Below, in pieces: positions 1 to 64,000 of a stretch of DNA of 64,000 bases. Both the position numbers and the translations under genes were made by a program. Numbering within the stretch: the first letter of the stretch is position 1; each line of letters opens with the position of its first letter. Under the pieces are notes generated by a model that was given only the letters and a program-made list of their open reading frames with translations, was not told where the DNA came from and ran no database searches. Source of the DNA: Candidatus Latescibacterota bacterium (GTDB lineage Bacteria > Latescibacterota > UBA2968); contig OZ240241.1 of NCBI GenBank assembly GCA_965198115.1, forward strand, positions 8,032,001 through 8,096,000. Reading direction: 5' to 3'.

Positions 1-1013
1 TCCTGTCTGGGATCGTCCGGGGGATCGGCAGTCGCGGTGTCCGCATCGATGGTGCCGCTGGCGAGTGGATCGGATACCGGTGGGAGCATCCGTGGACCGG
101 CCGCGGCAAACGGTATCTGTGGCATGCGGCCGTCGCCGGGGGTGGTTCCGCACGACGACCACATCCACGCGTTCAACCCCACGAGCATTCGCGGACCCAT
201 GGCACGGACAGTGGCAGATACCCAGCTTTTTCTGGCCGGGATGGTGAGCGATGGGCCCGATCCGTTCGATCACGACGTGACCTCGGACGACATCCTGAAG
301 GTACGTCCGGCCGACCTCGGATCCCTGCGCGTGGCGGTTTCGTCGGACCTCGGTTTCGTCGACGTCCATCCGGAGATGCGGGCCACCTTCAAGGCCAAGA
401 TCGAGCGGATCGAAGGGCTGTTCGGCAAGGTGACGCAATGCGACCCGCCGCTCGGTGAAATCAACCGCGCCTACTGGACACTGAGGCCCATGAAATTCCT
501 TCCCGACCTCGGCGAGATGCACAAGCGGGACCCATCGAGCACGACAGAGTACAAGCGCGTCGATCTCCGCCACGCGTTCGCATCGAGCGTCGAGGACATC
601 GCCTGGGCGCAGGCCGAACAGACCCGCGTGTTCGCCCGGCTGCGCGACTTCTTTCAGGATTACGACTTGTTGATCGTGCCGGGTCATCAGAACCCACTGC
701 CGTCGATCGCCGAGATCGACGCCCGGGAGGAGGCGATGGCGGAGGAAACGACCGGTTTGGCTACGATGATTGCGACTTTTCCGCGGACGAAGGACGTGCG
801 GCGATCAACGGGTCGTTCACGCTGACGGGCACGCCCGTCCTGACCGTGACCGCAGGCACCGACGCCGCCGGTCTGCCGTTCGGGCTCAATCTTGTCGGCG
901 CGTACAGGAGCGATCTCGATCTGCTTTCGTTTGGGCTCGCGCTCGAGGAACGGACCTCGGACGACCCGGAACTCAGGCGTCGCCTGCCTGACCTGGCGGC
1001 AGTGAGCGCGTAG
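1..1013 (+). pseudogene. Amidase-signature family protein, 5'-truncated by window edge, frameshift near 750-760
   Basis: Frame 1 has [10 protein letters not shown]...[12 protein letters not shown] (amidase signature). The C-terminal part ([15 protein letters not shown]...GLPFGLNLVG) continues in frame 3 to TAG 1011-1013. Confidence 0.8.
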
Positions 1014-1047
1014 CGATGTCAGCTGTAGGGTACGGGATCTAAAAAGG

Positions 1048-2467
1048 GGCTCTATCCGGGTTTCTCAACGGTGAAACTATAGAATGACAAGGTCATAGAT
1101 CGTTCCCTACGCTTGGTTGTGTGTGTAGGACAATCAAAGCGAAGGGGGTGCGACCTATGACCGGGAGCAGATTACTATCGAAACTGCTGAGATTCAAGGG
1201 GTTCCGTGTTGTCAGCTGGTGGTTTGAGGGGAGAAGCTGCTTCGTCATCGCCGTAAAGCCACATAAGAATGGTTGTTGTTGTCCGGAGTGCGGCCGTCGA
1301 GGTAAAATCGTCCGCACAATGCCCCATCCGCGTCGGTGGCGTGACATTCCGGTGTGCGGGTGGAGGGTCTGGCTTCTCTACCATCCTCGGGAGATTCGGT
1401 GTCCTACCCACGGTCGTGTGGTCGAGGAGATTCCGTGGGCGGAGCGGTTCTCTCGGGTGACGTATCGCTTCGAGTATGCCATGCTGCGCTACTGCCAGAC
1501 CATGACGCAGAAGGCGGCGTCCGAGTTACTGCGCATCTCTGCCTCGACGCTGTCGGATCTCCGTCACCGATCCATCACGCGGCTTCGTGAAGGTCATCGT
1601 ATCCGAGGGCTCAAAACCATCGGGATCGACGAGATCTCCTACGCCAAGCGTCACAGGTACGCCACGCTCGTTTACGATCTGGACCGCTCCTGCGTGGTGT
1701 GGGTTGGCCGCGGCAGGGCGCGTAAAACGATCGATCGGTTCTTCACAGAGGCTCTCAGTCCCTACCAGAGATCCAAGATCGAGTGGGCCTGCTGCGACAT
1801 GAGCGAAGCTTACATCGGAGCCATCCAGGAACACTGTCCGAATGCCAAGCTGGTCCTCGATCGCTTTCACATCGTCAAGGCTCTCAATGCCGCCGTTGAC
1901 GAGGTCCGTAAGGACCAGTGGCGTAAAGCTGCCCCGGATGAGCGCAAAGCCATGAAGGGCCTCCGATGGCTCCTCTACCGGCACTCAGCGACACGCTCCA
2001 GAGGGGATACTCGGACACTCAAAGCACTGGAGAAGGCGAACTACCGAATCTATAGAGCCTGGAGACTCAAGGACGAGTTCGAGCAGTTCTGGGAATACAA
2101 AGCGCCCTGGGCTGCCGAACGCTTCCTGAAATGCTGGACGACGTCCGCACTCAGAAGTCGACGTGAACCCCTGCGAAAGTTCGTCAGGACCCTGCGACAG
2201 CACTTCTTCGGCGTCCTCGCATTCGTGAACACGCGTCTTACCAACGCCATCGCCGAAGGCCTCAACCGAATCGTCCAAATCGTCAAGAACCGAGCCAGCG
2301 GATTCCGCACACTCGACGCATTCAACGATATGATCTTCCTTACCGTCGGAGACATAAACATCCCTGAGCAGATTCCGAAGAGGTTCCGCACACTCTAACC
2401 GCGCCCCCATGCCAGGAACCACGGCACCTTCACCCACTTCAGCTCGTTGAGAGATCCGGATATAGCC
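1048..2467 (+). mobile_element. ISL3-family insertion sequence, copy 1
   Basis: Imperfect TIRs GGCTCTATCCGGGTTTCTCAACG / GGCTATATCCGGATCTCTCAACG; 8-bp TSD TAAAAAGG at 1040-1047 and 2468-2475. Confidence 0.95.
1121..2398 (+). CDS. ISL3 transposase (start may be ATG 1157)
   Basis: CPECG zinc finger, IGIDE, CCDMS, DRFH and TNAIAEGLN motifs. Confidence 0.95.
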   Translation: MCRTIKAKGVRPMTGSRLLSKLLRFKGFRVVSWWFEGRSCFVIAVKPHKNGCCCPECGRRGKIVRTMPHPRRWRDIPVCGWRVWLLYHPREIRCPTHGRVVEEIPWAERFSRVTYRFEYAMLRYCQTMTQKAASELLRISASTLSDLRHRSITRLREGHRIRGLKTIGIDEISYAKRHRYATLVYDLDRSCVVWVGRGRARKTIDRFFTEALSPYQRSKIEWACCDMSEAYIGAIQEHCPNAKLVLDRFHIVKALNAAVDEVRKDQWRKAAPDERKAMKGLRWLLYRHSATRSRGDTRTLKALEKANYRIYRAWRLKDEFEQFWEYKAPWAAERFLKCWTTSALRSRREPLRKFVRTLRQHFFGVLAFVNTRLTNAIAEGLNRIVQIVKNRASGFRTLDAFNDMIFLTVGDINIPEQIPKRFRTL

Positions 2468-2483
2468 TAAAAAGGAGAACCGT

Positions 2484-3038
2484 ATGACCAAGTTCTATCT
2501 GAAGAGTGCTGTTGTGGCCGCCATCATCGCTTTTGTTTGGGGGATGGTTTCGTGGATGGTGTTGCCCTAGCATTTAAACACGATGAAGGGCTTCGAGGAC
2601 GAAGAGGGCGCTCGCACAGCTTTTCGCTCGATGGCGACGCACGGTGATGGTGTCTACGTGATACCAAATCCGAGTATGGCGACGGATGAAGAAGCGCAGG
2701 CAGCGCACGCCAAGAAGCTACAGGAGGGGCCCTACGTTTTCATGAACGTCGCCGTCCACGGCATGAAGGGCGCTATGGGTCCACTGATGGGAATCGGATT
2801 CATTGCGAATCTGCTGGCTGCCATCGCTTTTACCTGGCTCCTGACTGTCACCTCGGGATTGTCCTATTGGGGAAAGGTCGCCTTCGTCACGATTGGTGCG
2901 ACGGCTGGTGGATTCCTCGCTCTGTTTCCTTACTACAACTGGTGGAGCTTCCCCGGCGATTTCATTTTCATCGGCATCCTGGACATCACGATCGCGTGGT
3001 TCCTGGGTGGATTGTGGCTGGCCAAGGTTTCGGAGTGA
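2484..3038 (+). pseudogene. Four-TM membrane protein with in-frame TAG at 2568-2570
   Basis: RBS AAGGAG, then ATG 2484 MTKFYLKSAVVAAIIAFVWGMVSWMVLP*HLNT, in frame with the 2583-3038 hydrophobic ORF. Confidence 0.7.
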
Positions 3039-3054
3039 GAGCCCTCCCAATCAC

Positions 3055-3852
3055 ATGAAGATATCCTTTTGCATGATGGGGTTCGGGTATACCCGGGAGA
3101 TCGCGGAACGATGCATCTCGCTGGCTGGCGAACTCGGCTACGACGGCATCGAGTTCTGGAAGCAATACCTGGATGACGCCGACCTCGAGTGGACCCGTCG
3201 AGCCACGGAAGAGCAGGGCCTCCAGATCGTCCAGGTCTGCCCGTATTTCGACTTTACGACGAGTTCTGATACGTACGAAGAGACTCTGCGTGAAGCCGAG
3301 CGTTTCATCGACTATGCTCGCAAGCTCGGCGCACCGTTCGTTCGGACCTATACAGGTAAAACGCCGAGCGCCGACGCCACGGACAAGATGTGGGATCGTT
3401 GTGTCGAGGGGCTGAGGGTGGTGTGCGACACAGGAGCGCAGCACGGGGTGACGTTCTTGCTGGAGACGCACCAGGTGATTCACGGCGGGCCCTGTCTGAC
3501 TGACACCAGCGCCAACACGCTGCGGCTGATGGAGCGCGTAGACCGGCCCAACTTACGGGTGGCGCTGCAGACGCCGCTGGTCGGCGAGTCGCCGTACGAG
3601 AGTGCGGAGCGCCTAGGAAGCGTGACGGAGCAGGTGCAAGCACACAACTGGACTGGCGCTACTGAATCGACGTGGGGGACGCTCCAGTATCTGGACTCCG
3701 GCGACCTGGACTTTTCCGAATACGTGCGCGTGCTGCGTGGGAAGGGTTTTGACGGCTGGATCTCGATCGACCATCCGAACCACCATCCCTGGGAGCAGAC
3801 CGCCGCTCACGAAATCGCTTATCTGCGACGACTCATAGCGGAGCTGGCGTAG
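3055..3852 (+). CDS. Sugar-phosphate isomerase/epimerase (xylose-isomerase-like TIM barrel)
   Basis: LGYDGIEF, LLETH, QAHN and GFDGWISID motifs; ATG 3055 follows the upstream stop. Confidence 0.85.
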   Translation: MKISFCMMGFGYTREIAERCISLAGELGYDGIEFWKQYLDDADLEWTRRATEEQGLQIVQVCPYFDFTTSSDTYEETLREAERFIDYARKLGAPFVRTYTGKTPSADATDKMWDRCVEGLRVVCDTGAQHGVTFLLETHQVIHGGPCLTDTSANTLRLMERVDRPNLRVALQTPLVGESPYESAERLGSVTEQVQAHNWTGATESTWGTLQYLDSGDLDFSEYVRVLRGKGFDGWISIDHPNHHPWEQTAAHEIAYLRRLIAELA

Positions 3853-3873
3853 GGCAAACAAACCGAGGAAATC

Positions 3874-6573
3874 ATGAGCGAAACGTCCTGGGTGCACAGC
3901 GGTTTCGAGGCGTTTTCCGAAGGACACTTCGAAGACGGAGGCAGCAACCTCTACGTCAACGTCAAAGGGATCATCGAGACAATCCACCGGACCGACGTCG
4001 ACAATGACGGCTATGTCGACATCGTTCTGCCGAACGCTCAGGGCTACAACGAGCGGGGGCCGACGTGGATCTATAAACCTGGTTCTGGTGACGGCTCGGA
4101 CTGGGAACGGCGAGAGCTGCCGACCGACAGCGGGGATATGTGCCGTATCCTCGACCTCGACGGCGACGGGTGCGAGGACCTGATCATCGTCAACTCGACG
4201 AACGGTGTATCGTGCGAGCTGCTCTGCCACATCTACTGGGGTGGTCCGAACGGGCTGACGGGCGAACGAACCGACCTGCCGACGGTCGGCGCCTACGATG
4301 TCACCGCCGTAGACGTCAACGGGGACGGGCGCCTGGACCTGGTCTTTCCTTCGGCCTGGGTCGACCATCACAACCCGGGGCGTCCCTTGCCGCTTCACAT
4401 CTATCTGCAGGGCCCCGACCGGCAGTTCGAAGACGCAGGCGCAGAGTACGGCCTTACCGGCATCGGCGCCCGTTCGGTGGCAGCGGCCGATCTGAATGGC
4501 GACGGGCATCTGGACCTGGTGGTGGCCAACTATCGCCACGAATTCGAATACAAGATCGAATCCTACATTTACTGGGGCACGGAGAAGGGTTTCGACACGA
4601 CGCCCCAGGGGCTTCCGACCGATACGGCGACGCACGTCTTCCTGGCCGACTACAATGGTGACGGTCTGCCCGAGGTCGTGTTCTGCGGCAACAACAAGGT
4701 GCAGATCTACTGGAACGACGAGGGCACGTTCAGTCGGGACAACGTGGTAGTCGTCGAGACGGAAGGGCTCAGCGGGGAGTTCCATTACGGCGCGCTCTTC
4801 GCTACGGCGGGGGACGTCGACGGCGACGGCCGGGACGAGCTGATCGTCGCCACGATGCGGGGCATTGAAATTCGGTCCGCAGATGACCTGATGGAGGTGC
4901 AGCAGTTCCTGCCCCTGAAGTTTGCGCACTGGGCCCACGTGGCGGATTTGGATGGCGATGGCCGGCCTGAGCTGATCGCCAGTAAGTACCAGGAGGACGA
5001 GACCTTCAACACGCGCTCGGCGATCTTCTGGAACGGGCCGGACGGATACTCGCCCGATCGCTGTAGCTGGGTGGACACGATGGGGGCAGAGGGCGTCACG
5101 GCAGGCGACCTCGACGGTGATGGCAAGCCCGTGATCGTATTCTGCAACACATTTACCGGCCACGCCAAGACCAGTCCGACGCTCCCCTCATACATCTACT
5201 TCGGCGGGTCCGAAGCGGACTACGGGGTGCACCGACGCCAGGAGCTGCCGGTGGGTGGTGAGTGCGGTGATTGCGCCATTGCCGACTTCGACCTCGACGG
5301 ATGGAACGACCTGGCCTTCGGCAAGATGACAGGGGTACGCGTTTTCCCCGGCGGCCCCGACGGGTTCAACCCGGACAGGCACTACGATCTGCCGTGTTTC
5401 CTGCCGTGCGTGCAGGTGGCCGACTTCAACAGAGACGGCTACCTGGATATTCTGGCGCTCAGCCATACGTACGACGAAAAGCCGGAGACGTTCGCTAACT
5501 CTTCGCGCATTTTCTGGGGCTCGGCAGAAGGTTTCAGCCCGGACCGCTGCGACATCTTCCCGACCTACTGCGGTGCCACAGGCTACCTGGCCGACCTCAC
5601 GCGCAACGGTTACCTGGATGTGATGGTCGGAGACAAGCGCGGTTACGTTCTGATCTACCTTGGTGGGCCTGAGGGTTATTCGATCGAGCGGACCGAGCGT
5701 ATTCCCATGTGGAAAGATTGGCAGGGAAGCGTCAACACCGCAGCGGATCTCAACGGTAACGGCTGGCTGGACCTGGTGGTTTCTAGTGCCGGGCATTATC
5801 ACCGGCAGCCGGATACCCTGACGATTTTCTACGGCGGTCCCGACGGCTACAGCTGGGACAACGCCCAGGATTACAAGGGCGGGTTTTCGCCCGGGCAGAT
5901 GTCCGTCGCCGACCTGAACAACAATGGTCTGCTCGACCTGATCGTCCCGGCCTACTCGAGCAGCATGACGCGGGTCGTGCCTATCCAGATTTTCTGGAAC
6001 CTGGGGGACCGGTTCGACCTGGAGCACCCACTCGAGCTTCACGCCGACGCTGGATTTGAGGCCCTGCCGATCGATCTCAACCGCAACGGCTGGACCGACC
6101 TGTTCGTGGCGTGCCACCGCAACGACATTGGTCACGTTGTGGATTCGCAGATTTTCTGGAACGGCCCGGAAGGGATTTCGAACGATCGTACGACGCCATT
6201 ACCTGGCATGGGACCGCACAGGCTGAACGTACGGCTGCCTGGAAACGCCTACACGCGGGAGCCGATGGAACGCTATACCTCACCGGCGCACGGGACGGGT
6301 GGGCGCCATCCGTGCCGAATCTGCTGGGAGGCTGAGGTGCCAGTGACGACGAACCTGCAGTTCGAGCTGCGCTGCGCTGTTGATGAACAGGCGTTGGAGG
6401 AGGCACCGTGGATGGGCCCTGGGGGTGGCGGGACGATGTTCGAGGAATCGGGCGCTTCGATTCCGGAATTATGGTCCTCGACCCGTTGCGTGCAGTACCG
6501 CGCGACGTTCACCTCCCTCTACGGCTGCCGTTCGCCGCGGTTGAGCCAGGTTCGAATCGATTTCACGGACTGA
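3874..6573 (+). CDS. FG-GAP/VCBS repeat protein (14 DxD/NxD/NG repeats), no signal peptide
   Basis: Repeated DLDGDG/DLNGDG...D motifs followed by IYWG/IFWN; RBS GAGG. Confidence 0.9.
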   Translation: MSETSWVHSGFEAFSEGHFEDGGSNLYVNVKGIIETIHRTDVDNDGYVDIVLPNAQGYNERGPTWIYKPGSGDGSDWERRELPTDSGDMCRILDLDGDGCEDLIIVNSTNGVSCELLCHIYWGGPNGLTGERTDLPTVGAYDVTAVDVNGDGRLDLVFPSAWVDHHNPGRPLPLHIYLQGPDRQFEDAGAEYGLTGIGARSVAAADLNGDGHLDLVVANYRHEFEYKIESYIYWGTEKGFDTTPQGLPTDTATHVFLADYNGDGLPEVVFCGNNKVQIYWNDEGTFSRDNVVVVETEGLSGEFHYGALFATAGDVDGDGRDELIVATMRGIEIRSADDLMEVQQFLPLKFAHWAHVADLDGDGRPELIASKYQEDETFNTRSAIFWNGPDGYSPDRCSWVDTMGAEGVTAGDLDGDGKPVIVFCNTFTGHAKTSPTLPSYIYFGGSEADYGVHRRQELPVGGECGDCAIADFDLDGWNDLAFGKMTGVRVFPGGPDGFNPDRHYDLPCFLPCVQVADFNRDGYLDILALSHTYDEKPETFANSSRIFWGSAEGFSPDRCDIFPTYCGATGYLADLTRNGYLDVMVGDKRGYVLIYLGGPEGYSIERTERIPMWKDWQGSVNTAADLNGNGWLDLVVSSAGHYHRQPDTLTIFYGGPDGYSWDNAQDYKGGFSPGQMSVADLNNNGLLDLIVPAYSSSMTRVVPIQIFWNLGDRFDLEHPLELHADAGFEALPIDLNRNGWTDLFVACHRNDIGHVVDSQIFWNGPEGISNDRTTPLPGMGPHRLNVRLPGNAYTREPMERYTSPAHGTGGRHPCRICWEAEVPVTTNLQFELRCAVDEQALEEAPWMGPGGGGTMFEESGASIPELWSSTRCVQYRATFTSLYGCRSPRLSQVRIDFTD

Positions 6574-6597
6574 ACTGTCGTCTCTCGGAGGGGAATC

Positions 6598-7842
6598 TTG
6601 AGTCGCTTGTACTACAACGAAGAAGGTCGCGTAATTCCCACGCTCTGCGAGGAGCTGACCGTGTTTCGGCGTGCACGGAAAACGCTCGAGCTGCAAGAGA
6701 CTGCCGTGAAGGCGACCGTGTATCTGCTCGTGCGATGCTATCCTGAGAACGAGACGCCGCTTCACCTTTCCGTTAATGGTGTAGAGCTGGATCCTGTCAG
6801 CCCGGATGGCTCCGGGGCGTACAAGTGGCACGCCATCGAGGTCGAGGCGGATCGATTGCGGGGAGGGAAGAACACCTTCGAGTTGTGGGCAGAAACAACA
6901 GCTATGGAGGGTTGGTCGCTCGCGCTCGAGGCCGGACACGCGCAGCCTCACAGCGCCGTAAGCGACGACGGAGGGAACACCTGGCGAGGCGAGCGGATGG
7001 GATACCTGAACGCCGTGTTGGGCGAGTATGTGATCCGCGTGAGGCTAGACGAGGGGGATGACCCTGAGCCTCCGCCGATGATCTGGGAGACCGGAAGCGA
7101 GAGGCTGGGGTCGCTGAAGAAGCTGGTGCCGCCGGCAGCACGTGACGAAGGCCCTACGCTCAGACGGGCACGCGTCCTGTTCTCGTGGTTGTCCTCCACC
7201 TGGGAGCATACGGGCTCATTGCGCGCGTCCACGTATGGACCGTGGGACGCAGAGACGCTGTTGGGCTGGGGGCCTAAGCAAGTCGGGCACAATGGGAAGC
7301 GGCCCGTCGTGATGTGTGTTCACTATGCGGCCGCGTTCGTCAGTGCCGCTCAGTCCGTCGGAATCCCAGCCCGATGCGCGGTCCTGACTGGGGCGGTGAA
7401 CGGCTCCAACGGTCACTTCGTGACGGAGGTGTGGGAGGAGGAACTAGGAAAGTGGGTTGTCGTGGACCCGAATACGGATGCGCTGTTCGTGAAGGGCGGC
7501 GTTCCCATGTCGATGAACGAGATCCAGGAGGTCGGTTCCGACATCGATCAGCATATCGAGTACGGTCCCGGGTCCGAATTCCAGAACACGTTCCCGCACA
7601 TGGTAGAATGGCAAAAGGAAAACCTGGAGCAGGGCGTCTGCTTCGGTCACCGGAGTGTCTGGTTTCGTTCCGATCTGCTGGGGCATCCGGAACACAACCC
7701 TCCGGGGCACGGGTCGATCAGCTATTGCGAAACAGGGTTGGTCTGGGAAAAGAGGGATCTGGACGCCGGCTTCGGGATGTTTCCGTACTTCGGCGACAAG
7801 AACTACTTCGACGCACCGCCGGTCAGGCTAGAGAATCACTGA
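6598..7842 (+). CDS. Transglutaminase-like domain protein
   Basis: MCVHYAAAF...GIPAR...GHFVTEVW...WVVVDP gives the Cys-His-Asp triad pattern; RBS GGAGG and TTG start. Confidence 0.85.
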   Translation: MSRLYYNEEGRVIPTLCEELTVFRRARKTLELQETAVKATVYLLVRCYPENETPLHLSVNGVELDPVSPDGSGAYKWHAIEVEADRLRGGKNTFELWAETTAMEGWSLALEAGHAQPHSAVSDDGGNTWRGERMGYLNAVLGEYVIRVRLDEGDDPEPPPMIWETGSERLGSLKKLVPPAARDEGPTLRRARVLFSWLSSTWEHTGSLRASTYGPWDAETLLGWGPKQVGHNGKRPVVMCVHYAAAFVSAAQSVGIPARCAVLTGAVNGSNGHFVTEVWEEELGKWVVVDPNTDALFVKGGVPMSMNEIQEVGSDIDQHIEYGPGSEFQNTFPHMVEWQKENLEQGVCFGHRSVWFRSDLLGHPEHNPPGHGSISYCETGLVWEKRDLDAGFGMFPYFGDKNYFDAPPVRLENH

Positions 7843-7920
7843 ATATGTGCGAACAGCTCTTTGGGAATGAGAAGCAATCGATGGTGACAAAGACCAATCA
7901 TCTATGTCACAGATCTCTAA

Positions 7921-9435
7921 ATGACTAAAGCGGGCGAGCTAAAGCTTCTCTGGGGGGACATCCACAACCATAACGAACTCGGCTATGGACAGGGGTCACT
8001 GGAGCGAAGCTATCAGATCGCACGGTCCCATCTCGATTTCTACGCGTTCACGCCTCACGCACAGTACGCCGACGGAGGGGCGCCCGACGGCTACCCGATC
8101 GTCAACGAAAACTGGGATGCGATCCAACGAGCGGCCGCGTCCCGCTACGAACCCCGGCGCTTCACAACCTTCCTCGCATACGAGTGGCACTCCGCCCAAT
8201 GGGGCCACGTTCACGTCGTGTATGAAGAAGACAATCGTCCCCTCCATTTCGCTCCGACCCTGACCGATCTCCAGGCCATTCACCGAGACGAACGCTCCAT
8301 CCTCGTTCCCCATCACATCGCGTACAACCGGGGCGTCGACTGGGACCTGTTCGACGCCGAGCTTTCGCCGATCGTCGAGATTTTCTCGGAACACGGGAGC
8401 TCGGAACGGGACGGCGGACTCCATCCCATGCTCGGGCACAGCGGAGGGCCCGGCTCCGCACAGTTCACCGCGCAAGGCGGGCTGACGCGTGGTCACCGGT
8501 TCGCGTTCACTGCAGGAACAGACAACCACGATGGCTATCCGGGGGGCTACGGTCTCGGTCTCACAGGTGTGTGGGCGGAGGAAAATACGCGTCACGCTGT
8601 GATGAAGGCGATCCAGACGGGTAAGACGTACGCGGTAACGGGGGATCGGGTCGAGCTGTGGATGACGGCCGACGGTGAGCCTATGGGGTCAACGCTGGAT
8701 CATGGTGATGTGGAGATTTCTTTCGAGGTGACCGGCAGGGACGCCCTGAGCCTGATCGAGCTCGTGCAGGACGGCCGGACGATCGTGTCCTGGGGTCCCG
8801 AAGCGATTCCAGGGTCGACCGATGACGATGGCCTCTACCGGTTCCGCGTGGAGTATGGGTGGGGGCCGATGAAAGGCTACCACGTCTACGACTGGACCGG
8901 ACGCGTCGAGGTCGTTGGCGGGCAGCTGGTCGATGCCGTGCCGTGCTTCGCGTCGGATCCATTCGACGAGCACCGGAGGAAGGAGATCGACTCTTTATCC
9001 GATTCCAGCTGCGATTGGCACTCGCACACCTCGCGAGGGGGCGTGTTCACGACCCGCAACTCGAACAGCGTGGCGAGGGCAAACGACGCGGTGTGCTTCG
9101 AGGTACAGGGGACGCCGAATACCCGCGTCGATCTCGAGATGACCTGTCACGCGGGGAACAGCATTGTCGCGACGAGTGTCGACTGGTCGACGGCAAACCA
9201 CCGGGGAAAGGTCGGCCGTTCTTTCACGATCGGGGAACTGCTCGAGGGACGCGTGGCCCTGCCGATGGGAAAGCCGTCTTCCTGGATCGTGATGCATCGA
9301 GCGTTCCCGACCACGGACTTGAGCTTCAGCACTTCCGTTCAGCTGAAGAACCAACGTGGGAGCTATGTCTATCTACGAACGACGCAGGCGAACGGGCAGA
9401 TGGCGTGGAGCAGTCCTGTCTTCATTGACCGATAA
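7921..9435 (+). CDS. PHP-like metallohydrolase (DUF3604/CehA-McbA-like)
   Basis: WGDIHNH, YEW, GHVHV, PHH, EIFSEHG and GTDNH metal-ligand motifs; C-terminal AWSSPVF. Confidence 0.8.
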   Translation: MTKAGELKLLWGDIHNHNELGYGQGSLERSYQIARSHLDFYAFTPHAQYADGGAPDGYPIVNENWDAIQRAAASRYEPRRFTTFLAYEWHSAQWGHVHVVYEEDNRPLHFAPTLTDLQAIHRDERSILVPHHIAYNRGVDWDLFDAELSPIVEIFSEHGSSERDGGLHPMLGHSGGPGSAQFTAQGGLTRGHRFAFTAGTDNHDGYPGGYGLGLTGVWAEENTRHAVMKAIQTGKTYAVTGDRVELWMTADGEPMGSTLDHGDVEISFEVTGRDALSLIELVQDGRTIVSWGPEAIPGSTDDDGLYRFRVEYGWGPMKGYHVYDWTGRVEVVGGQLVDAVPCFASDPFDEHRRKEIDSLSDSSCDWHSHTSRGGVFTTRNSNSVARANDAVCFEVQGTPNTRVDLEMTCHAGNSIVATSVDWSTANHRGKVGRSFTIGELLEGRVALPMGKPSSWIVMHRAFPTTDLSFSTSVQLKNQRGSYVYLRTTQANGQMAWSSPVFIDR

Positions 9436-9514
9436 ACATCCGGCCGCCCGGCTCCGCATCCTGTTCCTCTCGGCGAGAGGCGCGTCCGTCTACACGCTGC
9501 ATTGAGGTGGTGGG

Positions 9515-10600
9515 TTAGGGCACTTCCGGTGGTCCCTGATAGCCGATGCTGTCCCAACCAGCGACGTCGCCACCGTGCTGTCGGTAGGGGTGAGGCAGAA
9601 TGCGCATTGAACGGTCTTCCAGTGGCAGATGAATCCGTTCGTGGTCACGTTCTGCTGACAGCTTGAGTGCAATCGCAATCTCGAGCGCCTGGCGGTAGTC
9701 GTGGCCGCTGCACTGGGCCTCTTCAGCAGTGTCGAAGGCACGCATCAGACGCTCTACGACGTTGGTGAAGACGTCACCCTCATCGTCGTCGAGAAAGTCC
9801 GGATAGACCGGCGCCGCTTCAGCACCCGTTCCCTGGACGTGAACGGACTGCGGCTGACCGAGCCACACTTGACCATTGTCGCCCGTCACGGAAACCCGAC
9901 AAGCCACCTGGCGTGGCTGCGCAATCTCGCAGACGATGCCGGCAGAAAGCCCCAGGCGTCCGTAGGCGGGACGATCGATGTCGGGGTCCGTGGCGAACTC
10001 TTCCGGCAGCCAGCCGACGGCTGGGGGTAGCGTCCATCCCTCCACCCATTCGACCTCCATCCCAGTCAGCGCCCTTACCATCGTCAACTGTACACACCCG
10101 GCCCCAGAGACCTCGTTCGGTAGACCGCCCGGAATCGCCGCGCCGGTGAGGGTCCCGATGTTGCCCGCCTGAATCCAGGCTGCGGTCTCCAAGAGATGCG
10201 GGACCTCATAGTGTGCGGTTCCACAGCCGAAGGCACTGCCGTGATCGCGACAGACCTGAACGAGTTCATCGGCTTCGGCCAGAGAAACGGCAATCGGCTT
10301 CTCGCAGGAGACTACCTTTACACCCGCCTCGACGCATGTTCGCAGAACTGGCAGTGACTGGCGAACTGGTACGATCGCAGAGACGATATCAGGGATGGTA
10401 TCCGGGAAAAGTTCCTCTACGTCATCATAGATCGTGCTGATACCGTAGCGATCAGCGAATGCCTGCCGGCGGTCCTTCGCTCGATCGACCAGAGCGACGA
10501 TTTCACAGTTGTCGTGTTCCGCATAAGCACGCAGGTAGTGGCGGCCCCACGTCCCTGCCCCGCCGACGACGGCTACGCGGTACATCTGATTCTTCACCAA
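9515..10600 (-). CDS. Gfo/Idh/MocA family oxidoreductase
   Basis: VAVVGGAGTWGRHY Rossmann motif and CEKP motif. Confidence 0.9.
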   Translation of the reverse strand: MVKNQMYRVAVVGGAGTWGRHYLRAYAEHDNCEIVALVDRAKDRRQAFADRYGISTIYDDVEELFPDTIPDIVSAIVPVRQSLPVLRTCVEAGVKVVSCEKPIAVSLAEADELVQVCRDHGSAFGCGTAHYEVPHLLETAAWIQAGNIGTLTGAAIPGGLPNEVSGAGCVQLTMVRALTGMEVEWVEGWTLPPAVGWLPEEFATDPDIDRPAYGRLGLSAGIVCEIAQPRQVACRVSVTGDNGQVWLGQPQSVHVQGTGAEAAPVYPDFLDDDEGDVFTNVVERLMRAFDTAEEAQCSGHDYRQALEIAIALKLSAERDHERIHLPLEDRSMRILPHPYRQHGGDVAGWDSIGYQGPPEVP

Positions 10601-10765
10601 GGGCGTCTCCTCTCAGCTTTGCAGTCCATTGTTATGAGATCCCATCCGAGGTTGGCATTTGTAGAATCCAGCATTCGCCCGCAATTTACGCATTCTGAGC
10701 CCGGCACGTGAGGACCTTCCCTTATGTCCCGAGGTGTGAGGTGTGCGAAACAAACGGAGGCTGAG

Positions 10766-10980
10766 ATGAGCAAGCTGTCAGGCATCTTCCCTGCCACTGT
10801 CACCCGGTTTGACAGCGACGGGGCCTTCAACGCGGCGGCCATGCACAGGATCATTCGTCACCAACTGGAGGCCGGTGTTCACGGCCTCTACGTGTGCGGG
10901 GGCACCGGTGAGGGGTTGTTGCTGACGACGGCGGAACATCGGGCAATGATCGAGACTGTTGTCGACGAAGTCGCCGGTAA
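10766..10980 (+). pseudogene. DapA/NanA class I aldolase, N-terminal ~72 aa only, truncated by IS
   Basis: MSKLSGIFPATVT...GVHGLYVCGGTGEG...VAG, then runs into the ISAzo13 end. Confidence 0.85.
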
Positions 10981-10995
10981 GGGTTCAATAAATAA

Positions 10996-12415
10996 GGCTC
11001 TATCCGGGTTTCTCAACGGTGAAACTATAGAATGACAAGGTCATAGATCGTTCCCTACGCTTGGTTGTGTGTGTAGGACAATCAAAGCGAAGGGGGTGCG
11101 ACCTATGACCGGGAGCAGATTACTATCGAAACTGCTGAGATTCAAGGGGTTCCGTGTTGTCAGCTGGTGGTTTGAGGGGAGAAGCTGCTTCGTCATCGCC
11201 GTAAAGCCACATAAGAATGGTTGTTGTTGTCCGGAGTGCGGCCGTCGAGGTAAAATCGTCCGCACAATGCCCCATCCGCGTCGGTGGCGTGACATTCCGG
11301 TGTGCGGGTGGAGGGTCTGGCTTCTCTACCATCCTCGGGAGATTCGGTGTCCTACCCACGGTCGTGTGGTCGAGGAGATTCCGTGGGCGGAGCGGTTCTC
11401 TCGGGTGACGTATCGCTTCGAGTATGCCATGCTGCGCTACTGCCAGACCATGACGCAGAAGGCGGCGTCCGAGTTACTGCGCATCTCTGCCTCGACGCTG
11501 TCGGATCTCCTTCACCGATCCATCACGCGGCTTCGTGAAGGTCATCGTATCCGAGGGCTCAAAACCATCGGGATCGACGAGATCTCCTACGCCAAGCGTC
11601 ACAGGTACGCCACGCTCGTTTACGATCTGGACCGCTCCTGCGTGGTGTGGGTTGGCCGCGGCAGGGCGCGTAAAACGATCGATCGGTTCTTCACAGAGGC
11701 TCTCAGTCCCTACCGGAGATCCAAGATCGAGTGGGCCTGCTGCGACATGAGCGAAGCTTACATCGGAGCCATCCAGGAACACTGTCCGAATGCCAAGCTG
11801 GTCCTCGATCGCTTTCACATCGTCAAGGCTCTCAATGCCGCCGTTGACGAGGTCCGTAAGGACCAGTGGCGTAAAGCTGCCCCGGATGAGCGCAAAGCCA
11901 TGAAGGGCCTCCGATGGCTCCTCTACCGGCACTCAGCGACACGCTCCAGAGGGGATACTCGGACACTCAAAGCACTGGAGAAGGCGAACTACCGAATCTA
12001 TAGAGCCTGGAGACTCAAGGACGAGTTCGAGCAGTTCTGGGAATACAAAGCGCCCTGGGCTGCCGAACGCTTCCTGAAATGCTGGACGACGTCCGCACTC
12101 AGAAGTCGACTTGAACCCCTGCGAAAGTTCGTCAGGACCCTGCGACAGCACTTCTTCGGCGTCCTCGCATTCGTGAACACGCGTCTTACCAACGCCATCG
12201 CCAAAGGCCTCAACCGAATCGTCCAAATCGTCAAGAACCGAGCCAGCGGATTCCGCACACTCGACGCATTCAACGATATGATCTTCCTTACCGTCGGAGA
12301 CATAAACATCCCTGAGCAGATTCCGAAGAGGTTCCGCACACGCTAACCGCGCCCCCATGCCAGGAACCACGGCACCTTCACCCACTTCATCTCGTTGAGA
12401 GATCCGAATATAGCC
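10996..12415 (+). mobile_element. ISL3-family IS, copy 2 (transposase 11069-12346)
   Basis: Near-identical to 1048-2467; 8-bp TSD ATAAATAA at 10988-10995 and 12416-12423. Confidence 0.95.
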
Positions 12416-12983
12416 ATAAATAAACGGTCGATCTCAATGTTGAGCCATTGGCCGGATCGTGTAGTTCCAGTCGCCGTGGAAATCGTGCGGAGTGAGATCG
12501 ATTTGGGTCATCTGTTCATCGGTCACCTTGACCCCGTTAGGGTAGGGTCGCTTGTCGATCTCGGAGCGTACTCGGAGACCGGCTTGAGTGGTCGTTCCGG
12601 CAATGAGATTCACGGTTGCAGCCAGGCTGACCAGGGGCTTGCCTCGCCAGTTCATAGCGATGAAGGAGAACAGGCGATGTTCGATCTTGTTCCACTTACT
12701 AGTGCCAGGAGGGTAGTGGCATACGGTGATCGTCAGGCCAGTGCGATTCGCAAAGCGCTGCAGCTCCCACTTCCACAGCCGCGTCTTGGCGCCGTTGCTG
12801 CCGCCTGCGTCCGCCGTGATTAGCAGATGCGTCGAAGTGCCGTAGGCGGGCCGTCCCATGTTCTTCCACCAACTTCGGATCGCATTCACGGCGAAGCTGG
12901 CCGTGTCGTGATCGATACCGACACTTACCCAGCCTTCATCACGGCTCAGATCATACACTCCATAAGGGATCGCCTTGCCCTGA

Positions 12984-14277
12984 GGATTTGCCACGAAATA
13001 AGTGCTGCACTTTTCAAGGTAATGATCTTACGCTCGGAGTGTGGACGTCGAAACTCTCCGAACGAAGTATGAAGCCTTGGCTCCGGTGCTGACGGAACGC
13101 ACGCGTCGTCTGTGGGCCGCCACGGAAGCCGAAGCGTTGGGTCACGGTGGGATCGCGATTGTGGCTCTGGCGACAGGAATGTCCAGAGAGCGGATCTTTC
13201 GTGGCATTCAGGAGTTGAGGTCGGACGAACCTTTGGACCCGGCTCGCATCCGGCGTCCAGGCGGCGGTCGTAAGCGGAAGGCCGACACGGACCCGACGCT
13301 GTGGCAGGACCTGAATGATCTGGTCGAGCCAACGACTGCGGGGTCGCCTGACGACAATCCTCTGAGATGGACATCGAAGAGCACTCGCAAACTGGCCGCC
13401 GAGTTGCAAGCGATGGGGCATTCGGTGAGCCCCAGGATCGTTGCCAATCTCCTGCACGAACACGATTACACGCTGCAGGCGAATCGGAAGACAAGGGAGG
13501 GATCTGCACACCCGGATCGGGACGCTCAGTTCGTTTACCTCGATGATCGGATTAGCCAGCAGCAGCAGCAGGGCCTTCCCGTTATCTCGGTGGACACCAA
13601 GAAGAAAGAGTTGATCGGCGACTTCAAGAATCCTGGCCGAGAATGGCGACCCAAGGGAGACCCGGAGCGTGTGAAGGTACACGATTTCATAGTGCCTGCT
13701 CAGGGCAAGGCGATCCCTTATGGAGTGTATGATCTGAGCCGTGATGAAGGCTGGGTAAGTGTCGGTATCGATCACGACACGGCCAGCTTCGCCGTGAATG
13801 CGATCCGAAGTTGGTGGAAGAACATGGGACGGCCCGCCTACGGCACTTCGACGCATCTGCTAATCACGGCGGACGCAGGCGGCAGCAACGGCGCCAAGAC
13901 GCGGCTGTGGAAGTGGGAGCTGCAGCGCTTTGCGAATCGCACTGGCCTGACGATCACCGTATGCCACTACCCTCCTGGCACTAGTAAGTGGAACAAGATC
14001 GAACATCGCCTGTTCTCCTTCATCGCTATGAACTGGCGAGGCAAGCCCCTGGTCAGCCTGGCTGCAACCGTGAATCTCATTGCCGGAACGACCACTCAAG
14101 CCGGTCTCCGAGTACGCTCCGAGATCGACAAGCGACCCTACCCTAACGGGGTCAAGGTGACCGATGAACAGATGACCCAAATCGATCTCACTCCGCACGA
14201 TTTCCACGGCGACTGGAACTACACGATCCGGCCAATGGCTCAACATTGAGATCGACCGTTTATTTATTCGCGAACCC
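12984..14277 (+). mobile_element. ISAzo13-family IS, inner intact copy
   Basis: Ends GGATTTGCCACGAAATAA and TTATTTATTCGCGAACCC; TSD TGA at 12981-12983 and 14278-14280. Confidence 0.95.
13041..14249 (+). CDS. ISAzo13 (Rhodopirellula-type) DDE transposase
   Basis: ISVDTKKKELIG, ITADAGGSN and PPGTSKWNKIEHRLF motifs. Confidence 0.95.
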   Translation: MDVETLRTKYEALAPVLTERTRRLWAATEAEALGHGGIAIVALATGMSRERIFRGIQELRSDEPLDPARIRRPGGGRKRKADTDPTLWQDLNDLVEPTTAGSPDDNPLRWTSKSTRKLAAELQAMGHSVSPRIVANLLHEHDYTLQANRKTREGSAHPDRDAQFVYLDDRISQQQQQGLPVISVDTKKKELIGDFKNPGREWRPKGDPERVKVHDFIVPAQGKAIPYGVYDLSRDEGWVSVGIDHDTASFAVNAIRSWWKNMGRPAYGTSTHLLITADAGGSNGAKTRLWKWELQRFANRTGLTITVCHYPPGTSKWNKIEHRLFSFIAMNWRGKPLVSLAATVNLIAGTTTQAGLRVRSEIDKRPYPNGVKVTDEQMTQIDLTPHDFHGDWNYTIRPMAQH

Positions 14278-15200
14278 TGAGCAGGCACTATGAAATCGTG
14301 TACCTTCACACGCTCCGGGTCTCCCTTGGGTCGCCATTCTCGGCCAGGATTCTTGAAGTCGCCGATCAACTCTTTCTTCTTGGTGTCCACCGAGATAACG
14401 GGAAGGCCCTGCTGCTGCTGCTGGCTAATCCGATCATCGAGGTAAACGAACTGAGCGTCCCGATCCGGGTGTGCAGATCCCTCCCTTGTCTTCCGATTCG
14501 CCTGCAGCGTGTAATCGTGTTCGTGCAGGAGATTGGCAACGATCCTGGGGCTCACCGAATGCCCCATCGCTTGCAACTCGGCGGCCAGTTTGCGAGTGCT
14601 CTTCGATGTCCATCTCAGAGGATTGTCGTCAGGCGACCCCGCAGTCGTTGGCTCGACCAGATCATTCAGGTCCTGCCACAGCGTCGGGTCCGTGTCGGCC
14701 TTCCGCTTACGACCGCCGCCTGGACGCCGGATGCGAGCCGGGTCCAAAGGTTCGTCCGACCTCAACTCCTGAATGCCACGAAAGATCCGCTCTCTGGACA
14801 TTCCTGTCGCCAGAGCCACAATCGCGATCCCACCGTGACCCAACGCTTCGGCTTCCGTGGCGGCCCACAGACGACGCGTGCGTTCCGTCAGCACCGGAGC
14901 CAAGGCTTCATACTTCGTTCGGAGAGTTTCGACGTCCACACTCCGAGCGTAAGATCATTACCTTGAAAAGTGCAGCACTTATTTCGTGGCAAACCCTAAA
15001 CAGCAATTTACACCTTCGCGCCTGCGTGCACGCACGAAAGAGAACGAGATGAGCACGTGGCCGACATCCGACGATACGACAACGGCACACGCGTAACCGA
15101 CATCGTTGCTTTTCTGCACGTGAAACTGCTGACGGGCCGACCCGGTCATGAGTCAGTGAACCCCTGAACGTAGAGGACACTGATTGTCTGGAGGGTCGTC

Positions 15201-15740
15201 ATGCTCAGAGCGCTGTTGTGTGCGGTTGCCTTGGTGTCTTGCCAGGACCGGCTTGCCTACCTGCAGCAAACCTGCGGAGGAACCTGGGAGTTGCAGTCGA
15301 GGGAGCTGTCTGACGGAACGGTCTTGCATCGACCGGATGTCGTTGGATTGATGTACTGGCACGCCATCGACACGCGAAAAGCACACGTCACCGTGACGAT
15401 TATAGCCAAGGGTGAACACTTCAGGCTGGATCACTCGGCAAGCACTTACGAAATCTCCACTTCCGCAATCACCCGGAAGCGACACTTCCTCGCCAAGAAG
15501 GGCTACAGACCGACAGAGGTTGGAGTTCAGAGCTATTCGGTGGAACTCACACGAAAGGGGAAACTATCGATCGAAGATGACGACTCGATCGTCATGACGC
15601 ATCTGGCCATTCCCGATGAAGCCAGTCATCGAGGCGACCAAATAGGGTACAGGCAGGTGTTCCAGGGGAACACCATGGTTGCCTCCTATCAGGACACCTT
15701 CAGGGACACGTGGAAAAAGCTGACACCATCCGGCCAATGA
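15201..15740 (+). CDS. Hypothetical lipoprotein
   Basis: RBS GGAGG; signal peptide with lipobox-like LVSC. Confidence 0.65.
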   Translation: MLRALLCAVALVSCQDRLAYLQQTCGGTWELQSRELSDGTVLHRPDVVGLMYWHAIDTRKAHVTVTIIAKGEHFRLDHSASTYEISTSAITRKRHFLAKKGYRPTEVGVQSYSVELTRKGKLSIEDDDSIVMTHLAIPDEASHRGDQIGYRQVFQGNTMVASYQDTFRDTWKKLTPSGQ

Positions 15741-15818
15741 TCTGATCGAACAACCAGGTCATCTGTTCCAGCCAAGGTCCGTGTAGCTGGCTTCAGGGGC
15801 GAAGCCGTCTCCGCTTTG

Positions 15819-16835
15819 TCACTGGTCAATGCCTGCCATCCACAATTCTCCAAACCCCTCCGTCATCTTGATGTAGGGTCTTCCCTCATCGTCCAACAGG
15901 ACGAAACACCCTTCGATACCCTCCGTCGCAGTGATGAAGGCAAGCCCATCTTCTACGCCCATCACGAAGGCCGCCGTCGCTGCCGCATCCACCAGCGCTT
16001 CGTCCGGACCCACGACGGTCACACTCGCGACCGCATCCACAGGCTGACCCGAACGCGGATCCAGAATATGGCCGTAACGACGACCTCCGATCCTCACAAA
16101 ACGCTCATAACCTCCCGAGGTCGCCACGGAGGCATCTCTGACGTGCAACGGACCCAGGACCCCTTCCTGGCGCGTGGGATCCTGTAGGGCAACCGGACCC
16201 TGTGCCTCTTCGCCGAAAACCATCAGATTTCCACCTAGATCCACCGTGCCGGCGACCGCGCCCTCCCCCAGCATGGCCTCCCGCGACAGCCCCAACGAAT
16301 AGCCCTTGGCAATGCCGCCCAGATCCACGCCTGTCACCGGAGATGCGAGCCGCAATCGCGATCCTGCCGAATCGAAAGAGATTAGCTGGTAACCGACTCC
16401 GGAAAGCACCGAATCGATCGCTCCCGCAGTCGGAATACACGTGACGCCACCGCGGAATCCCCACAGATACATCAAGGGAAGCACGGTTGGATCGAAAGCG
16501 CCGCCCGTTGCCTTCGCCACGCGGACCGCACGCTCGACGACCGCGAATGTGTGCGTATCGACCGAAACCCACCCACGGGATCCCTCCGCGTTCAACCGAG
16601 ATACGTCGCTGTTCGTCCGGTACGTGCTCATGAGGTCGTCGACGCGATGGAGGGCCCCGAACCCACGGTCTATCGCCCGCTTACACGTGACGGAGTCAGG
16701 CCCCCACGCTTGGACACGCGCGAGTGTGCCCATCACGAGCTCGACACGCTCGACGCGCACAACGAGGTCGTCGCTCGCCACCACAGGTGTGGCGACAGCT
16801 ATGACAAGGGAAAGGAGACTAGAAACTGGACCCAC
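15819..16835 (-). CDS. apbE: FAD:protein FMN transferase
   Basis: VMGT, GAFDPTV, DLGGIAKGY, VATSGGYER, HILDPRSG and DAAATA motifs. Confidence 0.95.
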   Translation of the reverse strand: MGPVSSLLSLVIAVATPVVASDDLVVRVERVELVMGTLARVQAWGPDSVTCKRAIDRGFGALHRVDDLMSTYRTNSDVSRLNAEGSRGWVSVDTHTFAVVERAVRVAKATGGAFDPTVLPLMYLWGFRGGVTCIPTAGAIDSVLSGVGYQLISFDSAGSRLRLASPVTGVDLGGIAKGYSLGLSREAMLGEGAVAGTVDLGGNLMVFGEEAQGPVALQDPTRQEGVLGPLHVRDASVATSGGYERFVRIGGRRYGHILDPRSGQPVDAVASVTVVGPDEALVDAAATAAFVMGVEDGLAFITATEGIEGCFVLLDDEGRPYIKMTEGFGELWMAGIDQ

Positions 16836-17616
16836 GACGGGGTTTGTTGTTCCATCGTCTGAGCAGGAGAAGACCTGTCACGACGAGTGAAACGAGGGCG
16901 ATACCGGCGCCATCGTGCACGTAGCGGAACCAATCTGCGAAATAGTAGCCGGTATGGATCTGATGGATGACTTTGTATAGATCGAATGAAGAGGCATCTC
17001 CAGACGGCCGCCAGCTCGTTCCGCCGGATTCGCTCACGAAGAGACCGGAGGAGGTAACGAGGGTCATCTTCTCCGACGGGCCGATCGCCAATCGCTCCAG
17101 CCGGATTCCCTCCGCAGCCGGACGGAACCCGATCGTAAAGGGTTCCCAAACGGTCCCGCCATCGATCGAACGAATCAGCCCGTAGTCCTCGAGCGCAATA
17201 TAGATACGCTTCGAGCTGCCTGGAACAAAGACGATGTCGACCACCCCCTCGGCCGGGAACAGCATCGGGACTTCCTCCCACGTGTTTCCGCCGTCGACCG
17301 AGCGTTCGAGTGCTCGATCCGATCCGCGATAGACCACGGAAGCATCGGACGGGTCGTAGGCGACGACCTCGGTGCGCTCGGCGTTGACGCCGAACAGCTC
17401 AGGGTGGTTCAGCACGACGCCCGTCACCGCAAGTGAGATAACAAAGAGGGCCGACACGCCGCCGATCCAGCGATGCCAGGTGCGAAGGTTCTCGTTCAAC
17501 TGCCTGCCTCGACCGTTCGATGCACGTCGCCGAGCCGTCCGGCGCCACGAGAGAGGGTTTTTCCACCGACGAGTGGACGTGGTCGTCGCGCGTTCATGCT
17601 CGGATGAAATAGCCAC
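16819..17616 (-). CDS. PepSY-associated TM (cytochrome b-like) protein with Asp-box repeats
   Basis: LRTWHRWIG...TGVVLNH and IHQIHTG His motifs; three SxD/SGGxTW-type repeats. GTG start is inferred. Confidence 0.8.
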   Translation of the reverse strand: MAISSEHERATTTSTRRWKNPLSWRRTARRRASNGRGRQLNENLRTWHRWIGGVSALFVISLAVTGVVLNHPELFGVNAERTEVVAYDPSDASVVYRGSDRALERSVDGGNTWEEVPMLFPAEGVVDIVFVPGSSKRIYIALEDYGLIRSIDGGTVWEPFTIGFRPAAEGIRLERLAIGPSEKMTLVTSSGLFVSESGGTSWRPSGDASSFDLYKVIHQIHTGYYFADWFRYVHDGAGIALVSLVVTGLLLLRRWNNKPRRGSSF

Positions 17617-17617
17617 G

Positions 17618-18196
17618 TCAATCTTCCCTCTGCGGGTAAGCCGCATCCACGACAGCCAACGCCTTCTTCACACCTGCGTTCAAAGCCCTCACAGATAGCG
17701 TCGCCCCCGTCACGCCAATGATGTCACGGTTGATCCTAATCGAGCTCTTCAAGCCTTTGCCTCGATACTGCCTCAGGAAACGCTGACGACGGACCTCGCC
17801 CCCACGCGATTCCCTATAAACCATCACGTGCACCGCTTCGACTTTTCGATCCTCGTCGATCTTCGTCAGAAAGGTAATTGGTCTGTAAAGCCCGATCTCG
17901 TTGCTGACAATCGCAAATCCCATCGGCTTGCCACCCCCAACTCCTCGGTGAATCGTGTAGGTCGAGTCGACCACGCGCCACCCAAGACGTCGCTCTAGCG
18001 CCCGAAGGTCTTCTCGCTCGGCCGTCCTCGTTTCCGCCCAAACGGTATCCGCCTCTTCGAAGACCTCTTCCAGCGCTTCCTCAAGGGTCAGGTAAACGAC
18101 GATGTGTTCCGGACCATCCGGACTCTCCGCAGGAAGCTGCGCGCTGGCATCGATCGCCAGACAGAACGTCAATAGGAGAATCAGATCACTTCCCAC
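17618..18196 (-). CDS. Periplasmic FMN-binding (flavinylated) protein
   Basis: Signal peptide; YRESRG...FLRQYRGK...DIIGVTGATLS matches the [S/T]GA[S/T] flavinylation motif. Confidence 0.9.
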   Translation of the reverse strand: MGSDLILLLTFCLAIDASAQLPAESPDGPEHIVVYLTLEEALEEVFEEADTVWAETRTAEREDLRALERRLGWRVVDSTYTIHRGVGGGKPMGFAIVSNEIGLYRPITFLTKIDEDRKVEAVHVMVYRESRGGEVRRQRFLRQYRGKGLKSSIRINRDIIGVTGATLSVRALNAGVKKALAVVDAAYPQRED

Positions 18197-18203
18197 CTCC
18201 GGC

Positions 18204-18281
18204 TAAGCCGCCGTGCTCTGCACGGGCATGTGGCCTCAGCCGGTTAGCCAAACTCGGGATGTCACCGTGCAAAGCACGGGG
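18204..18281. repeat. REP-like palindromic doublet
   Basis: CCGTGC-TCT-GCACGG (18211-18225) and CCGTGC-AAA-GCACGG (18265-18279). Confidence 0.55.
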
Positions 18282-18324
18282 ACGAGCGTGAAGCCGGGCT
18301 TTCGTGTATTTCGTGGTTCCTGGT

Positions 18325-19473
18325 TCAGAAGTACGTCGACACCGAAAAAAAGAACCGCCCTGCTACGCCGCCTCGAGCCCCGTTGGCCGGTGTCTTCCAG
18401 ATCGACGCATAGTCGAACTTGAACACCGCGTCCTCGACCGGGCGGAAGTTGAGGCCCAACGTCAACCCCAGCTCGGAGTCGCCCTTCGCGTCCGTGTCGT
18501 AGTCCACCCAATCCCATCGGACCACACCCGTGAAGACCGAGCCGGGCAGGAAATGATCGTGACCGAAGTGGACATTCGCCTGTCCGTATGCGCCTTGCTG
18601 TGACTCCGCCGTGGCTGGATGGGCTGTCAGGTCGACATCCGCGGCGACCCGTCCGTACTCACCCTGCACCTCCCAGATACCTCTGACGACCTTCGCGTCG
18701 AGCCCGAGAATCGTCAGGTTGTGATCGCCTGCGTCGTCGTAGGCTCCTGTGTGAATCGATGCACCGAAGTTCATGCCCAACCGTGGACTCAGCCCGAATC
18801 GGGCGGTGACCGCCTTGTTCTGGTTGTTGTCGCTCTTCTGACTTCCACGCCCACCTCGAACGCGAAGTCCGCCGGAACTGCTGATGACCTTGTCGTTGAA
18901 CCCATTGACGACGTAGATCTCGTAAGACGCCACAGAGAGTTCGGAGGGGTAAAAGGTCCCGTAAAAACCCATCCCCGATTCGCTCAACGTCGATGGCATG
19001 ATCTGCCGGTTGACCGTCGGACGTTCGGTCAGGTCGTTGAGCGGACTGTCGTGCAGCAGATTGAAGACACCCAGCGGAGCGAGAATGACACCGCCACGAT
19101 AGTTGAAGCTTTCGGTGAACTCGAAGTCCATCACGGCATACTCGAGCTTGATCTCCCCGTCCGTCGTCCCTCCTCCCTTGACGAAGCCGCCGTGTTCGAA
19201 CTCAATCTCCGCCGTCACCCGGACCCGATTGCTGACCTGACCGTAGATGAAAGGAATGAACCGATGCTGATCGAACGTGCTCTTTCCCCCCTCGTTCCAC
19301 TCGAATTCGTGGTCCAGGTAACCCCCGATCGTCACCCCGCGACCGGCGCGCCTCAGGTAGGGTTTGTCGTAGATTCCCCCCGGTAGCTCCGGACGGGGTT
19401 CCTTCTCCTCACCGACCGAAGGGGACGGCAGGGTGAAGAACAGCCCCAGGAGAACCAGAAATGCCCGCGACAT
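18325..19473 (-). CDS. Outer-membrane porin (OprO/P-like beta-barrel)
   Basis: RBS GGAGG; signal peptide; EIEFEHGG...EIKLEYA; alternating beta pattern; C-terminal YF. Confidence 0.8.
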   Translation of the reverse strand: MSRAFLVLLGLFFTLPSPSVGEEKEPRPELPGGIYDKPYLRRAGRGVTIGGYLDHEFEWNEGGKSTFDQHRFIPFIYGQVSNRVRVTAEIEFEHGGFVKGGGTTDGEIKLEYAVMDFEFTESFNYRGGVILAPLGVFNLLHDSPLNDLTERPTVNRQIMPSTLSESGMGFYGTFYPSELSVASYEIYVVNGFNDKVISSSGGLRVRGGRGSQKSDNNQNKAVTARFGLSPRLGMNFGASIHTGAYDDAGDHNLTILGLDAKVVRGIWEVQGEYGRVAADVDLTAHPATAESQQGAYGQANVHFGHDHFLPGSVFTGVVRWDWVDYDTDAKGDSELGLTLGLNFRPVEDAVFKFDYASIWKTPANGARGGVAGRFFFSVSTYF

Positions 19474-19513
19474 CCGCCACCTCCGAAACCCATTTGTTAT
19501 GCTAGTCATACTT

Positions 19514-19573
19514 ATGTTTTATATGCCAAACATCTGATAACTTCATTATACACGCGGGCTATACCTGTGTCAA
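19514..19573 (-). promoter_or_regulatory. Sigma70 promoter plus palindromic operator for the porin operon
   Basis: TTGACA-17-TATAAT on the minus strand (19573-19545); palindrome ATGTTT-N8-AAACAT at 19514-19533. Confidence 0.85.
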
Positions 19574-19589
19574 CCCGATTTTTCACGAA

Positions 19590-21467
19590 TTACCCTCCCA
19601 ATCCGACCATCGACGTCACCTGAAAGACCGCGAAGGCTCCGACATAGGCGAGGATCGTCATGTACATGAAGGAGAACCCCGCCCATCCCCACGATCCGGA
19701 TTCGCGGCGTATGACCGCCAGCGTCGACGAGCATTGAGCGCATAGCGCAAAGAAAACCATCACCGACAGCGCGACCGGAATCGTGAACGCGGGGCTTCCG
19801 TCTTCCCGCCGCGCATCGATCAGCGCGCTCTTCAGCGATTCCACGTCCTCGCCTCGATCCTCCACGCTGTAGATCGTCGCCAAAGAAGCCACGACAATCT
19901 CCCGAGCAGGAAAAGCGCTCAAAGAGGCAACCGCCAAACGCCAGTCCCACCCAAGGGGTTCGACGGCCGGCTCGATCAGACGTCCCGCCCGACCGAGGAA
20001 GCTGTTTCGGAGGACGGCAGTCTCATCAGCCCCGCCCCGCGGAAACGTGGCAAGCGCCCAGATAATCAATGAAGCAACGAAGATGACCGTGCCCGCCCGG
20101 CGCAGAAAAGCGTGGCACGCGTGGTAGACGCGAAGCCAGATCGTGCGCGCGTTCGGAACCTTGTAGGATGGCAGTTCCATCAGGAAAGGACCGGACGTTC
20201 CTCTGAGCGTCGATCGCTTCAGGATCCTCGCCACGGGTATGGCGACGACGATTCCCAACAGGTAGAGTCCCATCATCGTCAGACCCTGAAGGCCAATCCA
20301 CCCACCGATCGCAATGTTCGGGATGAACGCCGCGATGAACAGCGTATACACCGGAAGACGAGCCGAGCAACTCATAAGCGGAGCGACGAGGATCGTAGCC
20401 AGTCGATCTCTCCGGTCTTCGATCGTTCGGGCGGCCATGATGCCCGGCACCGCACAGGCGAAACTGCAAAGCATGGGAATGACCGAACGACCGGACAGAC
20501 CGCACCACCGCATCAGACGGTCCATCAACAAAGCCGCCCTCGGCATGTAGCCACAATCTTCCAGGACCGAAATCGCGAAGAACAGGAAGGCGATCTGAGG
20601 AAGGAAAATCACGACGCTGCCGACACCCGCGACCGCTCCGTCGACCACCAGACTTCGCACGAGACCTCGCGGGACGTAAGCACCGATCCAGTGCCCCAGT
20701 GTCGCCACCGTTCGGTCGATCACATCCATCACCGGCGCCGACCAGCTGAAAATGGCTTGGAAGACGATCAGCATGACGGCGAAGAAAACGACGGATCCGT
20801 AAACGGGATGGGTCACAACCCGGTCGACACGATCGGAACGACTGTCGAAGAGTCCCTCCGGGCGGGTGACGGCTCCGTCGAGAATCGTGTCGATCCAAGT
20901 CTCCGAATCAGACTCGGGTGAGGACATCGGTTTCCGGGGCGATCGTAAGCAGGCGATCAGGTCCTCGATACCCTCGCGTCGAGTGGCGCAGACCTCCACC
21001 ACGTCGATTCCAAGACGGGCAGCGATGCGTGCACAGTCGACGGCAATACCCTTCTGTCGGCCGATATCGACCATGTTGATGGCCAGAACGCAGGGCAGAC
21101 CCGTTTGCACGACCTCGGCAACGAGGTTGAAGTTTCTTTTCAGATGAACAGCGTCGACGACAATCAGGACTGCGGAGAGGGGACGCTCGTCTTCGAGCCG
21201 GTTTTGGAGGACTTCCCCGACGACTCTTTCGTCGGGCGAACGACCCGTAAGCGTGTAGCTCCCGGGAAGGTCAAGGAGGTCGAGGTGGAATCGGTCGGCT
21301 ACACGGAGGCTGCCTTGTTTGCGCTCGACCGTCACACCCGCGTAGTTGCCGACCCGCTGATGCATTCCGGTCAGAGCATTAAAAAGGGTCGTCTTACCCG
21401 TATTTGGGTTTCCGACGACCCCGATGAGTGGCGACTCGGTGTCCGCCTCTTTAAGGGAAGGGTTCAC
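19590..21467 (-). CDS. feoB: Ferrous iron transporter B
   Basis: GNPNTGKT, NYAGVT, DLPG and NMVD GTPase motifs; LEDCGYMPR and MSCSARLP gate motifs. Confidence 0.95.
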   Translation of the reverse strand: MNPSLKEADTESPLIGVVGNPNTGKTTLFNALTGMHQRVGNYAGVTVERKQGSLRVADRFHLDLLDLPGSYTLTGRSPDERVVGEVLQNRLEDERPLSAVLIVVDAVHLKRNFNLVAEVVQTGLPCVLAINMVDIGRQKGIAVDCARIAARLGIDVVEVCATRREGIEDLIACLRSPRKPMSSPESDSETWIDTILDGAVTRPEGLFDSRSDRVDRVVTHPVYGSVVFFAVMLIVFQAIFSWSAPVMDVIDRTVATLGHWIGAYVPRGLVRSLVVDGAVAGVGSVVIFLPQIAFLFFAISVLEDCGYMPRAALLMDRLMRWCGLSGRSVIPMLCSFACAVPGIMAARTIEDRRDRLATILVAPLMSCSARLPVYTLFIAAFIPNIAIGGWIGLQGLTMMGLYLLGIVVAIPVARILKRSTLRGTSGPFLMELPSYKVPNARTIWLRVYHACHAFLRRAGTVIFVASLIIWALATFPRGGADETAVLRNSFLGRAGRLIEPAVEPLGWDWRLAVASLSAFPAREIVVASLATIYSVEDRGEDVESLKSALIDARREDGSPAFTIPVALSVMVFFALCAQCSSTLAVIRRESGSWGWAGFSFMYMTILAYVGAFAVFQVTSMVGLGG

Positions 21468-21769
21468 GCAGCACGTGCTTCAGCGACCACGGGTTCTACC
21501 GTGATCCGCCGAGCATCTTCCTCCCTCAGACAAAACCGGCCCCCCTCGGTGTGCACGACCACAGCTGTCCCGCGTCGTAGGAGACGCACAGCGACACCCG
21601 GCACGATTCCGACGGCGCGAAGCCGATCCGATAAACCGTTCGATGAGTCGATCGCTAACACGGTCGCCAGTTCCTGAGTCTGGAGGTGGTTCAGATGAAG
21701 CGGTTTATCATTTTGGCGCAGATCGTCATCAACCAGCCGGATGAACCCTAACACGTCGTTTCTCCTCAT
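21464..21769 (-). CDS. feoA: Ferrous iron transport protein A
   Basis: RLRAVGIVPGVAV...FCLREEDARRITV; 4-bp overlap with feoB. Start is uncertain. Confidence 0.85.
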   Translation of the reverse strand: MRRNDVLGFIRLVDDDLRQNDKPLHLNHLQTQELATVLAIDSSNGLSDRLRAVGIVPGVAVRLLRRGTAVVVHTEGGRFCLREEDARRITVEPVVAEARAA

Positions 21770-21820
21770 TATAATAGATCCATGGGCGAGCAGCGGCCCA
21801 CAATTAGCCTTGCAAAGCGG

Positions 21821-21880
21821 TTGTTTGGCTAATCAAACATCTGGTGACTGAACAATACCGCACCCTTTGGACCGTGTCAA
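21821..21880 (-). promoter_or_regulatory. Sigma70 promoter plus palindromic operator for feoAB
   Basis: TTGACA-17-TATTGT on the minus strand (21880-21852); palindrome TGTTTG-N6-CAAACA at 21822-21839. Confidence 0.8.
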
Positions 21881-21894
21881 CAAGAATGTGGTCC

Positions 21895-22374
21895 TTATCC
21901 GAGATCCCGGTCGACCAGAAACAGACCGTATTTGTCGTCGCCCACGAGCTTTAGCTTTTGAACGATGTCTCCAACGTGCGCCTCTTCCTCGACCTGGCGT
22001 TCCACAAACCATCTTAAAAAGTTGTCCGTCGCGTGGTCGCGCTCCGCTAGGGCCACATCAACGAGGTCATTGATCATTCCGCTAGCCCGTTGCTCCTCTT
22101 CATAAGAATCCAGGATCGCGACAATCGGAGACTCCCACCTGTCCGGGGGTTCGGAGATCAGATGGAGACCCACCTTGCACCCGCGTTCGTGAATGAAATC
22201 GTAGATGCGGAGCGCGTGACCTCGTTCTTCCTGGTACTGGCTCCGTGCCCACTTGGCAAAGCCGTTCAGGTTCTCCACCCGAAAGTAGGACTCCATCGCG
22301 AGGTAATGATACGCGGAGTGAAACTCGTGGTTCATCTGGGTGTTCAGTGCATCCAGAACCTTCTCGTTGATCAT
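21895..22374 (-). CDS. ftnA: Non-heme ferritin 1
   Basis: HEFHSAYHY, EERGHA and WFVERQVEEE ferroxidase motifs. Confidence 0.95.
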   Translation of the reverse strand: MINEKVLDALNTQMNHEFHSAYHYLAMESYFRVENLNGFAKWARSQYQEERGHALRIYDFIHERGCKVGLHLISEPPDRWESPIVAILDSYEEEQRASGMINDLVDVALAERDHATDNFLRWFVERQVEEEAHVGDIVQKLKLVGDDKYGLFLVDRDLG

Positions 22375-22553
22375 TTCGACCCCCAGAACTCCGTGGTCAA
22401 ACGTTTACCCGCTCAGCGAAAGTGTAGGGACCGAAGACAGAAGGTCAAGGAAAAAGTCGTCTTCACCAGCCGGCGAAACGGTTTTGTCCCTCGTAACGTT
22501 TTGTGTATACTGGAACCTCTTGCGCTCCAGTATTTAGTACGATGGAGAAGATC

Positions 22554-23081
22554 ATGATCTCCGACAGAATGTTGCAGGCCCTGAACGATCATCTGAACAT
22601 CGAATTCCAGGCGGCCTACTATTATCTGGCTATGTCTGCCTTTTTCCTGCGGAAGGATTTCAACGGCTTCGCACAATGGATGCGCGCGCAGCACGGCGAG
22701 GAAATGGTCCACGCCATGAAGTTCTACGACTTCATCGACGATCGGGACGGCGCGATCGAGATGAAGCCGATTCAGGGCGAAGAAACGGCCTGGGACAGCC
22801 CCCTCCACGCCTTCGAAAGCGCGCTGGCTCGCGAGCGAGACGTCACTTCTAAAATTTACGATCTGGTGGACCTGAGTCACGAACTACGCGATCACGCCTC
22901 GAACACGTTTCTCCAATGGTTCGTGACCGAGCAGGTCGAAGAAGAGGCCACGGCCACGGACATCATCCAGCAGCTCAAGCTGATCGGTGACGACGGAAAT
23001 GGGCTCTTTATGCTCGATCGGGAACTGGGTCAAAGAAGCGGCGTCACCGCCGAAGACGAAGCTGGCGCACATCCGGCCTGA
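22554..23081 (+). CDS. ftnA: Non-heme ferritin 2
   Basis: IEFQAAYYY, EEMVHA and WFVTEQVEEE; RBS GGAG. Confidence 0.95.
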   Translation: MISDRMLQALNDHLNIEFQAAYYYLAMSAFFLRKDFNGFAQWMRAQHGEEMVHAMKFYDFIDDRDGAIEMKPIQGEETAWDSPLHAFESALARERDVTSKIYDLVDLSHELRDHASNTFLQWFVTEQVEEEATATDIIQQLKLIGDDGNGLFMLDRELGQRSGVTAEDEAGAHPA

Positions 23082-23187
23082 GCGTACGAGGGTCAGTATC
23101 AGAAGAGCTATCCCATGCGCCGACCATGAGAGCTTGTTACTAAACAGCATGGATCTAGCCTAAATGCAGTCTTTACAAGATGATTTG

Positions 23188-23216
23188 TTGACAAAGCCAC
23201 ACTGCGGTATTATCTT
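23188..23216 (+). promoter_or_regulatory. Sigma70 promoter of the sigma54 activator gene
   Basis: TTGACA-17-TATCTT. Confidence 0.7.
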
Positions 23217-23278
23217 GCTTAATATTCTCCATCGAAGCACCTGTCCCGTTCCCCACGGGAACCATTCCCCCGGCTAAC

Positions 23279-24261
23279 ATGTCAGACTTCAGCCGTGTCA
23301 TCGGCAAGAGCCCTGTAATCCAGGAACTCCTCGATCTTATTGAGCGCGTCACGAGGAATCCTGAGATTTCGGTCTTGATCTGCGGGGAAAGCCAGGACTT
23401 CTTTGCCGGTTCCTGGCCAGAACGATTCACGAGAACAGCGCGGTCGGCGACGAGTTGTTCGTCGAAGTCAACTGCGCCGTCATTCCCGAGCATCTGCTCG
23501 AGTCCGAGTTGTTCGGATACGAAAAGGGCGCCTACACCGGTGCCGATCGTCGAAAACGTGGACTTTTCGAGTTGGCCGACGGTGGCACACTCCTGCTCGA
23601 CGAGATCGGCTACATGAGCTTGGCGCTCCAGGCGAAGCTTCTCAAAGCGATCGAAGAAAAGACCTTTCGCCGCCTGGACCTGGGTGGCGAGCTCGAAGTC
23701 CAGGTCAAGGCACGCATCATCGCCAGCACGAACATCGACCTCGAAGCGGCAATGTCCGAGCAGAATTTTCGCGATGACCTTTACTATCGGCTGAATGAAA
23801 TCCAGATCACCTTACCGCCGCTACGGGAGCGTGGTGAGGACGTCATTCTCCTGGCGGAAAACTTCATAGAGGAATTCGCACGGACGTATAAACTCGGTCA
23901 ACGAACCCTGGCCGAGACGTCCAAGCAGCTGCTACGAGAATATCACTGGCCGGGTAACGTACGCGAGCTCCGGAACGCAATTAAACGTGCGATGATCATG
24001 CACGACGCAGAGACGCTGCAACCCGACATGGTGCCGGTCAGTATTCGCACCACGAATTCGTTGGCCACACAGCGTTGGAACAGCAATCAGCTCGTGATTG
24101 ACATACCCGACGACGGCGTTACCTTTGAGGAAGTCGAAAGACGCGTCATCGAGCACACGCTCAAGTCGACCGACTGGAACAAGAACAGATCAGCGAGGAT
24201 GCTGAAGATTTCCCGACCTCGCCTGCTTCGAAAGATCGAAAAATACGAACTTGAACCATAG
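23279..24261 (+). pseudogene. Sigma54-dependent enhancer-binding protein (AAA+ and Fis HTH), frameshifted at Walker A
   Basis: VIGKSP...VLICGES in frame 2; VNCA, ESELFG, GAYTGA, LLLDEIG, WPGNVREL and HTH in frame 1. Confidence 0.9.
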
Positions 24262-24579
24262 ACTCTGCTAAGGAGGTGAAAAGCAGCCGCGGCAGTCCGG
24301 TCCGGTTCCCCTACTCGACCTGCAAAATCTTCCAGACCCCACAACGTGTCCATCGCGACCCATCACATCCGCCCCCCACGGCGGGTGGGGTAGCAAAACC
24401 CTGCGACACGGCGGAAGAAGCGAATTCCTCTTAGAATCCCCGTTGGACCCCATTGTTCTGAGCAACTCCCCTCAGACGTGATAGTGAAGTCGATTCGGGA
24501 CCTCGCAGGAGACTCCGGTTTCGGATCGTGCAGATGACCATTGAAGTCGCTTGTTCTACAGCGACTCGGGGGGAAACGA

Positions 24580-25461
24580 ATGCCGTCCACCGTATTGCGT
24601 GGAAAGGATGAGCCCAAGACACCGGGCAGACGACGTTCTGCGCTGGAACTCTATCTCAAAGACATCGCCTACAACACCCTGTTGACACCCCAACAGGAAT
24701 TCGACCTGGCGGTTCGAATACGGGCGGGAGATCGCAAAAGTCTCGACAAAATGGTCGAGTCGAACTTGCGATTTGTGATCACGATCTCCAAAGAATACCA
24801 GGGAAGGGGGCTCCTTCTGGAGGACCTGATCGCCGAGGGGAACGTCGGACTCGTCCGGGCCGCCACCCGCTACGACGAAACCGTCGGCGTCAAGTTCACC
24901 ACCTATGCCGTTTGGTGGATTCGCCAGGGGATCCTTTCCGCTCTCGCGGAAAAGGCACGGATGGTCCGCCTGCCCGTGAACAAGATCAAACACCTCTGTC
25001 GCCTGGAGAGAATCGCGTCGGGTCTCAAACAGGAGCTCGGCCGGGAGCCCACGACCGATGAGGTGGCCAAATCGGCCGAGATGCAGCCTCAACAGATCCA
25101 GGATCTTCTCGACGCCTCGCGCTGGCACGTCTCACTCGATACACCACTCGAAGACGGGCCCGACACGTCTCTGCTCGAAATCATCGAAGATAAAGACGCC
25201 GTCACACCCGAACACGTCGTCATGCACCAGGCCATGGTCGACGAAGTGCGCTCCGCGCTCGAGTCGCTGTCCCCCAGGGAGGCGCAGATCTTGAAGCTTT
25301 ACTTCGGTCTGGACACCGAAGACCCCCTGACGCTCGAGCAGATCGGCAACCAGTTCAGCCTGACCAAGGAGCGTGTGCGTCAGATCCGTGACAAGGCACT
25401 GGCGGCGCTGAAGCACCCCTCTCGAATGCGCAAGATTCGAGTCTACCTGATGGAAAACTGA
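24580..25461 (+). CDS. RNA polymerase sigma70 factor (RpoD/RpoS-like, lacks region 1.1)
   Basis: NLRFV, DLIAEGNVGL, KFTTYAVWWIRQ and TLEQIG...ERVRQI motifs. Confidence 0.95.
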   Translation: MPSTVLRGKDEPKTPGRRRSALELYLKDIAYNTLLTPQQEFDLAVRIRAGDRKSLDKMVESNLRFVITISKEYQGRGLLLEDLIAEGNVGLVRAATRYDETVGVKFTTYAVWWIRQGILSALAEKARMVRLPVNKIKHLCRLERIASGLKQELGREPTTDEVAKSAEMQPQQIQDLLDASRWHVSLDTPLEDGPDTSLLEIIEDKDAVTPEHVVMHQAMVDEVRSALESLSPREAQILKLYFGLDTEDPLTLEQIGNQFSLTKERVRQIRDKALAALKHPSRMRKIRVYLMEN

Positions 25462-25474
25462 GCGGAGCAGAGAC

Positions 25475-25843
25475 GTGTCCTTCGAAGTCCTCGGAATCCA
25501 TCACACCACCCTCGTCGTGTCCGACCTCGATGCGGCGCGCACCTTTTATCGTGACGTGCTGGGCCTGTCGACGATCGATCGACCGGACTATGACTTCGAA
25601 GGCGCGTGGTTCCGGTGCGGCGACATCGAGTTTCATCTGATCGTGGCCGAAGAACACCTCGCGCCATCCAGACGCCACCTCGCCCTCTCCGTCGACGACT
25701 TCGACGGCTGTCTGCAACATCTTCAACGGAACGAGGTGCGACTCGTGGGTGGGCCCGGTACTCGACCCCACAGCGGGCGCTCGTTCGCGTTTTGCAAGGA
25801 CCCGGGTGGCAACCTGATAGAGATCACCGGACCACCCGCCTGA
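25475..25843 (+). CDS. VOC/glyoxalase family protein
   Basis: IHHTTLVVSDL...FYRDVLGL...HLAL...DPGGNLIEI. Confidence 0.9.
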   Translation: MSFEVLGIHHTTLVVSDLDAARTFYRDVLGLSTIDRPDYDFEGAWFRCGDIEFHLIVAEEHLAPSRRHLALSVDDFDGCLQHLQRNEVRLVGGPGTRPHSGRSFAFCKDPGGNLIEITGPPA

Positions 25844-25858
25844 GGGGTCGGACCACGT

Positions 25859-25902
25859 CACAGTAAAGGGGTCGCGGCAGTGTCGCGACCCCCTTTACTG
25901 TG
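25859..25902. terminator. Bidirectional-type hairpin terminator
   Basis: CACAGTAAAGGGGTCGCG...CGCGACCCCCTTTACTGTG between convergent genes. Confidence 0.75.
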
Positions 25903-26088
25903 TGCTATCCCTAGCCTGCTTGTTCTCCGAGCCAATGCTAAGCCTCGAGAAGCCTCTGGCCCAGAAGACGGGTGGGGACGAAGAGAACGGACGTGCCACA
26001 ACGGCTGTGACGGGCGCAACCGTCGACCTGAGGCTACCGACCTCTGCCTTCCGTAACCCTCTCGAGCACGGTTGCCGCGTCGATTAGG

Positions 26089-28869
26089 TCATTCAGCATC
26101 CCGGTCGGAAACCATATAGTGCTCGCGCTGATGCTCCAGCACAGAGGCCGTCACCGCAACGACCGTCGGCACATCTGACCCATACGTTTCCTGCAGGCGC
26201 TCGAGCGTCGACGGTCCGTCCAGTTCGGGCATCAGCATGTCCATGAAAATGATGTCGGGCATTCGATCGGTCACGCGTTCCAGGGCTTTGACCCCGTTTT
26301 CGGCCACTTCCACGTCCACCCCGACTTGCCTCAGGAATCTGGCAAGCAGCTCGCGGTTCGTTTCGACGTCATCCACGACGAGGGCGTGCACCGTAGAGCC
26401 CGGCGCCAAGCGCTCCACTCGGGTCCAACTGGAAGTTTCATCGACTGCGACCGGATCTCGAGCCGGCTCAAAGGGAATCGTGAAGAAGAATCGGGCCCCC
26501 TCGCCCGGCTGCGATTCCAGCTGGATCCGGCCACCCATCAGCTCCACCTGCCGGCTGGCAATCGCTAAACCAAGGCCCGACCCTCCCTCACGAAGCCCCT
26601 CGCTGTCCTGCTGAAACGGTTCGAAGATCGAGACCTGCCTGTCCTGGGCAATACCTGGACCGGTGTCGGAGATGTCGAAAGTGACCTGCCCTTCTTCGAG
26701 AGATGTGACGCGAAGTAAGACTCCACCTTCAACCGTAAATTTGACCGCATTCCCCAGCAGGTTGATCAGCACCTGTCTCAGCTTCCCCTCGTCGCCGTGG
26801 ACGGCCAGGGTTTCGATCTGACTCTCGAAGCACCACGTCAGGTCCTTCTGCGCGCAGCGAACCGCGAACATCGATTCGGTGCTCTGAAGGATCGCCCCCA
26901 GATCGAAGTCGGCGAGGCGCAACACCTCCCGCCCGGCTTCGATCTTCGAAATGTCCAGGATGTCATTGATCAGCGTAAGAAGGTGGTTGCCGCTGTTCTC
27001 GATCGTGACGATCGCTCTCCGCTGCGAATCGCTGACGTCTGGGTCTCCTTCCAGGATCTGCGCGTAGCCGAGGATCGCGTTCAAAGGTGTGCGGATTTCG
27101 TGTGACATGCTCGCCAGGAAGACGCTCTTGGCGTTGTTCGCCTCCTCCGCAGACACCCTTGCCTCCTTCAGCGCCTCTTCGAATCGTTTTCGCTCTGTGA
27201 TATCTCGAAACGTGCCGACGTAGAAATCGTTCTCACCCGTCTCCGCGTGGGTGAGCGACACCTCCATCGGAAACGTCGTGCCATCTTCTCTCCGCCCCAC
27301 CGTCTCACGATGCCCCTCGTGTAGGATGATGTCCGGGATGGTCGATGATCCGGTCCCGTGCCCGTCGAAAAGCATCGTCACGGGCTGACTGACCAGTCGG
27401 TCCTGACTGTAACCGAAAATCAGCTCAGCCGCAGGATTCAGACTCAGGACGGAGAACGTGTCTTTCGCGAAAGTGATCACGCCGTCCATCGCACTGCGAA
27501 CGGTGGCCTCCGTCCTCGCCGTGGCCCGCTCCAGTGCTTCCATCACGGCGTTGTAGCGGTTCGCAATCTGTCCAACTTCCGTAAAGGGTTCGACGGGCAC
27601 GCGCAGATCGAGTTCACCCGTTCGCGACTGATGTTCCATGACCCTGAAGAGGTCGATCAACTCGGTCGTCGCACCGTGTTCGGAGATGTTCAGTCCGTCC
27701 GTCTCCTGTTCGGGCGTCACGCGAAGGGGGGAGAGACGATCGACCAGTCGGAGTACGATGGTGGTCACGCCGAACGCCCACGCACCGCAGACGAGCACCC
27801 CCTCGACCTGCGCCTGAAGCTGCTCCATCAGACCGAGGTTCGTTCCCAGGCGGTCCAGGTCACCGAACAACGCGACGGCGATCGTCCCCCAGATACCAGC
27901 CGCCAAGTGGACGGGAACGGCCCCTACAGCGTCGTCGATCCGGCATCGTTCCAGCAGAACTTCCGCCCCCACCATCACGACACCGCCCACGACGCCGATG
28001 ATCACGGCAGACGGAGTCGAAACCGCGAGAGCACCTGCCGTGATCGCGACGAGTCCCGCCAGCGAACCGTTCAGGATCGAACCCACATCTGCTCGGCCCC
28101 GTCTCAACCACCCCAACCCCATCGCAGCCACGAGCCCCGCACCTCCCGCGAACACCGTGTTGGCGATTACCCCCGGCACGTCTTCGTTCATCGCCAGCGT
28201 GCTGCCACCGTTGAATCCGAACCATCCGAGCCATAGGAGGACCACTCCTAGCGCTGCCGTCGGAAGGTTGGCACCCGGTACCTGACGGGAAGAACCGTCG
28301 TCGGAGAAGCGGCCGGTGCGCGGTCCGATGATCAGCAGGATCGCAAGGGAACACTAGCCGCCCACGCTGTGGACCACCGTCGACCCGGCAAAGTCGAAGA
28401 ACCCACGATGTGCGAGCCACCCGGTTGCCGAAGCGGTCTGGACACCATTCCAGGCCCAGTGCCCGAAAACCGGGTAGACGATGCCCGAAACGACCGCCGC
28501 GACGACAAGGTAGCTGGCAAACCGCATCCGCTCCGCCACTGCACCCGAAACGATCGTTACAGCCGTTCCGCAGAACATCGCCCCGAACAACAGAAAGGCC
28601 GCGGTCCATCCGTTTTCGCCACCGAGGTTCGGGACGAAACTGGAAGTTCCGATCCATCCCGCGCTCGAGGCACCGAACATCAGGCCGTATCCCAGTGCCC
28701 AGTAGAGAACGACCGACATCCCAAGATCGGCAAGGTTCTTCACAGCAACGCTGATGTTGTTCTTGCTGCGAGTCAGACCAGTTTCAAGACAGAGGAATCC
28801 CCCCTGCATCAGGAAGACGAACCCCGCGCAGACCGAGACCCAGAGAATGTCGACCAGCGATTTTTCCAC
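26089..28869 (-). pseudogene. amt: Ammonium transporter-PAS-histidine kinase-receiver fusion with in-frame TAG at 28354-28356
   Basis: FLMQGGF...DFAGSTVVHSVGG*CSL...GPRTGRF...LWLGWFGFNGGS; PAS; FLASMSHEIRTPL; NAVKFT; GLGL; REC (IFMDMLMP) truncated before the KP lysine. Confidence 0.88.
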
Positions 28870-29012
28870 CTGCTTAACCTCAGCTAAGTCTTTATATCGT
28901 TCGTCCTGCTTTGCATTCAGGTCCAACGAGCCTAAAGGTCCGGAAAGCGAACAGACCCTGCAAATGCATATTCCAACAGACTTCGCTCATCTCATTTCCC
29001 ACGGGTACAAGA

Positions 29013-29046
29013 GAAGGGGGTCGCGAATGAATCGCGACCCCTCTTC
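29013..29046 (-). terminator. Hairpin terminator after gcvPB
   Basis: GAAGGGGGTCGCGA-ATGAA-TCGCGACCCCTCTTC. Confidence 0.7.
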
Positions 29047-29064
29047 ACGTGCTCGCCACGATCG

Positions 29065-30504
29065 TCAATCGCCGGGTCTCCACCTCAACACAGGCTTTCT
29101 TGCCGCCGTCGCCTCGTCCAATCGGCGAACCGGCGTCTCGTGAGGCGCCTCCTTCAAAAGCGTCGCGTCCTCTGACGCCTCCTTCGCGATCTTCGTCATC
29201 GCCTCCACGAACACGTCCAGTTGCTCCAGACTCTCCGTTTCCGTCGGCTCGATCAGGAGAGCCTCAGGACAGACCTTCGGCAGCGGGAAATAGATCGTCG
29301 GTGGGTGGATGCCGTAATCGATCAGCCGCTTGGCAACGTCGAGCGCCCCAACACCGTGCGACTTTTTCAACGCGGCTGCTGACAGCACACCCTCGTGCAT
29401 GGGTTGCGATGACTTTGGACGCTCGAAGGTCTTCTCCAAACGACTCACGATGTAATTGGCATTGAGGACCGCCATCTCGCTCGTCTTCCGCATCCCCTCC
29501 GCCCCGAGCATCGACGCGTAGACGTGGGCCCGAATTACCATGCCGAAGTTACCGTAGAACGAGCTCACCTTTCCGATCGACTTCGGCCGGTCGAACTCGA
29601 GGCGGAACGTGTCCCCCTCTCTTACGACCGCAGGAACGGGCAGGAACGGTAACAGGTGTTCCTTCACTCCCACCGGGCCCGAACCGGGTCCCCCCCCTCC
29701 GTGCGGGGTCGTGAACGTTTTGTGGAGATTGATGTGAACGACGTCGAATCCCATGTCGCCCGGCCTGCATTGACCGAGAAACGCGTTCAGGTTCGCTCCG
29801 TCGTAGTAAAGCAACCCACCTCCGTCGTGCACGATCTCGGCGATCTCCAGAATCTCGTCCTCGAACACACCAAAGGTGTTCGGATTCGTCAGCATCAGGC
29901 CCGCAACCTGATCGGACATCTTCGTCTTCAGGTCTTCCACGTCGACCGTGCCCCGGTCCGTGGACTTGATCTCCTCCACGCGATACCCGCACATCGCCGC
30001 CGTGGCCGGATTCGTTCCGTGGGCCGAATCCGGAATCAACACCACCTGCTTCTGCTGGCCGCAAGAGCGATGATACGCCTCGATCACCGAGATCCCGACA
30101 AACTCACCCTGAGCGCCGGCTGCCGGTTGGAAGGTGAAGCCATCCATGCCGCTGACCGCCATTAACACCTGCTCCATCTCCCAAATCATCGACAAAGCGG
30201 GCTGGCAGTCTTCGATCATCGGGTGCAAACCGGCGAGCGCACCCACACGGGCCGCACGTTCGTGCACCTTCGGGTTGTATTTCATCGTGCACGACCCGAG
30301 CGGATAGAAATGCGTGTCGATGCTGAAGTTCAGGTGGGAAAGCGCGGTGTAATGACGAACCAACTCCAGCTCGCTCACCTCGGGCAGCCTGGGCGCCGTC
30401 GTTCGGAGCATCGCCTTGGGAACGCCCTTCGCCTTGGCGCTCGGATAGCGCATACATCGACGGCCCGGTTTGCCACGTTCGAAAACCAGCAAGGCTTCGC
30501 TCAC
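29065..30504 (-). CDS. gcvPB: Glycine dehydrogenase (decarboxylating) subunit 2
   Basis: PLGSCTMKYNP, SAHGTNPA and HINLHKTFTTPHGGGGPG (PLP Lys). Confidence 0.97.
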   Translation of the reverse strand: MSEALLVFERGKPGRRCMRYPSAKAKGVPKAMLRTTAPRLPEVSELELVRHYTALSHLNFSIDTHFYPLGSCTMKYNPKVHERAARVGALAGLHPMIEDCQPALSMIWEMEQVLMAVSGMDGFTFQPAAGAQGEFVGISVIEAYHRSCGQQKQVVLIPDSAHGTNPATAAMCGYRVEEIKSTDRGTVDVEDLKTKMSDQVAGLMLTNPNTFGVFEDEILEIAEIVHDGGGLLYYDGANLNAFLGQCRPGDMGFDVVHINLHKTFTTPHGGGGPGSGPVGVKEHLLPFLPVPAVVREGDTFRLEFDRPKSIGKVSSFYGNFGMVIRAHVYASMLGAEGMRKTSEMAVLNANYIVSRLEKTFERPKSSQPMHEGVLSAAALKKSHGVGALDVAKRLIDYGIHPPTIYFPLPKVCPEALLIEPTETESLEQLDVFVEAMTKIAKEASEDATLLKEAPHETPVRRLDEATAARKPVLRWRPGD

Positions 30505-31841
30505 AGGACCTCCTTCCAGGCCGACAACAAACGATCGATCTCCTCTCCCGTACGCTTTTCGGTCACGCACGTCAGGATGTGCCTGTCCAGCTCAGGATAG
30601 AACCGTCCCAGATCGACGCCTCCCGCAATGCCTTTGTCCTCCAGAACATCGAGGACCTTACGCGCCGGGCGATCGCACCTCACGACGAATTCGTTGAAGA
30701 AGGGTCCGTCGAAGGCCGCTTCCACCCCGTCGATCGCAGCCAGGGCGTCCGCGGCTTCGTGGCTGCGCGCCCAGTTCAACGCGGCGGCTTCGCCGAGCCC
30801 TTCAGGCCCTAGCGCCGATAGGAAAACCGTCACCGCAGTCGCGCAGAGCGTCTGGTTCGTGCAGATGTTCGACGTCGCCTTCTCCCGTCGAATGTCCTGT
30901 TCGCGCGTCTTCAACGTCAGCACGTAGCCTCGTTTGCCATCCACGTCCGTCGTCTGCCCGACGATTCGTCCCGGCATCTTCCGAACGTGTGCTTCTCGAG
31001 TTGCGAAGAACCCCACGTAGGGCCCCCCGAAGCTCAACGGGAGCCCGAGTGGCTGACCGTCACCGACCACGATGTCGGCGCCAAAATCGCCTGGGGGCCG
31101 TATCAAGCCGAGCGACATCGGATTCACGCACGCGACGAAGCTGGCCGAACTCGCGCTTACCAGATCGCCGATCGCGTCGAGTGGTTCCAGAATGCCGAGA
31201 AAATTGGGATTCTGAACAACCACAGCTGTCGTTTCATCATCGAGCTCCTCACGCAACCGATCGAGATTCACCGCACCCGATGCCGTCCACGGAATGTCGA
31301 CCAGCTCCAGACCGATCCCTCTCGCGTAAGATTCGACCACCCTTCGGTAATAGGGGTGTATGCTCCGGGGCAACAACACCCGTTTCGCATCCCGTATGCG
31401 GGCGGCCATCATCACCGCCTCGGCTAAAGCCGACGACCCGTCATACATGGATGCGTTGGCGATCTCCATACCCGTCAGCTCGCACATCATTGTTTGGAAT
31501 TCGAAGATCGCGCGTAGCGTGCCCTGGCTGACTTCCGGCTGGTAGGGCGTGTAGGCGGTGAAGAACTCTCCCCTCGAGATGATCGCGTCCACAACGCTCG
31601 GCGAAAAGTGATCGTAAGCCCCAGCGCCGATAAAGCACAGGTCGGGACCGTCCTTTTCGATCTTGTGGGCCATCCTGTCGAGTCGCGCCATCGCTTCCAT
31701 CTCGCTCAGCCCCTTCGGAAGATCGAGGCCCTGCAATCTCAGCGACTCCGGAATCGGATCGAACAGCGCGTCGACAGTCGGAACACCGATCGTCTCGAGC
31801 ATCTGTGCGACGTCTGACTCGGTATGCGGTGTGTAGTTCAT
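30501..31841 (-). CDS. gcvPA: Glycine dehydrogenase subunit 1
   Basis: YTPYQPEVSQG, NASMYDG and REQDIRREKATSNICTNQ. Confidence 0.97.
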   Translation of the reverse strand: MNYTPHTESDVAQMLETIGVPTVDALFDPIPESLRLQGLDLPKGLSEMEAMARLDRMAHKIEKDGPDLCFIGAGAYDHFSPSVVDAIISRGEFFTAYTPYQPEVSQGTLRAIFEFQTMMCELTGMEIANASMYDGSSALAEAVMMAARIRDAKRVLLPRSIHPYYRRVVESYARGIGLELVDIPWTASGAVNLDRLREELDDETTAVVVQNPNFLGILEPLDAIGDLVSASSASFVACVNPMSLGLIRPPGDFGADIVVGDGQPLGLPLSFGGPYVGFFATREAHVRKMPGRIVGQTTDVDGKRGYVLTLKTREQDIRREKATSNICTNQTLCATAVTVFLSALGPEGLGEAAALNWARSHEAADALAAIDGVEAAFDGPFFNEFVVRCDRPARKVLDVLEDKGIAGGVDLGRFYPELDRHILTCVTEKRTGEEIDRLLSAWKEVL

Positions 31842-32440
31842 GAAGCTCTTTCGTCTCCTGTTTCGACCAGGACCTCCCACAGGTGACGTGCACGACTGCG
31901 CAGGGTGTCCAGATCGGCGTCGTTGTCAATCACGTGATCGGCGTGTTTGACCTTCTCTTCCTCCGGCATCTGGTGACGGGCTCGATCTCGAACCTCTTCT
32001 TCGCTGATACCGAGACGCGCAACCGTGCGGTCGATTCTCACGGGCTCGGGCGCCGTCACGACGACGACGGACTCGCACAGCCCGTCCGGGTCTCCCCATT
32101 CCAGAAGCACCGGCGCCTCGATCACGATCGGTCGATCCGGCGCCGCCGCCTCGACCTGCGCTCTGAGCAATCGACCGACCGCCGGCCACACGACATCCGT
32201 CAGCGCCACGCGGTCCGCATCCGTCGCAAACGCCCGCCGTCCGAGCTCGCGTCGATCGAGTTCCCCATCGACGAGCAGGTCCTCACCGAATCGCTCGAGG
32301 AGACGGGCTCGTACGTCGGACTCGCCCAGCGCCAGGTGCGCCACGCGATCCGCATCGATCACCGTCGCACCCCACTCCGCGAACAGCCGACAGACCGTGC
32401 TCTTACCGGATCCGATGCTCCCGGTCACTCCGATCGTCAC
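31838..32440 (-). CDS. coaE: Dephospho-CoA kinase
   Basis: IGVTGSIGSGKSTV, IDAD and LDRRELG. Confidence 0.95.
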   Translation of the reverse strand: MTIGVTGSIGSGKSTVCRLFAEWGATVIDADRVAHLALGESDVRARLLERFGEDLLVDGELDRRELGRRAFATDADRVALTDVVWPAVGRLLRAQVEAAAPDRPIVIEAPVLLEWGDPDGLCESVVVVTAPEPVRIDRTVARLGISEEEVRDRARHQMPEEEKVKHADHVIDNDADLDTLRSRARHLWEVLVETGDERAS

Positions 32441-33400
32441 GGACCGTCCTCCGTATCCCGTTGCCGACGGACCTTGAGGCGCAATCTGAGGGGCAACGCG
32501 TCGTGCGGATCCTCGCGCTCCCAGGCAGCCACACGGGCTCTGTTCCTGATCCGGAGAGCCACATAGCACAGGATGATCAGAATGCTCGCTGCCAGCCAGA
32601 TCGCTTCAGGAGAAGTCAGCACCGCCCACGGGCCGAATCGTCGTCCCGCATATTCGAGGAAGGCCGACTCGAACGCCCCCGGCGTCATACCCGTCGTTCG
32701 AAACAGAACCACATCGAACGCTACACCCGCCGACAGCTCCTCGATCATCGCCGGAAGGGTGCCGGGCCCACCCAGCTCGATCAGGAAAAGCACGGCAAGC
32801 AGACTTTCCGTATAGGCGAGCTGCGCGCGCGTGGACCCGAACGTCAGAACCGAATCGATATCGGCAAGCGGAAGGACGCCGGTGCCGAGAGCAGCAACCA
32901 GAACTTTGAGGCTCTGATGGAGTCGCCATTCCTCGGCGACCCACATGGCAACGCCTTCGTTGAACCAGACAGGGAGTACGACGGCCGCCTTCGATACGGC
33001 GGCGTGGAGGAGGATGTGGGAGAGTTCGTGACGAGCTGTCTTGACGAGTTCGTCGGATTGACCCGGCAGACGTCGGAGAATCAGGGTCCGGCTGTCAGGA
33101 AAGGCAACCCCGACGCCCCAGTGGGGTACGCGATGGTCGGACAGATCGTGAAACTGATCGTCCGACGTCGCCAGATACGCCTCGATCGGGATGGGATCCA
33201 AACCGCCGAGATCGCAGGCGACGGCGCTGCGACCTTCGACGAGTTGGGCGAGAACGCGTTCGGCCAGCGCTTCGCTGCCGCGCGGATGGTGCAGCCGGAT
33301 GCCCGCCAGCTCGAGCTGACTCCATTCCGATGCCACGCACGGAACGCTGAGGAACAGCCAGACCCAGAGGGCCCACGAAATCCGACTACTTCTTGGCCTT
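32437..33400 (-). CDS. Peptidase MA-family (gluzincin) membrane-anchored metallopeptidase; start uncertain
   Basis: HELSH...PVWFNEGVA and a C-terminal TM helix. Confidence 0.75.
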
Positions 33401-34243
33401 ACCCAGATATTTGAAGAACTCGGTGTCGAGCGGCAACACCACGGTCGTGCCTTCGCCGAGTGTCTTTTCATAGGCTTCGAGCGTGCGCTGGAATTCGTAG
33501 AACTGGGGGTCTCTTTCGAAGGCGTCCGCGTAGATCCGGAGTGCTTCGGCGTCCCCTTCGCCACGAAGCCGCTGGGCCTGCAGGGTGGCCTCCGACCTGA
33601 TCCGAGTGACTTCGAGGTCTGTCTCCGCCCGGATCTTGAGCGCCGCCTCTTCACCCTCGGCCCGATACTCCTTGGCCTGACGCGCCCGCTCCGCACGCAT
33701 GCGATCGAACACGTTCTTCTTGTTTTCCTCTGGCAGGTCGGCGCGCTTGATTCTCACGTCGACCACTTCGATCCCCAGATTCGCGGCATCGTTCCGACAC
33801 TTGCCCGTGACCGACTTCATGATCGCGTCTCGATCGCCGGAGACGACTTCCTCGAGTGTGTGCTGGCCCAGCTCCTCGCGAACGGCGGCGTAGATGATAT
33901 CGTCCAACCGGGATTGCGCCCCGAAGACCGTCTGAACGGATCGCATGAACTTTAAGGGATCGACGATCCGCCAACGCGCGAAATTGTCGACGATCAGGTT
34001 CTTCTTGTCCAACGTGTAGATCGGTGCCGGATCGGCATCGCTCGCCAGCAGCCGGTCGTCGAACCGGTGGACCTGCTCGATGAAAGGAGCCCGAATCTGG
34101 AGCCCGGGTGACTGGATCGTTCGCAGCGGATTACCCAGCCGCGTCACAACGACCGATTCACGTTCCTCAACGACGAAGAAAATGGCGTCGACTGCGATAC
34201 CGATGATAACCAATCCGACGAGTATCCCGATCAGAGCCTTCAA
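33386..34243 (-). CDS. hflC: FtsH modulator HflC
   Basis: SPFH domain; TLDKKNLIVD, RMRAER and FYEFQRTLEAY. Confidence 0.95.
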   Translation of the reverse strand: MKALIGILVGLVIIGIAVDAIFFVVEERESVVVTRLGNPLRTIQSPGLQIRAPFIEQVHRFDDRLLASDADPAPIYTLDKKNLIVDNFARWRIVDPLKFMRSVQTVFGAQSRLDDIIYAAVREELGQHTLEEVVSGDRDAIMKSVTGKCRNDAANLGIEVVDVRIKRADLPEENKKNVFDRMRAERARQAKEYRAEGEEAALKIRAETDLEVTRIRSEATLQAQRLRGEGDAEALRIYADAFERDPQFYEFQRTLEAYEKTLGEGTTVVLPLDTEFFKYLGKAKK

Positions 34244-35220
34244 GGCGTGGACCCTCCCCGTGCGTCCCTCTGAAGCTGGAGAACGTTCAGAATGCCACCC
34301 TGTCCATCCGATTGCACGACGAACTTCTGGATCCCGGGAAGGATCTTTTCCATCGTCTCCAGATACAGCCGGGTTTCGGTCACATTCCGCGCCTTTCGAT
34401 ACTCCGTCAGTACCTTCAAAAACCGCTCGGCATCGCCCTGCGAGCGTTTGATGCGCTCGACTTGATAGGCTTCCGCACCGCGGACGACCTGCTCGGCCTC
34501 GCCGCGTGCCTTCGGGATGATTTCGTTCCGGTAGGCCTCCGCCTCGTTCCGCAGACGCTCCCGATCCTCACGCGCGCTCGCGACGTCCTTGAAGGCCGGA
34601 TCCACTTCACGAGGAACGGCCACGGCCTGGAGCTTCACGGTCCCCACGTGAATCCCCATGTCGTAGATGTCCAGCACGTTACGGATCTGGTCTTCCATCT
34701 CATTCTGAATCTGAAGCTTACCCTCGGTCAGGGCTTCGTCGATCGTGTGGGTGCCGATCACCTGCCGGAGAGCGGACTCGGCGACGCTGCGCACGGCCTC
34801 GGTCTGCCCGTTTACGTTGAACAGGTAGTCTTGGATGTTGCTGATGCGATACTGCACGATCAGCTCCACATCCACGATGTTTTCGTCCCCCGTCAACATC
34901 ACAGACTCACGAAGCACCTTTTGGTAGCGGGGGGCCGGTTCGAGGCTGATCGTCCGGAAGCCGATCTCCAGACGCTTGACCTGAGTGACCTTTTCCTTCT
35001 CGATCTTCTCGATGGGTCGCGGGAGGTGGTAGTGGATCCCCGATTCTGACAGACGGACCGCCTCCCCGAACCGGAACACCACGGCCTGCTCTTCGGGATT
35101 GACGATGTAAATGCCGCTGGCGAACCACAACAACACGAACGCCGCCACGATGTAAGTGACTGTTCGGGCGTTGATGTTCAGATCCAGCTGGGGTCGGTTG
35201 GGAAAGTCGTATTGTTGCAT
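34240..35220 (-). CDS. hflK: FtsH modulator HflK
   Basis: MLTGDENIV, IPKARGEA and TRLYLETME. Confidence 0.95.
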   Translation of the reverse strand: MQQYDFPNRPQLDLNINARTVTYIVAAFVLLWFASGIYIVNPEEQAVVFRFGEAVRLSESGIHYHLPRPIEKIEKEKVTQVKRLEIGFRTISLEPAPRYQKVLRESVMLTGDENIVDVELIVQYRISNIQDYLFNVNGQTEAVRSVAESALRQVIGTHTIDEALTEGKLQIQNEMEDQIRNVLDIYDMGIHVGTVKLQAVAVPREVDPAFKDVASAREDRERLRNEAEAYRNEIIPKARGEAEQVVRGAEAYQVERIKRSQGDAERFLKVLTEYRKARNVTETRLYLETMEKILPGIQKFVVQSDGQGGILNVLQLQRDARGGSTP

Positions 35221-35230
35221 GGAAATCCAA

Positions 35231-36175
35231 TCAGCTCGTCACACGAGCTCTTAGGGCCTCGCCGATGCCACGTACACCGTCGATGCCGCGCAAGGTCACG
35301 TTGATACCCGCCAGTTGATTCGCGAACCGTGAGGCTTCGACAGGATCGCGCAGATCGAGGTAGGACCGGGCAAAACCCATCAGGAACACGTCTCCGCACC
35401 CGGTCTCGTCCTGCGCGGGGCCCGCAGGTTTGGCGGGCGAATGATGAAAGCGGGTCTCACCGGCGTCCGTGAAAACCACGTCCGCACCCTCCTCACCCCG
35501 GGTGACGATCACCACCTCGGATCCGTTTTCGATCAGCTGTCGGCCGAACGATAGCGTGGCTTCATCATCGATCAGCGGGTGTCCGGCCAAGAGCACCGCC
35601 TCAATCTCGTTCATCTGAACCACGTCTGCGCACGCCGTCCACGCCTGCCAGTTCGGCGGCACCCGGAGAAACCGTCGCCGCTCGTCATCCGTCCCGAGCG
35701 ACAGACTGTGCACGTCCATAAAAATCGTGGCATCCGTCGCTCTGCGCGCCGCCTGCAGCGTCTCGAGGTCGAGCTCAAGACCCGTAATGAAATTCACGCA
35801 CAGTGCTTCAGCGTCTAAATACGGTTCGAGTCGCTCGAGCATCAACTTCGGGACACCGCCCTGGAGGGTTTCCTGCTTGTTCCCCTCCGCGTCGTAATCC
35901 AGAAAGCAATGTGTGTTCTTGTCGGGGACGAAGTCGACCCCGTCCAGCGAAACACCGTTCAGCGGAGCAAGGATCGTCTCGACGACCGTCCGCACGTCTT
36001 CGCCGACGTTAACAACCGGGAAGATCGTCGTGCGGTCATCCGCGATGGCGGCCAGCGGGAGAATACTGTAGAGGAGCCCGCCGTAGCTTTCGGTCTCCAC
36101 CCCATCCGAAGTTCGAATCGTGTCTCGATTGATCGCACCGACGAGCGCGATCCGCCGGCTCCCAGCGTCTGCCAT
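35231..36175 (-). CDS. PfkB family carbohydrate kinase
   Basis: QMNEIEA, VTRGEEG and DETGCGDVF. Confidence 0.9.
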   Translation of the reverse strand: MADAGSRRIALVGAINRDTIRTSDGVETESYGGLLYSILPLAAIADDRTTIFPVVNVGEDVRTVVETILAPLNGVSLDGVDFVPDKNTHCFLDYDAEGNKQETLQGGVPKLMLERLEPYLDAEALCVNFITGLELDLETLQAARRATDATIFMDVHSLSLGTDDERRRFLRVPPNWQAWTACADVVQMNEIEAVLLAGHPLIDDEATLSFGRQLIENGSEVVIVTRGEEGADVVFTDAGETRFHHSPAKPAGPAQDETGCGDVFLMGFARSYLDLRDPVEASRFANQLAGINVTLRGIDGVRGIGEALRARVTS

Positions 36176-36231
36176 TAAGCCCCTCCTAAACAGGCAGTTG
36201 CGTCGGCCGCCGCCAGGGCCGAAGTGCACCC

Positions 36232-36260
36232 AATCTACCACAATCCATGTGGGGTGTCAA
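36232..36260 (-). promoter_or_regulatory. Sigma70 promoter for pfkB-hflKC-...-gcvP
   Basis: TTGACA-17-TAGATT on the minus strand. Confidence 0.7.
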
Positions 36261-36274
36261 CAAACCCGGCGTGC

Positions 36275-38350
36275 TCAGCCGACCGTCGGAACACGGAGGC
36301 CCGCGGTCTCGAGCGCGGCAATCCGTTCCACGAGGAGGGGGTGTGTGTCGAGGCCGGGATCGGCCCTCAACAGTCCGACCGCCTCCTCTCTCGCGGCCTC
36401 CATCAAACCCGTGTCTCGAACGAGGTCGACGAACCGGAATTCGGGCAATCCGGCCTGACGTGTACCGAACAGCTGGCCGCTTCCTCGGATTCGCAGGTCC
36501 TCCTCGGCGATCTCGAATCCATCACCGGTCCGGACCATGGCCTCCAGACGCGCTCTGGCATCGTCCGTCAGTTCGTCTTCGGGATCTGCGACCAGAATAC
36601 AGTAGGAAGCGTGGGTGCCCCGTCCCACACGGCCGCGAAGCTGATGGAGCTGCGACAGACCGAAACGCTCTGCGTGCTCCACGCACACGACCGTCGCGTT
36701 GGGCACGTCAACACCGACTTCGACGACCGTCGTCGTTACGAGCACGTCGACGCCGCCCGAACGAAACCGATCCATCACGCTCAGCTTGTCCTCTGACTTC
36801 ATTCGACCGTGGAGCAGCTCGACCCTCAATCCCGCGAACGCGCCCTTTTGAAGGTCCGCGTGTGCTTGTGTGGCTGCACGGGTCTCGGATCGCGCGGACC
36901 CCTCGACGAGCGGATAGATCAGGTAGGCTTGTCTGCCGGAGGCAACCTGTTCACGCATGAACGCGAACGCCTTCTCTCGATCGGAAGCCGGTCGCCACCC
37001 CGTCGTGATCGGCAACCGACCGGAGGGCAATTCGTCGATGACCGTCACATCCAGGTGACCATACAGCGTCAGCGAGAGGGACCGCGGTATCGGCGTCGCC
37101 GTCGTGACCAGCACGTGGGGCGTGCGACCCTTTTCCCACAGGGTCGCCCTCTGCTCGACGCCGAATCGGTGCTGCTCGTCGATCACGACGAGGCGCAGGT
37201 CTTTGAAAACGGTACCCTCCTGGATCAGCGCGTGCGTCCCCACCACGATCGGCATCCTCCCCAATGCGATGAGAGCGCTCGCAGCCTCCCGCTCCGCCGG
37301 GGTCCGGGTCCCCGTCACGACCCCCACACCCAGATCGAACGGCTTCAGCAACCGTCTGAGCGTATGTCCGTGTTGCTCGGCCAGCACTTCGGTCGGAGCC
37401 ATTATCGCGACCTGCCCTCCTGCCTCCACGACCGGAAGGGCAGCGAGCACGGCAACGAGTGTCTTTCCCGATCCCACATCTCCCTGAAGCAGACGATGCA
37501 GGGGACGTCCTCCGGCCAGGTCGGCCCAGATCTCATCGAGGGCACGTCGTTGCCCGCCCGTCAGGCTAAACGGAAGCGCGTCGATCAGCTTGCCCGTCAG
37601 ATCTCCCGGCGTCACCACGGGCGACACCGCGTCCGACGTTCGGCGACGCTGCATCGCCCAAAGCTGCACTTCGAGCCCCTCGCCGAAGGCCAGACTCTTC
37701 CTCGCCACCTCCACGTCCTCCATCTTGTCCGGAAAGTGGATCTGCGCCAGCGCCTCGCGTCTCCCCAGGAGTCCAGCTCGTGTCCGAACCGGTTCCGGCA
37801 CGACCTCCTCGACCGGCCACCCATCGATCACCTGCCTGATCAACCGTCTCAGCGTCCGCGTCGTCAGTCCGGCCTGCTTCATCTCCTCCGTCGTCGTATA
37901 GAGCGGAATCACCCGACCTGTATGGAGACGGTCACCTTCGTCACCCTCGTCGATAGACTCGACCTCGGGATGCACCATCTGAAGACGTCGACGATACCGG
38001 CTCAGCTTGCCCGCGATCGCCACCCAGTCACCGGCCTCGTGGCGGTCTGCTGCAGCGTGTCGCCCGAACCAGACGCAGATCAGTTCGCCCGAATCGTCGG
38101 ACACCCTCATCTCGATCCGGGGCCGGCGACCCGGCACACGCTCCGTCGAACCCACCTTTCCGACGACCGTCACCTCGTGCCCTTCCGGCAGGTTCGCAAT
38201 CAGGTCTTCCTCGCTCCGGTCCAGGTAGCGCCGGGGGAGCAGCAACAACAGGTCCTGGATCGTACGAACCCCGATCGACTCGAGAACCGTCACGCGACGG
38301 GGCCCGACACCCGTCAGGACGCCGACGGATTGATCGAGCTCAAGGGACAA
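36275..38350 (-). CDS. recG: ATP-dependent DNA helicase RecG
   Basis: QGDVGSGKT, DEQHRFG, TATPIPR and QLRGRVGRG. Confidence 0.97.
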   Translation of the reverse strand: MSLELDQSVGVLTGVGPRRVTVLESIGVRTIQDLLLLLPRRYLDRSEEDLIANLPEGHEVTVVGKVGSTERVPGRRPRIEMRVSDDSGELICVWFGRHAAADRHEAGDWVAIAGKLSRYRRRLQMVHPEVESIDEGDEGDRLHTGRVIPLYTTTEEMKQAGLTTRTLRRLIRQVIDGWPVEEVVPEPVRTRAGLLGRREALAQIHFPDKMEDVEVARKSLAFGEGLEVQLWAMQRRRTSDAVSPVVTPGDLTGKLIDALPFSLTGGQRRALDEIWADLAGGRPLHRLLQGDVGSGKTLVAVLAALPVVEAGGQVAIMAPTEVLAEQHGHTLRRLLKPFDLGVGVVTGTRTPAEREAASALIALGRMPIVVGTHALIQEGTVFKDLRLVVIDEQHRFGVEQRATLWEKGRTPHVLVTTATPIPRSLSLTLYGHLDVTVIDELPSGRLPITTGWRPASDREKAFAFMREQVASGRQAYLIYPLVEGSARSETRAATQAHADLQKGAFAGLRVELLHGRMKSEDKLSVMDRFRSGGVDVLVTTTVVEVGVDVPNATVVCVEHAERFGLSQLHQLRGRVGRGTHASYCILVADPEDELTDDARARLEAMVRTGDGFEIAEEDLRIRGSGQLFGTRQAGLPEFRFVDLVRDTGLMEAAREEAVGLLRADPGLDTHPLLVERIAALETAGLRVPTVG

Positions 38351-38477
38351 GAAATTCTCTCGTAAGTGATTGTATCATCGACGCTTGACCCACATGATCG
38401 CCCTCCGTATATTCGGTCGGATCCCCGCCAGATCCCCACCGAATGACCTTCTCCGAACATCGATCGAATTGCTAACG

Positions 38478-40391
38478 ATGCGCGCCATCCTCGGATTCGT
38501 GATTGCTGGCCTGCTGTGGGTAACCCCCGTCTGCGCCCAGTCGACACCCCTCACCTTCAGCCAGGAAGCTGAGACGCACTTCCAGCGTGCTCTCGCGCGT
38601 TACATCAAGAAAAACTATGTCGGAGCGCGAGAGACGCTGATCGAACTCGTCGAGCAGCACGCCGCCAACCAGCGTACGTCCGCAGCGCGACTCCTCCTCG
38701 GAAAGAGCCACTACAAGCTCGGGTCCTACAACGAAGCGCTCGCGGCTGCCATCGAGCTCTACGAACACTTCCCCTACAGCCGTTACCTGCCCGACGCCGA
38801 TCTCCTGATTGGCGATTGCTACTTCCGCCAAAACCAGATTTACAGCGCATCGACCCAGTACGCAAGAGTCCTCACTGCTCGGGCACCAACCGAGCTGAAG
38901 GCACGTGCCGCGGACCGACTCGGCCAGATGGTCGGCACCGGTCGGCTCACCGGCCGCGACGTCGCGCGACTGCGAGCCGACTTCGGAGAGATGATCGTCA
39001 ACGAGGCCGTCGCATTCGGGCAGGCCAGGTGGCCGGAAAAGCTCGGCCAGGTTGTCGAAGCCGACAAACGTCTCGCCGTCTTTCTGGAACGCTTTCCGAA
39101 TGGGTACCTCGAGCCCCTCGTAAGACGACGTCTGCTGGCCAGCGCCGCACGGACGGTCGATCCTGAACCAGAGGAGAACCTACCCACACAGGCCGAAGTC
39201 GAAGAGGACCCCTCCCAGGCAAAATACAAGATCGGCATCATCGCCCCTCTCAAATCGGCGGTCGGTCAGAACCTGAGGGACGGCATTCTTCTGGCTCGCG
39301 AACGCTACCCGCTCTCGAGCGGGAAACAGATCGGCCTGATTTTTCAGGACTCTGAAGGAAGCCCGATTCGAGCCGTCAAAGCTGCCGAGCGCATCGTCGA
39401 GCAATACGACGTGATCGCTATCATCGGCGCTCTCAGCAGTCTCGAAACGATTCCGCTGGCCGCACACCTCAGCCCTCAAGGCGTGCCCCTGATCGCTCCC
39501 ACCGCCTCGACCGACGAAATCGCATCGCTGCCGGCCGTCTTCCAGATGAACGCCACCCCGGGGGCTCAGGGCCGGCGGCTCGCCGACTACGCCGTCGGTA
39601 AGATCGGGCTGCGCACCCTGGCCACCCTCGCGCCCCGGGACGCCTACGGAAATCGTCTGGCCAAGGAATTCACGACCCGGGCCGAAGAACTGGGTGGGGA
39701 AGTCATCGTTCAGGAGTGGTTCGAGCCTGGGGCCACCGACTACCGTGGACAATTCAGTCGGATCCGCGATGCCGGACTCGCGTTGCGCATGCCCGAAGCG
39801 TTCGAGGGCAAGATCGACTCTCTCCTGCTGGGTGGGATTACGATTACCCCTCCTCCCCCAATCCCCGTCGACCCGGACACCGTGCAGCCCGAGAAGGTCC
39901 ATACGCTCGATGCCCTGCTCGTCGGGGCGGCAAGCGCCGAGGACGTACTCCTGATCACGCCGCAGGTGGCTTCGGCGCTGATCGACGCGCAACTCCTCGG
40001 AAGCGACGGATGGAATTTTCCCGAAGTTGCCCGAGACGGTGGCAACTACGTCGACAAAGCGATCTTCGTCGCAAAATACTACGACCGAAGCGCACTGCCG
40101 TCCGTTCAGGAATTCGTGAACCTCTACCGCGCACGGTTCGGCCGCGACCAGGACATTGCTGCAGCCCTCGGCCACGACGCCATGCGTGCGGCTCGGGAGG
40201 CCATCGAGCGGGGCGGAACCGACCGGGACTCCTTCATTCTGCAACTCCAGGCGCTCCAGGACATCCCCGGCGCGACGGGGTTCATCAGCTTCCGTCCCGG
40301 GGATCGTGAAAACACCTGGATGTATACCCTCAAGGTCCGCAGAGGTCGTATCGAGCCCCTCGCCGAATCCGACCACCCGCAGAGCCCCTGA
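38478..40391 (+). CDS. Exported TPR + periplasmic-binding type 1 (LppC/LpoA-like) protein
   Basis: Signal peptide, BamD-like TPRs, KIGIIAPL...AIIGALSS and IPGATG. Confidence 0.8.
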   Translation: MRAILGFVIAGLLWVTPVCAQSTPLTFSQEAETHFQRALARYIKKNYVGARETLIELVEQHAANQRTSAARLLLGKSHYKLGSYNEALAAAIELYEHFPYSRYLPDADLLIGDCYFRQNQIYSASTQYARVLTARAPTELKARAADRLGQMVGTGRLTGRDVARLRADFGEMIVNEAVAFGQARWPEKLGQVVEADKRLAVFLERFPNGYLEPLVRRRLLASAARTVDPEPEENLPTQAEVEEDPSQAKYKIGIIAPLKSAVGQNLRDGILLARERYPLSSGKQIGLIFQDSEGSPIRAVKAAERIVEQYDVIAIIGALSSLETIPLAAHLSPQGVPLIAPTASTDEIASLPAVFQMNATPGAQGRRLADYAVGKIGLRTLATLAPRDAYGNRLAKEFTTRAEELGGEVIVQEWFEPGATDYRGQFSRIRDAGLALRMPEAFEGKIDSLLLGGITITPPPPIPVDPDTVQPEKVHTLDALLVGAASAEDVLLITPQVASALIDAQLLGSDGWNFPEVARDGGNYVDKAIFVAKYYDRSALPSVQEFVNLYRARFGRDQDIAAALGHDAMRAAREAIERGGTDRDSFILQLQALQDIPGATGFISFRPGDRENTWMYTLKVRRGRIEPLAESDHPQSP

Positions 40392-40446
40392 CGTCCGTTC
40401 ATTCTGCCCCGCGAATAAGGGACGAATCCGAATCGGTTCGTCCTTT

Positions 40447-40461
40447 TGGCATGATGCTTGC
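40447..40461 (+). promoter_or_regulatory. Putative sigma54 (-24/-12) promoter
   Basis: TGGCATGATGCTTGC with canonical GG-N10-GC spacing, right after hairpin 40420-40443. Confidence 0.6.
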
Positions 40462-40510
40462 CACTCCGACACCGTGAGTTCATCGCCCAACCACGTTTTT
40501 CACGGACGGA

Positions 40511-42317
40511 GTGTGGCTTCTGGCCCAAAAGTCGTCACGCAAACGCGGAACATGTCTTTCACGTCCCGTATCCTGGTCGAACGTTCTTTGCTGCCTCCTC
40601 CTCGCAACCACGTCGGTCCCCGGCCAGCCCATCGATGAACTGGAAGCCGAAGCCTGGCGGCAACACGCGGACGCCCTCGACGGCCTCGTGGTCGACCTCA
40701 ACACGGCGTCACGCGACGCGCTGTTACAGCTGCCCTCCTGGCCGATCGCATCCTGGCCCGACGACGCACACACGGAGCGTTTCGTGACCTGGATCAGCTC
40801 CTGGACGTCGAAGGGATCGAGCGCGAACATCTCGACCCTCTGATTCCCTACGTTGAGACATCGTCCGAACCCGCAAGCCCCGTTCGCATCCGCCACCGAT
40901 GGCGCTTCACACGTGGGTCGGGTCGAGCCACCCGCCTGTCGGATCTCCGCATCGCCCATCGCACGACAGTAACGGGAGAAGGGTTTGAGGCCACGCTCCT
41001 GACCGAGCGCGATCCTCAGGAACGATCCCTGGCCGACCACCGCACGGGCAGCCTGCTGGTTCGTCGCCGCCGCCTCCAGATCGCACTGGGATCCCTCCGT
41101 ATCGGCCACGGTCAGGGTCTTCTCCTCAGCCGTCGCAGGTCGTCGGGACTCACCGCCTCCGCCGTGCGTCGCTCGGAGAGCCGGCGGCCCACCGACCACA
41201 CCTCGTCGGAAACCGGAAGGCTCCTGGGTGTGAGCACGTCTCTGCGGGTCGGGCACGTAGGGACGCGTCTCGTCCTCGCACGCGCAGCGTGGGATGCCGA
41301 CCTGGATGACGGTGTGGCCTCGCCTGTGGGCACGGGTATTCACGTCACATCAGAGCAAGTCGCTCGAAGAGGCCGACTCAAGGAGCGATTCCTCGCGGGC
41401 TCCGTCGGGATGGGGAACCGAACCGCACTTTCGGCCTCGTTCACATCGTCGACCTTTTCAGAGCCCGCCGTGTTCGACGAGGTCCCGCTGCGGAACCTGA
41501 TGGGCTATTCCATTTCGGCGATGGCCGTACGCAGGGGCCAGCGCGTCTTTGCGGAGGTCGCCCGTAGTCTCGACGACACTCCATCCCAGGCCGGACACGC
41601 CTGGCTCGTGGGTACGGACCTTATCCACGATGCATTCCGTCTGACCGCAGCCGCTCGTCATTATGGGCAACACTTCCTCACCCTGCGTGGCACGCCAATC
41701 ACGGCCTATTCGGGATCGACCGACGACGAGATCGGCTGGTTCGTCGGGTGGCAGGTCGTTTGGGTCGGCGCACCCGATTCGAGGTCGACCTCGATCGCCA
41801 CGTTCGCCGGGCTCAGACCGTGCCGGTACGTGGCAGCCGCTGGCGTCTTAAAGCAACGCACGGGCGCGGATCCCTCACGCTGCGCGCGACCGTTTCATCG
41901 CGGCACGACATTGGGCGCGAAACCGGGGACAGGTTCCGTCGACAGCTCAGAGTGTCGGTCACCCGACCCGGCGATACACGGACTCGACTGTGGCTGGACC
42001 AGATCCGCGAGAATCGCAAGGATCGACGTCAACGCAGATTCGGGAGTGGAATCGAATGGCAACGCACTTCTTCACGCGGAAGGTTTTCCATCTGGTATCA
42101 CTACCACCGCATTCACGGATCTGACGCGCGCATCTATGCGTTCCGACCGGACATAGGCGGCGGTCTTCCTGTTGCCCTGACGGGGACTGGATTCCACACC
42201 GGCGTCACTGCGTCGAGAGCATTTGGGCCCTTTCGTCTCTTCTTCCGCTACACGTTTCGGCGCATCAAGAGCGGGAGTCGAACCGACTGGGTGTCTCAAT
42301 TCGAGTGGCGACGGTAG
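40511..42317 (+). pseudogene. ComEA helix-hairpin-helix + beta-barrel protein, at least 2 frameshifts
   Basis: VDLNTASRDALLQLP (frame 2), then LADRILARRRTHGAFRDLDQLLDVEGI...ERDPQE...GHGQGL (frame 1), then a beta-rich tail ending SQFEWRR (frame 3). Shifts near 40737 and 41755. Confidence 0.75.
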
Positions 42318-42405
42318 CTTTACCCTTGTCGCCCGGTCTGTGACGGGCTACATTCAAAAACCCTCCTCCAGCCCGCTTCAGCCTCCCCGCTTCACCAAGC
42401 TACGC

Positions 42406-43647
42406 ATGCCCATTTCGCTCCTGCACTGCGCCGATACCCACCTCGGTGTGGAAACCTACGGTCGCCTCGATCCTGCGACAGGTCTGAACACCCGTCTCCA
42501 AGACTTCACTCGGAGTCTGCGTTTCATTTTTCAGACCGCGATCGACGAACACGTCGATCTCGTCGTCTTCGCGGGCGACGCCTTCAGAACCTGCGACCCC
42601 ACTCCCACGCATCTACGCGCGTTCGCCGACGCCGTCCGGTTACTCGTGGAAAGCGACATTCCCCTGGTCATGATCACGGGCAATCACGATGCGCCCGTCA
42701 GTTTTGGAAAAGCCTCCTCGATCGACATCTTTTCAACGCTCGGGGCCAGCCACATCTTCGTCGCCGACACGCCTCGTCTCCTCGACATCGACACGGCTCG
42801 CGGCCCGGTTCAGGTTGCGTGCCTGCCCTGGCTGCATCGCAGTCGGGTCCTCACCGATCCGCGGTTCGATGGGATCGGGGAGGTCGAAACGACGGTTGCG
42901 CTCGCATCCATCGCCTGCGAGGAGATCGACCGTCTCGCTTCCCTGGTCGATGTGTCCAAACCATCCATCCTGCTGGCCCACGCCGCGCTGTCCGACGCCG
43001 TTCTGTCCGGAACCGAACGAACCGCCGTCCTCGGACGCGACCCGACTCTGTCCACAGACACGCTGGCGCGCCCCGAATTCGACTACGTCGCCCTGGGGCA
43101 CATCCATCGGTTTCAAAATCTCAACCCCGACGGATCCCCCCCGGTCGTGTATGCCGGCAGCATCGAACGCGTGGATTTCGGCGAAGAGACCGAGCCCAAG
43201 GGTGCCGTTCTCGTCGAGATCGCTGACGGCCCCCATCCTCGTCCCACGTCGACGCGTTACGTTTCCACGCCCGCACGCCGCTTCGTCACGATCGAGGCTT
43301 GCGTTCCTCCCGGGGCCGATCCGACAGCCGTCCTCGTCGAAGCCATCGAACGCCACGATGTCCGAGACGCCGTCGTCCGCGTGCTCTACGAGACCGACAC
43401 CGAAACCTCGCCTCCCGACGCTAAGTGCCTGCGTACCGCTCTTCGCGGTGCGGCACACGTCGCGCTCATCGGGCGTCGGTCGAGCACACCGTGTAGAACG
43501 ACAAGAGCTCACATCACGCAGCAAATGGGGCTGACCCAAGCCATCAAGACCTACCTGTCCGTGCATCCCGAATTGGCCACGTACCAATCGGACCTCATCG
43601 ACCGGGCACTCGGTCTGGCTACCCAGATAGAGGAGGACACTGCGTGA
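42406..43647 (+). CDS. sbcD: Exonuclease SbcCD subunit D (Mre11-like)
   Basis: ADTHLG, AGD, GNHD and YVALGHIH. Confidence 0.95.
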   Translation: MPISLLHCADTHLGVETYGRLDPATGLNTRLQDFTRSLRFIFQTAIDEHVDLVVFAGDAFRTCDPTPTHLRAFADAVRLLVESDIPLVMITGNHDAPVSFGKASSIDIFSTLGASHIFVADTPRLLDIDTARGPVQVACLPWLHRSRVLTDPRFDGIGEVETTVALASIACEEIDRLASLVDVSKPSILLAHAALSDAVLSGTERTAVLGRDPTLSTDTLARPEFDYVALGHIHRFQNLNPDGSPPVVYAGSIERVDFGEETEPKGAVLVEIADGPHPRPTSTRYVSTPARRFVTIEACVPPGADPTAVLVEAIERHDVRDAVVRVLYETDTETSPPDAKCLRTALRGAAHVALIGRRSSTPCRTTRAHITQQMGLTQAIKTYLSVHPELATYQSDLIDRALGLATQIEEDTA

Positions 43648-46600
43648 TCCCCGTTTCCCTCCGGCTGAGCAACTTCCTGAGCTACGGCGAAGACGTGAAC
43701 GAGCTCGACTTCACCGCGTTCGACGTCGCCTGTGTGTGCGGGAAGAACGGGCACGGCAAATCTGCACTATTCGATGCCGTCACGTGGTCCCTCTGGGGCG
43801 AGGCTCGGAAAGCGGGAAGCGAACGCAAGGCCGACGCGGGGTTGGTGCGATCGGGCGCCCGTGAGATGCGTGTCGCGTTCGTCTTCGACCTCCACGCACA
43901 TCGCTACCGAGTCATCCGATCCTTCCGCAAGCGACCCAGCGGAGGGGTCGCCGGCCTCGAGCTGCAGATATTCGATTCCGCCACGACCCGCTATCATTCA
44001 CTCTCCGAATCCGGATCCGTTCGGCAGACGCAGCAGCGCATCCACGCCCTCCTGGGCATGAGCTACGAGACCTTTGTCAACAGCGCACTGCTTCTACAGG
44101 GTCAGGCCGACGCCTTCACTCGCCGAAGCCCGGGCGATCGCAAAGCGGTGCTGGCCGAGATCCTGGAGCTGAACCGCTACGACGACCTGTCAGAAGCGGC
44201 GCGCGAGCATCTCGCCAGTGCCAGGGCCGCCGCTGCCCAGGGTGCTCGACGGCTGGCCGAAATCGACGAGACCTCTGCTCGGCTCGAGACACTAAAGTGC
44301 CAGTGCCAAGACCAGGAGTTGCGCTTCAAAGAGGCAACACGGGCGTGGGAGGAAGCCGATCGACGCCTGAACGAGGCAAAAACGAGAGCGGCCGACGTCG
44401 AGCGACTGAGGCGCGAACTGTCCGAAACGCGGGCGGAACGACAACGTCTCAGCAAGGAGATCAAAGAGGTCCGTAACCAGCTTGGCGCTGCGCGTCACCG
44501 AAGACACGCGGCATCCATCCTCCTCGCTGATGCCGCGGCGATTCGGGAACGGTCCGCCCGCAGAAGCCTTCTCGAAGCTCGCGTAGCCGATTTCGCCCAG
44601 CGTCACATCGAAACCACGACGGCCCTTGCCCAAAAGACCGAGCTGGAAGCGAAGGTCGCCGGAGCGCGTCAGCGAGCCAGTCACGAACTCGAACTCTGCC
44701 GACGCCAGCAGGCACTCGCGGCAGAGGAGCTCGCCCGGGTCGAAGCCACCCTGGCCACTTTAAGCGAGGTCGCCGATCTCGTTCGAGCCCTCGAGGACCT
44801 CAAGGCCGAAGATAGACGCCTGAACGAAGCGCGCAACAAGGAACACCGTCTCCGGGCCGAACTCTCGGAAGCCACGACCCTGTTCGAACGGGAGTGTGCC
44901 AAACGGAAAGCACGAATCGCATCCCTCGCCGAAGAGATCGAACGACACCGGCAGACGGCAACCGCGCTCTCAGAACTCGACGACCGGGTCGAACAGTTGA
45001 ACCGACAAAAAGACGAGGTCCGTACGCTGGAACGAGCTCAAGAAAAACTGCGACACGAAAGTCTTGTCCTTTCGAAGGAAGAAGCGTCGTGGGCGGCACG
45101 GCTGTCCGACTCGGAAACGGTGATGTCCCGAATCGACCGGCAATTGGACGACCTCGGACAATCGGACGGCGACTGCCCCGTCTGCGGCACGCTCCTCGAT
45201 GAAGGGCACCGGAAGAACGCCATCGAACGCCTTGAGCAGGATCGTTCAGAATGCTGTCAGGAACGAGATCGAGGTCGTCTCGCCGTCGCACACGCGCAGG
45301 TCAGGCAAAGAACTCTCGCGGACGCGATCGCCCAGAATGAACAGTCAGTGGCTCGCGCGGCTCGTGTCGAAGCCGATTTGGCCCAAGCACAGATCGAACG
45401 AAATCAGGCGATGGTCGCGCAAGAGGAGTTGGCCAACGCCGAGTCCGAACACCGACGTGGACGAACGAACCTGCAGCGATTCGTGAAGGCGAGTCGCCGC
45501 GCCCGAAGGTGCGAACAACACCGATCATCCATCGCCGCGCTCGACTACGACGCCTCTGTTCACGACGACGTGCGTCGGCGGATCGAAGCCGTGGGATACG
45601 CGGAAACCGACCTCCGAAACATCGAGCTTGCCCGCGCCGAACAGCCCAGGTTGGCCTCTCTGCTCGAAGAGGCCCAAGATCGGACACACGAGGCGGAGAG
45701 TCTGCTGAACGGCGAGACGGTCGATCCCGTCATCCGCAAGCAACTGGAAGAAGCCAACGAACGGATCGCACGTCTCGACTACGACGAGCAACGCCACCGA
45801 AAAGCCCACGAAGAGCTACAGGCCACTTCCGACGTTCCGGACGCACTCGAGAGATTGCGGGGAGCCGAGCGTGATGCCGAAACGGCAGAAGCGCAGATCG
45901 GGGCCCTTGAGCATCAGCTGGAATCGCTTCGACCCCTGCTCTCTGTGTGTGAGCGGCAGATGGGCGCCCTCGAGTCAGCGCTCGGGGCCAGCACCGATTC
46001 GGAATCGAACATTCAAACCCTCCAGGACGGCGTCTTCGAAGCCCGCGACACACGGGACCGATTGCTTCAAGGCGTGGCCACGCTACGACGCGACTGCGAA
46101 ATGGGTCAGGAGACGATCGATCGTCGGCCGCACGTAAAATCCGAGCTCGAGAGGGCCGAAAAAGATGTCGTTCTGTATGGACACCTGATCGCCGCGTTCG
46201 GCCGCGACGGCATTCCCGCACTGATCATCGAGCAGGCCATTCCCGAAATCGAAGCCGAGGCGAACGCGCTGCTGGCCAGGTTGACCGGGGACGGCACACG
46301 GGTCATCCTCGATCCTGTTCGAAACCTCAGAGGAGGCGGAACACGCGAAACGTTCGACATTCGGATCAGCGACGACGTCGGAGAGCGCCCCTACGAGCTC
46401 TACTCAGGCGGTGAAGCGTTTCGCGTGGACTTCGCCCTTCGTATTGCCCTCTCCCGGCTTCTCGCTCGGAGAACAGGTGCACCGTTGCAGACCCTCGTGA
46501 TCGACGAAGGCTTCGGAACGCAAGACACGGAGGGCGTGGACCGGCTGGTCGATGCCATTCAGACGGTCCGCGAGGACTTTGCCAAGATTCTCATCATCTC

Positions 46601-46691
46601 TCACGTCGATGCCGTCAAGGACGCCTTCCCCGTGACCATCGCGGTCACCAAAACACCCGACCGCGGATCCAGCTTTCAGGTTCTGAGCTGA
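43644..46691 (+). CDS. sbcC: SbcC/Rad50 SMC ATPase
   Basis: GKNGHGKS, CPVCG zinc hook, SGGE and IDEGFG. Confidence 0.95.
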   Translation: MIPVSLRLSNFLSYGEDVNELDFTAFDVACVCGKNGHGKSALFDAVTWSLWGEARKAGSERKADAGLVRSGAREMRVAFVFDLHAHRYRVIRSFRKRPSGGVAGLELQIFDSATTRYHSLSESGSVRQTQQRIHALLGMSYETFVNSALLLQGQADAFTRRSPGDRKAVLAEILELNRYDDLSEAAREHLASARAAAAQGARRLAEIDETSARLETLKCQCQDQELRFKEATRAWEEADRRLNEAKTRAADVERLRRELSETRAERQRLSKEIKEVRNQLGAARHRRHAASILLADAAAIRERSARRSLLEARVADFAQRHIETTTALAQKTELEAKVAGARQRASHELELCRRQQALAAEELARVEATLATLSEVADLVRALEDLKAEDRRLNEARNKEHRLRAELSEATTLFERECAKRKARIASLAEEIERHRQTATALSELDDRVEQLNRQKDEVRTLERAQEKLRHESLVLSKEEASWAARLSDSETVMSRIDRQLDDLGQSDGDCPVCGTLLDEGHRKNAIERLEQDRSECCQERDRGRLAVAHAQVRQRTLADAIAQNEQSVARAARVEADLAQAQIERNQAMVAQEELANAESEHRRGRTNLQRFVKASRRARRCEQHRSSIAALDYDASVHDDVRRRIEAVGYAETDLRNIELARAEQPRLASLLEEAQDRTHEAESLLNGETVDPVIRKQLEEANERIARLDYDEQRHRKAHEELQATSDVPDALERLRGAERDAETAEAQIGALEHQLESLRPLLSVCERQMGALESALGASTDSESNIQTLQDGVFEARDTRDRLLQGVATLRRDCEMGQETIDRRPHVKSELERAEKDVVLYGHLIAAFGRDGIPALIIEQAIPEIEAEANALLARLTGDGTRVILDPVRNLRGGGTRETFDIRISDDVGERPYELYSGGEAFRVDFALRIALSRLLARRTGAPLQTLVIDEGFGTQDTEGVDRLVDAIQTVREDFAKILIISHVDAVKDAFPVTIAVTKTPDRGSSFQVLS

Positions 46692-47825
46692 GTGGTGCCC
46701 GCGGCCGCACCGATACCCACCCGTCAGTCGGCCTGGATTGAAGTCGATCGCGAAGCCATCGCCGACAACGTCCGATCCGTAAACAGCCTGCTCGGACCGT
46801 CCACAAGATACACGGCCGTCGTCAAAGCGAACGGATACGGACACGGGTTGGTGGCAGCGGCGCAGGCCGCGATTACCGGGGGCGCCGACGCGCTCGGCGT
46901 GGCCCTCCTCGAAGAAGGGGCCGCGCTCAGAGCGGCTGGGGTTCGATCTGCAATCCTCGTCCTCGGCGCCAGCCTGCCCGAATGCGCCGATGCACTCGTC
47001 GAGAACGACCTCGCCCCGATGGTGTCCGATCCTGCTCTCATCGAAGCCCTCGACCTCGCGGCGCAACGTCAAGACAGGGTTGTCCGTGTTCACGTCAAAG
47101 TGGACACGGGAATGGGCCGCGTCGGCGCCCATCCCGAACGGATCGAGTCTCTGCTCGACCAAGCCAGGACCCGACCCCAGGTCCGTCTCGACGGTCTCTC
47201 GACACACATCGGCTGGGAGGACAAGGCCCGCATCGATGAGCAGGTCAATTCTTTTCTCAGCCTGGCAAACCGCGTCGGAACCGACGACTGCGCCCGACAC
47301 GCCGCGAACAGCCTCGTCGCTCTTCAATCGAGCGCCGGACGGATGGACATGGCCCGGCTGGGCCTCCTCACTTACGGCGTCCTCCCGCAACCCCTCTACC
47401 AGACCGAAGAACCCGCCGATCTTCGTCCCGCCCTGTCGATCCTCGCTCGGATCACGCAGTTGCGGGACGCAGACCCCGGTCAGACGGTGAGCTACGGTGG
47501 CACCTACACGGTCGATCGCCCCTCGCGTCTGGCCATCCTGCCGGTCGGCTATGCCGACGGCTACCCCCGCTCGTTATCCAACCGCGGCCAGGTGCTCATC
47601 CACGGATGCCGCTGCCCGGTTCGGGGCGCCGTATGCATGGACCAGATCGTCGTCGACGTGACGGAATGTCCCGACGCGCGACTCGGAAGTCGCGCCGTCC
47701 TCGTCGGTTCGGATGGCCGCCTCACGATTACGATCAACGATCTTGCCCACACCGCGGGCGCCATCCCTCACGAAATCCTCGCCGGTCTTGGCCCGCGCCT
47801 TCCCAGAGTCTCAGGGCCCCGTTAG
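46692..47825 (+). CDS. alr: Alanine racemase
   Basis: AVVKANGYGHG, KVDTGMGRVG, GYADG and CMDQ. Confidence 0.97.
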   Translation: MVPAAAPIPTRQSAWIEVDREAIADNVRSVNSLLGPSTRYTAVVKANGYGHGLVAAAQAAITGGADALGVALLEEGAALRAAGVRSAILVLGASLPECADALVENDLAPMVSDPALIEALDLAAQRQDRVVRVHVKVDTGMGRVGAHPERIESLLDQARTRPQVRLDGLSTHIGWEDKARIDEQVNSFLSLANRVGTDDCARHAANSLVALQSSAGRMDMARLGLLTYGVLPQPLYQTEEPADLRPALSILARITQLRDADPGQTVSYGGTYTVDRPSRLAILPVGYADGYPRSLSNRGQVLIHGCRCPVRGAVCMDQIVVDVTECPDARLGSRAVLVGSDGRLTITINDLAHTAGAIPHEILAGLGPRLPRVSGPR

Positions 47826-47884
47826 GTCGAATTTCGCTATATTTCAAGGTCTCGTTCCTTTGAACCGGATCGACGGGAGCCCGA

Positions 47885-48916
47885 ATGAACCTACGTTCGT
47901 CTGCCCTGCTGAGTTCGATCGTCCTGCTCGTATCGGCCTGCGTCGACAGCCAGCCCGCTTCGGTCGGGCCTACGCAGGAAATCCTCGTGCTTGCCGACCC
48001 CGACGACTGGCGAACCCTCGAAGTTCCCATCCGGGAGACCTTCGAAAAGGTCCTGCGAACACCTCAGGAGGAAAAGATTTTCAGCGTCGAACACGGACGG
48101 ATCGCCGACCTGAAGACGCACAAGCACCTCCGGCGCAAAAACCTGATGGTCGCCGCCCCGATCGGCGCAGAGCACGAGGTTGGAGACTTTCTTCGAGATC
48201 TCCTGAGCGCCCCGGTCCGTGAGAGCATCGCCGAAGGCCGGGGCGGCGTGTCTTGGAAGAAAAACGTCTGGGCCAAAGACCAGCTGTTGATCGTCGCGTC
48301 GGGCAGAGACCTGGAATCGCTCGTCGCCGGCATCCGAATGGAAGCCGATCGGCTCTTTTCGACGGCGGAGGAAGCCCGTAACGAGCGGGTCACCCAGCTG
48401 ATTTACAAATACGGGGAACGGAAGGACGTCACCGCCCAGCTGCTCGAGGACTTCGGATGGCAGATTCGCGTGCCCTTCGGCTACCGCATCCTCGAATCCA
48501 AGCCCGACAGTGGTTTCGTCGCGCTCGTCAAAGAGGAGCCAAATCGGTGGTTCTTCGTCTACTGGGAGGACGGCATCTCACCCGACACGCTCACCCACGA
48601 CTGGGTCATCGCCAAGCGTAACGACATCACGCGTCGCTTCTTCGACAACGACAGGATCGCACCCGGCGAAGTCGACGTGTTTCAGGATGAGTTTCGGGGA
48701 AAGCTGGCGGTGGTCCTGCAGGGGCTTTGGGAAAACCAAAGACAGTGGACGGGAGGGCCGTTCAAGAGCTACGCCTTCGTCGACGTCGATCAGGAAAGAC
48801 TGTGGTTTGTGGACGTCGGAGTCTTTTCACCCAACAAGCGTAAAGAGACCTACCTCCGGCAACTGGATCTGATCGCACAAACCTTCTATTACGCATCTTT
48901 CGGGAGTGAGGGATAA
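47885..48916 (+). CDS. DUF4837-family lipoprotein
   Basis: Lipobox VSAC; PQEE, NVWAKDQ, GLW...GGPF and PNKRK...LRQL. Confidence 0.8.
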   Translation: MNLRSSALLSSIVLLVSACVDSQPASVGPTQEILVLADPDDWRTLEVPIRETFEKVLRTPQEEKIFSVEHGRIADLKTHKHLRRKNLMVAAPIGAEHEVGDFLRDLLSAPVRESIAEGRGGVSWKKNVWAKDQLLIVASGRDLESLVAGIRMEADRLFSTAEEARNERVTQLIYKYGERKDVTAQLLEDFGWQIRVPFGYRILESKPDSGFVALVKEEPNRWFFVYWEDGISPDTLTHDWVIAKRNDITRRFFDNDRIAPGEVDVFQDEFRGKLAVVLQGLWENQRQWTGGPFKSYAFVDVDQERLWFVDVGVFSPNKRKETYLRQLDLIAQTFYYASFGSEG

Positions 48917-48921
48917 GAAGC

Positions 48922-49659
48922 ATGGCGGAACAGACGCAACGGGAACGTTCGCGCCTCGCACGGGTGAGGGCAACCGTCAGAAGACGCCTCATCGCTGGCG
49001 TCGCCGTCCTCGTCCCCCTCGTGGTGACGTTCATCGCGCTCCGCCTCGTGTTTCAATGGCTTGACGGATTCGCCCAGCCTCTGATCAAGGGCGTTCTGGG
49101 TTCCGAGGATGACATCCCGGGCCTGGGCATCGCGCTGACGCTCGTCGCGGTGTGGGTTGCGGGCGTCCTGGGCGGCAACGTCGTCGGAAGACGTGTCATC
49201 GGACAGGGCGACGAAATCATCGCCCGGATCCCGCTGATCGGGAGCATCTACACACCCGTCAAGCAGTTCATCAGCACGGTGGTCTCACCTCACCCTCGGC
49301 ACGACTTCAGAAGAGTGGTCCTGGCAGAATACCCTTCCGACGATCGTTGGATCCTGGGTTTCGCCACGGGAGAAGTCACTTTGCCCGAGGAAACACCCGG
49401 CCAGTGCGTGTTCGTGCCCACCTCACCCAACCCGGCCACTGGATGGATGGTCATCTTTCCAGAGGACAAGGTTCAGGAAACAGATCTCTCAGTTGAAGAA
49501 GCCATGCGCGTGATCGTATCCGGCGGGATTGTCGTTCCTGAGGCCCTCGGTCACGCCGGCGTCACCGAGGATGAGCTTCCGCTCTTTCAATCCCCTCCCG
49601 AAGCATCCGGTTCGCCAGATCGGCCTCCGACAGCTGCCCGTCCCGGGCAAGGCGTGTGA
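48922..49659 (+). CDS. DUF502 membrane protein
   Basis: PLVVT...IPLIGSIY...FVPTSPNPATG...VIVSGG. Confidence 0.9.
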   Translation: MAEQTQRERSRLARVRATVRRRLIAGVAVLVPLVVTFIALRLVFQWLDGFAQPLIKGVLGSEDDIPGLGIALTLVAVWVAGVLGGNVVGRRVIGQGDEIIARIPLIGSIYTPVKQFISTVVSPHPRHDFRRVVLAEYPSDDRWILGFATGEVTLPEETPGQCVFVPTSPNPATGWMVIFPEDKVQETDLSVEEAMRVIVSGGIVVPEALGHAGVTEDELPLFQSPPEASGSPDRPPTAARPGQGV

Positions 49660-49816
49660 GCCCTTCCATCACATCCCCATCCAGAATCGTGGCCAATCGA
49701 TCAACCCGTTGATCCTGTCGTGCCGGGAGTTGGTCTCCCTCTCGCCGACCGTAGATACGGGATACCAGAACCAGGAGCACGATCAGACAAACAAGCAAGA
49801 ATACAAAGGCATCCAT
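49562..49816 (-). CDS. Small membrane protein (hypothetical)
   Basis: RBS GAAGG and an N-terminal TM helix; overlaps the DUF502 3' end. Confidence 0.45.
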   Translation of the reverse strand: MDAFVFLLVCLIVLLVLVSRIYGRREGDQLPARQDQRVDRLATILDGDVMEGLTRLARDGQLSEADLANRMLREGIERAEAHPR

Positions 49817-49914
49817 CCTTCACTCGCCCCTTTTCCTTGACTTTCCACCCCTTCGCTCATAATCTACTGAATAATGAAGACTTGTCTCAATCTCAGGCAC
49901 AACGGAGCGTCCAC

Positions 49915-50196
49915 ATGCTCTGGTGGATGATCTGCTTCGCCGCGACGGCCGTCACCATTTTTGCAAAGTGGTATTTCACGACAGCCGTCGAACGAATGCG
50001 GCAGGGCCTGATGCGTGAGCAGCGAACCGCCCTGGAGCTGAAAGGTGAGCTCAGTGATCTCCGCCAGGACCAAAAGACCCGGGCTCGCAAGGCGAGGGAC
50101 CGCGAAGCGGAAATCAAACGCACAAAGAGCAACATTGCCTCGCTCACGGGCGAGATCAAGGGACTCCAGGACGACCTGAAAAACAAGAAAGTGTAG
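49915..50196 (+). CDS. Small TM + coiled-coil protein
   Basis: Promoter TTGACT-17-TAATCT from 49838, RBS GGAG, heptad tail and a downstream terminator. Confidence 0.7.
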   Translation: MLWWMICFAATAVTIFAKWYFTTAVERMRQGLMREQRTALELKGELSDLRQDQKTRARKARDREAEIKRTKSNIASLTGEIKGLQDDLKNKKV

Positions 50197-50231
50197 CGGA
50201 CGGGAACGATTCACCGTCTCACCAAACAGAG

Positions 50232-50260
50232 GGCCGGAGCGCAAGCGCTCCGGCCATTTT
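50232..50260. terminator. Intrinsic terminator
   Basis: GGCCGGAGCGC-AA-GCGCTCCGGCC followed by ATTTT. Confidence 0.8.
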
Positions 50261-50282
50261 CGTGATGCTCTGCCTGGTCTTC

Positions 50283-50948
50283 TCAGTCCTCCTCCAGGGC
50301 CCTCGTGTAGATCAGCGCCGCGATCGCGCCGCCGACGAGTGGCCCAACCCAGTAAAGCCAGAGATTCTGAACCCCACCACCCAGTAGGGCAGGACCCAGA
50401 TGCCGGGCCGGGTTCATGGCGGCTCCCGTAATCGGTCCGCCCATCATGATATCCAGTGAGATGGTGAGGCCGATGAACAACCCGCCGACCTTGGGTGCAC
50501 GGGCGTCGATCTCGGTCCCGAAGACTACGAATACGAGGAAAAACGTGAGTACGATCTCCGTCACCAGGCCCTGGCCGATCGTAATGCCCTCACCCAGGGC
50601 GGGTGTTCCCATCCCTACGGCCGCCAAGGCCGCGCCAGGCACCGCCATCTTCACCACCGCCGCCGCCACGATTCCGCCCAAACACTGAGCGATGATGTAG
50701 CCGATCGCGTTGTTGAACTCGATTTTGCCGCCCACAAGGGCGCCGAAGGTGACCGCAGGATTGAGATGACCCCCGCTCGTCGCAGCCGTCGCACTGACCA
50801 TCACGGCGATCGTCAGACCGTGCGCCAGAGCGATTCCCGTCAGTCCAAGAGCGCCCCCTGAGATGTGATTTGCCGCAATCGCACCCACACCGATGAAAAT
50901 CAGCGCGAAGGTACCGACGAACTCCGCAACCATGGCCTTACCATTCAT
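50283..50948 (-). CDS. MIP family aquaporin
   Basis: SGGHLNPAVT and AAMNPAR (two NPA boxes). Confidence 0.95.
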   Translation of the reverse strand: MNGKAMVAEFVGTFALIFIGVGAIAANHISGGALGLTGIALAHGLTIAVMVSATAATSGGHLNPAVTFGALVGGKIEFNNAIGYIIAQCLGGIVAAAVVKMAVPGAALAAVGMGTPALGEGITIGQGLVTEIVLTFFLVFVVFGTEIDARAPKVGGLFIGLTISLDIMMGGPITGAAMNPARHLGPALLGGGVQNLWLYWVGPLVGGAIAALIYTRALEED

Positions 50949-51146
50949 ATCGTTCCCTCCCTGTTATGAGACCCAGACATCGAAGTTCAATGGCGTCTTG
51001 AACGCAGTGGCGCCACGCATGACTTCGAAGACAGGAATCCCCGTTGGGCGAATCACGAGAGTTTAAGGCTGGTATGGGTAAAAATCAACCGGGCGGCATC
51101 TGGCGGCGACTCGATGCGGTAGGGTTGTATGGGTGCAAAGGAAGGG

Positions 51147-51329
51147 TTACTTGACGTAATATCCGATGAAAAGAAAGTCGATGAACAGGAGCAGACAGAG
51201 AATCTCGACCGCAAGAAACAGAACGAGCTCGAGTCGATCGCGCCATCCACCTACCTCGGCGGCGCCCTCTGTGATCGCGTCTTCCTCGGTCGATCGTCGG
51301 GACCGGTCACGGCGTGTCCGTTTTGCCAT
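51147..51329 (-). CDS. Small membrane protein (hypothetical)
   Basis: Basic N-terminus and C-terminal TM helix; 13 bp downstream of 51343-51552. Confidence 0.5.
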   Translation of the reverse strand: MAKRTRRDRSRRSTEEDAITEGAAEVGGWRDRLELVLFLAVEILCLLLFIDFLFIGYYVK

Positions 51330-51342
51330 TTCGGGATTCCGG

Positions 51343-51552
51343 CTACCCGTTCAGCATATCGCTCAATTGGTCGTCGGCTGGGTCGACGCGGTCGAGCGTC
51401 GTTTGCCAGAGCTTCTGGTTGGGATCTTCGACGGTCACGTAGTCTTCCCCCACAAACAGAACCTTACAGGGACCGACGACCGTTTGCTCTCCGAGCCGAC
51501 ACGTAACAAGCATACCGGCTGTGATGTCCACCTGTTGCTCTTCGTCCGCCAT
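51343..51552 (-). CDS. Small acidic beta-rich hypothetical protein
   Basis: RBS AAGGA; promoter TTGACA-17-TACCTT at 51625-51597. Confidence 0.6.
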   Translation of the reverse strand: MADEEQQVDITAGMLVTCRLGEQTVVGPCKVLFVGEDYVTVEDPNQKLWQTTLDRVDPADDQLSDMLNG

Positions 51553-51654
51553 CCTGATCCTTGCCTTTCCGGGTACTCGTAGGTTTTTGCGCGATTAAGG
51601 TAACCGGTCCACGATTCAATGTCAATCCAGCCCCGAAACACCATCCCGAACGCG

Positions 51655-51692
51655 AAAGGGCCGCCTCGGGTAAACCGACGCGGCCCTCCTTA
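51655..51692 (-). terminator. Hairpin after groES-like gene
   Basis: AGGGCCGC...GCGGCCCT stem. Confidence 0.6.
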
Positions 51693-51708
51693 TTCTTCGT
51701 GTCTGACG

Positions 51709-52101
51709 TCAGAGATCGTCGAGACCCAGTTCATCCAGAATCGAGCGCTTGTCTCTCATCAGAACAAGAATGGACGAATGTGAAACGATCAGGTACTTTT
51801 CGCCGTCGAACTTGATTTCCATGGCGGCCTTTTTCAGGAAAAGCGCGTAATCGCCGATTTCGACCTGCATGGGCAAGTATCGCGGTTCACTCTCGTTGGC
51901 CTTCCACGGCTCTTCTTCATCGCGGGCTTCGGGGAGCGGGATGCCAGGACCGATTTCGACAACTCTTCCTCCCTGAACCTCTTCTTTCTCAACCACCGTC
52001 TGCGGTAGGTAAAGTCCGACATCGGTCTTCTGCTCGAGCTCTTCTTGTTTGATCAGAATACGGTCGCCAATCACGATTAACTGGCGATTGCCCAACTTCA
52101 T
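51709..52101 (-). CDS. GroES (Cpn10) family co-chaperonin
   Basis: IGDRILIK...GLYLP...GRVVEIGPG...VEIGD...DGEKYLIV. Confidence 0.9.
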   Translation of the reverse strand: MKLGNRQLIVIGDRILIKQEELEQKTDVGLYLPQTVVEKEEVQGGRVVEIGPGIPLPEARDEEEPWKANESEPRYLPMQVEIGDYALFLKKAAMEIKFDGEKYLIVSHSSILVLMRDKRSILDELGLDDL

Positions 52102-52129
52102 TCATACCTCCACGGCGGACCTTGTCCGG

Positions 52130-53059
52130 TCACGCGGGACTCTTGGAGCACCTGAAGCCGATATGATCCTGCATGTTGGCCTCTGGAGCCCAATGACGTG
52201 CCGCACACCTGACGTCGGCCTTGTTGCCCGCGTAGAAACCGCCACGGATCACACGATATTGTCCGCCCGGGGGACCCTCCGGGTTGTCACGGGGTGCCGT
52301 CTTATAGTACTCGTCGTAGTACCAGTCCTCGCACCACTCCATGGCGTTCCCGCACGAATCCCAGACCCCATAGGGGCTCGCGCCGCCGGGGAAATGATCG
52401 GCGGGAGTCGGCCCGCCGTATTCGTTTCCACAATTCACGTTGTCTTTTCTGAAAGCATCGCCCCACGGGTAGGTCTGACCGACCGTGCCCCGTGAAGCCT
52501 TTTCCCACTCAGCTTCTGTAGGAAGCCGCTTACCAACCCACAAGGAATATGCCTTGGCGTCGTTGAAGCTGACGTTCGTGACCGGGTGACCCGCCTGATC
52601 GAGCTGGTAGGTGCCACTCGTCCAATGCGGCGGACGTCGGTGCCCTGTCACGTCCACGAACATCTTGTATTCCTGGTTGGTCACGGGCAGCTTGTCGATC
52701 TGAAAGGCGTTCAGGAGAACCGTCCGAGCCGGTGTTTCGTCCCGGCCACCTTCGTCGTCACCCATGACGAATTCTCCCGCGTCGATGGCGATCATCTCCT
52801 TTTGGTTCACCTGCGATTGCAGGGCCAGCCTCTGCTCGTCCAGGGCATCCAGCTCCGTCTTGAGTCCCTCGATCCGACGGAGGCTCTCTTCCGTAGCCTG
52901 TTCCGCCTCCTGGATCTGCCTTTCGACGTTTCCACGACTCGATTCCAGCTGTTCCACCGTGGGTTGGAGCAGGGCCGCCTGCTTCCTGAAGACCGCGAAA
53001 ATCTGGAAACAGAATGCGGCAAAACAGGCCATGAGTACCGGATACATCCAATCACCCAA
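52130..53059 (-). CDS. TM-coiled-coil-FGE/SUMF1 domain protein
   Basis: FVMG, PVTNQEY, RLPTEAEWEKA, GNAMEW, RVIRGG and IGFRC. Confidence 0.9.
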   Translation of the reverse strand: MGDWMYPVLMACFAAFCFQIFAVFRKQAALLQPTVEQLESSRGNVERQIQEAEQATEESLRRIEGLKTELDALDEQRLALQSQVNQKEMIAIDAGEFVMGDDEGGRDETPARTVLLNAFQIDKLPVTNQEYKMFVDVTGHRRPPHWTSGTYQLDQAGHPVTNVSFNDAKAYSLWVGKRLPTEAEWEKASRGTVGQTYPWGDAFRKDNVNCGNEYGGPTPADHFPGGASPYGVWDSCGNAMEWCEDWYYDEYYKTAPRDNPEGPPGGQYRVIRGGFYAGNKADVRCAARHWAPEANMQDHIGFRCSKSPA

Positions 53060-53258
53060 AACGGGATCCTTGGTTACGGTTCAAAGGGTGTGAAACGCGA
53101 TAAAAAATTAGTGTTTTGGGGGTGGGGAGTCAAACCGTTTGTCCAAACGTCAGAACGCCGGGTTGGGCGTCGTATCCACGCGTTTTGTTGTCAGCGGGGA
53201 TACCATGGCCTATCTTACGGGGGTCCAATCGACCGGTCAGTCCGCGAAAGGCAGCACC

Positions 53259-53633
53259 TTGGCAAGAGTCCTCGTCATCGACGACGATCCCAACGTGGGC
53301 GAAGTCATCAAACGGCTCCTGTCGGATCGGGGCCACGAGGTCATCCTGAGCTACAACGGGGATGACGGCTATGCCCTCCTCGAGGCGGAGGAGTTCACGA
53401 TGGCAATCGTGGATATTTTCCTTCCGGGCACGAGCGGTCTCGAGATTATCCAGGCTGTAAGCGCGAACTATCCGGGCGTCAAAATCATCGCCATGACCGC
53501 TTTCGGGGCCCAGGACGACATCGACCTCAAGGGTTTCGCCGAACGTTACGGCGCCATCGGCACGATCGAAAAACCCTTCGACAACGACGTTCTCCTCCAA
53601 TCCGTGAGCCAGGCTTTGGAAGCAACCAGCTGA
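53259..53633 (+). CDS. Single-domain response regulator
   Basis: VLVIDDD, IVDIFLPG, MTA and EKP. Confidence 0.9.
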   Translation: MARVLVIDDDPNVGEVIKRLLSDRGHEVILSYNGDDGYALLEAEEFTMAIVDIFLPGTSGLEIIQAVSANYPGVKIIAMTAFGAQDDIDLKGFAERYGAIGTIEKPFDNDVLLQSVSQALEATS

Positions 53634-53774
53634 CGCCTGGCGCCTCACGCAACCCATTCGACTACCCACCCTCGGTCTCGCAACATATTCCTCATCCCTG
53701 CTTTACGACCAGTTCGCATCGCATCAGCGACCTCAAACGGTCGCTGACTGGCCGATCTACATAGGGTAGAGCCC

Positions 53775-55139
53775 ATGGACTCCACAGTCGGTGTATCCGC
53801 GCTCTTCTGGGGCGCTCTGAGTGCAGTCTCACTACCTCTGGGTGCCATCATCGGGCTCGTGCTGACGCCAAAGCGGAGAGTCGCATCTTCGGCCATGGCT
53901 TTTGGCGGAGGCGCGCTGCTCTTCGCACTCACCATCGAGCTGTTCGGACACGTGCTGCACGTCGCGGCCGATGATCACGGTCACGTCGAACGTCCCGGGT
54001 TGGTGTTGGCCGCCATGGCTGCGGCGGTCCTGGGTGGAGTGCTGTTCAACACGCTGAACCTGATCCTCGAGGGGAAGGGCGGTTTCCTCAGGCGTCGAGG
54101 GCTGATCCGACGTCACGTGGTTCGACAACGGCGCTCGGAAGCGCATCAGCTGCTGCAGAGTCTCAGCAAAGTCGACTACTTTCGATCTCTACCCGCCGAG
54201 GAAGTCCTCCGTCTGATTCCCGACGTAGAAACCATGACATTCGACGAAGGTCAGATCATCTTCAACGAGGGTGACGAGGGTGACGGTCTCTACGTCGTTG
54301 CGGAGGGTGTGATCAACGTCTCCAGAAAATCGGAGTCGGGAGAAGACCTCATCATCGCGTCGATCGGACCCGGTGACGTCGTGGGTGAGATGTCGCTCGT
54401 GACCGACAATCCCAGAAGCGCGACCGTCCTAACAGAGTCGCACGTGCGAGCCTGGAAAATCCCCAAGGAACCGTTCCACCGTCACATGGAGGAATCGCCC
54501 AACCTGAAGGCGGCGATCCATCAGGTCGTAGCCGACCGGATCCAATCCCTCGAGCAAGCGGGTCACGTCACGGCCGAAACAGCCACCGAGTGGGCGGGCT
54601 CGGCGGTCAAGCACATCGAAGACCAGACGGTCGTCGGTATCACATCCGAACTCGTTCAGGAAGAACAGCACAAGCACGGAAACCCGGCGCTCGCGATCTG
54701 GATGGGGATTGCCCTCGACAGCATTCCCGAATCCCTGGTCATCGGCATGCTCGTCGTCACCTCTGCTGCCGAGGGCACGGCGTTCAGCATCGCTTTCATT
54801 GCTGGCGTGTTTCTCGCCAACATGCCCGAGGCCATGTCGAGCGCCGTCACCATGCGGAAGGGCGGAATGACCACGACACGCATCTTCTGGATGTGGTTTT
54901 CCCTTTGTGTCCTGACGGCGGCCGGTGCTTGGGTGGGCACCGTCATTCTTCCCGCCCATCCGACGGGCTCCGACCTCTACCTCGTGTTCGTGATCGAAGG
55001 CCTCGCTGGCGGGGCGATGCTGACGATGATCGCGCAGACGATGCTTCCCGAGGCTTTCGAGCAGGGCGGAGGCCCTATCGTCGGACTCTCGACCCTTGGC
55101 GGATTCCTCGCTGCCCTTGCCGTCAAGATGATGCCCTGA
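53775..55139 (+). CDS. ZIP (GufA-like) metal transporter with inserted cNMP-binding domain
   Basis: AFGGGALL; IALDSIPES; ANMPEA; GAMLTMIAQTMLPEA; CNB core GEMSL...PRSATV. Confidence 0.85.
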   Translation: MDSTVGVSALFWGALSAVSLPLGAIIGLVLTPKRRVASSAMAFGGGALLFALTIELFGHVLHVAADDHGHVERPGLVLAAMAAAVLGGVLFNTLNLILEGKGGFLRRRGLIRRHVVRQRRSEAHQLLQSLSKVDYFRSLPAEEVLRLIPDVETMTFDEGQIIFNEGDEGDGLYVVAEGVINVSRKSESGEDLIIASIGPGDVVGEMSLVTDNPRSATVLTESHVRAWKIPKEPFHRHMEESPNLKAAIHQVVADRIQSLEQAGHVTAETATEWAGSAVKHIEDQTVVGITSELVQEEQHKHGNPALAIWMGIALDSIPESLVIGMLVVTSAAEGTAFSIAFIAGVFLANMPEAMSSAVTMRKGGMTTTRIFWMWFSLCVLTAAGAWVGTVILPAHPTGSDLYLVFVIEGLAGGAMLTMIAQTMLPEAFEQGGGPIVGLSTLGGFLAALAVKMMP

Positions 55140-55342
55140 CGCTGCCACTCCACGGCTCAAAGCCTGTGTAGAAGCACGACGTGCACTGGCGACGGCCGTC
55201 CACGTCCACCCCAACCACCCACGCCACGTCCGTTATCGCAATCGCAGAGGTACTCACGTCGCAATTCGCGTGCCCTGAGTCTCGGGCGATTGCGTCGCCT
55301 GCCTCTGACTGCTACCTTCCTGACCCGACGGTCCGAACCTAA

Positions 55343-56637
55343 GGGTTCGCGAATAAATAAACGGTCGATCTCAATGTTGAGCCATTGGCCGGATCGTGTA
55401 GTTCCAGTCGCCGTGGAAATCGTGCGGAGTGAGATCGATTTGGGTCATCTGTTCATCGGTCACCTTGACCCCGTTAGGGTAGGGTCGCTTGTCGATCTCG
55501 GAGCGTACTCGGAGACCGGCTTGAGTGGTCGTTCCGGCAATGAGATTCACGGTTGCAGCCAGGCTGACCAGGGGCTTGCCTCGCCCAGTTCATAGCGATG
55601 AAGGAGAACAGGCGATGTTCGATCTTGTTCCACTTACTAGTGCCAGGAGGGTAGTGGCATACGGTGATCGTCAGGCCAGTGCGATTCGCAAAGCGCTGCA
55701 GCTCCCACTTCCACAGCCGCGTCTTGGCGCCGTTGCTGCCGCCTGCGTCCGCCGTGATTAGCAGATGCGTCGAAGTGCCGTAGGCGGGCCGTCCCATGTT
55801 CTTCCACCAACTTCGGATCGCATTCACGGCGAAGCTGGCCGTGTCGTGATCGATACCGACACTTACCCAGCCTTCATCACGGCTCAGATCATACACTCCA
55901 TAAGGGATCGCCTTGCCCTGAGCAGGCACTATGAAATCGTGTACCTTCACACGCTCCGGGTCTCCCTTGGGTCGCCATTCTCGGCCAGGATTCTTGAAGT
56001 CGCCGATCAACTCTTTCTTCTTGGTGTCCACCGAGATAACGGGAAGGCCCTGCTGCTACTGCTGGCTAATCCGATCATCGAGGTAAACGAACTGAGCGTC
56101 CCGATCCGGGTGTGCAGATCCCTCCCTTGTCTTCCGATTCGCCTGCAGCGTGTAATCGTGTTCGTGCAGGAGATTGGCAACGATCCTGGGGCTCACCGAA
56201 TGCCCCATCGCTTGCAACTCGGCGGCCAGTTTGCGAGTGCTCTTCGATGTCCATCTCAGAGGATTGTCGTCAGGCGACCCCGCAGTCGTTGGCTCGACCA
56301 GATCATTCAGGTCCTGCCACAGCGTCGGGTCCGTGTCGGCCTTCCGCTTACGACCGCCGCCTGGACGCCGGATGCGAGCCGGGTCCAAAGGTTCGTCCGA
56401 CCTCAACTCCTGAATGCCACGAAAGATCCGCTCTCTGGACATTCCTGTCGCCAGAGCCACAATCGCGATCCCACCGTGACCCAACGCTTCGGCTTCCGTG
56501 GCGGCCCACAGACGACGCGTGCGTTCCGTCAGCACCGGAGCCAAGGCTTCATACTTCGTTCGGAGAGTTTCGACGTCCACACTCCGAGCGTAAGATCATT
56601 ACCTTGAAAAGTGCAGCACTTATTTCGTGGCAAACCC
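55343..56637 (-). mobile_element. ISAzo13-family IS, copy 3; transposase disrupted (CAG>TAG at 56056-56058, +1 C near 55586)
   Basis: Same TIRs as the other copies; TSD TAA at 55340-55342 and 56638-56640. Confidence 0.95.
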
Positions 56638-56654
56638 TAAGCTGGAGGATCCCC

Positions 56655-58103
56655 ATGAACCGACGTTTTCAGATCCTGGCTATCTCCCTTTCGCTCGCTT
56701 CGTTACCGACCGAGGCTGCCGACAAGGTTCCGATCACGACCTCGTCCCCAGCCGCGCTCGAGAGCTACCTCCAGGGACGCGATCTGGCGGAAAAACTCCG
56801 GGGTCAGGAGGCCCGAGCTCATTTCGAAAAAGCCATCGAGCTCGATCTGGACTTTGCAATGGCCTATCTGTCGGGCTCCCTCACCCGAGCCACCGCAAGG
56901 GAATTCTTCGAACATCTGGAAGCAGCCGTCTCGAAGGTCGATAAGGTATCCGATGCGGAGAAGAATTGGATCCTCGGTTTCCAGGCAGGCGTGAACGGAG
57001 AAACGGCCCGACAACGCGAACACTACGAGGCGCTCCTGGCGGCTTACCCGAGCGACGAACGCGCACACAATCTCTTCGGCAATCATTGGTTCGGTCAGCA
57101 GGAGTGGACAAAGGCGATCCAATCCTACGAACGCGCCACGACGATCGACCCCGACTACACACAGAGCTACAATCAGATGGGCTATGCGCGTCGGTTCCTC
57201 GAAGATTTCGAGGGGGCCGAGAGAGCCTTCGAAAAATACATCTCGTTAATCCCCGACGACCCCAATCCCTACGATTCTTATGCCGAACTTCTGATGAAAA
57301 CGGGAAAGTATGAGAAGTCGATCGAGAATTACAAGAGGGCGCTACAATCCGACCCTTATTTCGTGGCCTCTCACATCGGCATCGCAACCAACCTGAACTA
57401 CCTGGGCCGTCACAAAGACGCACGGAAGCAGCTGAAGGAAATGCAGAAACAGGCACGCGATGACGGCGAACGACGGGGGGCCCTGTTCGCCATCGCCATC
57501 TCCCATTTGGATGAGGGAAGTGTCGAGCACGCGATCGCTTCCATCCATCAGGAACAGATGATCGCGGAAAAACACGATGATGCCGGACTGAAGGCGGGAG
57601 ACCTCATCAACATCGGCAACATCTTGCTGGAGACGGGCAAGCCGGCGGAAGCACTCGCCCTATTCGCTGAGGCGCTGGCAACGATGAGAGCATCGGAACG
57701 TTCGGACAAGGTCAAGGCCACCGCGCTCCGAGTATTCCACTACAACGCCGCCCGCGCCGAGATTGCCAGGAGCAGCTTCAACGCAGCGGGGGCCCACATC
57801 GCCGCCCTCGACCGAGAGAGCGTGGCCCTCGAGAATCCCTTCCTCACGCGCCAGGTGCACGAATTGCGGGGCACGCTCCATCTCGCTCGAGGCGAGTTCG
57901 GCGATGCTGATGCGCAGCTCCAGGGTGCGAATCAGCAAAATGCTTACAACCTCTACCGCATCGCGCTCGCCCACAAAGGCCAAGAAGATCTGGCCACGGC
58001 CAGGCATTGGCTCGAGAAGACGGTCAACTTCAACGCGCTGAACAGCCTGAATTACGCGATGGTTCGACACAAGGCCCAACGCACACTGGACGAGATGAAC
58101 TTA
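56655..58103 (+). CDS. Exported TPR protein; native 3' end replaced by IS630 (reads on to 58172)
   Basis: RBS GGAGG, signal peptide and multiple TPR motifs. Confidence 0.85.
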
Positions 58104-59364
58104 GTACTCCTGTTCGCAAATACGGTGACGTATTCTAAGCAGACTTTGCCAAGGGCGTATCGTAGAACCTGAGTTTGTCGATCATCTCCGCGAGATCTGT
58201 TCGTGTGAACTTCCATTTGAAGGGTGTGGCGATACGTCCGTAGCGTTCCTGAAAACCGAGGATTCTTGCCTCAAGCTCTTCGAGCGATGCAAATTCGATA
58301 GGTGTCAGAGCCTTGCGTTTGAGGATCGAGAAGTAGATCTCGATCTGATTGAGCCAGCTTGCGTGGATCGGAAGGTGAACGGGGTGGATGTTTGGCCACT
58401 TCCCCTGGATACGGTCGATGCATGTTTGCCCTCGGTGCGAGGAGCCATTATCCACGATGAGGTAGACTTTCTTTGCCGAGCAATAGGGTTTCCGGCTCAT
58501 GATCAGGCTCAGGAGCCGGTTGAAGGGCTCGATACCCGAAGAAGACTCACAGAGACCGAAGATTCGACCATTGTGCACGTCGAGAGCAGCCAGATAGGCC
58601 AGGGCTCCTTTCCGCTCGTATTCGTGTTCAACGCGTGCCGCTCTGTTCGAGGCTGGCGGTAGGGTAACGTGCTTGCGAGCTCGTGCTTGAATACTGGTCT
58701 TTTCGTCGGCAGAAAGTACATATTCCCTCGGCCCTAAAGGCTTTCCTTGCCATTGGCGGTGATACAGATCAAGGACTCTACCTGCTTTGGTTTGGAAGTC
58801 CGGGTCCCGTGGGAAAATCCAGGAGCGATGATACCAAGGACGAATCGCGTCCTCGTTCAACCAGCGCCAGACAGTGGCGCCGCTGATCTTGGCAACGAAG
58901 CCCCTTTGCACTGCCTCGGCGGCAATCTCGGAACAGCTGAACCGCGAGAGCGGTATCCCGCTCTCGCTCGGTAGTTCACACGCCAGCGCCTTGATCTGAA
59001 CGACCACCTGAGGGGGGAAAACCGGGCGGGCGCCCGGGACGAGATCTATCTTCGAGTCCCGAAAGACGCTCTTCGAAAAAGCGCTTACGCCATTTGCTTA
59101 CGATCGGACGCGGGACATCCAACCGTTGGGCGATAATCTTGTTGGATAATCCCTCGGCGGCGAGAAGCACGATTTTCGATCGGATCACTTGATAATACGA
59201 TAACGTATATTGTCCAGCCATTCGCTCGAGGTCGACCCGTTCCTTCTCAGACAGTAGCACCACATAAGGCGAACGTCTTGGCATTGTTCTCCTCCTTTTG
59301 AAGGAGAACATAAGTTACAAATAATGTTCAGAACATACGTAATAATGTTTATGAAACCATGCAC
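58104..59364 (-). mobile_element. IS630-family IS; two ORFs (59284-58976 HTH, 59007-58135 DDE) joined by probable -1 frameshift
   Basis: ADEKT, VDNGSSH and SWLNQIEIYF; slippery TTTTCCCCCC near 59011-59020; imperfect TIRs; TTA on both flanks. Confidence 0.88.
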
Positions 59365-61628
59365 TTAGTTTCTTCGGTTTTCCTTCGATCATCTCCAGCA
59401 ATTGCTCAGCTTCCGAAACAGTGTAGTATGGGTCTGACTTGCCCATTAGCATCAGGAAAGGACGCGCTCCAATCCCTCGAGCGAAATTGTGGGGCGATAT
59501 AACTGCCATTTCCGGTGGCTTCATGGCGTTCAGCGGGGTCACACAGACCACAGATGCCTTGATTCTTGGTTCACAGGCGTTGAGGCCGAATACGATGAGG
59601 CTTCCCATGCTCCACCCGAGTACGGCAATGCGTTTTCTATCGATCTCAGGTCGAGTTTCGAGGTAGTCGATTGCCCGACGGTGTTCCACCGTGGTCTGCA
59701 GAATCATCTCTCGCGAGCGGTTGTACCACTTGTCCCGGGCCCACATATCCCTGGGACTTTCGTAGTCGTTCTCGACGATTCTCTCTCCATGATACTTTTG
59801 CATCCAATGTGAGAACGGCAAAGCCAGCGGCAATCAGTTGCTTGGTGACCTTGCCGCCATAGTTGAACGAGTCATGAGCTATAATCAAAAGGTGTGGAAA
59901 AAGAGAAAGGGCGACCCTACCCTTCCCGTGAGATAGTTGATTCACACAAAACCGGGTGAGAGGCCCGGTTGGGAAGGAGGATCGCCGTGAAGGAACATAC
60001 GCATAGAGCCCCATTGAAGTCCATGCCGACGTGGGAGACGGTTGACGATTGGATCCGTGAAGAGATCCAGGGCCGGTTCCAGTTCATTCTGGAGGAGGAG
60101 GCGACCGCGTTCTTGGGCCGGTCGTGGTATGAGCGCCGAGCCGAGGTCGATAGCTCCAGGGGCTACAGGAACGGCTACGGCAAGCCCCGGCGTCTCTCGA
60201 CGAGCTGCGGAACGATCAAGGTCCGGCGTCCCCGGGTTCGTGGTCTGGAAGAGCGGTTTGAAAGCCGCATCCTCCCCCTGTTCGCCCGGAGAACCAGGGC
60301 CATTGGAGATCTGCTTCCCGACCTTTATCTCCACGGTCTCTCCCAGGGCGACTTCGAGTTGTCTTTGCGTGCGCTGCTCGGTGATGGCGCGCCGCTTTCG
60401 CCGACCTCGATCGCTCGTCTTCGAGGGAAGTGGGAGGTCGACTTCCAGGACTGGAAAGAAAGGCGTCTGGATAATCGCGAACTGGTCTACGCCTGGGCTG
60501 ATGGCATCTACGTCAAAGCCGGGCTCGAGCGCGAGAAGGCGTGTCTGCTGGTCGTGATCGGCGCGATGAGCGACGGCAGCAAGGAGATCCTGGCGATAGA
60601 ACCCGGTTATCGAGAGTCTACAGAATCCTGGCTCACGGTGCTCCGGGATCTCCGGGATCGCGGGCTCGAACATCCTGTCCTGATCGCCGCGGACGGGAAT
60701 ATGGGCATCTGGGCGGCCGTTGATCAGGTCTGGCCAGAGAGCCGGCAACAACGGTGCTGGAACCACAAGATCCTCAACGTGCTCGACAAGGTCGCCAAGC
60801 GTGCACAGGCTGAAGCCCGCGCACTGCTCGTCCAGATCCCCTATGCCGGCACGAAAAAGGAGGCCGAGAAGCTCCGGAAACGCTTTGCCGCACGGTATCG
60901 CTCACAGTTCCCTGCCGCCGTGGAGACGCTCGAAAGAGACTGGGATCGGATGGTCACGTTCTACGACTTCCCGAAGGAACACTGGAAACACCTGAGAACC
61001 ACGAACGTCGTCGAGAGCCCCTTTGCTTCCGTTCGGCTTCGCACAAACGCCGCCAGGCGATTCAAGAAAGTCAGGAACGCCACGACTCTCATCTGGCGTA
61101 CGCTCAAGGTCGCAGAGAGCCGATTCAGGAAACTCACCGCGCCACACTTGCTACAACAAGTCTACGATCAGAAACACTCAACCGGACCGCAGGTCGAAGC
61201 CGGGAAGATGGCCGCCTGATTTCTTTTACACACCTATTGACCTGAGCTCACGAGTCATCCCGCCACCAGTTCTCCTTCGTAGATGCCATTCCGTGGATCA
61301 GGATTACGCAGGGCGATGGCTCGGTGGCCGTCTTGGGTATTCCTATGTATCCTGGGACACGGCTGTCTCTGACTCCGTTGAAGACGATCTTCTCTTGGAT
61401 ATAGTCTGGGGCTTCCATCCTTCCCACCGTACGAGGTGAGAGTGGTATCCCTGGGTCGTAATCGTGGAATTGAAGGATCGTCTCGTAGGCTTCGTCGGAG
61501 TAAATGCGGTAGGAAGGTACTTCTCCCGTATCGGAGGGCGTGACATCTGCAGCAGATGATGGTGCCCAGATGGACACTGGGAGAATGAGGATGGTGATGA
61601 TGCGAGTGAGTCGACGTTGAAAATGCAT
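59365..61628 (-). pseudogene. Exported alpha/beta hydrolase split by IS256, frameshifted near 59798 and truncated by IS630
   Basis: N-part ILIHG...WWRDDS joins FNYGGK across the TSD; GWSMG nucleophile elbow; GKSD. Confidence 0.85.
59876..61249 (+). mobile_element. IS256-family IS (transposase ~59987-61219)
   Basis: TIRs GAGCTATAATCAAAAGGTGTG / GAGCTCAGGTCAATAGGTGTG; 9-bp TSD ACGAGTCAT; WADG, ADG, QRCWNH and TTNVVES. Confidence 0.95.
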
Positions 61629-61645
61629 ATCATTTCTCCCATTTC

Positions 61646-61785
61646 ATATATCGGTCGAAATTTGCGACGGTTGCCGTCCCGAAGGGTGTGGCGCGGGACT
61701 TGCGTAAGCAAGGCCCGTGACAAAAGGCAACTGTGCCGAAGGCCGAAGGAAGCGAAGCGACCAGGGCGAAAATTGTCTGTTACAC
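61646..61785 (-). other. Degenerate integron attC-like site
   Basis: Minus strand GTGTAAC...AATTTTCGC...inner stems...GCAAATT...GATATAT, about 140 bp, immediately before the hydrolase RBS. Confidence 0.55.
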
Positions 61786-61803
61786 GCTGGCGGCGCGCCC
61801 CCA

Positions 61804-63193
61804 GGTCAAGTCCCATAGTCAGTTGAAACTCATCGGGCCCCGTAGTTTGGTCAGGCTCTCTTTTGAGCATTCTGTTCGTTGTCGAGATTCAGATCTTTGT
61901 TCAGTGCTTGCCTGAGTAGGGGAAGATGTTTGTATCCGCTCACGCGTCGCAGGCGAGGTTCGATGTCGAGGAGTGCGGCAGCCACCCATCTGTGTCTCTG
62001 GGGAGAGTTGTTCCAGCGTCTGACCTTCCGAGTGAGCTCGCCGGTCATGCTGTTGAGGGCTTCGATGCAGTTGGTGGTTCGGAAGCTTCGTTTCAGGAAT
62101 GGGAGCATACCCAGCCGGTGGAGGGTCAGGGTTTCCTCCTGGCCTTCCTCGACGAGGCTCGTTACGGCAGACTGATTCATCAGCTTCAGTTCGGGTTTAA
62201 GTGATTCGAGTGCGGCCTTTGCCTCCTCGTAGGTGTCGCAGTCATAGGCTTTCTGGAGCTTCCGTCGAACTCTTGGACGTTCCCTCTCCGGGAGATAGCT
62301 GACGACATTCTCGCGCTTGTGCCACTGACAGCGATGCACGCGCACATACCCTTTGAGGGCTTTGGTGACAGCACTGCGGAGTCCCTTTGAGCCGTCAAGC
62401 ACAACGAGAAGGCCCTGGTCGTAGCACAGGCCTCTCCGGATGAGGTCCTGGATCAGCTGGCGGCAGATCCGTTCGTTCTCCGTCGCCGATTCGACGAAGC
62501 CCAGGGGGATCTTCTGGCCGTCCATCGTGACCCCCGGAGCGATCACGATCTCTTCGTCGGCAAAGCTCTTTCCGTCAATGAACAGGGTCACGAAGCCGTA
62601 GTCGTCGAGGGGACGCTCCTGGAACTGCTTCAGCTTCTTCGCGGTGGCTTTGATGAACCGCCGCGAGACGGAGGACGCTGAGATACCAAACGCTTCTGGA
62701 ACCGATTCGGCACAGGCCTTGTAGTTGCGGCACGAGATCCCCTTGAGAACACGAAGCAACAGCCCCTCGTCCGTCTTCTTGGGCGTCTGTAGAGCCCGGT
62801 ATGCAGCCAGGGAAACCTCTGCGTCGGCCTCGACGTCGCGCACCCGGGGAACGTCTAACGGGAGCTTCTGGTCCATCAGATACACGGATCCCTTCTGGCT
62901 TCCCCACCGACGATGCGTCTGCTCCGAACCTTTGCGCGCATACCGAACGCCTGCGAGCTGCTCGACCTCCTGCTGGAGGAGGTCTGCCACTGCCTCCAGA
63001 CCCAACGGGATCAACGCCTGGATCACCGACAAACGCGTCTCCAAATCGATGACATCGCCCTCAACCTTGACTTCACCATCGCCTACAAATAGCTTCTCCA
63101 TCTGGGCTCCTTTCTTACGGGTATACGCTCCTACACGTCTACCCAACGTAAGTTTGGAGCCCTCTAAGTTTCAACTACGATAGGCACAACACC
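61804..63193 (-). mobile_element. Second, distinct IS256-family IS (transposase 63101-61851)
   Basis: TIRs share AGTTGAAACT; 8-bp TSD CGCCCCCA; FIDG, LDG, RCQWH and RTTNCIE. Confidence 0.93.
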
Positions 63194-63350
63194 CGCCCCC
63201 ATAAAGCGAAGCAATAGAGGGGCCGACATACCGTGCACGCCATAGACAATGGTTTTCTGTTCTTGTTGTTTTGCTTCCTTGTTTAACGATTTCCCGCTCA
63301 GCCGTCGCTTTTATACACTCGGCTAATCGCCTTGACTCCTCTGAGCAAGC

Positions 63351-64000
63351 TCACTTCTTCTCTATGTTTCCCATAGCCTGACGGCGGCGGCGGCGGGCAA
63401 GTTCGCGCAGGTCCACAACCTCATCGTCTTCATCCACAATTTCCTGTCCAATTATCTCTTCAAGCACGTCTTCCAAAGTCACTACACCAGCCAATCCACT
63501 GTATTCATCGATCACGACAAACAGATGTTGCCGGAGCTCAAGAAACATGGGCAACACCCGATCCAACGTCAGCGTTTCCACCACAAAGTGCGCACCTCGC
63601 GAGAGACTTTGAATGGGAGTATCTTCGCGGTCTTCGGCAGCCGACGACAAAATATCCCGACGATGCACGATCCCAACAACATCTTCAGCATCTTTATCTA
63701 CTATAGGAATGCGACTATATGGTGGCACACCAATTTGCAACACCTCACCTACTTTTTGCTGGGCTTCAAGCAAATAAATGACCGTGCGCGGTGTCATGAT
63801 TTGCTGAACTGTTTTCTCTTTTAACAATAGAATATTCTGAATGACATTGCTTTCTTCTACGCCAATGGTTCCCGCATGTCGCCCCATATGTGCCAATGCT
63901 ATGAGTTCCTCTGAAGAGACAACGTGTTCAACTTTTCCATGAGATATTAGCCGTGTCACAAATTGGCACAGCCAGATAAGCGGTACTTGTATCCAGATCA
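63351..64000 (-). CDS. CNNM/hemolysin-family CBS-domain protein, 5' end beyond window
   Basis: IMTPR, YSRIP and VVIDEYSGLAGVVTLEDVLEEIIG. Confidence 0.9.
   Translation of the reverse strand, partial: IWIQVPLIWLCQFVTRLISHGKVEHVVSSEELIALAHMGRHAGTIGVEESNVIQNILLLKEKTVQQIMTPRTVIYLLEAQQKVGEVLQIGVPPYSRIPIVDKDAEDVVGIVHRRDILSSAAEDREDTPIQSLSRGAHFVVETLTLDRVLPMFLELRQHLFVVIDEYSGLAGVVTLEDVLEEIIGQEIVDEDDEVVDLRELARRRRRQAMGNIEKK

Follow-up and report, generated by a model that had tools for sequence, protein, structure and literature searches.

Background

Published PepSY-like flavinylation clusters mostly contain DUF2271 (2833 of 3220) and DUF4198 proteins, accompanied by VIT1 or by TonB receptors, and by Fur (PMC8238504; PMC11334425). 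A related group of membrane proteins is exemplified by the di-haem protein FoxB; FoxB/FsrB-type proteins have four conserved haem-ligating histidines, two per membrane face. FsrB reduces Fe(III) for FeoAB and is an experimental precedent for coupling such a protein to ferrous iron import, and the same source states that the Bradyrhizobium reductase for inorganic iron is unknown (PMC10760861). In Geobacter and Desulfuromonas, an earlier survey describes Fur-boxed ‘psp’ porin and porin-feoAB operons (Rodionov 2004, PMC545781).

Siderophore-free uptake of inorganic or weakly chelated Fe(III) by diderm bacteria is an open question, and the locus described here touches on it. The locus lies in a 64,000-nucleotide stretch of a Latescibacterota genome (“the window”). 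We found no description of iron biology in Latescibacterota in the literature.

Gene content and transcription units

All eight genes of the locus are intact in the window DNA (Table 1). The initial annotation had described an operon of a porin, an FMN-binding protein with a TGAT motif, a PepSY-TM protein and ApbE beside feoAB and two ferritins, and this order and these identities were confirmed by Pfam and NCBIfam profiles and by the porin model. Seven genes are on the minus strand, in the order ferritin, feoA, feoB, porin, FMN_bind, PepSY_TM and apbE, while the second ferritin gene is divergent. As expected of a Feo system, FeoA is present alongside FeoB, which carries the G-motifs, the gates and the core domain. 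The porin gene has its own perfect promoter, which makes it probable that feoAB and the operon of four genes are transcribed as two separate units.

Table 1 Positions of genes and predicted regulatory elements in the window
Feature	Position	Strand	Evidence
ApbE flavin transferase	15819..16835	-	PF02424 E 4e-71; motifs DLGGIAKG, ATSG, GHILDP
Half-size PepSY_TM protein	16819..17616	-	PF03929 47.3 bits, cut-off 28.8
Exported FMN-binding protein	17618..18196	-	PF04205 35 bits, cut-off 22
Intergenic hairpin	18197..18325	-	-50.3 kcal/mol, z -2.6; partly dispersed REP-like repeat
Outer-membrane porin	18325..19509	-	structure model and fold matches
Operator palindrome TGTTT-N8-AAACA, porin side	19515..19532		21.5 bits, genome rank 2
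Sigma-70-type promoter, porin operon	19545..19573	-	TTGACA-17-TATAAT, 12/12 consensus
FeoB ferrous iron transporter	19590..21467	-	TIGR00437 485 bits, cut-off 316; PF02421, PF07670, PF07664
FeoA	21464..21769	-	PF04023 E 1e-12
Operator palindrome, feoA side	21822..21839		25.1 bits, genome rank 1
Sigma-70-type promoter, feoAB	21852..21880	-	10/12 consensus
Non-haem ferritin 1	21895..22374	-	PF00210 E 5e-37; NF007638 below cut-off; without operator
Non-haem ferritin 2, divergent	22554..23081	+	PF00210; ORF open from 22503; without operator

A contig from the likely source run is identical to the window over positions 15000-29200, but it is not independent of it. Given this agreement, with the same reservation, we rejected assembly error as the origin of nearby frameshifts. 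The REP-like part of the intergenic hairpin has 35 short blastn matches elsewhere in the genome, and no known RNA or riboswitch in Rfam matched the window, L032 or L041 at the gathering score.

The porin

The porin frame encodes 394 amino acids, and its likely start is ATG 19473. It matches no Pfam or NCBIfam model above cut-off, PF07396 included, yet many of its 1872 homologues (E<=0.001) carry PF07396. Its model is a 16-strand barrel without a plug (pLDDT 81). In a fold search this model matches, at an E of about 1e-10, general porins as well as OprO/OprP (for the latter, TM 0.59 at 13% identity). A TonB-dependent receptor (22 strands, a plug, PF00593/PF07715) was rejected on length, strand number and the lack of such a Pfam match. 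Both acidic and basic side chains are found among the conserved residues (14 Asp, 10 Glu, 12 Arg, 5 Lys), and among specific folds the phosphate porins come nearest, which leaves any selectivity for cations putative.

The flavoprotein, ApbE and the membrane protein

The TGAT motif of the FMN-binding protein is at residues 163-166 (17699-17710). The flavinylation motif [S/T]GA[S/T], as TGAT or SGAT, is kept in 68 of 74 homologues, in agreement with the flavinylation site originally proposed. Both this protein and ApbE have hydrophobic N-termini, and by this stretch ApbE is predicted to be exported. The ApbE gene of the locus is the second of two in the genome. ApbE was found in 33 of 34 cassette-bearing genomes, and natural fusions join it to FMN_bind (L109) and to the PepSY half (P0241, from a relative).

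The membrane protein, whose likely start is GTG 17616 in a frame open from 17646, aligns with the PF03929 model over its second half alone (positions 156-291 of 295). It consists of a helix with His48, three BNR/propeller blades (residues ~80-208) and a second helix with His221. According to profiles, the structure model and the fold search, these blades occupy the place of a PepSY domain, which is absent. His48 (25/25) and His221 (27/27) are both invariant, so that each chain has two invariant histidines, one on each membrane side, and four would be reached only in a putative dimer. The description in the initial annotation as a His-bearing PepSY-TM protein, with FoxB as the example, holds for the histidines, but with two helices and no PepSY domain the protein is, as judged from its sequence, half a FoxB. 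It likely binds haem, for which it would have to dimerise. A single chain of the FoxB/FsrB type (COG3182), with at least four helices and two PepSY domains, was rejected on the same features.

The similarity to FoxB itself (7abw) is weak, with two matching stretches at E 0.0038. FoxB is absent among the fold-search matches listed, which are matches to the propeller part, and a 56-residue query covering helix 2 gave no matches. A search of representative proteins was dominated by BNR-repeat proteins and gives no family size.

A shared operator and its likely regulator

An 18-bp palindrome occurs downstream of both the porin and the feoA promoter. When the 8.43-Mb genome was scanned with a matrix derived from other genomes, the two took first and second rank. 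The palindrome lies 39-41 nt past TTGAC, both in the window and in all 16 relatives with an exact match. Sites of at least 19.8 bits precede 24 of 25 dtxR-feoA-feoB operons of relatives, but none of five other dtxR loci and only 1 of 377 control windows. The metal regulation anticipated for the porin operon is thus supported by an operator in common with feoAB, and the predicted link between cassette and Feo is regulatory. Nine distant cassettes are without the operator (L049, L066, L067, L090, L092-L094, L096, L099).

Only three sites in the genome reach 14 bits. The third, at 16 bits, precedes a ZupT-like (ZIP) gene and was rejected as regulon evidence, since shuffled sequences give 1-3 such sites. 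Sites ranked 4, 9, 10 and 13 were inspected and have no recognisable iron genes alongside. TonB receptors were rejected as regulon members: of their 20 matches, 18 were scanned (the other two are second pieces of split genes), and the best site among these scored 4.8 bits. The absence of the operator before these 18, and of a plug in the porin, agrees with the TonB-independent entry suggested at the outset. The ferritins, also counted as part of the system, do lie beside feoAB, but they have no operator and were rejected as regulon members.

The genome, a single contig that is 100% complete by markers, has no match to the Fur family (PF01475). The regulator is likely a DtxR-family protein with iron-type ligands (G000 1232605-1233144). 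It has PF02742 and no FeoA/SH3 domain; its nearest named models are MntR, and it is below every NCBIfam cut-off. Relative to the DtxR/IdeR site (Met10, Cys102, Glu105, His106), it has the Cys, Glu and His, and a further His stands where Met10/Asp8 would be. In DtxR the iron-type site is formed by Cys-x-x-Glu-His (PMC4805248), yet PgMntR carries the same Cys and senses Mn. At the positions of MntR Asp8, Glu11, His77 and Glu99 the regulator has His, Ala, Arg and Cys; a Bacillus-type Mn-sensing MntR was rejected on these four ligands. Two other DtxR genes have Asp at the Asp8 position. They lie under another box, with TroA/MntC and a second FeoB as neighbours, and resemble manganese systems.

Conservation of the neighbourhood

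The core of porin, FMN-binding protein and membrane protein is kept in all 23 informative PepSY-anchored loci, 11 of which come from one genus. The physical linkage to FeoAB and ApbE on which the initial annotation had relied proved to be a minority arrangement, with feoB adjacent in 3/23 and apbE in 4/23. The iron context was better sustained: ferritins occur within 8 kb in 10/23 related loci, and in 8/23 the cassette is followed by genes for imelysin and a di-haem DHOR. One locus (L045) has an FTR1 fragment upstream, and Fur is present in L066 and L107. The cassette has no electron-input domain, either as a fusion or next to it.

A second arrangement joins Feo and the cassette in a family we call f4. 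In all 13 f4 loci fetched, feoA and feoB are divergent from a porin, an FMN-binding protein and a different 4-helix protein, which replaces the half-size PepSY_TM protein and has no Pfam match above cut-off. The operator reaches at least 10 bits in 12 of the 13 intergenic regions. Adjacency of porin and FMN genes is strict across distant loci; three metagenome porins with downstream room (L110, L111, L136) have no FMN gene beside them. The genome also has a second set of porin-like, FMN, 4-helix and ApbE genes, located among haem-biosynthesis-like genes and without the operator.

Proposed function and alternatives

We think it probable, though by no means assured, that the four-gene operon and feoAB carry out iron-repressed, TonB-independent reduction of ferric iron in the periplasm, followed by import through FeoB. 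The shared operator and the iron-related neighbours (ferritins, imelysin with DHOR, the FTR1 fragment) argue for this reading, while the weak likeness to FoxB, the absent electron-input domain and the rarity of adjacent feoB and apbE count against it. The Fe(II)-loaded DtxR-family protein would bind the palindrome and repress both promoters. When iron is short, small ferric species would enter through the porin independently of TonB. The membrane protein could pair, as two copies, into a FoxB-like four-helix bundle, in which His48 and His48' would hold a cytoplasm-side haem and His221 and His221' a periplasm-side haem, and the two three-blade halves may close into one propeller. ApbE would attach FMN to Thr163, and electrons from a donor in the membrane or the cytoplasm would travel via the haems and then FMN to Fe(III). 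FeoB would import the Fe(II), and ferritins, outside operator control, would store the surplus.

The cassette might instead spare iron, the flavoprotein replacing an iron-rich periplasmic carrier or repairing envelope redox while the porin passes Fe(II), with no ferric reduction for uptake. Co-regulation could reflect shared timing rather than a shared substrate, the membrane partner is interchangeable among families, and the genome's second set is without the operator. Moreover, iron-repressed flavodoxins, possible substitutes for ferredoxin, occur in the same kind of regulon (PMC545781). We nevertheless consider this role unlikely, given that known PepSY_TM proteins are metal reductases, that every neighbour of known role is an iron uptake or storage gene, and that the strict porin-FMN adjacency fits a substrate from outside. 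Sequence does not tell which way the electrons flow, so the module could also oxidise or re-poise incoming Fe(II), or feed electrons to the imelysin/DHOR pair that follows the cassette in about a third of loci; the FTR1 fragment fits this as well. This is improbable, since FeoB takes Fe(II), and in 24/25 cases it is to this transporter that the operator is linked. Covalent-FMN carriers generally have a low potential, which likewise favours reduction.

It appears equally improbable that the regulon serves manganese or a different metal (Zn, Cu) and combines a regulator of the MntR kind with a FeoB that carries Mn. The regulator's best named matches are MntR models, although all are below cut-off and the MntR ligands are missing; the ZIP gene is preceded by the third-best site, but a site of this score is within the shuffle range. 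Porphyromonas has a Mn-specific FeoB, the PepSY_TM protein CrpH is copper-linked, and the two boxes of the genome are related palindromes that could allow cross-talk. Against this, the manganese role is taken, under the other box, by a separate twin-FeoA regulator with FeoB2 and by a TroA/MntC operon, Mn(II) requires no reduction, and the neighbours include ferritin and imelysin.

Beyond the reductive uptake proposed for this locus, a broader reading is possible but doubtful. It would make the cassette a widespread siderophore- and TonB-independent entry path with a dedicated porin, a covalent-FMN shuttle and interchangeable half-cytochromes, in which two half-FoxB chains self-assemble into a bundle with two haems and a propeller of six blades onto which the flavoprotein docks. 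A His/Cys DtxR subfamily would replace Fur across most Latescibacterota and run both this pathway and FeoAB.

The locus is a compact four-gene candidate with its own ApbE, and it comes with a precise predicted operator and a likely regulator for an uncultured phylum. If the proposal is true, the PepSY_TM cytochrome also exists in a form that is split and modular. Regardless, the regulon annotation remains useful even if the redox role fails.

Comparison with known systems

Several systems partly resemble the locus. Like DtxR/IdeR and MntR, the regulator belongs to the DtxR family and has a palindromic operator just past the -10 box. It differs from both in the absence of FeoA/SH3, in its His for Met10/Asp8 and in its box, TGTTT(T/G)-N6-(A/C)AAACA. 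In the fold search the porin model matches the OprO/OprP phosphate porins, which are defined by a 16-strand barrel, PF07396 over cut-off and an arginine ladder, but the protein has no PF07396 match. By description, it can be likened to the psp porin, which is iron-regulated, PF07396-like and proposed to transport iron. However, the psp operons are controlled by Fur, not DtxR, and the accessible part of the source describes no flavoprotein, membrane cytochrome or ApbE (PMC545781).

FoxB, FsrB, FpvG and CrpH (COG3182) have His-bearing helices at matching places, and FsrB also feeds FeoAB. Their chains contain four or more helices and large PepSY cavities in the periplasm, and they have TonB receptors as partners, in contrast to the two helices, three blades, dedicated flavoprotein and porin found here.

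Also close are the PepSY-like clusters (Meheust 2021, PMC8238504; Huang 2024, PMC11334425), which likewise combine PF03929, ApbE and a flavinylation substrate, have a proposed role in iron reduction and assimilation and are repressed by iron. In agreement with the 2021 definition, the PF03929 gene adjoins PF02424 and PF04205 genes, and a predicted exported ApbE and a [S/T]GA[S/T] substrate are both present. DUF2271 and DUF4198, which are frequent but non-defining partners, had no Pfam match among the 15 locus proteins scanned. The words porin, FeoB, FeoA and ferritin are absent from the main text of PMC8238504, whose supplement 1 cluster table may list such loci, and porin, FeoB and ferritin are absent from PMC11334425. 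As for the initial view that a porin-FMN-PepSY-Feo unit is uncharacterised, the cluster class is published and FsrB-FeoAB is an experimental precedent (PMC10760861), but the published partners differ. Thus, the locus belongs to a published cluster class as a variant that has FMN_bind, FeoAB, a porin lacking a plug and an operator of the DtxR-family type.

Organisation of the island

All eight genes of the island proposed in the initial annotation were found intact and in the claimed place and order by gene calling and profile searches, in a genome that consists of one 8.43-Mb contig. On the minus strand, a ferritin gene is followed by feoA, feoB, and the genes for a porin, an FMN-binding protein, a PepSY_TM protein and ApbE; a second ferritin gene is divergent. 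Because a perfect sigma-70 promoter (12/12 consensus) separates feoB from the porin gene, the porin-FMN-PepSY_TM-apbE genes probably form a separate transcription unit.

The porin has no family match over the cut-off in profile searches, and has 1872 homologues at E≤0.001. Its model (mean pLDDT 81) is a 16-strand barrel whose fold resembles general porins and OprO/OprP in a structure search; its conserved charged residues are mixed. The protein is not a TonB receptor, and the model agrees with the earlier proposal of a TonB-independent entry pore. The FMN-binding protein has a hydrophobic N-terminus and carries the predicted flavinylation motif, TGAT, at residues 163-166. Among 74 homologues from fetched loci, 68 retain [ST]GA[ST]; A/V-GAT replaces it in five, and the last is a fragment.

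The PepSY_TM protein exceeds the PF03929 cut-off, along the second half of the model only. It is predicted (pLDDT 78) to form a helix, about 125 residues of sheet and another helix, with the sheet resembling three beta-propeller blades (best Z 13.1, structure search). His48 (25/25) and His221 (27/27) are invariant in the homologue alignment, while His71 (22/26) and His218 (24/27) are common but variable; position 234 is His in the window and Tyr in 21/27 homologues. The family profile matches FoxB weakly (E 0.0038, two stretches). FoxB is described as a bundle of four helices enclosing two b haems with His ligands (bioRxiv 10.1101/2021.01.28.428567), and known PepSY_TM proteins as having at least four helices (PMC13038864), in the available parts of both papers. 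Hence the protein is half of a FoxB-type reductase rather than a whole one. Given this half size, a dimer would be the simplest route to completing two haem sites.

Locations of the cassette, its regulator and further features. G000 is the genome of the window and C1 its contig; L numbers are regions fetched from related genomes or metagenomes.
Feature	Location	Description
Cassette	window 16819-19509 (-)	Porin, FMN-binding and PepSY_TM genes; apbE (15819-16835) is next
Operators	window 19515-19532; 21822-21839	TGTTT-N8-AAACA at porin; at feoA
Short DtxR-family regulator	G000:C1:1232605-1233144 (L170:8605-9144)	Without FeoA domain; His/Cys ligands
Third operator-like site	G000:C1:4273811	Before ZupT-like gene (4272933-4273897), split over two frames
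TTAGG-box regulon	G000:C1:1228031-1232472; 5483487-5486765	DHOR-like cytochrome, Rieske protein, paralogous porin (40% identity), TroA/MntC-like protein, MntR-like regulator; membrane-anchored twin-FeoA regulator before split FeoB2, resembling PgMntR-FeoB2
Second flavinylation set	G000:C1:4189065-4199682	Porin-like gene, large exported protein, 4-helix His protein, FMN-binding protein, inserted transposase, ApbE
FMN_bind+ApbE fusion	L109:4677-6452	
Four-helix loci	L070-L082, L091, L097, L103	Unannotated membrane protein replaces PepSY half-protein after porin and FMN genes; conserved E-x-x-H-F-H-L-F stretch
Related copies	L048, L050, L083, L084	Frameshifted or degenerate
Porin 5′ leader	L032-L047, L068	Long, conserved, with recurring GAGCCTGCCAGCCC stretch; absent from the window
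Sigma-54 activator	window 23279-24261	Split over two reading frames; likely source contig agrees
Ammonium-transporter/histidine-kinase gene	window 26089-28926	Split over two reading frames; likely source contig agrees
Nested transposases	window 1121-2398; 11069-14939	Downstream of island; two 425-aa copies and duplicated 402/359-aa type, inverted arrangement
Lipoprotein-like ORF	window 15201-15740	179 aa, convergent with apbE; matches nothing in Pfam or NCBIfam; not seen in related loci fetched

Neighbourhoods in relatives

For the PepSY sample, the best full-length PepSY matches in 168 genomes of the phylum gave 20 regions, and GTDB gave four more; one of the 24 is a 2-kb fragment, leaving 23 informative. 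Counts over these loci are not independent, since 11 come from one genus: the order porin, FMN, PepSY occurs in 23/23, ApbE is next in four (two loci stop short of that position), FeoB is at most 4.5 kb away in three (in four loci the upstream sequence spans about 1 kb or less), ferritins lie within 8 kb in ten, and a DtxR gene is directly 5′ in three. The claimed linkage therefore holds for the three-gene core, but not generally for FeoAB and ApbE. ApbE is encoded somewhere in 33 of the 34 cassette-bearing genomes searched. In three of six inspected genomes, apbE ends what we take, from the translations, to be an nqr-type operon.

A second sample consisted of 15 regions on long contigs, with porins 51-77% identical. 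In family f4 (13/13), feoA and feoB are divergent from a porin gene followed by the FMN gene and a gene for a different four-helix His protein; the other two regions hold one lone porin and one degenerate copy of the window order. A close porin is present in 24/80 metagenome loci, several of these 24 being incomplete, with the FMN gene next in 14, PepSY in five, the four-helix protein in three, ApbE in six and FeoB in three. Three of the 24 have room for the FMN gene and lack it. FMN and ApbE genes are often 3′ of more distant porins too. Natural fusions of the PepSY half with ApbE (protein P0241) and of FMN_bind with ApbE tie the parts of the porin set together.

One genome (G010) has two cassettes; in another (G067), ferritins and feoAB persist, but the porin is broken and ApbE is reduced to a fragment. 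The cassette is patchy, being present in 11/21 genomes of genus g6 (judged by porin); with the degenerate copies, this suggests frequent loss. In the second flavinylation set of the window's genome, the genes after ApbE resemble those of haem d1/sirohaem biosynthesis.

A shared operator

Four copies of the palindrome TGTTT-N8-AAACA are present in the genome, where 5-mer counts predict about 2.7; two of the four are directly 3′ of the feoA and porin promoters. Exact TGTT-N10-AACA is found 5′ of the porin gene in 16/23 relatives, always 39-41 nt after TTGAC. A matrix derived from 14 sites in other genomes, of which one was chosen by eye, gives the window operators the two highest scores genome-wide (25.1 bits at feoA, 21.5 at the porin); the next site scores 16.0, and three shuffled genomes have 1-3 sites of at least 16 bits. 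Scores of at least 10 occur in 12/13 f4 feoA/porin intergenic regions, from loci outside the training set. The genome scan gave no operator at the ferritins or at the 18 TonB-receptor genes scanned. The porin 5′ leader of relatives gave no Rfam match at gathering score in L032 or L041.

In genus g6, feoAB is distant from the cassette, yet both have the operator, which argues that the cassette-Feo link is regulatory, not positional.

A profile search of the genome found no Fur, and three DtxR-family genes. The short regulator is conserved in 122/168 genomes (29/30, 21/22 and 67/76 in the main families). Its 25 dtxR-feoA-feoB operons, among the 30 best loci, have an operator of at least 19.8 bits 5′ in 24 cases, versus 0/5 remaining loci and 1/377 control windows. 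Family f3 lacks both the regulator (0/3) and an operator at its cassette. The common operator and its co-occurrence with this predicted regulator favour the earlier expectation of metal regulation, here shared with feoAB.

Proposed mechanism and alternatives

We consider an iron-repressed route of porin entry and periplasmic Fe(III) reduction feeding FeoB to be the probable function. Iron shortage would lift repression of the feoA and porin promoters, and small ferric species would enter through the porin. A dimeric half-cytochrome may supply the periplasmic flavoprotein, presumably flavinylated by ApbE, with electrons for the reduction of Fe(III), and FeoB would import the resulting Fe(II). 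We observe which genes are present, how they are linked, their motifs and the operator; haem, flavin, dimer, donor, direction of flow and substrate we infer.

The regulon might instead serve manganese or another metal. The named models nearest to the short regulator are MntR, and PgMntR illustrates that the Cys alone does not settle the metal sensed (available part of PMC4805248). However, the regulator has the Cys-x-x-Glu-His of iron-sensing DtxR and lacks the four MntR ligands. Moreover, the two other DtxR genes, with Asp as N-terminal ligand and a TTAGG-type box, are beside TroA/MntC and a second FeoB, and resemble the manganese PgMntR-FeoB2 pair as far as it is described there. Iron is thus the likeliest signal, and we regard another metal as improbable. 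Equally improbable is oxidation, or hand-over to imelysin/DHOR; in g6 loci, the cassette is followed by DHOR alone or by a second porin together with imelysin and DHOR (imelysin in eight). That the operon is an iron-sparing or general envelope carrier is slightly less unlikely than either.

Comparison with known systems

The proposed reductive iron uptake is supported in part, and the operator regulon, which the initial annotation had not seen, strengthens it. Our literature search, mostly outside subscription papers, found no description of a porin-FMN-PepSY-Feo unit, in line with the initial annotation, nor, among the papers listed, any mention of Latescibacterota in iron biology. The available part of Huang et al. 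2024 (PMC11334425) mentions neither porin nor FeoB.

The class itself is known. In the accessible text of Meheust et al. 2021 (PMC8238504), iron reduction and assimilation are already proposed for the PepSY-like flavinylation system, and the window locus falls under its operational definition. The locus differs in its substrate, FMN_bind rather than DUF2271, and in porin, Feo, regulator and membrane-protein build. According to excerpts of the respective papers, FsrB reduces iron for FeoAB in Bradyrhizobium (PMC10760861), and Fur-boxed PF07396-like porins were proposed for iron transport in 2004 (PMC545781). The window unit is therefore close in logic to known systems.

Follow-up and report, generated by a model that had tools for sequence, protein, structure and literature searches.

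A review states that iron regulation falls to Fur in most Gram-negative bacteria, with DtxR proteins reserved for manganese (PMC10317159). Co-repression by DtxR-family proteins is a known class of mechanism (PMC11672702), in which Cys at the primary metal site marks IdeR and Glu marks MntR (PMC10317159). IdeR reads DNA through Ser37, Pro39, Thr40 and Gln43 (PMC8464063), and it requires T at position 3 of its box (bioRxiv 10.64898/2026.10.05.756664). As for target genes, PepSY flavinylation clusters have been linked to iron reduction, and Fur represses them in Shewanella and Caulobacter (PMC8238504); imelysin-like proteins have been tied to iron uptake (PMC3143127). In the window, which is the whole stretch of 64,000 nucleotides of a Candidatus Latescibacterota genome analyzed here, a feoA-feoB operon and a porin-flavinylation operon share a palindrome behind their promoters. 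Both sites represent a single conserved palindrome, and we propose that this is probably the operator of DtxR-B, a DtxR paralogue that would repress iron uptake in Fur's place.

Promoters, boxes and genes of the window

The features of the locus, in coordinates of the window, were as follows.

15819..16835, minus strand: ApbE flavin transferase (PF02424)
16819..17646, minus strand: PepSY-TM membrane protein (PF03929)
17618..18196, minus strand: FMN-binding protein, flavinylation substrate (PF04205; TGAT motif at residue 163)
18325..19509, minus strand: predicted outer-membrane beta-barrel, porin-like (weak match to the beta-barrel family PF21620, below cut-off)
19494..19513, no strand: putative porin operator box 2, the weaker tandem box, 20 bp downstream of box 1 (17.0 bits, rank 8)
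19514..19533, no strand: putative porin operator box 1, 11 nt past the -10 (27.9 bits, genome rank 1)
19545..19573, minus strand: porin operon promoter, sigma-70-type, TTGACA-17-TATAAT (12/12 consensus; -35 TTGACA at 19573-19568, -10 TATAAT at 19550-19545)
19590..21467, minus strand: feoB, ferrous iron transporter (PF02421/PF07670/PF07664; TIGR00437 above cut-off)
21464..21769, minus strand: feoA (PF04023)
21821..21840, no strand: putative feoA-feoB operator box, palindrome TGTTTG-N6-CAAACA, 11 nt past the -10 (27.8 bits, genome rank 2)
21852..21880, minus strand: feoA-feoB promoter, sigma-70-type, TTGACA-17-TATTGT (consensus match only; -35 TTGACA at 21880-21875, -10 TATTGT at 21857-21852)

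The porin-like, FMN-binding, PepSY-TM and ApbE genes lie directly downstream of feoA-feoB. The two minus-strand TTGACA promoters with 17-nt spacers, which a sequence-only reading had described, were recovered with all strings and coordinates, and so was the tandem porin copy, an 18-mer from 19495 that lies exactly 20 bp off box 1 and agrees with the feoA site at 13/18 positions. The distance of 11 nt from the -10 given in that reading is correct to the first base of the 20-mer, whereas TGTTT begins one base further. The porin and feoA sites have CAAACATCTG in common. We infer a porin function for the product of 18325..19509. Because the first ATG of this open reading frame falls within the tandem box, the start was placed at 19473, where an ATG behind a GGAGG site is the likely initiation codon. 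Two ferritin genes are found upstream of feoA-feoB, with a sigma-54 activator fragment adjoining them, and the matrix scan found no box in the ferritin promoters of the window.

The operator had been called a non-Fur one, and this was borne out. The genome is 100% complete on a single contig, and searches of it with Pfam (run with controls), with tblastn and with a lineage HMM built from 11 Fur homologues of relatives detected no Fur gene. The best identities of the two sites to the Fur consensus were 11/19 and 9/19. In the phylum sample, 78 of 151 genomes gave Fur-family matches and 142 gave DtxR matches. Among the Fur homologues inspected, those of the relatives G069 and G140 precede an apparent catalase-peroxidase start, as read by eye, and this context indicated that not all Fur homologues are iron sensors.

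Conservation of the palindrome and its link to a DtxR paralogue

The bare pattern TGTTT-N8-AAACA was present in 4 copies in 8.43 Mb, compared with 0-6 for other spacers, and was thus not enriched genome-wide; in AT-rich genomes its counts were about those of a reversed control. The motif therefore required outside support, and since bare counting does not separate signal from background, the discriminating tests were based on a promoter-anchored pattern or a matrix. The anchored pattern TTGACA-N26-36-box gave exactly 2 matches in this genome, the porin and feoA sites, and 56 of the 121 genomes of the class had one site or more, while the reversed control pattern matched once over all 121. Unseeded palindrome discovery in the porin upstream regions of 18 relatives, with this genome excluded, returned TGTTT(T/G)-N6-(A/C)AAACA as the top motif. 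A matrix was then built from 16 sites in relatives' porin promoters, picked by pattern after the de novo run and again leaving this genome out; it replaced an earlier matrix made from three window sites alone, which was circular and was dropped. As the sequence-only reading had proposed, the genome and its relatives were scanned, and the two sites took ranks 1 and 2 in 8.4 Mb (27.9 bits for the porin site and 27.8 for the feoA site, with 21.3 for the next match).

The porin had a match in 89 of 151 phylum genomes. Of 29 regions upstream of porin orthologues, 25 contained the box, so that the expected conservation in orthologous promoters was found; 14 of these regions had been scanned for training, and the held-out ones, mostly from one genus, carried the box in 11 of 15. 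It also precedes feoA in G069, G140 and G059. The locus counts overstate independence because many loci are close kin. A perfect box in another relative, G022, was rejected because it lies within a longer inverted repeat that resembles a terminator hairpin. Around 113 oriented strong promoter boxes, second boxes of at least 8 bits were located at -20 bp (15), +20 bp (13) and +40 bp (5), and at any other offset at most twice, which indicated that tandem arrangement in phase is a general property of the box. That the match between the two sites arose by chance, or is a remnant of promoter duplication without regulatory role, is hardly credible. The missing enrichment of the bare pattern and the hairpin match would suit such an origin, but conservation already contradicts it, the independent matrix puts both sites first, the distance from box to -35 is fixed in relatives (36-39 nt in most), and the box is kept where the flanks diverge. 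The claims of co-regulation and of a new metal-regulon motif were thereby upheld comparatively, through conservation across relatives' promoters.

A search for DtxR-family genes, also proposed in that reading, found three paralogues in the genome. DtxR-A (225 aa, with a FeoA domain and acidic residues at both DtxR positions 10 and 102) is nearest to MntR, is encoded behind troA and is the one paralogue whose DNA-binding domain Pfam recognises. DtxR-C (344 aa, hydrophobic stretch near the N terminus) is encoded ahead of a second, split feoB. DtxR-B is short and divergent (179 aa; gene on the minus strand at G000:C1:1232605-1233144, G000 being this genome), matches PF02742 at E 3.4e-12, above the cut-off, and gives no match to PF01325; its gene lies 6.8 Mb from the porin and feoA sites and adjoins a manganese-type cluster. 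DtxR-B was present in 107 of 151 phylum genomes, single-copy in most. It formed its own clade on a long stem with support 100/99 in a tree of 39 sequences, from which the filter left out DtxR-C and several DtxR-A rows. A DtxR-B profile search gave 96 clusters with E<=1e-30, and the majority of them share the His/Cys signature of DtxR-B; among the cluster members listed, 2 of 13 were named, both generically.

A second type of box, TTTAG-N6-CTAAA, accompanies the other two paralogues and stands ahead of troA, DHOR-porin2 and dtxR-C-feoB2 in this genome and in relatives; one copy here is at G000:C1:1232512. Its matrix scored the porin and feoA sites at -9.1 and -5.4, and neither matrix recognises the sites of the other; the feoA site shares 14/20 identity with the TTTAG-type box of the genome. 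Another short DtxR, in family f10, has TGTTAG-N6-CTAACA-like boxes ahead of dtxR-feoA-feoB. Such boxes of neighbouring short DtxR proteins sometimes reach 12-17 bits on our matrix, and the boundary between box types is therefore graded. In G102 and G107, which have DtxR-A and Fur and are without DtxR-B, a Fur-like TGAGAAT-G-AGTCTCA lies behind the -10 of feoA-feoB, and the TGTTT-type box is absent from these promoters. Family f4 has DtxR-A, with DtxR-B in 0/3 genomes and the promoter with box in 0/3. The MntR/TroR-like DtxR-A, or the membrane-anchored DtxR-C, might bind the two sites as a divergent form of its own box and thus define a manganese regulon, a reading to which equal half-site spacing and the Pfam-recognised DNA-binding domain of DtxR-A alone lend something. 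We consider it very unlikely, since a separate box without cross-scoring precedes the troA, DHOR and dtxR-C operons, G102 and G107 have DtxR-A yet lack the TGTTT-type box, and the genes behind the box are of the siderophore, TonB and Feo kinds.

The box was linked to DtxR-B across many loci. With the porin-trained matrix, 25 of the best 30 phylum loci had the box in the dtxR-B promoter, with feoA next. At a threshold of at least 18 bits, it was found in the dtxR-B promoter at 57 of 79 GTDB loci from several phyla and at 25 of the 36 loci classed outside Latescibacterota (titled KSB1, Calditrichota, Planctomycetota, Kiritimatiellae, Acidobacteriota and others, 6 of them titled 'bacterium' alone), compared with 8 of 1580 shuffles; at least 14 bits was reached by 0 of 29 dtxR-A upstream regions. 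In the Verrucomicrobiota sample, DtxR-B was present in 13 of 201 genomes, and at 8 of these 13 loci a box of at least 14 bits lay 39-47 nt upstream; for other short DtxR proteins this held at 2 of 16 loci, a 17th having been excluded because of a stop codon. At loci with the box, dtxR-B is usually the lead gene of feoAB or of the porin operon. It leads feoAB in families f1/f2 and in KSB1/Calditrichota records, and the porin-FMN-PepSY operon in G009 and G002; each of these two genomes has two copies, one of which is preceded by the box. The dtxR-B promoter of this genome carried no box (best -6.6 bits), and a set of 20 dtxR-B loci from families f3 and f8, the second G095 copy included, gave none at 14 bits or more (0/20); the feoA/porin promoters of f3 do carry it. 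G059, which has boxes, gave no DtxR-B match in its fragmented assembly (91% complete, 370 contigs).

A transcription factor outside the DtxR family that bound the box, with dtxR-B as just one of its target genes, would agree with the gaps in autoregulation seen here and in family f3. Other regulator families also use TGT-N12-ACA geometry, the genome has two Rrf2 genes, and a sigma-54 activator fragment adjoins the ferritins. This explanation is nevertheless improbable in our judgement: box and dtxR-B occur together in records of Latescibacterota, KSB1, Calditrichota, Planctomycetota, Verrucomicrobiota and Acidobacteriota, family f4 lacks both DtxR-B and the box, the TTWG-N6-CWAA-like core is spaced like the site of a single DtxR dimer (PMC8464063), and the feoA site resembles the TTTAG-type box of the genome. 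The DtxR-like geometry noticed at the outset was thus supported by association with a DtxR paralogue across loci. The likeness to DtxR/MntR/TroR operators stands for the DtxR family, but the likely binder is the short, divergent DtxR-B and not an MntR/TroR-like paralogue.

Regulon content, metal and proposed mechanism

Among 20 further loci with promoter and box in relatives, 15 lead into iron-uptake-type genes: TonB-dependent receptors (5), siderophore-interacting proteins (3), porin-imelysin-DHOR operons (6) and an operon with FecCD (1). Fatty-acid desaturases followed at 2 loci, and 3 were uninterpretable; 23 of the proteins were Pfam-scanned, and the others were assigned by visible similarity. 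In this genome, a PepSY-TonB-receptor pair at G000:C1:1449382-1452892 has three weak boxes (9.6-11.9 bits), two of them 20 bp apart, and is likely a third target. The proposal of a candidate metal regulon held in that metal-uptake genes are the targets, and regulon content points to iron rather than manganese.

The primary metal site of DtxR-B, His33/Cys125/Glu128/His129, corresponds to DtxR positions 10/102/105/106 by equal-length spans in the alignment table, and was invariant in 60 of 60 aligned sequences. His replaces Met10, Arg102 occupies the position of the ancillary His79 (MntR His77), and a FeoA/SH3-like domain is absent. Since His stands for the IdeR Met10 and the ancillary residues are lost, metal specificity is unreadable from sequence. 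At the DNA-reading positions of IdeR, DtxR-B has Thr/Gly/Ser/Leu (Pro39 to Gly62, Gln43 to Leu66), which fits a box without the T that IdeR requires. The fold of the orthologue L142, computed with an alignment (pLDDT 90; the single-sequence version 45), superposed on MntR and DtxR structures with TM 0.85-0.88 (0.85 to 1on2).

A C-terminal tail C-x(3-9)-C-x2-C-x(3-4)-C was detected in 41 of 79 DtxR-B orthologues and is missing from DtxR-B of this genome and from the other 38, where the box is kept nonetheless. DtxR-B might bind the box and yet sense Fe-S or another metal in the four-cysteine tail, or Mn/Co, instead of Fe(II) at the canonical site. The frequency of the tail, the low confidence of the model in that region (pLDDT 65-76), the lost ancillary site and the Met10 to His change all leave room for this. 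We regard it as unlikely, given the tail-free proteins that retain the box, the invariant primary site and the iron-uptake targets.

In the preferred reading, with DtxR-B as an iron sensor, plentiful iron would let Fe(II) bind His33/Cys125/Glu128/His129, the equivalent of the DtxR primary site. The activated dimer would then occupy the box at about +5 to +24, overlapping the transcription start, and block RNA polymerase, and a second dimer on the tandem box 20 bp away would tighten repression. During iron shortage, DtxR-B would release both promoters. The cell would then express at once the parts of a single reductive route for Fe(II) uptake: the porin, FeoAB, and the flavinylated FMN protein with PepSY, which is the predicted periplasmic ferric reductase. 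A wider reading, offered tentatively and open to considerable doubt, is that DtxR-B is a widespread iron-sensor subfamily that replaces Fur in several Gram-negative phyla, with an altered recognition helix, 20-bp-phased arrays and, in about half of the members, an Fe-S tail, so that both Fe(II) and Fe-S/redox status would be read.

With DtxR-B as the repressor, the system would be a multi-phylum exception to the Fur-for-iron rule, with a named candidate regulator, operator and regulon. The paralogues of one genome would offer a natural experiment on insulation, with two non-cross-scoring boxes and differing recognition helices, and the readout model of IdeR would be testable here because the required T3 and Pro39 are both changed. 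The porin-FMN-PepSY-ApbE and porin-imelysin-DHOR clusters gain regulatory evidence for a role in iron uptake, and assays in heterologous hosts would open regulation in uncultured lineages to testing.

Comparison with known systems

The operator, the DtxR-B subfamily and its Gram-negative role were not described in the literature searched, which did not cover Leyn and Rodionov 2015, a work that may hold a related motif. Actinobacterial IdeR/DtxR, with the iron box TTAGGTTAGSCTAACCTAA, resembles DtxR-B in fold, in the Cys102/Glu105-equivalent residues and in the half-site spacing of a single dimer (PMC8464063, PMC10317159), and iron co-repression of uptake genes is predicted for DtxR-B as well. 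The two boxes differ, however: our sites have A where IdeR needs T at position 3, the best identity is 12/19, and the consensus half-site is (A/C)AAAC. IdeR uses a 19-mer with two overlapping dimers and four CCTAA repeats, and the sites here are instead tandem boxes 20 bp apart. In the protein, Met10 is replaced by His and Pro39 by Gly, the ancillary His79 and the SH3-like domain are missing, the hosts are Gram-negative, and the NCBIfam DtxR model scores 31 bits against a cut-off of 290.

Bacillus MntR (PDB 1on1/1on2), short and two-domain, is the closest solved sequence and structure (TM 0.85, 24% identity). From it to DtxR-B, Asp8 becomes His, Glu11 Ala, His77 Arg and Glu99 Cys, the linked targets are iron-uptake and not manganese-uptake genes, and the NCBIfam MntR model gives 55 bits with a cut-off of 138. 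The marks of the MntR/TroR subfamily, Asp/Asn at 10 and Glu at 102, are replaced by His and Cys in DtxR-B, and the TTTAG-N6-CTAAA box and TroA/MntABC targets of that subfamily differ from our sites and their targets. The palindrome of Corynebacterium MntR may have a similar TGTT-N10-AACA shape. TroR of Haloferax volcanii is also a DtxR-family iron regulator among paralogues, with tandem motifs, but its motif TTTAGGC-NNN-CCTAAAA matches the TTTAG-N6-CTAAA box of this genome and not the box described here (PMC10783522). Amuc_1082 of Akkermansia muciniphila is an iron-responsive DtxR in a Gram-negative feo cluster, for which the available part of the study shows no operator; DtxR-B signature peptides had no match in 9 of its supplement files (PMC12552655).

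With Fur, the likeness is one of role and position, as the feoA-feoB operons of G102 and G107 have a Fur-like box at the equivalent place, but the Fur box is unrelated in sequence to the two sites and the Fur gene is missing here. The PepSY-like flavinylation systems share the cluster of ApbE, FMN-binding and PepSY genes and the association with iron reduction and uptake (PMC8238504); the difference is that in this genome the cluster is joined to a porin and FeoAB and is not under Fur.

Probable exchange of regulators at feo genes

At the feoA-feoB promoter of two relatives (G102 and G107; loci L240 and L241), a Fur-like box stood where the DtxR-B box, TGTTT(T/G)-N6-(A/C)AAACA, would lie, which would be a regulator swap inside one class. 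Two other relatives (G020, L311; G004, L312) carried a feoB-like gene directly after fur with the DtxR-B box in between, and in G020 a Fur-like box was also detected upstream of fur; dual control by Fur and DtxR-B is possible at these loci. Another short DtxR type, with helix TMPSV and Cys at position 102 of the primary metal site (DtxR numbering), headed feoAB with a TGTTAG-N6-CTAACA box, an intermediate of the TGTTT-type (DtxR-B) and TTTAG-type boxes (L221-L238, families f9/f10; L342-L357, Verrucomicrobiota). For DtxR-B itself, a C-terminal C-x(3-9)-C-x2-C-x(3-4)-C tail, a candidate Fe-S or Zn site, was found in 41 of 79 proteins (L142:7001-7528 and 40 other loci).

Further candidate targets of DtxR-B and the remaining window

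G000:C1:1449382-1453500, PepSY and TonB-dependent receptor; three weak boxes upstream, IS adjoining

This pair was probably the third DtxR-B-box target in the studied genome (G000, contig C1). In the window, a divergent ferritin pair was without a DtxR-B box and was followed by a sigma-54 activator fragment without its N-terminus (these features at 21895-23081 and 23455-24261); at L284, a boxed TonB receptor preceded a ferritin and a similar sigma-54-type activator. In a Planctomycetota genome (L327), the box lay between two multiheme cytochrome c genes which looked divergent, yet both were on the minus strand. A strong promoter with box was also located ahead of two desaturase genes (L286, L296), one for a membrane fatty-acid desaturase and the other for an enzyme of the acyl-ACP type, unexpected targets if the repressor governs uptake. 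Elsewhere, the window was IS-dense at 11069-14939 and 56112-63146, and two features were recorded, the second of which, read by eye, was broken over several ORFs.

12434-14939, inverted partial duplicate of IS-type transposase
26089-28926, fusion of a membrane domain resembling ammonium transporters with PAS/histidine kinase/receiver

The TTTAG-type box and DtxR-C

G000:C1:1232512 (L002), TTTAG-N6-CTAAA, second DtxR-type box, before DHOR-porin2-troA-dtxR-A
G000:C1:5486806 (L004), the same box, before dtxR-C-feoB2
G000:C1:3569765, third TTTAG-type site, 21.9 bits; IS adjoining, small unannotated membrane protein downstream
G000:C1:5485731-5486765 (L004), DtxR-C; N-terminal hydrophobic segment and two FeoA domains

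The box before both operons was kept in relatives, and it likely marks the manganese regulon. The feoB behind dtxR-C was split into a GTPase gene and a membrane gene, the same layout was found in G105, and DtxR-C was also present in G102. The hydrophobic segment of DtxR-C is likely a membrane segment; this domain make-up is unusual for a DtxR.
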